From Schmidtea nova (taxonomy: Eukaryota): 64,000 nucleotides of DNA. The notes under the pieces are model-generated. The model had not been told where the DNA came from, ran no database searches, and was given only the letters and a program-made list of their open reading frames with translations. The stretch is from assembly GCA_044892505.1 (NCBI GenBank), contig CM097882.1, positions 513,918,001 to 513,982,000 on the forward strand, given 5' to 3'. The translations under genes and the position numbers were made by a program. This document shows positions 1 through 64,000 of this stretch, one piece after another (position 1 is the first letter of the stretch; every line of letters begins with the position of its first letter).

Positions 1-47
1 CTCCCGGAAATATTCATCTTGTTTAACACCTTTCCAGATTGGTGGCA

Positions 48-514
48 ACAAATAATTTCAATTTGAGGCACAAATAAAGAAAAAAAAACGGGAGAAAAAT
101 TAAAAATGTTGATAGAGTAGGGGAGCGCCCAAGAACAAGAACAGACCCCCCCCGCCCCCTAAAAAATTTTTTAAAAAATTATTTTGTTTAAATAAAGTGA
201 TTTTTTAAAATTTTTTATTTTGTTTAAATGAAGTCAATTTTTAATTTTTTGTTTAAATGAAGTCAATTTAATTTTATTATTTTGTTTAAATGAAGTCTTT
301 ATTTTATTTATTTTTATTAATTAATTAATTTTAATTATTTTTAATTAATTTTTATTAATTAATTTTTATTTTTTATTAATTTTAATTATTTTTATTAATT
401 TACTTTAATTTATTTGTTTTTTGGGGGGTCTCTACTCCCCCTACTCTACTATCAACATTTTTAATTTTTCTCCCGTTTTTTTTTCTTTATTTGTGCCTTA
501 AATTGAAATTATTT
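48..514. repeat. Imperfect palindrome: ~80-bp inverted arms around an AT-rich core of short tandem units
   Basis: 48-125 (aaataatttcaatttgaggcac...gatagagtaggggag) is the reverse complement of ~435-514 with few differences; the core repeats tttgtttaaatgaagtc. Confidence 0.85.
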
Positions 515-529
515 GTTTTTCTCGCTGTA

Positions 530-900
530 ACAATGTATAGACAGAATTTTATTCTCTACAAGATGGCCAACTTGAAAATTCAAAATGTTGTGTTTTGCGA
601 GCTGCACACGTGTTTTGTTGTTATTAATTGGTTTTCTTTGATGTTGTAATGAAGATAATGAGTTTTCACATTAACAGTGTATATTTAGAATTTAATTTCC
701 TATAAAATGGCTTAAATAAAAATATAAAATTAGTCATTTTTCGTGTTGCAGACATGTTTTATTGATATTTTTGAACAATTTAAAATAATTTTTTAGAGTT
801 TTCATTATATGTATAAATTTTCCACTAAATTGTTTGATTAGAAATTTAAAAAATATCGTGTTACACATGGGTTTTGTTGTAAATAATTGATTTTATTTGA
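530..900 (+). repeat. Degenerate 144-bp repeat units upstream of the pPolB promoter
   Basis: cacacgtg at 605 and cagacatg at 749 (144 apart); same unit as the array at 55540-56260. Confidence 0.65.
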
Positions 901-1308
901 TACTTTAATTGTGTTTTCACTGTAACAATTTATATTCTAATTCTCTATAATAATACAATATTTAAAAACTAATAACTTTGTGAATAATTAGTTTACTTTT
1001 AATTAATTAATTTTTATTTTTATTAATTAATTTTTATTTCAATTAATTTACAATTTATCGAAAAATTAATTTTTTTTTATTTAATTTTAATTACTTGTAA
1101 TAATTTTTATAATTTATTAGTATAATTTAATTTTAAAATTAATCTTAATTTATTACATTGTTTTTAAATAATAATTGATATTTAACAATTATTGATGACA
1201 TATATTTATAACAATAAATGATGTGTTCAATAATTTTTAAAAAATTTAATTGTAGAAATAAATTACACTGTGGTATTTACAAACGTGTGTGTATGTTTCC
1301 TCGAATTT

Positions 1309-1347
1309 GATTGGTTAAAAATTTTTGAATTTAGTATATAAACAATA
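1309..1347 (+). promoter_or_regulatory. Putative Pol II promoter (reverse CCAAT box plus TATA box) of the spliced pPolB gene
   Basis: GATTGG at 1309-1314 and TATATAAACAATA at 1335-1347; the same 13-mer occurs at 56721 upstream of the paralog. Confidence 0.55.
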
Positions 1348-1444
1348 GTTTTTCATTTAAGAATCACTTTTTACTGCAACCTAAATTTGGTAAGTTATTT
1401 TTTTTGTTTTAAAGTTTTTAAATAATCAACTTATTTTAGATAAA

Positions 1445-4400
1445 ATGAACAATACCAACAATAATATGGATATTACCAAGAACAACGATGTCGACAACAA
1501 TATGAACAACGTTATTGGTGACAATGTTGAAGCATCTGAAACAATGGATAGTTTAATAAAAAATAAACTTAACGATGAAAAGAGAAAAGAAAGTAACTGT
1601 AAGTATCGATTTATTTAATGATTGCAATTTATAATTAATTACCTTTGTATATAAATATTAATTTAAATTATTTAATAATTAATTTTCTTTATCAATTTTG
1701 TAATTTAACGGATAATCTTTATTTATTATTCAAAGAGATTTGTAATATTTATCATTGATAAGTTAATAAATACTAATGAGAACTTAAAATAATTAACTGT
1801 ATTATTTAAATTATTAATTAGTTTTTAATTATTTTTGTAGTGTTTACTAATTTTTGAAAATTATTTACAATTTTTGAATTTGAATTTTTATTTTATAACT
1901 AATTATTAAAACAATTCTAGTATTAATTATAATAATTAATTAATTAATTTGAATATTGATTAATATTACTTATTGTTTTATTTTTTAATAATTTTTTAGT
2001 AATTAAAGTTTTTGTAAATTAATTATTAATAAATAATTTATTTTCTATCATAGTAAATAATGTGTTCTATATGAAAATTATTATATTAAATTAATATTTT
2101 TAAATTACTTGTAAATAATTTAAATTTTACATCTTTGAGTAAAACTTATTATTAAAACAATTATAATTAAGAATATAATAATTGAAATTAATTAATATTA
2201 TTTTTCATAATTTTTAAATTATTTAATTAAATTTTTATTATTGTAATTATTAATTAATTTATATTAATTATTGTATAATGACATTAATTTTAATATTAAA
2301 ATACTTGTCATTTATTGTTCATATTTTTAATTATTTTTAATATTTAAGGTAAACTTTTTCCGAATTTTCGCCGATCATCAATTCATGACAATAAATGTAT
2401 TGAATTAATGGGAAAATATTACCGATATTCTTATAAAGGAGCTACGTTTTTTATATGTCACGTATGTAAGACCACCCAAAATTCGACTTTTTTGAACTTT
2501 TATGATGACCATAAGGATCATTTAAGGAAATTTAGATCTTCGAAAAAATCCATTTTTAATTTAACAATAAATAATAGTAATAGTGCTAACAATATTATTA
2601 ATAATAAAAGAAAAATCCTTATCGATAATCCACTACCTACAAAAGTTAGAAAATTAAGTAATATAGTTGACGAGGTAATATCCGATATGAAAATTCTTTC
2701 CGACTCTGACACAAGTTCTAATAATGACATTAACACCATAGATGTTCAATATGGTGGGTCCCTTCTTCCTAACGTTAAATTTGATTTGAGAAAATCTCAC
2801 GCCATTGTGAAAATGGATGTTTCTCACTTGGTTTTGAAAACATTAATTTTACCTGATATTTTAATTAATAAATTAAATAATGTTATTAATGAGATGGGTT
2901 CAGTGAAAATACAATTTTGTATTGACGTAGAGTTTGAAAAAGATGGTGAATTCCAATCCTTCATCATTTCAAATTCTGCGAGACCTATGAGTGATACCTT
3001 TTTTGACTAGGATATCACTCTTTTAAATGAAAAAATAGCATTAATTAACGATAAAGGGAGTAATTGGGTTATTAACAAAGTTAATGAAATCCATTTTGTA
3101 TTAACTAAATTTGCCCAAATTAGTCGATTGAGTGGCAGAGGTCATATAAATACCCCTCAATCTTTAGTTGCGAAATATTGTACAGTAAATGTAATTAATT
3201 CCGATGATTTATGTTTCATTTATAGTATTTTAGCTATTTTGAAATATGATGAGGTAACTGATCGTTTTCATAGATATAGAATTAGTAATTATAATATTAA
3301 TGATCTTGACGTTGACCCTTCTGAAATGCCCATGAAACTTTGCAATATTCCAAAATTTGAAGCTAAAAACCCTGGACTTGCTATTAATGTTCTATCTTAT
3401 GATGAAGATGCTCTTCTTGATACATTGGCAAATCCTGAAGTTTTTAAACACCCTTGTGTTGACATTATCCAAAGGTCGAAAGTTGTTGGCGGTACTCCTA
3501 TTAACTTGATTTTATTGGAAAGTGGTGATGCATATCATTATATTGCAGTCACTGATCTTGATAGGCTTTTGAATCTTGATGATCGTACAATTTCCAATAC
3601 TCGCATTCAAAGTATATGGTGTCATCGATGCTTGAATGGATTTCGAAAACAGGAAGCATTCGATTGTCATCAACAGTTGTGTGCTAAAAATCAATTAGGC
3701 ACAACTCTTTATACTCTGCCTAGAAATAAAAATTTACAATTTAGTAATTGGGGTAAAACGATTACCCCACCTTTTGTTGTTTACGTTGATTTTGAGGCTA
3801 TCTTACCTACTGATGATAAGTACTTTCAAAGACATGTCCCAATATCGACCGGTCTTTTACTTGTAAATAATTTCACTGGAGAAAAGATTTACAAGAGTTT
3901 CTTAGGTCTTGATTGCGTTACTAATTTTCTTACTGAAATTAGTAATATTTCTGAAACTATTGTTTATCCCTTTTATAGAACTAATTACAAGAAACCTCTT
4001 TTTATGACATCGGCTAATCAAGAATCTTTTTATTCTGCTACTATTTGTTATCTTTGTAAGAAAACTTTAGTACAACCAGTCAGAGACCATGATCACTACA
4101 CTGGTGAATATTTGGGAGCTGCTTGTAATTCTTGTAATCAATCCCGTCGTTTATACAAGTTTTTACCCGTTATTTTTCATAATTTAAAGGGATATGACTT
4201 GCACCATATTCTTAAATATGGTTTGGCTAATTTTTCAACTTGGAAAATTTCTTGCATTCCTACAACTAGCGAAAAATTCTTGACATTGTCTGCAAGGGTT
4301 GGTGATTTACCAATTAAATTCATCGATTCTTGTCAATTTGTAAATTCTAGTTTAAATGACGCTGCTAAGACTCTTACTTGTTTGCCTTTGACTAGATCTG

Positions 4401-4693
4401 AATTCACCGGGACTATTGTTGACTGTAAGGGTATTTTTCCTTATGATTTTGCAACATCTTAAGAAATTCTTAACAACACTTATGAGTTGCCACCAATCTG
4501 GAAAGGTGTTAAACAAGATGAATATGACAAGGCATTGGTGATTTGGAGGGAATCTCAGTGTCAAACTCTTTGTGACTATATGATGGTCTACCTTAAACTG
4601 GATGTTTTTCTTCTTGCTGATTTCTTTCAACAGTTTAGGGCTAAATCTATAGCTCACAATAGACTTGAGCCTTTGAATTTCTTGGGGATTCCA
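1445..4693 (+). pseudogene. polB: Polinton-type pPolB, N-terminal half, spliced; truncated before the polymerase palm
   Basis: Exon 1445-1598, intron 1599-2348 (GTAAGT...TTTAAG), then one frame from 2349 to 4693 with point stops at 3008 and 4460. Motifs FVVYVDFEA (ExoI), CYLC...DHDHYTGEYLGAACNSCN (EndoVII-like), FHNLKGYD (ExoII), YLKLDVFLL (ExoIII). Homology ends at GIP. Confidence 0.9.
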
Positions 4694-5591
4694 ATTTTGA
4701 AGCTTGTGGACGAAACTCAATAACGAAATAAAAGGTATTATTGATGTTTGTTTTAATACTTTTAAATCCTCATAATATCTAAAATCAATAAGTTTTGTCC
4801 CGAAGATCTCACGATCTGACGGGATACTCGGCCTCTCGGCACAACATATTTTTATATAAGGTACCGACGCGGAGAGAGTGTAATGTAATAAACTGATGCG
4901 GAGGGGAAGGGTGCACATAGCGCATTGTGTAAAGGACCTATGGACGATTCCAGTCGTATAGATAATGCTACACCATGACTATGCTCGGTGTTAAGCTAGA
5001 TCAGAGGGAGGGACTCTCCATGTTACAGCCGATGTTGTAAGGAAAGAAACAGGCAGTGAGAACAGGTAACCCAACAAATACCCAGTGGTTCCACTCCATA
5101 ATAAACCAGCGAACCCCCTCGACATAATAGGTACCTTGATTAAACTGATCTGAATCAAATAGGCATGATTTGGTGAAAAGATAGGTTACAACATACGGTA
5201 GCAATAACCATTCACGCTAGCGATAACCAAAATCGATAAAAATGTGTACAATAATAAGTCTGAGTAGTAAGCAGCGTGACGATCGGCCTACGGCGATAGA
5301 TCATTGTCAGTACATAATATGCGCGTGGTAGTAACCATATCGGCAACATGAACGCCAACTACTACAACGTACAAATGATGATATAAATTCACACCCGATA
5401 CAACAATAATATAGTGAACAGAATTACGCTTATTGAATGTCAAGAATGTCTGAAAACAATCAAGTAAGAAATTCGTGAGTTGAATGTGTTTTTACGTATG
5501 ATGTCCGAGTGATGCCAGACTGATAAAGGAATGCATGCTTAACTGACGACTTCAACTAATTATTAAATCACTACACCTTCGTCTTCAGAAA

Positions 5592-6215
5592 ATGAAATGC
5601 CAAAGACTTCGCTCACAAGGCAACCGGAATCAACAGTGGCAAGCCATGGACGCTACACCTCCTCCAAATGCTATCCAACGGGCGGCGGAGCGATGCCTCA
5701 GGACATGGATGCGCAGACACGTGGATCCCGTAGCCCGAGCGGCCATAACATCTTTCCGATAACGAATACGCTGGGAAGGCGACCCGAAATGGCAGGCACC
5801 AGTAGCAGGTCCGAAACAAACCAAGTCCCGATGGTTCATCCAGTTCGAAGATGAGACGAAGCGACCAAAATGGATAATCAGCGATCCCTCCGTACGGGGA
5901 ACCGACTTCTATCATCTCTGTTATCTCTTACTTGATCAACCCAGGAACCGAACGACCGGAGAGAGGAAGCAATATTTACATGCTCCCGGAAATATAGCCA
6001 TGGACACTCAATCCAACGGAGATCCAGCGAGACTGTGGGAGGTCTTCGCATGCGACGATCAATTATGCTGGAGCCCTGCCCCCAAATATACCTACCCGAC
6101 GGAACCGGGCGGGAGGATAGACAATTCGACCAGGATCTCAGGGAATTCCTGCAAGAACTATGAATGGAGCTGTCGAGCTTGCGTTGAACATGTGTATTTC
6201 CATCTAAATAAATAA
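5592..6215 (+). pseudogene. ORF-A, unknown Trp-rich 207-codon protein with one internal stop
   Basis: Single frame MKCQRLRSQ...HVYFHLNK with TAA at 5760; preceded by tcttcag|aaaATG and followed by AATAAA; related reading frames at 39.9, 45.1 and 61.1 kb. Confidence 0.65.
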
Positions 6216-6430
6216 TCTAGTTTCTCTTAGTTATATAAATCGGTTTAGTTATGTATGTGCAAGTGTGAATGATGTATGAGAAAGGAAAGAGGGACACGGA
6301 GTAGTGTATACGAAGGAAGGGTAAAGTTAGAAGTGGCATGAACCACAACTAAGGGGAATAAAAAGGGAATATCGACCCGTAACGAACCCAAATCCAAACT
6401 GCGAATTTAAAACCCTTCTTTATTTTTTAG

Positions 6431-6991
6431 ATGAATAACACGACCCCTCGTGACTTCAGAAAAGAGGCCAAAGAATATAAAGCTCGCGCAAAGGTGTTGG
6501 AGAGTCGATTACGCCAATTAGGCGAGGAGCATTAACGTGTTAAAACCACATGGTTCAACCCTGAACGAGTGAAATCTATCCTACAGGCAAGGCATAGAGC
6601 GGAGCGTATCGCCGAGGAACAATCCAGGGAGACCGCAGCGGTGAGGCTAGAGCTCCATAACTACTTAAAGGCCTCGACTCAGGAGTTTATATCGCAACAA
6701 TTACGTCCTCTCATCCGGGAGAGTACGTTCAACCGCTGGGTCGAAACCCTACCTACGACAATAAGTACTCAGACCGAGACCGAACAAGATACTACGACGC
6801 CCACCCCAGTAATATCGACGCCGCTGGAAGGCTCGAAAAGGATGAAGCGCCGAAACCGTCTAGGAGCAAAAAGACGTCGAGAACGGAGGGCTTACGCAGA
6901 AAGACTCGGCATCGAGGTCGATCTATTGAGTGGATTGACTGAACAACAACTATTAGATGTGATCAATCCGTCAATGTTATTGAACAATTAA
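6431..6991 (+). pseudogene. ORF-B, coiled-coil protein with basic C-terminus (186 codons, one stop)
   Basis: MNNTTPRDF...H*RVKTTWFNPERVK...KRRNRLGAKRRRERR; TAA at 6533; ttttttag|ATG; homologs at four other loci. Confidence 0.8.
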
Positions 6992-7159
6992 TAAATGTAT
7001 TTAAAATGAGTCGAATTAACTTGATTGTCTGCAGAATGACTGAGAAAACCCTAATAAAGTTACTGGAACCAATTTCATTTTTGCTAAAGGTACCCCGAAT
7101 TGAGTTATTAGCAAAAGGTCAAAGGAGCGCATAAAGGGACCGAAACAAATCCACGTAAA

Positions 7160-7390
7160 CCTTCTATCGGTAGTGGTGGACCCGTGAATAAACAAGGGAA
7201 TAGTAGCCGCAAGGTTGCTCACCTGCCTTGTCATTTCACAACGTTGACACAGTACCAACATGATGAGTAGTTAGGGATACATCATGGGTGTCAGCGGGGA
7301 GATGTTTTTATGTTGGCGAGATCACCCTAACGTATAAAATCCAAACGATCTCAGTTGTCCATCTAACCAACACACCAGCAAAGTTTTCTT
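7160..7390. other. Conserved element C downstream of ORF-B (copy 1)
   Basis: CCTTCTATCGG...GGACCCGTGAA...GCTCACCTG...CACAGTACCAA boxes shared with 27.2, 42.3 and 60.1 kb. Confidence 0.75.
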
Positions 7391-7549
7391 TAAAATGTAT
7401 TTGAGTATTTTCTTCAAAAAGCTTTGTTGATGGACCACCGATAAATGCACTGAAATAAATCCATTCAAATTTATAATAAGAAATTTATTCAAAGAAGTAA
7501 GGTTTATTTTATATTTTTCTTTCATTTTTTATAATTATTCTTTACAGAA

Positions 7550-7790
7550 ATGATGCAGAGACAAAAGAAACAAGCCAATTCAAAAGATAATACTACGAAA
7601 CAATCGGTAATATTAATATATTAACCAAATATAAGTTTTTATTTTTTTTTTAAATTTCAGAATGCTTCAAATTCTAATTCTAATTCAAAGGATCAATGTA
7701 AATTTTTTTATTTATGATTTCAGATTTTAGATGATTGTATTTTGTTGAAGTTAACTATCATTGATGATAGTGAAGTTAACAAAATATAAT
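7550..7790 (+). other. Possible short spliced Asn/Ser-rich ORF
   Basis: tttacag|aaATG exon 7550-7606, 54-nt GT-AG intron, exon 7661-7697, then a 26- or 33-nt intron; the frame stays open across the junctions. Confidence 0.35.
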
Positions 7791-8483
7791 CATCTAAAAT
7801 AGTAAATTATTTTTATATTATTTTTAATTTAATAATAGATGAATAAAATTTGTTGTTAGGGACACTAACAACAAAATTTATTCATCTTTAGTAATATATA
7901 AAAATTATTTTTATAATATTTAATGTCATTATAATCTTTTGTTTCACCCATGATAAAGGCTGGGTCAAAATATTGTGTACTTATTTAAAAATAATTTGAT
8001 CTAGTCTTAACATTATGGGAATTATTAATATTTAATGTATAAAATTTGTTGTTAGGAACACTAACAACAACAAAAATTATTGTTTTTTGACACAAAAATT
8101 ATTTTAAAATATTATATTATTAATTAGAATAACAAATTTTATAAAAAATTATTGTTTTATTTTTTAAACAAAAAAATCATACAAGTATGGAAAATATTGT
8201 TTTTAACAAAAATAAAATAGCTAATTTAAAAAAAAATTATAAATAAATTTTTATTGTTATGTATACTAACAACGAGAATACCTATGTAAATTCATAAAAT
8301 TTTTATTCATTTATGTACACTAACAACAAGGAATTATATATTCATATAAATATGAAAAATACATCCAAAATAATTGTTATTTTAAGTAATTATTACAGTA
8401 ATCTTTAGATAAAAAACTTTTAATAGATACACAAAATAACAATTTTTTTTCTAGGAAGTTTATATTACTAATGTTCTCTCTCA

Positions 8484-8514
<31 letters not shown>

Positions 8515-8949
8515 TTTAGAATATAAATTAAATTAATTTTAAAATAACATTGAGGTTTATTATATCCGAGGTATTGTAACAATGCAATACAGAGTTCCAA
8601 TTGTCACCAAATAATGGAACTTTATTATAAAATAACACATTTCCAGGAAATATACTATATATGCCCATTTTGACAGACTCTAAGTTCCGACCTGTGGTGA
8701 ACCCAACATTTGGGTATGGTGATTTGTTTCATATGAGGCGTTTTATTTTTATTGTTATTATCACGGAGTTGGACCCGCCCCATCCCTACATATTAAGGGC
8801 AATGTAACATTTATTATTTTCATTATTTTTATTATAATTTTTAAATTTTAAAATAATTAAGCTTACTATAGCAATAAATAATTGAAATTGATTTAAAAAT
8901 TTAAAAATTAATTTCCAGAAAATAATTCGGTTATAAATATTATAAATAT

Positions 8950-10399
8950 AAAAAAACTCAAAGCTCACCAAAGTCGATATTCCACTTTTGACAGGGAACT
9001 GCTGGCAGTACACGATATAATAAAACACTTTCAATACCTTTTAGAAGGGAAAGAATTTGAGGTGTATACTGACCACAAACCTCTAGTAAACGCAATCAAA
9101 ATGAAATTACCGTCACCAAGACAAATAAGACAGTTAAACTACATTTCACAGTTCAATTGCAAAATAAAATATATAGCAGGAGCAGCAAACATATGCGCAG
9201 ATACCCTACCGCGAATAGAAACAGAAACAAACGCGATCAGCATGATCCCAATAGTGAATCAAGAAACAATGAGAAACAAGCAAAAAAGAGCAATAAAAAA
9301 CTTTCCAAAACTCAACTCATTAATCCTAAAAGAGATTGATGGAATTTGGTACGATGTCTCAAACGAAAACAACATAAGACTAATAGTACCTGATGAACAC
9401 AGAATCGAACTAATCAAACAATATCACAACATTTACCACCCGAGAACGAAAGCCACATACGAACTCATGCACACAAAAGTGGTATGGCCGAACATGAGGA
9501 AGGACATCAAATAATTCGTAAACTCATGTAAAAACTGCCAGAAAAACAAAATAACAACAAAATTCAAAACCACAAAAATTGAATTCCCAAAAACAGAACC
9601 TTTCTAAACCATACATATAGACATAGTTGGTCCATTACCACCTAACAACAAACACAAATACCTATTGACGATAATAGACCGATACACTAACTGGTTTGAG
9701 GCTATCCCGATCAAAGAGATCTCAACAGCAACAATTTGCAGGAAACTAGAAATAAACTGGTTTGCGAGATACGGATGCCCAAAAACAATTATTAGCGATC
9801 AAGGCAGACAATTTGAATCTGATATGTTCAAAGGACTGTGCAACAAATACAAAATAAAGAAAGTCAGAACAACAGCATATAACCCACAGTTACGAAATAA
9901 TCCATCTTCGGTAAATAATAAAAGCCCTACCCAACTAACTTTTGGACATTCTACAAACCTCCCAAATTTAATAAAAAATGTCGAAAACACGGACAAAACA
10001 TTCGAAGTCAAAACACAAACAAAGCATAACGTAACAAAAGAAGCTTTCGTAAATAAAAATGACAAACACAAACTTGCAAAAACAAACCTCATCGTAGAGT
10101 CGGTTTTAATAAAAAAACCGTTCACCAGTGGTTTCGAGTCAAAATATGAAGGTCCCTACAAATTATTCAATCTGAACAAAAATGTGGGCACCCTACTAAT
10201 AAACAACAGGGAAATCAGAATCAACATTCGCAGATTAAAACCCTATCAGTATAACAATCAAACAACACAAAACCAAATGAACAAAAAACCCCAACAACTT
10301 CTTAACAGAAACACAACAATTACACCAATTAAAAAAAAAGATAAAGCGACTGCCTCAAATAAAAATACCAACACACACAAAAACACAGGCACAACATAG
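8950..10399 (+). pseudogene. Gypsy pol fragment: RNase H end and integrase
   Basis: YSTFDRELLA...YTDHKPL (RNase H); YHNIYHP...VWPNM (integrase Zn region); HIDIVGPLP, IIDRYTNWFEAIP, SDQGRQFES, TTAYNPQ; several stops. Confidence 0.9.
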
Positions 10400-10879
10400 C
10401 TATTTGTACAGATTTTTTATTTTTTTTTTGTAAATATGTAACTTTTGTGTTAAATTGTAACTAAAAAAAACTAAACAAAAAATAACAAAAACAAAACAAA
10501 AGAAAAGAGGTTTCAAGTTACCGTTATCGTTAAAAATGTAGATTTGATGTGATTGTGTGACTGTTTTTCTCTTTCGTTCAAATGTAACCTCCGGTTTTAA
10601 AGGGGGAAGTTTGTGGTGAACCCAACATTTGGGTATGGTGATTTGTTTCATGAGGCGTTTTATTTTTATTTTTATTGTTATTATCACGGAGTTGGACCCC
10701 CCCATCCCTACATATTAAGGGCAATGTAACATTTATTATTTTCATTATTTTTATTATAATTTTTAAATTTTAAAATAATTAAGCTTACTATAGTAATAAA
10801 CTATAGTAAGCTTACAAAAATATATGAAATTGATTGAAATTTAAAAATTAATTTCCAGAAAATAATTCGGTTATAAATA

Positions 10880-11625
10880 TTATTATTAACCTTTTATACA
10901 TTTATTGTCCTTCCAAATATATCGAAATAATCAAATTTCAGATTCCGATATTATTATTAACCTTTTATTCATTTATTGTCCTTCCAAATATATCGAAAGA
11001 ATCAAATTTCAGAATCCGATATTATTATTATTAACCTTTTATTCATTTATTGTCCTTCCAAATATAGCGAAAGAATCAAATTTCAAAATCCGATAATCGT
11101 TCACTAAAGTCCAATAAAAGAAATATGTCGAAAGAACCAAATTTCAGATTCCGATATTATTATTATTAACCTTTTATTCATTTATTGTCCTTCCAAATAT
11201 ATCGAAAGAATCAAATTTCAGAATCCGATATTATTTTTATTAACCTTTTATTCATTTATTGTCCTTCCAAATATAGCGAAAGAATCAAATTTCAAAATCC
11301 GATAATCGTTCACTAAAGTCCAATAAAAGAAATATATCGAAAGAACCAAATTTCAGATTCCGATATTATTATTATTAACCTTTTATTCATTTATTGTCCT
11401 TCCAAATATATCGAAAGAATCAAATTTCAGAATCCGATATTATTATTATTAACCTTTTATTCATTTATTGTCCTTCCAAATATAGCAAAAGAATCAAATT
11501 TCAGAATCCGATATTATTATTAACCTTTTATTCATTTATTGTCTTTCCAAATATATCGCAAGAATCAAATTTCAGAATCTGATAATCGTTCACTAAAGTG
11601 CAATAAAAGAAATATATCGAAAATT
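10880..11625 (+). repeat. ~70-bp tandem array with higher-order variant units, inside the 3' LTR
   Basis: Repeated attaaccttttattcatttattgtccttccaaatatatcgaaagaatcaaatttcag; variant unit gataatcgttcactaaag recurs at about 11091, 11300 and 11580. Confidence 0.9.
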
Positions 11626-12107
11626 AACACCTCAACAACAGCTACAACAACAACAACAATAGTCGTTCACTACTATCGTAATAAACAATCAACTATCAGA
11701 ATCTGATAATAAAACAAAACTGCAGTCTATTGGCCGATCTGTGATCAGAACTTTTATAAAGTAATTGTATTGTGATTGTTGTTATAGCGTTTAGACAAGT
11801 TAAATAATAAAATTTTTATAATAACATATCATTTCGTTTGTACTGTTCTTTTAGCATCACATAGCATACACCACGAGTGTCTGCACACGAATACCGCAAG
11901 ACTCTCTCGGGCGCTTACATTTCTCTTTGTACATACTTACACACACCATATAAACATTAAAAGACTCATATATTAACAATATATAGGTATATCTAATTAT
12001 AATAAAACGTTCAACATAACAAACTAAATAACAGACTCTAAAGACTTTTAAAACAACGTAAATATCAACTTTAACACGACCCATACCTTACCTTTTATAA
12101 AAATCAT

Positions 12108-25935: not shown

Positions 25936-26391
25936 ATCATCCATACTAATACACAAGCAACATACATATAAAATACAATATACACACATACACAGTATCA
26001 TTTATTAGCATTCAACAGTTATATACACACAAGCAAACCATACTGAAAATTCCACACAGACATGTTAGTTAGCATCGTACGTCTAACCACACTCACAAAC
26101 ACTCAATTGTTCTCATCACCTATCCACAAATCGAAATTCTGAAATAAATAAGCATTTAGGCATAGATAAGAAAGAGTTAATACGTGTTGATAAAAGATTC
26201 TTTCGTTTTGATTTCCGAATTGAGGCTTGATAGGCATACCCATGGAAGACTCGCGGTCGAATATGTGAGAGCTCCTTAATGTATTGTAATAACAAGTAAA
26301 CTAATTAAATCTTCGTGTATGATGATAGATGTTGTAATTATTGTGCATTAACCCTTCTCGATATGCTTTAAATGCTTGAATACTTTTAGCA

Positions 26392-26964
26392 ATGAATCCA
26401 ATGCAACAGCTTGAGGAAATGCACAAGTTATTACTCGACAATGCAAAGCACAACAAGAAGGTCGACGCACGTTTGGCCGAACTGGAGGCTAAAGGATTGT
26501 CCAACACAGACGCACTCAAGCTGATGACCAGCCGAATGGAGAAGTTTCGGGCCCGCTGTCGCGAAATGGAAGCTACATGGTCCGACAAGGAAACAGTAGA
26601 CCGATTGAAGAAACAGAATCAGCTACTGATGCAACAAGCCGCCAAAGACGCAATGAGATTCCGGGCGTGTCGTGTCTCAATGCAAGAGCAGGAGCTCGCG
26701 AATGAGAAACTAAGGGTAGATAGTGGCATCATCTCGGCCATACTACCGAAATCTCAACCTCCACCTCAGGAATTGTTCCCGGTGAGAGTGGAGGAAGAAA
26801 TCATAGCAGCAGCGGCTCCGACCAAGCCAAAACGATGGAGGCCCAGTAAAGGAGCAAGGGCCAGGAACAAGCGTCGCCAAGAAGCGCGAGTATTAGGCCA
26901 ATTGAGAGTAGAGGCCTCGAAAATCGTTGATTTTAACTTTGACTTGACTAGCACACATCTTTGA
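26392..26964 (+). CDS. ORF-B family member (most divergent), intact 190 aa
   Basis: Shares the W-x19-A-x8-A-x-R-V-x-M pattern and basic tail KRWRPSKGARARNKRRQ; tacttttag|caATG; followed by AATAAA and element C. Confidence 0.7.
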   Translation: MNPMQQLEEMHKLLLDNAKHNKKVDARLAELEAKGLSNTDALKLMTSRMEKFRARCREMEATWSDKETVDRLKKQNQLLMQQAAKDAMRFRACRVSMQEQELANEKLRVDSGIISAILPKSQPPPQELFPVRVEEEIIAAAAPTKPKRWRPSKGARARNKRRQEARVLGQLRVEASKIVDFNFDLTSTHL

Positions 26965-27178
26965 GTTGATTCCTCTAATAAATGTTGTTTTACGTTACAA
27001 TTACAAATTTTCAATTATGTTTTTTTTGTTTGTTTGAATGAGGATACAAATAAAAATAAAAGAGTTCAAATAAATTAATTGATTAATAAATGAATCACGA
27101 AAATATTCAAATGAAAATCTCGTATGGAAAATCCACAGCGATAGTGGTTAATTTAAGCGGACAAAAATGGGCATTAAA

Positions 27179-27250
27179 CCTTCTATCGGTAGCCCTTGGA
27201 CCCAGGAGATATTCGGTCAATCATAGTTTTGTATTGACGACGCTCACTGA
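27179..27250. other. Conserved element C (copy 2)
   Basis: CCTTCTATCGGTAG...GGACCC...GCTCACTG. Confidence 0.6.
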
Positions 27251-27720
27251 TTGCGAATACCCACCCATTTGTTACTTAGTGACGGGCAACAAGATGGTTA
27301 TTTCAATGTTTTGTATGTTGAGTTGTTGATACGAGTCATGGTAACGTCAAGGTCATATTGACGATCAACAACCCACCAATATTAATATTTGTATCAATAA
27401 ATTTTGTTGTAAAAACATTTGTTCTTTTTCTTTTACACGCAACACATATTTTAGCTATATCGGATTATCGTTTGGAGTCCGATAATCGACTAACTTATTA
27501 TTTGTTACATCATTTGTAATTGTGTTCTTCGTAGCTACTGATACGAACTGAATAGATTCCCGATTATAATAATATGTTTCTCAATGATTCATTTGTTAAT
27601 CTTGAAAGCACTAGTTACATAATTTGAGAAAATTTTTATTTTTTTTAAGTGAATGTTATTTTTCTAAATTCTATTTAATTCGTTCGAATATATAATTTAA
27701 AATTATACAATAATTTTTTT

Positions 27721-27951
27721 ATGAACTCCGACAACGACAGTATTTGTCCAATTTGTAATGATATTATTGAGAAAGCTATACAGTTTAATACATGTTGTCA
27801 CAATTTTTATTTTTAGTGTGAAATCGAATTAAATTACCAATCAGATATAACATGCCCACTTGATAGAACTAAAGTATCTCAAGTTCATAATTCATCTGAT
27901 TCTGGTGAACATATGTCTCCAGCCTCCTTTAATTCAGTTTTGGCATTCTAA
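27721..27951 (+). pseudogene. C3HC4-like RING-finger remnant
   Basis: MNSDNDSICPICNDIIEKAIQFNTCCHNFYF*CEIELNYQSDITCPLDR. Confidence 0.65.
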
Positions 27952-28246
27952 GAAGAAATTATCCACAAATGCTTATTAAAAGCATTGGAGAATTTTGGGT
28001 TCATTGTTTTTTGCTCATTACCAAAATAATAGAAATCATCAAAACCTCAATAAAGTATATATTATATTTCCTGAAAATTTTTTCTGAAATAAAAGAAGAA
28101 ATCAATTTAAATGATGCCAAACAAATAGAGAATATTTGCAAATCAATGCTTCTAAGGATACGTCAAGTTCCAGGCATCCCAAACAATTTCAAATTTCTTC
28201 GATCACCCAAGAGACAAATGTGCATCGTCACAATCACCAGCCGTGA

Positions 28247-28575
28247 GAATATCCAATGAAATTGAAAGATATTAAAAAATTTGAACACCAAAATCCGAAA
28301 ACCGCAATAAATGTATTATTATATAATGGCAGTAAATTCCAAAATTTAGGAGGATGAATATGTTATTTTGAAACATCCACAATTAGATATAATATATCGC
28401 GCCAAAATAACAGGAGTTACACCGATATATTTACTAATGATCGAACATGGGGAGAAATTCCACTATATAGCGGTTGTCAATCTGCAAAGATTGATGAACA
28501 CAGGAAGAGCAACTATCAATTGTCCAGTTCGGATTCAATGCAAGTGGTGCGAAACATGTCCTAATGGATTTAAAA
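28247..28575 (+). pseudogene. polB: pPolB N-terminal fragment
   Basis: YPMKLKDIKKFEHQNPKTAINVL and KHPQLDIIYRAK...FHYIAVVNLQRL...IQCKWCETCPNGF match the other copies. Confidence 0.85.
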
Positions 28576-28599
28576 TTCATTTCAACAGTTATTAGTTAA

Positions 28600-28765
28600 A
28601 CATCAGCCATCTACAAAGTCGAGTTTTATTGCTTCCCTTAATATAGCCAAGTACGGAAAGACATTTAAGGATGGTGAGTTTTTAAAAAATACATTTTTAA
28701 AATGTGCAGATTTACTTTATGATGACTTCAAAAAAAAATGATATTTTTGAAACGTATAAAAATAA
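28600..28765 (+). pseudogene. hAT (GTF2IRD2/SPIN-like) transposase fragment
   Basis: SSFIASLNIAKYGKTFKDGEFLKNTFLKCADLLYDDF. Confidence 0.6.
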
Positions 28766-28779
28766 TCTTACTGGTGAGA

Positions 28780-30584
28780 ATTCCTGTGACGTCGCTGAAC
28801 CTCTTCTGCAAGCTGAACCTTTTCGCGACAAATCTGAGTTTGGTGTAATCATGGAACCAGTGCCACGTAGTTCTTTGGGAAAACGAAAAAGACCAACAAA
28901 GGATAAAATGGAATTGCAATGACAATTGAAAGATTTTGCAACATCTAGTACGGTTTTTCCAGAAGGAAATAGTTCAGATTTTCAGAGTTGCAGTCCGATT
29001 GAACTATTTAAACAGTTTTTTGACGATAGCATCTTGAAACTGATAATGGACCAGGCCACATTATATGCCTTAGACAAGAATTGGTGGGATCCTAAGATCT
29101 CGATGGAGGAACTCAAAGTCTTCATTGGTATTTTGATAGTATCTGGATACAGCAGTTTGCCAAGTAAAGCTAATTATTGGTCAACAGGAGATGTGACTTG
29201 CGAAATACAGCTGTGTATGAATCAATGCGACGAAATAGATTTGACACTATCATGAAATGCTTACATTTCTTTCCGAATGACAACCTGGATAAGGAGGACA
29301 AATATTCGAAACTGAGGCCACTTATTGCACACTTACAAAACAAATTTATGCAACATTTTGTGCCTACGGAACACATTTCACATGATGAAGCAATGGTTGC
29401 AAACAGGCAATTCTGAGTAAGCCAATCTGATTCGGCTACAAAAGTTGGTGCCAGAACTCTCAAACTGGGTATCTTATTGCCTTTGATCCTTACCAAGGAA
29501 AACGTATAAAGGTGACCTGGAAACCGAAGTAAAATTTGGAAAATGTTCTTCAACTATTTTACAGTTGTTGGAAAAATACAGTGAAGTAAAAAAACTTCCG
29601 TACCACGTGTATTGTGATAATTTATTCACGACCTTACCTTTGCTACAAGAAATGACAAAACGGGGATATAACTGTACTGACACTATGAGAGATAAACGAT
29701 GCCCATTGACGGATGGCAAAATTATCGAAAAGAAAGAGAAACGTGGCTACATGCAGATAGCAACTTCCATTACAGAATGCGGAAAACTTATCGTGACTCG
29801 TTGGAAAGATAATGCTATTGTGAGTGTTGGTTCTACAATATACGGACAAAATCCAGCCGGAATCACCTATAGATGGAGTAGAGCTGACGTCAAAAGAATA
29901 TCAGTTCCGATTCCGTTGGCAGTCGAAAACTACAACAAGTATATGGGAGGTACCGACCGCATCGATCAAAATATTAACGCCTACAGAATCGGAATCAGAG
30001 GCAAGAAATGGTGGTGGCTTCTATTTACATGGTTACTCGATGCAGCGATTCAAATGCATGGCAACTGTCTAGAATGGACGGAAAACAAATCGATCAGCTA
30101 TCTTTTCTCGGGGACATCGCAATGGCGTATTTGAAATCGTACAAAAATGAACCGAAAGCACCAGGAAAGAGATGCAATACACGAGCCGGAGGATTCCACG
30201 CGCGCTACGATAACAAGAGTCACTTTTTTCAAGCTACCACGGATAACAAAAAAAGATGTGCATTCTAGGAATGTAAATCAACTGGTAAAACGGAGTGTAA
30301 CAAGTGTAAGGTCGGATTATGTGTTAAGTGTTTCCTAAAATATCATTCAAAATAAATCAGCTTTGAATATTTTTTTTATTATTTTTATATTATTTTTTGT
30401 TATTTCCTTTTAAAGATGAATAAAGAATTTTGTGTACCTGTATTCTACTAGTGTTGCCATTCCTTATCTAAGAAACCAGTTCACATGTTGCAACCAAAAG
30501 TTGAATTTGCAATAAGGGTTTTTAAGATAAGTTTTTTAAATTTGAACAATTTTGGTTGAATTTTTTATTCTGGGAAATAAAGGG
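28780..30584 (+). mobile_element. piggyBac (PGBD3-like) transposon remnant, left end missing
   Basis: SPIELFKQFF, MRRNRFDTIMKCLHF, HDEAMV, YCDNLFTT, WKDN, YNKYMGGTD, C-terminal Cys-rich CNKCKVGLCVKCFLKYH; right end AAAGGG|TTAA. Confidence 0.9.
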
Positions 30585-32144
30585 TTAATCATTAATATTT
30601 TAAACTTTTTTATAACATTATCTAATATTATAATAAAAAATTAATAAAAAATACTGAGTCAATTTTTACTTAGTTACCTGATAGAAACGCAAAACTATTG
30701 TAATTTATCCGCTCTTAAAAAAGGTTGACTACTGGAAGATGACAGTAAAGGTGAATAAGATTATCTGGAGAAGGATAAACATATTGCAGATAATCATTCC
30801 TGTGAATCTATTTCTAGTTCTGATGATTCACAGGAAGGATCAAGTCAAAAGAAATCAAGACTTGATTCGTGGCCGGAAAAAGACTAACATACCGTTTTGG
30901 TGAAAAAAGCACCTAAACCAACAGTTCGTAAGCGTCCTCATAATGTCTTCTCTAAATGAATTAATACATAAAGATTTCTGGAAACTCTATCTCCAGAAAT
31001 AGTCAGTGTATTAGTTGAGCTGTTTCAGATTTGTTTACATTGCAACACGTCCTGCAAGAAGGCAATTGGATAAACTGGCTCCAATTAGAGAGCTATTTGT
31101 TTCAGAGTGATATTTTTGTATAATATATTACATGCTAAAAATTGTATTGGAGTTTTCAATTTATTTTTTGTGTTTTGAATTATTTTGAGGTTATCACTTG
31201 TTGGATTAGCACAATAAGCATAGGTGAAACTAAATCTAAAATAATATGATAAAAACAAAAAACAATTAGACAATTAATTAAAAGGAGAAATAATAAAAGA
31301 AAGTAAAAAACGTAATTCCTAAGTAATTATTAAAATAAGGGAAAAGAATAAAAATAAGAATTAAATTGATTAATAAAATAAAAAACACAAAAATAACAAC
31401 AAACTAAAAGAAATAATTAGCAGAGAATTGAAAAAAATAAATGTACGTTAAAAAATTTGTTATTCACCAATAAAAACATAAGCCAATTTTGATTGACTGA
31501 GCGAGCGTAAAAATCTCTATAAAAGGGACGCTCAATCAGTCGAAAATCAGCATAAACTTTAGAGCATTTTGTTTAGCTTGTTAGTTTATCATAGCTTATT
31601 ATCATCAGCAATTTTAGCTTATAGTTATACCAGTAGTATTTTTCATCTTGTTATCACCAGCATTTTTGAGCTTTGAATCTACGTTTCAGCGACATAAATT
31701 TTGCGATTATAAATTCGAACATATCCAACAATTTTATAACTTATTTTGATTATCTTGAATTTCTTGTGGAATACATCTGTATTTGTCATTACATTAATAC
31801 ACTTTATTATCCTAAATTGTGTTTTATCTTTTTTATTTTTGGAATCTTATGCATAAGTGAGGTTGCCTCGAGAGGGGATCTGGACAAAAGGTCGACATAG
31901 ACAGAAGTTCGACAGAGACAATAGGCCGACACAATTAGTATTAATGTATGCAATTCAATTTCGTTGTGTGAAATCAAAATTTGCTTTATTTTCCTTATTA
32001 ATTATTATGTACCTAAAAAACTTTGAAAAAGGCATGTATTTTAATATTTCATTTGACTTTTTTATATAATATATATTTGATTTGTATATCTTAATTGATA
32101 TATATTTTAATTATAAATTATATAATATAAATAATAAATTAAGT

Positions 32145-33460
32145 ATATTTGGCGTGTCTGAAAAGTAATGAGATTTCGTATGCCACACACACAAAACTGC
32201 TAGCTATGCATTGGTACTGTGTTAAACGAATCACAAGACTTTATACTATCTGACCAATCAGGTGGCTACTCATACACATGCGTGTGTGACCCTATATAAG
32301 GCATGATTCGTAGCATACTTTGTCTTAGTGCAGTGACTACAAATGGAGCTGAACAAAGAGCATTTTCGTGCATATGCGTTTATTGAACAACAACGTGGAC
32401 GAACAGCTACAGAAGTCTATGAGCAGCTACAAGAAACACAGATGACTGATCTACCATCCCGTGCCACAGTGTTTCGCTGGTGTAAGGATTTCACTGAAGG
32501 TTCACGAACATCTCTGTGTGACCACCGAAGAGTGGAAGGCCTTCAACATCAACAGCAGATGAGAACATTGCTAAAATTAAGCAACTGGTAGATGAGAACC
32601 CAAAGCAATCATTGAGGTGTTTAGCAGAATCTGTTGGTTGCTCCAAAGATTCTGCAAGAAAAATCCTGGTGGATCATTTTGGACGAAAGAAACTGCTCAG
32701 TATGAGTTCCCCATTTCCTCTCAGATGCCAACAAGAAGGACAGATTGTATTGTGCCAAATCAATTGTGAAGCTTATGGATCAGAACTCAATGGATGACTG
32801 TCTTCGCTACTGGGCCACGCAGGATGAGACATGGGTACTCTTCAAAGGGCTACAGACAAAAGAGGAAAACCGTGCGTGGCTTCCTCCTCACCTTCCTAGA
32901 CCTCTAGTTGTCCTCCCAAAGTTGACAAATCAGAAGACAATGCTTGTTCTCGCATTCACTGGAGATGGCAAGTGCAATATTCATGCTGTCCCACCTGGTG
33001 AAACAGTGACCTCTCAACGATACAATGAGTTTGTCCATGATACTGGTGAAAATGGAGAACTCTGCGTTCTTCTCCAACACGACTTAACCAGCTCTGGTGG
33101 CAACATGACAATGCGCGTCCTCATGCATCTGTCCACACCAGGGAATCCTTTGAACAAAGGCAGGTCAAGCTAATCCGTCAGTCAGCTTACAGTCCAGACT
33201 TGAATCAACGTGATTGCTGGTTGTTCAACCACCTGAAAAAAGACCTCAGAAAGAGGGACTTCCACTCCAAAGAAGAGGTTCAGAAGGAGTCGTTGCAGCT
33301 GTTCAGACGCATTGAGCGGGAACGCTTGTATACCGATTGTAAAGATGTCATTCGAGTCAAGTGGGACTATGTTGTATGAAAATAAATTGCATTACTGCAA
33401 ACTGTTTGTCTTGTAAGTGGGGTAAGGGGAGTCTCATTACCTTTCAGACACGCCAAATAT
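32145..33460 (+). mobile_element. mariner (DD34D) element with frameshifted transposase at 32343-33379
   Basis: 29-bp TIRs atatttggcgtgtctgaaa(a/g)gtaatgaga; motifs QDETW, WQHDNARPH, YSPDLN. Confidence 0.92.
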
Positions 33461-33985
33461 CTTAATTTATATATATTTTAATTATAAATTATTATTTTGT
33501 TAAGGTGAAATGGAGGGTGCAGTATGCAAAATCATTGAATCACAAAAAAGGAAAGAATGTGATCGTTATTATGCGACAAATTGCGGCACTAGCGTTTCTG
33601 CCTCATGTGGAAATTCCGGAAGCATTTGGAGAATTAAAAAATAGAAGTGGTGACATGGTTCGAAGAAAATTATGTGAATGGCCGATTAAGGCATATAAAT
33701 CGAAGAGAAGTGAGAGTCCCACCACTTTTTCAGCCTCAGCTTTGGTCTATATTTGACAACAAAATAAATCGCATACCAAGAACTCAAAACAAAGTAGAGG
33801 GTTGGCACAGAAGATGGCAAATATTGGTTGGAAAAAATCATCCTGGGATATTCTACATAATTAAGCAGTTAGGACAAGAACAAGACAGCACTGCAGCTGA
33901 AATGGAATCCATAATTCTGGGGCAACCACGCTTTAAACGCAAAAAAACAATATGTAGAGAATGACCAAAGATTGGCAACGATTGA

Positions 33986-34161
33986 NNNNNNNNNNNNNNN
34001 NNNNNNNNNNNNNNNNNNNNNNNNNNNNNNNNNNNNNNNNNNNNNNNNNNNNNNNNNNNNNNNNNNNNNNNNNNNNNNNNNNNNNNNNNNNNNNNNNNNN
34101 NNNNNNNNNNNNNNNNNNNNNNNNNNNNNNNNNNNNNNNNNNNNNNNNNNNNNNNNNNNNN
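33986..34161. other. Assembly gap (176 N)
   Basis: Run of n characters. Confidence 1.
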
Positions 34162-34742
34162 CTTTTTCAGGGGGTCATTGTATAATTATTACGTAAAGTG
34201 TTTCAAAGCTCTTCCAATCTCTTCATGAGGTACAAAACTGTCTCGCGCCAGTATCCTTATGCTAGCATAGTTCTGTAAGAGTTTGTATACATTTTATTAA
34301 CTTGATATATAGTAGTGGGTTTGATAATTCTAGTTGTCAAAGACAATCATGGTTATTTAGAAATCAAAAAGTTTCACTGAAATGTTTAGTTATATAAAGT
34401 TTAAAAAAATAAACAGAAATGTAGACGCACTATCACATATCACAGAGTTAGCAGTGCTTGAAGCATTCACACTAATAGCAGAAAAACCCATAGAAATATA
34501 CGAACAATTAAAAGACACGTAAATTTTTAAAATAAGAGAAAAAATTAAAAAAGGAACAAAACCGAAATATAAAAATTTTGTAAAAGGTTGATAATGATCG
34601 AGGATTTTAGAGGTAAACAACTAATAGTAGTACCACAAAAATTAAGACAAATTCTTTTATTACAATACCACGATGGTGAGTTAGGAAGATAACTAACAAG
34701 TAGGAAAACAGCAACTAAATTGCTCCAAAATACTATTGGGAT

Positions 34743-37486
34743 TAGGGCATCCAAAACCGGGATTCCAAAACCCGGTTTCCGGGAAACCCGGACATTTTCT
34801 GGAACCGAAAACCGAGATTGAATTTGGTAAAATTTCCCGGTTTTCGGTGCTGAGAGCAAGCATTTCTCATATTCTAAAATAAGCAAAATACTGTTCGCAG
34901 CTTAATATTTACATTACGAAATAATATAAGTACATATTTCCGTTAATAATGACTGTGAATTAAAAGATTAGTTCAAAATTAAGCCCTTCGATTACATTTG
35001 CAAATATAATTCACAGTCTCTTTAAGACAACATCAATATAATAATTAAATTTGAATTTAATTTGATTTATTTATAACTATAACAAGTCGTTTGAAAGTAT
35101 TAAATTTACTCTAAAGTTATATTGTGTTTTTTTTTATATGTGAGTTTTTATATAGGTTATATATATTGTATTTTTTATGTAGTGTTATTTTTATTGGTCA
35201 CTCGGAAGGTCGGAAGTAAATCAATCAAAAGTGTCCAGTTTAATCTTTAAAGCAAGTAAAATTTTTATTATTATAGAAAACATAAAATTATAGCAAATTT
35301 TTTACAACCCAATACTAGACATGTCTATAAAAAATATCAAATTTGAGGAATGCAGCCAGCGGCTGATTGAAAAAACTCCAGTATGGGAGTATTTTCTCTG
35401 TGACAACAATTCTGGTGAGTTTGCGAAATGTAAACGATGTGATAAGCCATTGAAGACAACAGGTGGTTCAACAAGTTCCCTCCATAAACATATTACATCT
35501 ATTCACAAGATCATAGTAAACCTGTGAAGAGATATGCTTCTGTAAGTACAGCAGCAACATCAACTACAACCAGAAAAGCGCAGAAATGTACACAGTTCTA
35601 CGCTAACAAACTACCTCATCATTCGTGACAACACTTTTGAAGCGGTATTATCTCGTATGACAGCCGGCGATGGTTTATCATTCAGAATTTTCATTAGTTC
35701 AATTGAGATGCGCAAGTCGCTAATAGCACGTGGATTTGAAGTTCCAAAATCAGCTACAACAATTCGAGACATGGTAATGAAATATGGAAAAATAATTCGG
35801 GAAAAGTATAAGGTTGAATTACAAGGTTTGAAATCCCAAGGAAAGCTATTTAGTCTCACTTTCGACGAGTGGACTTCGTGTAAGAACCGACGCTATTTAA
35901 ACATAAATGCGCACATTAAATGTAAATTTTGGAATTTGGGACTGGTACGAGTGCGAGGATCTTTGCCTGCAGAATGCTGTATCAAACTTATTGAAGAAAG
36001 GCTGCAAATATTTGGCTTGAATTTGAATGAAGACATCATTTGCATTACAACGGACGGTGCCGCTGTAATGCAAAAGTTTGGGAAAATATTGACCTGTAAG
36101 CAGCAACTCTGCTTCGCTCACGCAATTCATTTAGCAGTATTGGATATCCTTTATCAAAAACCTAAACCAGCTCCAGCTGGTAACGATGACGATGACTGTA
36201 TTTCAGATGGTGATGGTAATGGTGACGACGATCAAGACGAAGGATTTAATCTTGAATTGGAAGCGAATGAACCAGAACTGTGTGAGAATTTTTATGATCT
36301 TATCCGCAAAATTAGAACTGTAGTCAAGCTATTTCGTAAATCACCAACTAAAAACGAAATTCTTCAAAAATACATCAAAGAAGAATTTGAAAAGGAATTG
36401 CAATTGATAATTGATGTAAAGACAAGATGGAATAGCCTTTATAGTATGCTTGAAAGATTTCGTAAATTAAAAAACAACATTCGAAAATCTTTAATAGATC
36501 TCAATTCAAGTTTTTCATTCGAAGACGAAGAGTGGAATATGATTAATGATTTAGTAACAACACTTGAACCAATAAAATTAGCTGCAGAAGCTTTATGCCG
36601 CCGAGATGCGACATTATTAACAGCTGACACGACAATTTTGTTTATGATAAACAACCTAGGTTGCAGTGAATTTGCTCTGCAAATGAAGGACTCGCTTTGT
36701 TATCGCATAAATCAACGACGAACGAAAGTGGCTAGTTTGCTGCAATATTTACATAAAAGCAAACAAGATTATGCGGAACTGGATCCAGACTCCGTTTTAA
36801 ACTTTGAACATTTGACAAAGTCAGCGATAGCAAACATGATAATTGGCCTATCAAATCCACTCGAAGGAAGCCAGCAGTCATCTGAGTCGGACTCAGACAA
36901 TGATGTTGAAATTGGAATAGAATTGTCGTTGGAGGAAAAGCTTAACCGTGCCATTACCAAGGATGTAAATTCCACTATTACCCCACCAACAAAAACAATT
37001 AGAGACATAACTAATGTTATTAAAAAAGAATTGGCTATTTTCGAACTGGAGGGCAATCGTGGAAAGAATCTCCAGACCTGTTATGAAAACTTGTTATCCA
37101 TTCCACCTACGAGCGTAGATTCAGAGCGCGTATTTTCCAATTGTGGTATGGTTTGTACAAAAATTAGATCATCACTAAACGATCAAAGTTTAGACATTTT
37201 AAGTTTCTTACGAACACATTTTAAAACGGAAGCGGACATTTAGAGAAGCTAATAACTTTTTATTTATTAAATTGAATTGTGTTTATTTTTATATTGAATT
37301 TCTGTTATTTTATTTTTGTTCCTTTATTATAATAAAAATTATTTATAATAAAAATGCTTTTTTACTTATAATTTATTATTTTTTATTTACATTTTCAGCA
37401 CCGGTTCCAGAACCGGGTACCCGATTCTGGAACATTCTAGCACCGAAAACCCGGTTCCAAAAAAATTCTCGGTTTTGAATGCCCTA
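34743..37486 (+). mobile_element. hAT transposon, transposase frameshifted after the BED finger
   Basis: TIRs TAGGGCAT(C/T)CAAAACCG; BED finger at 35317-35527; ORF 35657-37243 with FDEWTS, TTDGAAVM, CFAHAIHL, KTRWNS, PPTSVDSERVFS; no 8-bp TSD seen. Confidence 0.92.
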
Positions 37487-38409
37487 AGAACAACGTTAGA
37501 ATTTCTACGGGGAATAGCGTATAATATAAGTTTTCAGTTTTTTTTTGTAGAAAGTTTTTTGTATCTTTTTCTTTAAATAAATGATGTTATTTAATTGTTT
37601 ATTTTCCTATCTACCTATACCATTATATGTCTATCTATAATAAATAACGAAATCAAACATCAACTTTTATAAGTAATTCAAAATATACATGAGTATAAAA
37701 TAATTGTTCAAAGTTCATTGTTAAGTATTAGGTGACAGAGTGCAACATGGAAGAGATTTAAAAATAAAAAAGGCCTTTTGTCCATGTCGGCCTTGTGTCC
37801 ATATCGGCCTTTTGTCGTAGACCCCCTCGAGAGTCAGGACGACCTTATGGGTTGCCGGCTTTCCGATAGTTCAACCCTCAGTTTCGCGCCTTGAGCATGG
37901 GATGGATGGTTAAACTATCGAATGGCGAGATGTGAAAAATCAATAGGGTGGTAGCGAATGGTCCTGCGGCGTCAGTGGTTAAAATATATATTTTAGAACC
38001 GTCAGCGTTAACATTATATTAATTAAAAATCAGAAGTGTCTATATTTAGCGTTAGTAATTGATAGTTTAAAATAACAATAAATAGACAACGATAGCGACG
38101 TTGAGTACCATCTCCACTAGTAGAAAATAGTCAGTTATAATCGTCAATAAAACCAAAAATCGTCAAGTCTAATCAAATGTAGTAAGTAAATTAAGTAGAA
38201 AACAACTCTAACCGACTTACCAAGAAGCATCAATTAATACAAAATTGTTGTCCAAATTTATTCTCAGGCAACCCTATGACCCTTGTGAGAAATAGAGCGC
38301 AAGTAACCGTGTATAGAATGAAAAGGGAAAATTCCAACCACGCAATGTTCATAAATCGAGTAACTGAATGAAATCTAAATTATGTAATAAGGTTAGTGAA
38401 AAGAAATTA

Positions 38410-39122
38410 CCGGTTTTACTCGAAAATAAGACCCCGGTCTTATTTTTGAGGGGTCTTATTTTCATTTTTTTTAATAAGAATTTTTTTATTTTTAAGCATT
38501 TTTTTATTTTTTTTACCTTAAAATTTAAATTTATTTTCTATGATTATAAAATAAGACAGTGATCATTATTTTTCTATTAATTTTTTAAATAATATCAAAT
38601 GGTTTACATGAATTAATTTTATTCAGGTAATTTTATTTATTAAATATTATTTACAATTTTGTTAAATTGATCTGGTATAAATAAAATTTAATTATTTAAT
38701 TTATTTATAATATTTTTATATATTATGGATTTTATATTTTAATATTTATATCCCATGAAAATAAGGTCGTACAGTACGAAAGAAAAGCTAGAAACACTCG
38801 AAATTTTAAGAAAAAACAACAACAACGAGGAGTTACTAAATACTAAACTAAAAGACATATTATACTCCTCCGATGTTGAAATAATGAATTTAATTGACAC
38901 TAATGATAATAATGATATTGATTCATTATAAATTAATAATAAATAATTTTTATTACTTAGTTTTGATTTATAAATTCATATTCAATTTTTTGTAAAAATA
39001 AGACCCTTCGAAAATAAGACCAGGGTCTTATTTTTGAGGGGTCTTATTTTCAATTTTTTTACATTTGTAGAATCCTATATTACTCGAAAATAAGACCTGG
39101 TCTTATTTTTCAGGAAATCCGG
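38410..39122 (+). mobile_element. Non-autonomous pogo-like element
   Basis: TA-flanked ~23-bp imperfect TIRs CCGGTTTTACTCGAAAATAAGAC; internal MKIRSYSTKEKLETL remnant. Confidence 0.7.
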
Positions 39123-39899
39123 TACCTGCAGAATTAAATTATTTTGGAATACAGATGTGTGTGCGGTAGACCGCGAAGTAAGAGAGTTTAGGTAGTGTAT
39201 TTTCCTATCAGTATGATAATCGTTACGAGAGAATAATTGCAGCGCCGAGAATTTTTACAAATTTCAGCATAGTGAACGAGACGACATGCACCTAATTTAA
39301 TCAATGAAGGTGTGATTAAAATCTGACAAAGTGTCATTAGCCGAGTGATGGAATAATGAGTCGATTCCGGAATCACTAATGGAAATCCATTAGTGAGAAG
39401 GAATATGGTAGAAAGACAGATTGAATCAATAAGCAGATCTTGAAAGGAGTTTATTAACAGCTATGAGTGAGGGAGTGGTGAGGAAATATTCATTAAATAA
39501 ATTTGGTTAAAAAAGCTTTTAAATTAAGGCGATTACACTTCACGAGTCGACCCAATTTTTGGGTAGCAATCTATTAAATCATAGTGCGCTGTGAAGGCGG
39601 CAATTAATTCCAGGCCAAATCAAAATAATTAAATTATTACGAATATTAAAATGAATCCCATTTAATTTCAGTTAAGGGGGGGGGGTTCTAACAATGAATA
39701 GGCTGAAAGAGTGACTTTAAATTGTATTATTCCCGTGCCCTAAATAAAAATAGTTTAAAAACAACAAGTTCTGATTTCTTTTTTTGGATTTAAGTTTAGA
39801 TAAATGTGACCGAGGAAGAATAGGAAACTATAATAAATCGACGTGAATAACTCAAAATAACGTACAGGAACGTGTATACATATAAATATATCTATTATC

Positions 39900-40235
39900 T
39901 TAGATTACCAAAGATTCAGTTTCAAAGGAATGAAGGGAGAAGAGTCCACCCCAATGGTCAAAGTCACACAAATACCGAAACATTATGACAACCATCTAGT
40001 TGTGGCTATATCGCTAAAGTGCATCCCTACAGATTTGGCTATAGAAATTTTACAGGAACATCAAACAGCCTTCACGAATACCGGGGCGGTTCCACAATAT
40101 TCTCGAAGAATTCCACAAGAGGAGTTTTGGAGTATGGACCGTTTTGTGTTTAGCCCTGCCCACTCAACCGAAACCTAGGACTCTCCCTTTAGTCCCTCAG
40201 AACCCAATTAACGAAGGCATTTCAGCCGAAACAAT
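39900..40235 (+). pseudogene. Probable ORF-A homolog, frameshifted
   Basis: RRIPQEEFWSM aligns with GHIPQSEFAEL (45.2 kb); after a frameshift NPINEGI aligns with KPISESL and APINQEL. Confidence 0.45.
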
Positions 40236-41114
40236 AAATGTGAAAATGGAGTTTTTTTCTTTGTAATCTTTAGTGTTATTTGTAGTACCCAAAAATATTA
40301 ATTTACTGGTGTTATTAAGACTTAGTATTTGTATTTTGTTTAGTTTGAACTTATGCATAAATTGTAGTTAAATCAATCTTATTGAAAACTGTTTATTGAT
40401 AACTGTTGATTAGTTGTTAGGTAGAACTGTTGTATTTTTAACAGATGTGTTAATTATATGTTAGTTAGGAATGTTGTGTTTTTAATAGAAATGTTATGTA
40501 ATAGAAATATGTCAGGGCCCAAAAGAGTCTCCCAAAGAAAATGAATTGTGGGGACAATTGGGGTGCAGGTTATATGTCTATAGTGTGCGTGTAATCAAAA
40601 TAAAATAACAAAATTTGATTATGATACTATAAAAGTTTTATTGTTTAAACTTTTTTAAATCTAAAACCAACAACCAAAATACAATTACTTTGTAATGACC
40701 TCAACAATTTTCTTTGTAGTAATTATTTTCAGGTATAGGATTTTCTCTAATAATTGTTAATTGTTTCGATAGTTAACAGTTTCTGTAGTTAATTGTGTAG
40801 TTAATTCTGTAGTTAATTGTTTCTGTAATTCTTTTATTTTTATCTTTCAATTAATCAATTTTCTTTCAGCTCCAGTTTTGATAACTTCTTTTTGTAATAA
40901 TCCTAACAATTTTCTTTGGAGTAATTATTTTCGGGAATAGGATCTTCTCTGATAATTGGTAATTTTTTCGGTAGTTAATATTTTCTGTAATTCTTTTATT
41001 TGTATCTTTCGATATATTTGGATGACTTGAAATAAATAATAAAGTTGCTTATTTCAATAAATTTGGATGAATTGAAATAAATGATTAATTTGCTTGTTTC
41101 AATAGGAAATTATC

Positions 41115-41390
41115 CGTATTATTTCAGCTGTCTTTTAAAAGCTTTTAAATTCATTTAAAAAAATCAATTTCAATTATTGGTGATTTGGCTTACTATAGCA
41201 TTTGCTATAGCAAGCCAAATTCAAATTTTGAATTGTAATAATAATGAAAAATAAAAATAATGCAAATAAAAATAAAAATGACATCCACACAAAATAATGG
41301 GGGGAACCGAACTATCATTTTCGACACTAACCATAAAATTGCTAAATATAAAAAACAAATTATCATACCAGTTGTTGGGTTCACAACAAA
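41115..41390 (-). mobile_element. Solo LTR fragment related to the 8693/10612 LTR
   Basis: Reverse complement starts TGTTGTGAACCCAACA and shares gcttrctatag and aataattgaaattgattt blocks. Confidence 0.6.
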
Positions 41391-41626
41391 AACATCTGAC
41401 GAAATAGTTTATTAACTAATTGAGGAATTTGGAAGAGTTAGTAATCAAGTGCAATTAAGGGAGACAAAAACCTAAATGTTCGATGGACAGGGAAAGAGTT
41501 AGTGCGAGACGTAGATGCGAGTAAAGGGTCGAAAACCGCGAGTGATAGTAAATTGAGATTGACTAGATATAACACAAAATCACTAGTTGTTATGTTAAAT
41601 TACTAACTTTTATTTAAGAGAAAAAA

Positions 41627-42101
41627 ATGAGTCGGACAACCGCGGAGGAATTTAACGATCAATGTAATATGAGCAACCCACATCAGAACTCCCTTACAGA
41701 GACCATAGGAAAATTAAAAAGACGAATTCAAGACCTCGAGAGTAGTTATTTCTCACCAGCCGAGATGAAGATGGTGAAAGACAAGTTATTAAGAGTAACT
41801 CGAACCGTGGAAGATCAAAGGCTAGAATTTGAGGCAATTAGAATAGAAATGAATAACTGTCGGAGAATCATCACACAACGATTCGTATCCGATATGTTTG
41901 AGAGATTTGATCAGGCCGATGACATTAATAGATTGGTTCCCAACAGCGAATAGAGTAGAGGAAGGTAACAGAAGCACGGTCGATGATACAAGTAAGACAA
42001 CGAGAAAGCGCCGTAACACTCACGCTCAGCGACGACGAATGAAGCAGCGGCAAGAAAAGGAGGAAGCCAAACCCTTGAACGATTTTGGCGAAAACAACTG
42101 A
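41627..42101 (+). pseudogene. ORF-B homolog with one frameshift
   Basis: SYFSPAEMK...EFEAIRIEMNNC aligns with SWFAPARMK...EWEATKIELRKC; basic tail RKRRNTHAQRRRMKQR; tactaac branch site and tttaag acceptor before the ATG. Confidence 0.75.
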
Positions 42102-42317
42102 TGAAAATAATTTAAAACTTGTGTTATTTGTAATAGTGATCAATTATATGTATCAATCAACCTACCAATTATTTTTTGTCTAATTAAATACAACTTAAGA
42201 GTACAATTGATAATACGGTTCCGACGAATAAATGAGGGAGAATTACAACGCACGATTAAGAGATAACACCCGAAATGAGAGACCTGCGTAAGGGTGAGAA
42301 AGGGAAGTAAAGTATGA

Positions 42318-42560
42318 CCTTCTATCGGTCTTAAGGAACCCGTGAAAGTGTTGAATCGAGAGTAGTTCTTGTAAAGTAGCTCACCTGTCGGTCCGCATTC
42401 ACCTGTCACGCACAGTACCAATGTAAATAAATAGGTTATTTACAGGTGCATTGGCAATAAGCTTATTATGTGTGTGTTGTGACCCTAGAGCGGTAAGATC
42501 CACGAGAACAACGATAGAAATTTTTGAGAATTTTAGTAACAACACGCCAACACAATTTTT
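42318..42560. other. Conserved element C (copy 3)
   Basis: CCTTCTATCGG...GAACCCGTGAA...GCTCACCTG...CACAGTACCAA...ACCCTAG...AACACGCCA. Confidence 0.75.
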
Positions 42561-44311
42561 TTTGCAAGCGCTCGTATTTTAAATTATATGTTAGAAGTTT
42601 AATGTGAAAAGTTTTCTTATCTTAAATTTTATGTTGATACAACTGTAATTAAAGTCACTAGTTTTTTAAAAATTGTTTTCATCTTGATACATGATAATAA
42701 TTGTATCTGAAATTGAACAAATTTGTTGGATCTTTACATTTGCAATGCAAGTTTTTGGAAAAAAACTAATCTATTGAATTTTTTTATTAAATTTTTTAAA
42801 TGACTGCAAATTTCACTTAAAATATTTATAAATGATAATTTTAAGAAATACATGAACAAAAAACGCCTAGTTCTATTTTTAAAAAAATTATGAGCGTGGG
42901 ATGTTCAAACACTAAAAGTAATAATGATGTAAAATAATTCGGGGTGCTAAAGCAGGGTTAATTTTTCACTTATTATTGTTAATTTTATAAGAAATAAAAA
43001 CTTTTTTATAAACTAAAAAATAAGTTCTCTGATTGATGATTAATTTTTGGTCGAAATTATATTTTTAGTCAAATATTATTTTTTTGGTAAAAAATTACTC
43101 AGGAACTCAAGATTAGCGTATTTGTACAATTAACGGCTCAGGGTTCAAAGTGTTAGTATATCTAAATTAATAGGATCGATATCAGAATTTCGGTATAGTG
43201 CATAATAAATTAAATATAAACATAAAACGAAGAGAATAATAGTATAAAACATTTTGAATAACAGTGTACGAAATAAATATAAATATTTTTATTAAATAAT
43301 TTATATTGTATCATGTAGTACCAATGTGAAATTATTAATTTTCACCCTAAAATCATTGTATATTTTTTCTCAAAGGTTTATCCTGAGAGAACTTGAAATT
43401 CGAGAATAGTAATCAACTCGTATTTTAGCACGCACAACAATCTAGTAAGTAACGAATATTTTAACAATCAGTGTGAGACCATTTGTAGAATTTTTAAGTA
43501 AATTTTATTTAATGTGTAATAAAAGACTTGATTCTTTCTATCCTATAAATACTTAAGAAACAAATTCACTTTTAGAATCTCATTAAACATCGAGACCTTA
43601 ACAGTAGGACTTTTGTCAACATGTGAGATTCAAGTTACAGTTTTAAGTTCCACATAAACATTAAAGATCTCATTTTAAGAATTAAAAACAAAAATATTTT
43701 GTCGTTTAATAAATTACAGTTGTATTTTCATATACTACACACTTGCACAAATTATGTACTTGCTTTAACGTGAATCGCTTTTTTTTAATTAAAAACAATC
43801 AAATATTCTTTACTTCTATAATAAAAGGCCCAGTACACAAAAAATAATTAATAAAATATACTTACTTAACTTTTCATAAAGCATTTGATAAGTCTCGGCA
43901 ATCCTTTTCATAGAAATTAAATTTAAATTAAATTTTTTAATTGATGTTTTAAACAAACTTTCGTTATTAAAGTTTATTGCAAAGAATTTCAAAAAATCGC
44001 TAAATTTTGTGTAATTAATAAATTAATAATATTAAGTGCAATCAATTAAAAATATAATAATTATGTTTAATTTTATTACTAAAATGAATTAAAGATTTTA
44101 AAATATTTTACTAACTTCGCTGACTTTCTCACTAAACCCTACAAAGACAACACTATCTGAACCTAGAATACCTTTACTGGCTTATAGTAATACTTTATTC
44201 CACCAAACTTTCACTTTTATTACCAAGGTGGGATTAACTAGTTTAAATTACTTTACTATTATTGATTACGAAGAAAACGAAATTCCGGAAAATCCAATAC
44301 ATGTATTTCAT

Positions 44312-44901
44312 TCAAAACATAATAATATCCCCGGTAATCCGAATTATTTCTGTCATTAAGTCCAGCTCGGATAGACCGTCCAGGTAGTCAACTTGCTGTT
44401 GCAGCAGCTGCGCAAACAATTTCTTCTGACTCCTCCGTTTGGAGCCGATTCGCTTCCGCTTTTTCACACTGGCCGGCTTTGAGACTGGTTCCTTCGGTGT
44501 GGCCGGATCGGTGATGAGCGTCATTTCCAGGCCTTCAACGTCGGTCACAAACGAGCACGCTGGTCTTTGCTATCCTGCCCATGTTGGTAGGCGATGGGCC
44601 TAATTTGCGCTTTCAACTATGTTTCAATGAAAGATTTCGTTACTGAATGGAGACATTTCCGTAACTCAATCTTGGTTGCTTCTAATTCCTCTTTGATTTC
44701 CTCCGCCACTCGTTGGGCGCATTCGGTACGAGTGATTTTGTCCTTCATGCGTGCCGGAGTGAACCAGCTTTGCCTCAAATATTGATTTTGCGCTTCCATT
44801 CGGGCCATTTGTGTTCTCATTTGATAGATTTCCTTTTCCAGAATTGTTCTGATTCCTAATGCTTTTTCGCGTTTTGTTTGGTGATCGACTTCTTTATTCA
44901 T
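44312..44901 (-). pseudogene. ORF-B homolog with a stop and a frameshift
   Basis: LRQSWFTPARMK...EATKIELRKCLHSVT...TDVEGL...KKRKRIGSKRRSQKKLFAQ, close to the 60.3-kb copy. Confidence 0.85.
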
Positions 44902-45080
44902 ACTAGAGAAAAAATAGGAAATTTATCATATTTTACATTTAATTTCTTATTATGTAATGGATTCTACTATAATATCAAATGGCATCGTAATCTCAACTCC
45001 TACAGCTAATGACAACTTTACTCAACAACAAAATCAAACAGAAAGATGACACATTTATTTTTACATTTTACACCGTTCGA

Positions 45081-45593
45081 TCAAAACATGGGAATCTTAT
45101 TTCTGGCAAACACTTGCGAGATGTGGAGGCTCTCGCTTATAGGTTTCGTGCGTAGTTCGGAGATCAAGAATGTCTGTAATCTTCCTTCCTGGAATTTTGG
45201 GAGTGGACGTAGAGATGTGAATAGAGTCAACCCCAATTCGGCGAATTCAGATTGGGGAATGTGACCCCAGTAAATCACTCTTTGTGGTCGCTGTTCTTTG
45301 CCTTTGATCAGGATCAGTAATCACCCGAACTGACTGGAGTAAGGTTGGTCTGTTGAAATCGGACAACCGGGGCCTCCCCGATAGAGAATTTCATCGTTCT
45401 CGTTGTCCTAAATAGTGAATTGGCATCTCCTTCTGAACGCTTAACGCCACTTGAACATCTGTGCGTTCAGGGTTCTCAAAATCGGATTCTGTAGCTTATT
45501 TAGGTTCCTTATAGACTTACTCGGCGAGACACCGGCCTGGTTGGTTGCCCATCTCTCAGTTGCTCTTTCACGGTCACTTTCCTCGTTTTCCAT
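45081..45593 (-). pseudogene. ORF-A homolog with three in-frame stops
   Basis: Single frame MENEESDRE...QRPQRVIYWGHIPQSEF...ELRTKPISESLH...; ttctccttag|aaaATG, the same spacing as at 5592. Confidence 0.6.
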
Positions 45594-47919
45594 TTTCTAA
45601 GGAGAAAAAGAAAAATGTATATTAAACTTTTCCGGCCCAACTTAATCACCTCGTTGTTCACTTTTTCATTCTCGTAGCCACAAGCCTTCCGGCCACTTAA
45701 GTTGTATATTCTAGGTCAAAACTCAAGGGCGTCCTCTGTTCAATTGTCACGACTCCTGCGATAAGAAATTCCCTAGCTAGTAATCGTGCTAGTAATGATG
45801 CTTATTCATTTATGTTATAGGTCAACCGATTCGCTAAACTAGTCCGAAAAACCACCCACATAATTTCCCCATATCAATGGCCTGAAAACTTCATAGAAAT
45901 GTAGTTATCCCCTCTCGTACATACATTTAATACATATCATAACTGGAAAATATGTCCCCATAAATATGCATGTAGTTCCCCACATTAACCGAACCTTCGC
46001 ATTGATTTTCCTCTACGACTGCCCTTGAAAATCTCTCCCTCTACGATGTATATTAACCGGAAAAATCATTTCCAACAATATCTAACGATGTGTAGGGATT
46101 CCCCGAGGCGGTATTTAATCATAGATAGAAACTTCGGCTGATAATACCCCACAAATACCCTAACTCACTGGATTTCCATGAAATTCCCAAAAATTTTGAA
46201 TTTAACTCCCCAGTGTCCTCTTTATCATTCGTCTAGTTCGTAAACCCTCATTGAAAATCTCTCATATATAATACTTTGTAAATCACAAAAATCGTCAGTG
46301 AAAATTACTCAACTTGAAAATGAAATCTATGTGCCCTGAAACTTTCTCGAAAAGCATTCTCGCAACCTTTACTCAAACTCGATCACCTGAAAAAATACGT
46401 TGAAAATGGTGCTCACAACCACTTTTATGCAGCCCCATTACTAATAAATGGTTTTCATAAAAACAACCCAAAAACCCACCATCCCGTGGAGCTATAAAGT
46501 CCCACGTAGATGGCTTGAGCCCTCGCAGCGTGAGCTACTAAGGAAGCTTTCTCTATAGAATCAATTAAAAATCATAAATCAAAACTAATATGAAATGATA
46601 AAATATATTGATTAACACATTTAAAATTCATAAATTATGATGATAAAAACATGAAGCTACATAAATAACACAAAATTAATTTCTCAGTTCTCAAGATTCT
46701 GGTCAAATGTAAGTAATTCAAGAATTGTACTATTGTTAGTCAGTTTAATCGAATGAACTATTTTTCTCAAAATTGTAATTCTCTTTCTAATGATTTTTGG
46801 GTCGGTATTTATACTGATCGCGTTGGTTGGATTGACCAATCAGGATCAAGCCGCCTTTCAAAGTAGGTCTCATTATTTTTAATTATTTTAATCAATTTTG
46901 TTACCAGATTTCAATTTCCTACCTCGCAGGTCCGGTTTTCAGTCAATTATTCAATAAAAAGTACTTTTATTTATTGTTATTTTCGTTCTAGCTTTCCTGG
47001 TTCGGTGGGTTTCTCGGTCGTTTGGTTATTTTATTTTTATTGGTAGCTTATTTTTTTCCTAATCTATTTATTTTTTGCTTTTCCCTAGGTTTTTTATGTT
47101 TCATTGGGGTTATTTTTGATTATTTTGTTTTAATTATTACAATTGTTTTTGATTTTTTTAGGTATTTGGCTGGCCCAACACAATCATTAATTATATTAAT
47201 ATTTTTCAATAATTCAAATGTTATTGACTCCCATAATTATTTTCTTTTACATTTATGCGCATCAATTAAAATCATTTATCTTTTTGTTCATTTTAGTCAA
47301 TATTTTTTCATTTAGCTTTCAAATATACATAGAAAAAATTGATCTATAGTCAAAAATTATAATGAAATTTATACACGTCTTTCAATGAATAAATTTACTG
47401 AAAATAATTATTTCCTCAACTCTTTTCTAATAGGTGCTATTTTGGTGGTATTGTTGGGCTGGTAGAAGTGAAGATAAAAATTTCCTTTTAATACGTCGTA
47501 AAATAAATACACAAAAAGAGGCGAATTAAAAACTCACGATAACACATAAAAGAATTAAGCAGAAAAATTCCATACATGTATATAGAATAGTAAGTCACGA
47601 ATAAGCACAAATAGTAGACATACGAACCGCATTTCATAAGTCGGTCGAGGTGGAAATGTTGAGGATTAATAAATAATATTATATATTGATGAAATAACGC
47701 GTGGGAAACCGATAAGTGATTGAGCTAGTATTCTGAAGCTTGGAGAAGAAAACGGAAAAGGAAAAAATTGAGAAAGTAGGAAAGGCTAAAAAAATAAAAC
47801 AAATAAAACAATAAAATAGAGAAGAGTTACTTATAATTAATAAGTGCAAGAAAACAAAATGGAATTCAAAAACGTAAACAAAAAACGTAAACAAAACCAG
47901 TATTTTGACAGCTGTCAGA

Positions 47920-47963
47920 AGTAGGAGGCTATGTCCGGTCTGGATCTGTATGAGCTATCGCGC
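47920..47963 (-). repeat. Terminus of a Polinton-like element, downstream of pPolB
   Basis: AGTAGG-N24-ATGAGCTATCGCGC. Confidence 0.75.
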
Positions 47964-48486
47964 ATTTTTTGATAAGATTTTTTAAGTGTATTTTGTTAAA
48001 ATGTTTGGAATTTTTTATTTTTTTATTATTACATTATTGATTTATTATTATTATTATTTTTAAAATTTAAATTGTATTTATTTATTTTATTTATTAATTA
48101 TTTTTTAAATTAGTTATTTATTTATTTTTTTATATTATTTTTTTGTTAGTATTATTTGTCAGTATTATTTATTATTGTTATTATTATTTTTGAACAACTT
48201 AGATGTTAAACGTTCAATGAAAATACTACTCAAAATAATATAAACATATAACAAAATGAGACGACTATGCTCAACAACAAAAACATAAATATTCAAATAC
48301 GATAAATATTAAACTAAATATTTATTACTTTTTTAATTTATTATTTTTATTATTATTTCTGTGATGTAATCATAGTTTCTAAGAATTAGTACTCATATTA
48401 TAAAATACATACTGAAACTAATTTGTATTATATATATATAACTAAATAAATAAAAAACAATAAAAAACAAAATTTTTCAAAATATT

Positions 48487-51290
48487 TTATTTAAATAAAA
48501 CTGTTTCTTCTTCAGTTGGATCTTGAAATTGTTGATCTGCATTGAATCTTGGATCGCTATGTTGAAATATAACCAAGTCACTCCCTATATAATGACCACA
48601 TGCCAAACTTTTATTTTTTGCTACCCATTTTCTTTTATCATCTGTATTTTTCAGTGCAGTCTTTTCATTTTTAATAGTGAATAGTTGATGATTTTTACTT
48701 GTGATTCTGGTTTGAGGAACAGAAAATATTTGGTTATTATTAAAACAATCTAGGTGTGACTGATGTTTTATGTTAGTGCCCTCTAATGTTACCCCCTTAG
48801 CTTTATTAGTTTCCTCGTTACCTAAAAGACTATAACATTTAGGTCTAAGAAACACCCACTCCTTTCACTTAAGCCTTTTTTTTCGTCTTTGAACTTCCAA
48901 ATGACAGAATCAAGGTTCCTACTATATAATGGGTGATTCGGATCATAATTAGAAGTGTCAAGTAAGTTATCTCTTATCATGGCCGGTAAAACAATATCAA
49001 GCTTACAATTTATAACCTCAAGAAAGAATGAATCGGTGTCACCAGCTACGATGTTGATTTCACATTTGAATTCGTTACGATATTTTTGTAACTCTTCATA
49101 CTGCAGCTGGTACATTTGAAGTTTGGATAAATCCAGTACAGTTTGACCAATGTAGCTGGGTCTATCCAAACACACTGATTCCTTATTCAACAAGACGACA
49201 ACCAAATCATCGTCAATTTCGAAAGTCCTTTTGAAAGTTGACTTAGAAGTATTTGTAATCAGCCTAGAAGGCGAACTACATAATCCTTAATTCATGAGCT
49301 TTTTAGGATTCTCTAAGGTTTTACAATAGAGACTATTATTTAATAATTTATAATAATCTTTACCCAGAGCATTACTTGATTCTGCTTTAAGTCTGGTATT
49401 GGTATCGATTTAATCCTTAAAAATACATGCTTGTTTAAATTTAATTGCCTTATGACATGAGTTATTTTTACTCTAAGAGAAAGAAAAAATTTGAGAAGTC
49501 TCCAATGAAGAACAAAGCACCAACTTATCAACCTTTGAGCCAAATGGACACATCTTTTCAGCGGCAACTGGAAAATCATCCAGCTTGTCGTGAATCGAAT
49601 CAGGAATTTCTAAATCGATTTCTAATTTAAACTCAAATGCTAATACAGGTATCCCTCCTACAACACGATTTCACTGTAACACGATAAAAAATTCCTGAAA
49701 ACCTCTTATAACACGGTACTTCTACAATACGATTTTTATTTTTTTAGAACATTATATTATTGACATAAAATGCAATTCGTGGAATACCCAGATTTTATTA
49801 TATCAAGAATACAAGTCATATTTATTTTTTGTGTAAATATTTTGTCATTTTGTGAAGACCATAGCAAGCCTGCAAACCATATATATATTTTTGTGAAATG
49901 GAAAAAATATATTGTGTAGACTTGTGAAATAGGAAACAAAAATATTTAAATACTTTTTATTTACAAGATATCGATTTTATTAATTTTTTTCAGGTAAGGT
50001 TATAAAGTATGACTATTTTTTGAAAATAATTTTCAGGCCTAAAAAACAATGTCTCGTGAGAATAAAAAACAACTTGGAAGAGAAAGTTTATTTCTTTAGA
50101 AATTAAATACAAATTTTAGGTCGGTTGCTAAAAGGAGAAAAAGCATCACACATTGCAAAAACCTAAATTTAAATGAAGTGACAGTCCGTACAAAAAAGTT
50201 TGTTTTTTATGTATTTAAGTTTGTTTTTATTTGTTTTGTTATTCTTAATAAAAATAAAGTTTTTTCCATGGCATTAAATTTTTTTGAAACGTTTCCCCTC
50301 ATTTTGTATCAGCTTCTAGACTCCTACAGCACGGTGTCACATAACACGTCATATTATAGGAAGGATACCTGTACTTCTAAATCAGCAGATTTACAATATT
50401 AAATTATTTAATTTAATTTTTCCTTCTCAGTTATCTATTAAAATTCTTATTAAGGCAGTTTTTGGCTAAGAGCCCACCCATATAAATTATTTATATCTAT
50501 ATAAAGAAGCTCAATGTCGTCGGAGGATACTACATGGTGTTTATTAACAATTGTTAATCCACCACGGATCCTCCTTCGAAAACATTATACATCACCATAT
50601 CTTGAAGCAATTCGATAGGAGATTTCAAAGTTATCAATGCAGAATTCCACGACAAGCCTGGAATTCCCAAGAAATTAAGAGATTCAAGTCGGTTATGTGC
50701 AATGGACTTTGCCCTAAATTGCTGAAAAAAGTCGGGAAGTTATTAATATGCAGCAAATTAGCAGAAAAAGGCAGGTGACGTTGAAAATACTTATCGTCAT
50801 TGGGTAGAACCGCCTCAAAATCAGCATATACGACGAAAGGAAGGGTAAAGACCTTTGACCAATAGTTGTACCTAACTGGTATTTTGTGCATAAAGCCTGA
50901 TGTTTCTCAAAAGCTTCAGTCAATCTAAAACCATTTAAGCAACGCTCGCACCAATTACATCTTTTCCGGACATTCGTAATAGAAAGTGTCACAATTTAAA
51001 AGTCTATTAAGATTGGTAACTCTTATATAATGAAAAGAGTCACTTTCTTCTAACAAAATCAAATTAATTGGAGTGCCACCTAAAACCTTTGACCTATGAA
51101 TAATATCTACAAATGGATGTTTCATGACTTCCTCCTCCTCCTCATTATTATTATTTAGATCATATTCGTCATATAAAAGGATATTTATAGACAGACCGGG
51201 GTTTTTCGCTTCAAAATTTGGAATATTACATAATTTCATTGGAAGATCAGAAAGATCAAAAACAGGTCTGAAATATTATAATTATAAGAC
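48487..51290 (-). pseudogene. polB: pPolB copy with an internal deletion and a Tigger insertion
   Basis: N-mid part at 50780-51290; palm start at 50440-50770; C-terminus with AGDTDSFFL, KFKDE, LRPKCYS, KAKGV, DDKR. Confidence 0.9.
49646..50371 (+). mobile_element. Tigger/pogo-derived non-autonomous element
   Basis: TA|CAGGTATCCCTCCTA...TAGGAAGGATACCTG|TA; CENP-B-type HTH remnant (KGEKASHIAK...LNEVTVRT); empty site in the paralog at about 55452. Confidence 0.9.
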
Positions 51291-51380
51291 CTAGGTAATG
51301 AATCTTTAATTTCAGAAATAACATTGGATTTAGTGCAGGTAAAATCTTTGAATTATTATTTAACACATAATTGGCAGTTG

Positions 51381-51533
51381 TTATGCCAAAATTTTCACTA
51401 TGTCTAAAATTGATAATGCAAATCTACCTATTGTTTTCAACCAACCAGTACCATACTGTTTACATACAAAATACGGCAATTATCCCCCAGATTGGCTGTT
51501 TCTATAGAAACTGATAATATCTGGATTATTCAT
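51381..51533 (-). pseudogene. Small Gly-motif protein of the Polinton/adintovirus structural module
   Basis: MNNPDIISFYRNSQSGG*LPYFVCKQYGTGWLKTIGRFAL; its ATG overlaps the penton stop. Confidence 0.6.
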
Positions 51534-52515
51534 TTATTTTACGGAAATGTAATCTAAAGTAAGTCTTGTCTTCTTTTGAAAATTTAACTATTTTTCAACT
51601 GTCGTCCTGAATATTGATTTCTCTATATGTGAAACTTACAGGTAAAATCTATTTCAACAATTTGTATCAAATCTCCCTTTTATGTTTTCCAACCCTAACA
51701 CATTTCAATAGGGGAACTGACTTGTCACCAACAAGAATTGCTTGAATAATATTCGCATAGATGAACATTTATTAATGGAGTTTTAAAACTTTTGAAAGAT
51801 AATATTTGTCTATATATTCTTGATCTACTAATCCTAATGAATTGGCCAAATTTCTACTAAATTTAACACTAGTTATATCATCTTCAAGAATTAATTTAAT
51901 TAATTTTCCTTCTTTAATATCAATCAATTAAATTGTATGGATGGGGATAAAAATTCTCAATTTGATCCGATAATTGAGTAAGATCATTTATTATCAAATC
52001 TTCTTTGAATTTATTTTTATATTATACAGAGTAAGTATATCTTATAGTAAACCGAATAGTACGTATTAACAAGTTTTGTATTATTATCGGCAAGAATTAC
52101 AATTTTATTCAATTCATTATCAAAATTCATTATCAAAATCCTAATTTTTGAGCTTGTTCAACAGTATCGAATATTATTTGAAATATTTACAATTTACATA
52201 TAAAATATTGCCGTCAATATGCGCTAAGTAATACTGAGAATCGTGACTAATTTCATATCCATTCTTTTCTTGCTTAAAATTGAAATATTCATAACTAGAA
52301 TGTAATTCACTTCTAGTAAATTTTATACTTGAACTATTATAAAACGGAAATTTATTGTACACACAAATAAAATCCATAAAAGCAACTTCCCAACTACCAT
52401 CCAAATAAATTGGGTTTTGATATTCCACATTAAACTTTCCAGCTTTATTATTGGGATGTGTCAATGGGCAAGAATTACTTGGTAAATTAACATTAAAAAA
52501 ATCCATTTTAATCAT
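51526..52515 (-). pseudogene. Minor capsid protein (penton-like), copy 2, full length but disabled
   Basis: FNVNLPSNS...N...F...PIYLDGSWEVA at the N-terminus; MFIYANIIQAILVGDKSVPLL...LHFRKINE at the C-terminus. Confidence 0.8.
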
Positions 52516-52935
52516 TTATTTTACAAAAATGTAGAGTCAAATGAGTCTTTGTATCTTTTGAAAATTTAATTAAATTCCCACTGTCATCACAAATATTGAT
52601 TTCAATGTTGTTTGTAGTTGATGTTGAAATCGACAAATACATTGGAATAGTTATTTCAATTTGTAAAACTTCGCCTTGGTTATATTTCTTGATCCAAATT
52701 GATTTTAGGAGGGGAACTCGTACATCTCCAACTAGCACTGGTTCGATATTGTTACTGTAAATGAACATTTGCTGATGAAGTTGTGAAATGTTGGGGATTG
52801 TTTCAGTGATTATTTCTGTATCAGTATATGTTTGTTTCTGTAGACCCAGAGTTTCGGTAAAACTTGAGTCAAAAGTATTTTTTGAAATATTTTTCCTGAA
52901 GAAGGATTTTAATCATTTCAATTTTTGACAAGTTT
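52508..52935 (-). pseudogene. Minor capsid protein (penton-like), copy 1, C-terminal part
   Basis: TLGL...MFIYSNNIEPVLVGDVRVPLL...PMYL...IEINICDDSGNLIKF...LHF. Confidence 0.8.
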
Positions 52936-52942
52936 CATTTCT

Positions 52943-53770
52943 TTAAATGGAGTGTCGGAAAACAATCAATTTGATATAAGTCAGATAAAAATAACATATA
53001 TTCGACATTGACATTGATGACATCTTTGACAGCCTAACCCATTGATTTTGATTGATCGTGCTGGGATTCGGAATTGTTTGCACATTACACATGTTGTGTT
53101 TGGGATTCAATAGTTTTTGGTTGAATACTTTATTGGTTTCCCTCTGACTCATATTGCAGCCACGGAAAATCGAAGAATCATTGGGAATGTTTAGGAATGA
53201 GAAATATTGAGGATTGTTTTGAAATTTTTGGGTTAAATAAGAATTTGCACTTCTAGACGGAGTACATAAACAATCCGATAGTTTATAAGTATTCGATGAG
53301 TCTATGAGTTCGTTGGGTATGAAGGTTTTTGAACCGAACAAAAGTTGTGAAGGTGACACGCCACTTGAGTGGTTGGGTGTGTTGTGCCAACCAAGCAAGA
53401 CGAATGATAATGCTTTGGTCCATGAAGTTGTCGTTGAGAGTATTCTGAGGGATGACTTTAAAGTCCGATGGACGCGTTCTACAAGACCGTTTGTTTATGG
53501 GTGATATGAGCTGGTTCATAAATGTGTTATGCCGAGGCTTGTGGTCAAATATTCGAAAAGATCTGATTCGAATTGTATGCCCTGGCCTGTAATTATGGCG
53601 GTTGGAATTCCATAACATGAAAATCAGGTGGATATTAAGGCGTGTGTGACCGTTTTTGCAGTGATGTCGGAAATTGGAACAGCTTCGAACCACCGTGTTT
53701 TCCTATCAATCATTATCAGTATGTAGTAGAATCCGCTGTCTGCGGGAAGTTTGCCTACTAAGTTGATGTG
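52943..53770 (-). pseudogene. Gypsy-type integrase fragment
   Basis: HINLVGKLP...IDRKTRWFEAVPISDITA...QGIQFES...SYHP*TNGLVERVHRTLK...SPSQLLFG. Confidence 0.85.
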
Positions 53771-53775
53771 GAGTA

Positions 53776-53819
53776 AGTAGGTAGATGTGTCCGGTCTAAA
53801 CCACTATGAGTTATCGCGC
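53776..53819 (-). repeat. Terminus of a Polinton-like element
   Basis: AGTAGG-N24-ATGAGTTATCGCGC, abutting the Gypsy integrase. Confidence 0.75.
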
Positions 53820-54286
53820 GTTTTTTGGCGCCATTTTTAAAGTGTGTTTTGTTTAAATGTTTGGATTTTTTTTTATTATCTTTATTTTATTATTAAATTA
53901 TTTCTTTTTTTTATTTAAATAATTTTTTTATTAATTTATTTTAATTAGTTATTTATTTTTTTTAAATATTATTAATTTACTTTTGTTAATATAATTTATT
54001 ATTGTTCTTATTTTTTTCAACACCTTCAATGATAAACGTTCAATGAAAGCACTCATCAAAATATTATAAGCATATAACAAAATGAGACAATTCTGCACAA
54101 CATAAAATTACTTAATCAAATACGATAAATATTAAACTAATTATTTATTATTATTAGTATTATTATTAATATTACTATTATTTCTATGACGTAACCATAG
54201 TTTCTAAAAATTATTACCCAAATTATAAAAACAGACTGAAACTAATCTGTACAATATATAACTAAATAATTAAAAAACAAAGTTCT

Positions 54287-55519
54287 TCAACAAATTTTAT
54301 TTAATAAAACTGTTTCTTCTTCAGTTTGATCTTGGAATTGGTGATCTGGATTGATTCTTGGATTGGTATGTTGAAATATAACCAAGTCACCTCCCATATA
54401 ATGGCCATATGCCAAGCTTTTATTTTTCGCCACCCATTTCCTTTTATCATCTGCGTTTGTCAGTGCAATCTTTTCATTTTTAATAGTAAAAAGTTGGTGA
54501 TTTTTACTTGTGATTCTCGTTTGGGGAACAGAAAATATTTGGTTATTATTAAAACAGTCCAGGTACGACTGATGCTTTATGTCAGTACCCGCTAATGTTG
54601 CCCCCTTAGCTTTATTAGTTTCCTCGTCACCTAAAAGACTATAACATTTAGGTCTAAGAAACACCCACTCCTCGTATTTAAGCCCTTTATTCTCGTCTTT
54701 GAACTTGCCAATGATGGGTGATTCGGATCATAATTAGAAGTGTCAAGTAAGTTATCTCTTATCATGGCCGGTAAAAGAATATCAAGCTTACAATTTCTAA
54801 TCTCAAGAAAAAACGAATCGGTGTCACCAGCAACGATGTTGATTTCGCAGTTGAATTCGTTACGTTATTTTTGTAACTCTTCATACTGCAGCTGGTACAT
54901 CCTAAGTTTAGATAGATCCAGTACAGTTTGACCAATGTAGCTGGGTCTATCCAAACACACCGATTCCTGATTCAGCAAGACGGCAACCAAATCATCGTCA
55001 ATTTCGAAAGTCCTTTTAAAAGTTGGCTTAGAAGTATATGTAATCAGCCTAGAAGCCGAATTACATAATCTTAAATTTTTGCGCTTTTTAAGATTCTCTA
55101 CGGTTTTACCGAAGAGACTATTATTTAATAATTTATAATAATTTTTACCCAGAGCATTACTTGATTCTGCTCTAAGTCTGGTATTGGTATCGATGTAATC
55201 CTTAAAAATACATGCTTGTTTAAATTTAATTGCCCTGTGGACATGAGTTATTTTTACTCCAAGAGAAAGAAAAAGTTTGAGAAGTCTCCAATGAAGAACA
55301 TAGTTCTTCTTGGAATAATGCGTAAGCATCAACTTCTCAACCTTTGAGCCAGGTGGACACATCTTTTCAGCGGCAACTGGCAAATCATCCAGCTTGTCGT
55401 GAATCGAATCAGGAATTTCTAAATCGACTTCTAATGTAAATCCAAATGTTAATACTTCTAAATCAGCACATTCACAGTAATAAATTATTTTATTTAATCT
55501 TTCCCTATCAGTTACCCTA
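54287..55519 (-). pseudogene. polB: pPolB C-terminal half
   Basis: LEVDLEIP, KLLNNSLFGKTVEN (motif B), AGDTDS (motif C), LRPKCYS, KAKG. Confidence 0.92.
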
Positions 55520-55539
55520 CTACCTAAATAAAATAACTT

Positions 55540-56260
55540 TTTTGAGTTTTCATTGTAATATTGTATAGATAAAGTTTAATTGTCTACAAAATGGCTTTAT
55601 TAGAATTCTGACGGTTGTCGTGTTTTGCGATGCACACGTGTTTTATTTTGAATTTTCAAATTTTTAACAATATAAAGTAAATTTATGTATTTTTCATTGT
55701 AATAAAGTATAAGTAAAATTTAATTTCCTATAAAATGGCTTGATTCAAAATCTAAACGTTGTCGTTTTTCGTGTTACACACGTGTTTTGTTATTAATTTT
55801 CGCATTTTAAGCTATCTAAAGTAACTTTAGTGAGTTTTCATTGTAATACTGTAGAGATAAAATTAAATTTTCTACAAAATGACTTTATTAGAAATCTGAA
55901 GGTTGCCGGTTTTCGTGTTGCACTCGTGTTTTATTTTGAATTTTCAAATTTTTAACAATATAAAGTAACTTTATGTATTTTTCATTGTAATAAAGTATAA
56001 ATAAAATTTAATTTCATTTAAAATGGCTTGATTAGGAAATTAGTTTGTTAGTGTGTTTGTAATACACACGTGTTTTGTAAGTAATTTTGCATTTTTCGTC
56101 TATATAAAGTAACTTAAATAAGTTTTCATTGTAAAACTGTAGACATAAAATTTAATTTTCTACAAAATAGCTTTATCAAAAATTAGGTATATCGATATGT
56201 TTGTGATGCACACGTGTTTTGTAATAAAATACTGGATTTTCTCGGCTATTTAGCATAGAT
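55540..56260 (+). repeat. Five-unit 144-bp tandem array with a CACGTG core
   Basis: cac(a/t)cgtg at 55633, 55777, 55921, 56065 and 56209. Confidence 0.9.
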
Positions 56261-56777
56261 TTATTGAATATTTATTGTAATCATGTGTAGATATAATTTA
56301 ATTTTCTATCATATACTAATGAAAATTATAAAAGTTTTGTGTGTTATTGACAATTCTAATGTATTTTATCAAAATTAATTAAAATACTTTTTATAACCGA
56401 CGTAATTATTGAAATGTAATATAATTTAGATGTAATTCACTGAAATATTTAGTCTAATATATTTTAATCATATGACATGCATGCAATTCATTGATATATT
56501 TTATAACTTTGATGTGTATTATAATTTGTTGAAATAACTTTTAGTTTTTTAAAATACTGCAACGTAATATATATTTAGTCATAATTCTCTATCATTTCTC
56601 TTTTTGATGATAATAATACCTTTACTGCCTCTTACTTGATTCTGATTGGATGATAAGAATAAATTTCCTAGCCCTTACTCGATTTTTATTGATCAAAGGT
56701 TATGTGTGTAATAACTTTGATATATAAACAATACTTTTTCATTCATTATTCACTTTAACAAATAATAAACATTAAAA

Positions 56778-59700
56778 ATGAACATTATAACAAGTTTTAT
56801 GAATGAAAACCCAAGTGGAAAAGAAAATGGTAAATTTGTTTTTTAATTTATTATCATTTAGTATTAATTTAGGTAATATCAATAATTCAATTGGGAAATC
56901 GATGTTAGAAAATGCGGAAGAAAATGGTACTTGATCATTAACTTAGTAAATTATTTAATTTTTACTTTAGGTGATGTAAATATGACTGGACAAACTACCG
57001 TACAAGCTGAGATTGTTAATAATGAGAATATTAGGAATAATGGAGTTATACCTGATGTGGTATTGAATGTCCAATGTAAGTATTGATTAATTTTAATTAA
57101 TTTGATTAACTTTTAATTAATTTGATTAACTTTTAATTAATTTAGTAAATAAATATAGTAAAATATTTGTAAATATATAATTTTGGTAATATTTTGTAAT
57201 AATTTAAATAATCTTTACTTTACGTAAACATTTAATTTAAACAAATTCCTTTAATATTATTTTGTAATAAGTTTTATATTAAATTTAAATTATTTTAGTA
57301 ATTATTATATTTAAATCATATTTATCTTAAATTTCATATTTATTTTCTAATAATTCATATTTTTATTAATTTATTTTAATGATTTTTTGATAAATTTAAA
57401 GATATTTCATATTAAGGTAAATTTTATGCGAATTATTGTAAGTCGTCAAGTCATAACGACTGCCACAAGTTAATGGAGCGATAGTATCGTCTTATAAATA
57501 ACCAAGTCACCTTCTATTTGTGTCCCACCTGTAAGAGCGCCCAAAATAACACATACATTGATTTTTATTTCCAACATTATCTCCATTTAAATCAATTCTC
57601 ATGCACTAAGAAAAGTCTTTTCGCATTAATTAATAAATGTAAACGACGAAATGTTACTGTTTGTCCTAAACCGGCTAAAATAAATGTAATATCTGATGAT
57701 GAAGATGTCCATTCATCAAATGACGATGTTTTAGTTATTCCTAATTTACATGTTGTCCAATATGGCGGTTCTGTTGAACCTTTGGTTAAATATAATTTGA
57801 AAAAATCTCATGCCATTGTTAAAATGGATGTGGATTCTTTAAATTTAAATTAATTAATTATTCCTTCACCTTTATTAAATAAATTTAATTCAGTTATTTC
57901 TAAAATGGGGTATGTAAAAGTTCAATTCTGCATTGATGTAGAATTTGAAAAGAATAAGCAATTTCAATCTTTTATAATATCAAATTCTGCAAAACCAATG
58001 AGTGATACCTTCTTAGATGAAGGTATTGCTCTATTAAGTGAAAAAATGACTAAAGTCTGCGAAAATGGCAGCAATTGGTCAATTAATAAAATTAAAGAAA
58101 TAAGCTTTAAACTTACAAAATATTCGCAAATAAGTAGATTGAGCGGTAAAGGTTCTTGTTCAACTCCACCATCATTAAATGCAAAACGTTGCACTGTCAA
58201 TGTTAAAAATACTGATAACTTGTGTTTTATATATAGCATCTTGGCTATTTTAAAATACGATGATGTAGATAGCAATCATCGAAATAGAGCATCTAATTAT
58301 AATCCCTCAAACCTTGTGTTTGATTCTTCTGATTTTCCAATGAAATTATGTAATATACCCAAATTTGAAGCGAAAAACCCGGGGTTGGCAATAAATATCC
58401 TTTCATATGACGAGTATGATCTAAATAATATTAATGAGGATGAGGAAGTCATGAAACATCCATTTGTAGATATTATTCATAGGTCAAAGGTTTTAGGTGG
58501 CACTCCAATTAATTTGATTTTGTTAGAGGAAAATGACTCTTTTCACTATATAGGAGTTACCAATCTTGACAGGCTTTTGAACTGTGACACTCTTTCTGTT
58601 ACTGATGTTAGGATAAGATGTAATTGGTGCGAGCGTTGTTTGAATGGATTTAGATTGACTGAAGCTTTTGAGAAACATCAGGCTTTATGCACAAAAAACC
58701 AGTTAAGTACAACTTTGTACACTTTGCCTTCAGTTAAGAATTTGGAATTTAAAATTGGTCAAAAATTGTTACCCCTCCTTTCGTTGTATATGCCGATTTT
58801 GAGGCTGTTTTACTCAAGGACGATAAGTATTTTCAACGCCACTTGCCTATTTCTGCTGGCTTGTTGCTTATTAATAACTTTACCGGCGAAAAATCGTATA
58901 AAAGCTTTTATGGTCTTAACTGTGTAGAAGAGTTTTTGACTGAAATCAATGATATAGGAGAAAAAGTAGTTTTACCTTACTTTATAAATAATTCCAAAAA
59001 GAAAATGGAATATCTTTCTCCTGCACAAATAAGATCATTTCGTAGTTCTATAATTTGTTATTTGTGTAATAAACCTTTGAAAAATCCAGTTAAAGATCAT
59101 GACCATTATACAAGTAAATACTTGGGTGCAGCTTGCTCTAAATGCAATTTTTCTTGGCAAATAAGATTCGTCATGCCAGTCATATTTCATAATTTACGTG
59201 GATATGATTTGCATCATATCCTCAAGTATGGTTTAAATAAATTCGATAAATGGAATATAAGTTGTATTCCTACTACAAGTGAAAAGTTTTTGACTTTATA
59301 TGCAAGAGTCGATAGTTTAACTATTAAATTTATCGATTCTTGCCAATTCGTAAGCTCCAGCTTAAACGATGCTGTAAAGACTTTAACAGATTTTCCTCTT
59401 ACTTCATCCGAATTTATAGGGACTATAGTTACTTCCAAAGGCATATTCCCATATAATTTTGCAACTTCTTTAGAGGTTTTACAAAATACATACGAGTTGC
59501 CACCGATTTGGGAAGGAGTTAATATCGACGAGTATGAAAAAGCTCAACAGATATGGGATGAATTTAATTGTGAAACATTGTTTGATTATATTATGCTATA
59601 TCTGAAATTGGATGTTTTCTTACTTGCCGACTTTTTTCAGCAATTTAGGGCAAAATCCATTGCACATAACCGACTTGAGCCTCTTAATTTCTTGAGAATT

Positions 59701-59917
59701 CCAGGCATGTCATGGAATTCAGCTTTGATGACTTTGAAATCTCCTATCGAGTTGCTTCAAGATATGGAGATGTATAATTTTTTCGAAGGGGGATCCGTGG
59801 TGGGTTAACATTTGTTAACAAACACCATGTAGTATCCTCCGACGACACTGAGCTTCTTTATATAGATATAAAGCTTTTATATGGTTGAGCCTTAAGCCAA
59901 AATCTACCTTATAAAGA
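56778..59917 (+). pseudogene. polB: pPolB N-terminal half with three short spliced leader exons
   Basis: Exons 56778-56829, 56873-56926, 56971-57075 and 57417 onward, all joined by phase-1 introns; stops at 57482 and 57851; frameshifts near 58750 and 59795; reaches LLYIDI...YG*ALSQNLPYK. Confidence 0.9.
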
Positions 59918-60079
59918 TGCTGGGTTCATGGAGGGGTTAGATGAAAAATGTTCTAACGATGACTAGGGATCCCTCATCCATGATCATGCATAAAATGTGC
60001 AACTATACACTCAAGCGCCCTTGATTATTTCCCTGGATAATCATATTTGTGATGCGCAGGGTGGTTAAACAATGATGGG

Positions 60080-60146
60080 CAGGTGAGCACCATTGCTAGT
60101 AATACTCCCCATTTATGTTTACGGGTTCATTGCTGCCGTTAGAAGG
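60080..60146. other. Conserved element C (copy 4), downstream of the minus-strand ORF-B
   Basis: Reverse complement reads CCTTCTAACGG...GAACCCGTAAA...GCTCACCTG. Confidence 0.75.
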
Positions 60147-60346
60147 ACTTACGCTTTAATGGTATGCTATGCAATTCACATAAACTCTGGAGAATTGGTC
60201 TTTATGGAAATTGTTTCCTTCCTTTACCGCATATAAAATTTGCATGAAGTTTTTAATTTGGTACCCTTATAATTATTTATTTACTTTAATTTTATTATTC
60301 AACTAAGTTAAGAAATAGCCAAAACGACAACAATTCTAAATTTCAT

Positions 60347-60943
60347 TTATTTTTCTATTAAGCTACTAAAAATTCCTTCTGGGGGGAATACTTCATTTAA
60401 TAATTCTTCCTCGGACAATTTGTGTAGAGCGTCGATCTGATTTTGCAGCTTCTGGGCGAAGAGTTTTCGCTGTCGGCGCCTTTTCTGTCCGATTCGCTTA
60501 CGCTTTTGATGCGTATTGACGATTTGAGTGGTAGGGTTGATTGGCGAATTTGGTTCGGTTCGGGTTTCGATAAGACCTTCGACGTCCGTACCGATCGAGG
60601 TCCCCGATATTTTCTCCGCCGTCCATTCCTGGTATGTGATTGGTCGAATTTGATCCTTTAACTCCCGTTCGATGTAGGAGGCCGTCACGGAATGAAGGCA
60701 TTTACGAAGCTCGATTTTTGTAGCTTCCCACTCCATTCTGTAATCATCCGCTGTTCGTTGTGCTCGCTCTGTTTTCCCAATCTGCTCCTTCATTCGAGCA
60801 GGAGCGAACCAACTTTTACGCAAATAGGCGATTTGCGCTTCCGCTTTGGATAAGCTCTCCTTGAGGGAACCCAATTCCTTATCCTGGGCTCTTCGAATTC
60901 GCCACATCTTCTCTATCTCTTTTTGGGCGGCTTCTAAATTCAT
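60347..60943 (-). CDS. ORF-B family member, intact 198 aa
   Basis: Uninterrupted ORF; coiled-coil N-half, SWFAPARMK, KRKRIGQKRRRQRK; ttctaattgtag|acATG. Confidence 0.8.
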   Translation of the reverse strand: MNLEAAQKEIEKMWRIRRAQDKELGSLKESLSKAEAQIAYLRKSWFAPARMKEQIGKTERAQRTADDYRMEWEATKIELRKCLHSVTASYIERELKDQIRPITYQEWTAEKISGTSIGTDVEGLIETRTEPNSPINPTTQIVNTHQKRKRIGQKRRRQRKLFAQKLQNQIDALHKLSEEELLNEVFPPEGIFSSLIEK

Positions 60944-61100
60944 GTCTACAATTAGAAAACCTTAAAATTTTATCTTTCTCATGTTAATATATTATTTAAA
61001 TTTAACAACATTCTGTAGAGACTCGATATAGAACACAATACGGAAACAAGATGAGTTATAATTCAAAACAACATTTATTATTATTTAATTGGAACAATTG

Positions 61101-61217
61101 TCATTGCCGGAAGAGAGAATGCAATTCTTGATTAATTGGGGCTGTACGAAGCCTGGCCCATGAAAATGGGGGTTGTTTATCTGCGCATTCCCTTCCGAAG
61201 GGCTTTCTCGGTATAAA
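61101..61217 (-). pseudogene. C-terminal 38 codons of ORF-A, cut by the hAT insertion
   Basis: ...SWARLRTAPINQELHSLFRQ* aligns with ISELRTKPISESLH of the 45-kb copy. Confidence 0.55.
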
Positions 61218-61218
61218 G

Positions 61219-64000
61219 TAGTGATTGCAAAAACGGTTACCCGATTAATCGATTAATCGACCAATTTTAGCAAACCAATTAATCGGTTTAACCGTCTTAA
61301 AAATCGATTATTCATATTTTACATTTTTTTCGATAATATTCTTTCCAAAATATTTCTAATCAAGAATTCCATAAAAATTTTCCGCGGAATTGTGCATTTA
61401 CATGAATTTTAATTTTTTTCCTACAATATTTCCAATGAATTTTGTAGAAAAAATTTTCCGTATAATTTTCTATACAAAATTTTTGTGTACAATATTTTTT
61501 TCAAATATATTTTTTTCGGCATTGAGTACAGTAGGCATAATTATTATTGTCAAAAATGTTTATTTGTAGTGTGAATTAGTAAAAGTATTGTTCTTGTGTT
61601 TTTAAATATACGTTCTTGTGTTTTTAAATATAAATATTAAATATTATAAAGTTAACGTTCTTGTGTTTTTAAATATAAATTTAATATTATACAATTTGCA
61701 GCAAATGTAAGTTTTAAGCATAAAAATCAAACATTATATTTGTATCAATATATGAAATTATTATTAGGGTATTAATTTAATTGTTTTATTTTTAGTTTTA
61801 AGATAAAAACTCTTGGTCTTCTTAATAATGGAATCAAATTTCCAACCAACTGAAAAAAACAAAACAAGCTCTGAGTTACACAATATATGGCATTTCTTCG
61901 AGTATAACAAAATCAATCAGTCAGCAAAATGTAAAAAATGCATGAAGGTGTTAAAGTGCTATGGTAGATCAACAAGTTCTTTGCATTCGCATTTAAAAAC
62001 TGCACACAGTATCAATGCCTTAAAAAGAACTACAACGGGTAAAAATTGTTTGGAAGTTGAATCTTCTTTCTGCTCTCAAAGCTCATCATTAACAAATTTT
62101 TTCCGAAATAAAACTGATGACTCTCTAGCAGCAATTATTTCAAGAATGACTGCGAAGGACGGGATTCCACTATCGATGTTTTGTACTTCGTCTGATTTAA
62201 GAAAACTTTTAATTGCAAAAGGGTTTCAGAATGTTCCTAAATCTCCCAACACAATAAGACGATTGATTGTTAGTTACTCAAAAAAAATACGAGATGAAGT
62301 TGTAAATGAAATATCGCACTATAAAGAGAGAGGTGGAAGATTCAGCCTCTCATTCGATGAGTGGACATCAAGTCGAAATAGAAGATACTTAAATATAAAT
62401 GCTCATTCAAATTGCGTAGGACAATTCTGGAATTTAGGTTTGGCCCGTGTTGTAGGAAGTTTACCCGCTGCAAAGTGTGTTGATCTTCTTTTGGAAAAGT
62501 TATGTGTTTTTAACATTTCAATGGAAAAAGATATTGTTTGCATAACCACAGACGGAGCCGCCGTCATGAAAAAGGTTGGAAGACTGATTCCTGTTTCGCA
62601 GCAGCTTTGTTTTGCGCATGCGATACAGTTAGCAGTCTTAGGTGTGTTATACCGTAATAACTCGTTTGATGTTGCTGAAGTGGAGGATTTACCCGAAAAC
62701 GAAGAAGATTCAACTGATGAAGATTCTGATGATAAAAATAGTAACAATCTGAACTACAATTTTGATGTAGTTATTGGCAATAAAGTAATTCCGATTTCTC
62801 ACCACCGACTCATGCCACTGATAGCAAAGGTACGCAAAGTAATCAGAATATTTCGGCTTTCTCCAACAAGAAATGACGATATATTGCAAAAGTACGTGAA
62901 AGCTGAATTTGGAAAAGAAATCATGTTGATTTTGGACTCAAAAACTCGATGGAACAGCCTACTGACTATGTTGGATCTTTTTTTAAAATTGAAATCAGCT
63001 ATTCAGAAAGCTTTGATCGATATTAAATCAAGTTATCTGTTTTCTGTAGATGAATTCAACCAGCTGTCCGAAACTGTTGCTACGCTTACTCCAATTAAAT
63101 TTGCACTCGAAGCTCTCTGCCGTCGAGATGCTAATTTATTGACTGCAGAAGCAACGTTGAAATTCCTGCTAAGCACGCTGGAAAAAATGAACTACAGTCT
63201 TGCAATTGAAATGAAGGATGCATTAGAATTACGAATTAAAGAAAGGCGGACCGATTTATCAGGTTTGTTGCAGTACTTGCACAGTGGTTATGCTAATACT
63301 TCCTCTTCAACCACTGACATATTTCCTGCTTTGAAGAAAAGCATAGTCAAGAAACTCTTATTGGATATGGTGCAACGATTATTTAAATCAGATAACGAAC
63401 CTGACGTACTGGAACAGCAACGCAGCGAGGAAGATATTGGTATGGAAGTATCAATAGTAGAAGAAACCGAAAACGAAGCTGACACAATCAAGCAACAAAT
63501 GCAACGAGCTATTGATAAGCATTTGGCTGTGCCTGAAAAACGAACCACTTTTTCTTACACTTCTTCAATAATCGAAAAAACTTTAAAACGTGAGCTTGCT
63601 CAGTTTGAAGATGGTGGACATCGCGGTAAATGGTTGGATCTCTGTTATAATACATTGAAATCAATTCCTCCTACAAGCGTGGAATCAGAGAGGGCATTTT
63701 CTGTATCAGGAAACTTCTGTACCAAACTCAGATCACCATTAAGTGATAAAACCATAGATGACTTATGCTTTCTACGTGGTCACTTCAATAAAATTTAGAA
63801 AACATGTCTTCACAATTTTTAAAATGAATTTTTTATTTATGTTTTGTTAATGAATTATATTTTTTTTCTTTTTTTTTAAATAAATATGATATATTCTAAA
63901 TTTAAAAACATGGTAAAATAAAAATATTTGCTAGAGGGAAATATTTCGACAAGAAATAATTTCACAAAACAATTCCTTTTAAAAAACCGATTAAAAACCG
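61219..64000 (+). mobile_element. hAT transposon running to the window edge
   Basis: Left end TAGTGATTGCAAAAACGG with ccgattaa subterminal repeats, which recur at the window end. Confidence 0.85.
61828..63798 (+). CDS. Intact hAT transposase with BED finger
   Basis: W...C..C...H....H BED finger; SFDEWTS, TTDGAAVM, CFAHAIQL, KTRWNS, PPTSVESERAFS; no stops. Confidence 0.93.
   Translation: MESNFQPTEKNKTSSELHNIWHFFEYNKINQSAKCKKCMKVLKCYGRSTSSLHSHLKTAHSINALKRTTTGKNCLEVESSFCSQSSSLTNFFRNKTDDSLAAIISRMTAKDGIPLSMFCTSSDLRKLLIAKGFQNVPKSPNTIRRLIVSYSKKIRDEVVNEISHYKERGGRFSLSFDEWTSSRNRRYLNINAHSNCVGQFWNLGLARVVGSLPAAKCVDLLLEKLCVFNISMEKDIVCITTDGAAVMKKVGRLIPVSQQLCFAHAIQLAVLGVLYRNNSFDVAEVEDLPENEEDSTDEDSDDKNSNNLNYNFDVVIGNKVIPISHHRLMPLIAKVRKVIRIFRLSPTRNDDILQKYVKAEFGKEIMLILDSKTRWNSLLTMLDLFLKLKSAIQKALIDIKSSYLFSVDEFNQLSETVATLTPIKFALEALCRRDANLLTAEATLKFLLSTLEKMNYSLAIEMKDALELRIKERRTDLSGLLQYLHSGYANTSSSTTDIFPALKKSIVKKLLLDMVQRLFKSDNEPDVLEQQRSEEDIGMEVSIVEETENEADTIKQQMQRAIDKHLAVPEKRTTFSYTSSIIEKTLKRELAQFEDGGHRGKWLDLCYNTLKSIPPTSVESERAFSVSGNFCTKLRSPLSDKTIDDLCFLRGHFNKI

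Follow-up and report, generated by a model that had tools for sequence, protein, structure and literature searches.

A predicted spliced leader on a Polinton DNA polymerase gene in Schmidtea nova, probably one arm of a decayed polymerase-only palindrome

In the 64,000 nucleotides of Schmidtea nova DNA analysed here (the window), the predicted spliced 5' end of a Polinton pPolB gene was recognised as what is, with good probability, part of one arm of a decayed palindromic element that carried the polymerase only, with an origin by fold-back and integration in trans being likely. The original prediction had described the gene with its spliced leader, which was upheld, and had missed that the gene is an arm of a palindromic, polymerase-only Polinton derivative. 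Two pPolB copies are central to the analysis, at 56.8 kb and 1.4 kb of the window; they belong to separate element families, B and A (70% amino acid identity), and both are decayed.

The features of the right arm of the B copy lie on the forward strand. A putative Pol II promoter (56645..56733), whose function we infer from ATTGG (reverse CCAAT) at 56645-56649 and a TATA-like box at 56721-56733, is preserved across B copies with minor variants. Leader exon 1 is predicted to run from the ATG at 56778 to 56829 (52 nt), followed by intron 1 (56830..56872, 43 nt), leader exon 2 (56873..56926, 54 nt), intron 2 (56927..56970, 44 nt), leader exon 3 (56971..57075, 105 nt, from sequence reading and the copy alignment), intron 3 (57076..57416, 341 nt) and the main pPolB exon (57417..59917). 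All three predicted introns are GT-AG and phase 1, the last one splits a conserved Cys codon (AAT/GTAAGT...TTAAG/GT, with slashes at the junctions), and the spliced frame is open; all the coordinates proposed for them originally held on re-reading. The main exon, which has 1253-1255 codons in complete natural B copies, is decayed here by an in-frame stop at codon 22 (57482-57484), a second stop at 57851-57853 and frameshifts, and is truncated at 59917. On the reverse strand, 53776..55517 holds the left end of the palindromic element, which begins with its AGTAG tip (53776), and a left arm shortened by an internal deletion. This stretch shares 95.9% identity with a natural B element that is complete, and the C-terminal part of pPolB in this arm lies at 54290-55545. 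A 144-nt tandem array (55525..56309, no strand assigned) stands upstream of the promoter, as it does in palindromic B elements, and the central two-tip unit is lost. The window element has kept only its left tip; part of the left arm has been deleted internally, the centre is missing and the right arm is truncated.

The A copy, also on the forward strand, has a predicted promoter with ATTGG and a TATA-like box (1310..1347), a predicted 5'UTR intron of 50 nt (1390..1439), a predicted coding leader exon (1445..1598, from sequence reading and the copy alignment), a predicted phase-1 intron of 750 nt (1599..2348) with the Cys junction as in B, and a main pPolB exon (2349..4693) decayed by stops, truncated at 4693 and located in the third of three 5,982-bp tandem units. 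The coordinates of both introns were correct as first given, and the claim that the last junctions of the two copies build the same T/GT Cys codon was borne out and extends to full Polintons B, D and P1. So was the claim of a shared promoter motif with an upstream ATTGG: TATATAAACAATA (the TATA motif) occurs in the window only at 1335 and 56721, and ATTGG lies at 1310 and 56645. This TATA motif is common to A and palindromic B only, and the promoter sequence of full Polintons B and D differs. In dinucleotide shuffles (n=1000 each) a strong phase-1 donor preceded by at least 30 open codons was obtained in 11 (B) and 12 (A), and by this measure the predicted leader/donor arrangement of both copies is more than chance. 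The three tandem units of the A copy (window 1-4693 plus 12 kb upstream; L124, L049) are 99.95% identical, and the triplication may have come about by duplication not long ago or through the assembly. The window also contains a decayed pPolB of a third family at 12075-15239 (46-72% amino acid identity; tandem array at 10878-11622), a small decayed pPolB fragment at 28247-28577, an older decayed left arm of B-like type at 47920-51284, whose own tip lies at 47920, and ordinary retroelement and DNA-transposon frames: retroelement RNase H/integrase, MULE, piggyBac-type DDE and two hAT transposase frames (8912-10399, 17288-18124, 29487-30134, 35546-37243, 61807-63798).

Searches of the own genome returned at least 131 B matches (94-100% amino acid identity) and at least 150 A matches, and the alignment of copies that the original prediction had proposed as a check was made with the window copy plus 29 B loci and the window copy plus 27 A loci. 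After rows without a homologous leader were dropped (6 of 30 for B, 3 of 28 for A, the window copy staying among the rows), the predicted splice sites were preserved in all or all but one of the remaining rows (23-24 of 24 for B, 24-25 of 25 for A). In B, the ATG and both ends of intron 1 were kept in 24/24 rows and the GT and AG of intron 2 in 23/24; in A, the UTR intron kept GT in 25/25 and AG in 24/25, and the long intron both ends in 25/25. The length of the long intron is free to vary among copies (297-341 nt in B, 750-799 nt in A). Length changes in the leader exons are mostly multiples of three (for example, +12 and +24 in B exon 2, which stay in frame), the exceptions being two single-base changes in B exon 1, which is frameshifted in 2 of 24 rows. 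As pN and pS are similar in the leader exons (0.056 vs 0.060 in B, 0.086 vs 0.107 in A), the predicted leaders evolve neutrally at the protein level and therefore likely supply mainly a start codon. Splice-site conservation within one genome is by itself weak evidence, because the copies are closely related. About 35 of the 150 A matches (by eye) have open frames of 861-867 aa, which suggests a shared lesion or an error-prone site.

Conservation of the predicted introns across lineages is stronger evidence than conservation among copies. Full Polintons D and P1 were located beside ATPase matches, and the last intron was found with the same Cys-codon T/G junction in five leader types (palindromic B and A; full Polintons B, D and P1) whose leader exons are unrelated to one another. 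All 11 coding-leader introns over the five types are phase 1 and their exons are open. The pPolB of D has three phase-1 introns (58, 50 and 1000 nt), and that of P1 has a 49-nt UTR intron candidate and one intron of 1104 nt. Three phase-1 introns with the same T/G junction were also present in 5/5 full Polinton-B genes examined; their leader is Met/Pro-rich and unrelated to that of palindromic B, the main exons are 97.5% identical, and DNA homology between palindromic and full B starts within the last intron. The N-terminus, first described as variable and Asn-rich, is thus variable but not always Asn-rich. In the metagenome relatives L165 and L167 the Cys is contiguous and directly follows their own ATG, and in protein P0006 it is contiguous near the start Met. 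Four other GT-AG candidates of 42-46 nt were seen in L167, one of them at a frame break between homologous segments. At 1590-1610 of L167 the Cys, Lys and Leu codons follow one another without a break and spell TGTAAGT, which is a perfect donor, and it may be speculated that the conserved last intron arose by duplication of a site of this type.

Gaps with GT-AG ends were found in two further genes. The integrase motif TDLG/KEF is interrupted by 41 nt in D and by 44 nt (by eye) in one full B copy and is contiguous in L165; all 150 listed matches of the D integrase are short frames of 213-218 aa with 99-100% identity. In the protease, a gap at codon 2 (39 nt in D, 40 nt in P1) was matched in four of five full B elements, and the same pattern is visible in L165 and L167, which rules out that L165 is wholly intronless. 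In the host, AT-rich GT-AG candidates of 46 and 48 nt lie at match breaks in two of six chaperonin loci scanned. The predicted introns therefore combine GT-AG ends, restoration of the frame, a conserved position and a host-like size, and the core genes here depart from the intronless state published for Polinton/Maverick, with GT-AG gaps in pPolB, integrase and protease. Judged from these comparisons, the predicted introns are very probably real in this Polinton lineage, and since the junctions are shared across lineages and the integrase and protease have gaps as well, splicing is likely obligatory for it. The original proposal had the element use host Pol II and the spliceosome; comparison gives good support to its spliced expression (five leader types, contiguous Cys, integrase gap). 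The C-terminal 140 positions of Cpn60/TCP-1 also gave dozens of dispersed matches, often about 4.6 kb apart, which suggests a chaperonin fragment borne by a repeat.

The upstream segments could also be read as non-coding, with translation beginning inside the large exon, at a Met 19-20 codons from its start, and with GT-AG pairs that are UTR introns or chance products of AT-rich DNA, and this is very unlikely. That Met, 19-20 residues into the main exon, is conserved and two database proteins (P0001, P0002) were called from it by gene callers; the neutrality of the leader exons agrees with such a start. Among 15 joints listed from four runs, none was at the predicted splice sites; these runs have no recorded RNA origin and resemble DNA libraries, and their result speaks neither for nor against splicing. 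However, the Cys/His residues upstream of the Met are conserved and follow the ATG in L165, L167 and P0006, the coding-leader introns of the five leader types share one phase and have open exons without exception, and the shuffles yielded comparable arrangements in only 11-12 per 1000. In runs X2-X4, the kind of which is not on record, summed contig depth peaks over the predicted promoter (56631-56707); this was kept out of the evidence because contig depth is a poor measure.

The product is a protein-primed family B polymerase. Pfam DNA_pol_B_2 matched a window fragment (E 2.7e-9) and P1 (E 1.5e-31) but, at E<=0.01, neither the A nor the D frame of full length, and Endonuclease_7 was found in the window fragments, P1 and the full A and D frames. 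Motifs that we take to be those of the exonuclease and the polymerase are visible in the pPolB alignment. The closest homologues (9/45) are unnamed proteins with 43-61% identity, and named insect proteins reach about 30%; a scan of IMG/VR found no relative. A structure model of A residues 1-600 (pLDDT 74, pTM 0.41) had its best fold matches in adintovirus/bidnavirus PolB (E 1e-25), and a PDB fold search with this model gave no match at E<=0.001. The model contains folded domains at about 140-260 and 265-400 with near-invariant C287 and H393, to which the whole-model fold search assigned no single domain. A TP-like domain followed by a Cys/His vOTU protease is expected in pPolB according to 10.1101/2024.03.18.585575.

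The palindromic layout became evident from the arrangement of the copies. Sixty-two of the 131 B matches form 31 divergent pairs, 4.2-8.6 kb apart, and none form convergent or same-strand pairs. Six pairs that were fetched are palindromes of 13.1-15.4 kb with one pPolB frame of 1253-1255 codons per arm; no other ORF of at least 150 aa was found inside any of the six, and genes for integrase, ATPase, protease and capsid are absent. Arm identity is 99.6-99.9% in five of them and the sixth has an interrupted arm. All six have AGTAG...CTACT ends and perfect 6-bp target site duplications (TSDs). For A, 7/7 pairs are palindromic with arms 97.9-99.9% identical, and the 6-bp TSD is perfect in five, has one mismatch in one and was not found in one. 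The terminal inverted repeats (TIRs) and 5-8 bp TSDs of autonomous Polinton/Maverick elements are thus present in 6/6 B, 5/7 A and 3/5 full B elements. B palindromes have no retroviral-type integrase of their own, which is found in the full relatives, and lack the ATPase, protease and major and minor capsid genes of autonomous elements.

The centre of the palindromes consists of two complete inward-facing Polinton tips around a spacer of about 300-400 nt, the tips matching the ends of full Polinton-B (in B) or of P1 (in A). This two-tip centre lies at the arm junction in 4/5 B and 4/7 A centres displayed; in the remaining ones (1/5 and 3/7) the arm match ends elsewhere, probably through deletions. 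An ordinary integrase insertion as the source of the central unit was ruled out, since its flanks are inverted rather than direct. A palindrome of 3.6 kb with only a C-terminal fragment of pPolB has a perfect TSD. Two convergent integrase pairs turned out to be palindromes of the left half, each some 17 kb long and carrying ATPase, integrase and capsid genes but lacking a polymerase; a perfect TSD was found for one of them. Left-half palindromes of Polinton D (L160-L161 and L162-L163) hold TBP-like, ATPase, integrase and capsid genes twice and differ in their fold-back points, and a further convergent capsid-gene pair is listed at C1:474.11 Mb. Another palindrome, at G000:C1:278012728-278043037 (L101, L043-L045), has D-type tips, a perfect 6-bp TSD and a RING-finger gene instead of pPolB, and a B element is inserted in one of its arms.

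Full-length relatives were found among the unpaired matches. For B, 12 of 14 have protease and capsid genes upstream, mostly together with integrase and ATPase, two being partly rearranged, which rules out that the B palindromes are without any full-length parent; three of five that were extended are elements of 14.7-15.1 kb with TSDs. For A, a protease gene was found upstream of 0/26 unpaired matches in a search that was not exhaustive, and P1, the closest of the full elements, shares only 48% identity with A over the N-terminal half. Matches of the D integrase and the P1 capsid are 99-100% identical at at least 150 and at least 102 places, respectively. The pN/pS is 0.17 in B palindromes (pS 0.074 between loci, 0.0016 arm vs arm) and 0.17 in A palindromes (pS 0.16), ratios biased downward because the compared ORFs were chosen as unbroken. 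The polymerases of palindromic and full B share 94-97% identity and interleave in all three partial trees (one per third), and a single clade of palindromic B polymerases was rejected with support in 0/200 bootstrap trees for any third. This interleaving points to recombination between the two kinds, by which the purifying signal in B may have come in. Full Polintons of the lineage (L086 1554-2075, L106) and the metagenome contig L165 also carry a TATA-binding-protein-like gene (Pfam TBP E 7.5e-17). An A-type leader with repeats adjoins D-type integrase/ATPase or capsid genes in L175, L182, L185 and L187, being either nested insertions or recombinants. A second Polinton type, with a DJR-like capsid, a PLA2-like domain fused to the integrase and a different polymerase, is nested in or beside the first (L085-L100).

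In the explanation proposed here, host Pol II and the spliceosome would join the short leader exons, and these would contribute the start codon together with the first base of a Cys that belongs to an N-terminal Cys/His cluster. The last intron may serve as a crossover zone in which promoter-leader modules are swapped onto the main exon. The palindromes would descend from a short linear molecule with an inverted internal tip near one end (in order: tip, spacer, internal tip, repeats, promoter, pPolB, tip), and strand displacement would have copied it. The end tip of the displaced single strand could then pair with the internal tip, and the paired 3' end would copy the remainder, giving a hairpin and from it a palindrome with two equivalent outer ends. 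Such molecules would be copied from the outer ends, with the arms equalised at or near insertion, and the integrase would come in trans from young full Polintons. This mechanism predicts the observed centre, its inverted flanks, equal arms and TSDs.

Long reads are known to produce long inverted repeats as an artefact. The palindromes could on this account be chimeric assembly products, or chromosomal fold-back or gene conversion between the arms could have formed them once the element had inserted, mechanisms that arm identity alone cannot tell apart. Such an origin is most improbable, as a direct 6-bp duplication at the outer ends with differing unique flanks occurs in 6/6 B and 5/7 A palindromes, the arms are slightly different (97.9-99.9%), and the same central unit recurs at many loci; gene conversion could raise arm identity but would not make the palindrome layout. 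Whether the palindromes' own polymerase acts is a separate matter, and for A this is likely. It is possible, though doubtful, that the palindromes are defective passengers with an unused pPolB, supplied with polymerase and integrase by full Polintons and with their selection inherited or refreshed by recombination. The close and interleaved B polymerases fit this, as do the many pairs with broken frames of equal length in both arms and the TSD-flanked 3.6-kb palindrome, which indicates mobility without an intact polymerase of its own. It is opposed by the divergence of the A palindromes under apparent constraint (pS 0.16, pN/pS 0.17), by the lack of an upstream protease at the 26 unpaired A matches and the distance of P1, and by the preserved promoter and splice sites. 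Under the fold-back explanation, a tentative extension is that the lineage has split into complementary palindromic satellites, polymerase-only ones that are self-replicating and under selection and integrase/capsid-only ones, as a segmented helper-dependent Polinton system. In such a system, the polymerase-only palindromes may conceivably replicate as hairpin-derived linear DNA, with the central two-tip unit as the record of a single-strand fold-back.

The elements resemble Polinton/Maverick (Eupolintoviridae with HNH-containing pPolB2, PMC10748475) in their 6-bp TSDs, TIRs and a pPolB with an Endonuclease VII/HNH-type insert, and also in that genes for ATPase, integrase, capsid-like protein and protease are present in their full relatives. 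They differ in that published TIRs measure 100-1,500 bp (PMC10748475), whereas the palindrome arms are 6-7 kb and hold the whole polymerase with no integrase or capsid. According to PMC8097293 and 10.1101/2022.07.12.499685, the core genes of vertebrate and nematode Mavericks have no introns, in agreement with the statement of the original prediction that Polinton polB is usually annotated so. Adenovirus E2B Pol and pTP have spliced mRNAs (PMC11304566), and the likeness extends to a protein-primed polymerase whose short upstream exons, predicted in the present case, are joined to a large terminal coding exon. Adenovirus does not integrate and uses one leader for Pol and pTP, whereas the Polintons here have family-specific, swapped leaders and host-sized introns of 39-50 nt in the integrase and protease too. 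Dinoflagellate eupolintoviral proviruses contain introners (PMC12166617), which are likewise intron-type sequences within Polinton-like elements; those are recent insertions of intron-generating transposons, whereas the positions here are fixed across divergent lineages and the interiors are unalignable. Group I introns in PLVs are also known, and remnants with pPolB and TIR that lack integrase have been noted in C. elegans. The present palindromes further resemble palindromic sub-genomes that arise by 3'-end self-priming on an inverted repeat, as in adenovirus panhandle replication and the Polinton 'racket' model. A comparable case is given by the snapback or self-complementary genomes of AAV (PMC10924063). 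Unlike the AAV and adenovirus forms, the products here are integrated with TSDs, amplified as families and have an intact polymerase. In a full-text search of the literature outside Repbase and supplements, no report was found that describes spliceosomal introns as conserved in the core genes of Polintons, or palindromes with pPolB alone (including PMC6431247, PMC12220804, PMC8502044 and 10.1101/2024.01.15.575659).

When Polinton core genes are treated as intronless single ORFs, as they are in annotation, spliced lineages would be mis-called as broken, even at the catalytic motif of the integrase, and screens demanding pPolB and integrase together would miss polymerase-only palindromes. Fixed introns would bind the lineage both to Pol II transcription in the nucleus and to hosts that splice introns of about 40 nt. 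The palindromes are a very young, high-copy family, and as a sequence record they agree with the single-strand fold-back intermediate that has been proposed for Polinton replication. With dozens at least of near-perfect inverted repeats of 13-15 kb, they may affect the stability of the host genome.
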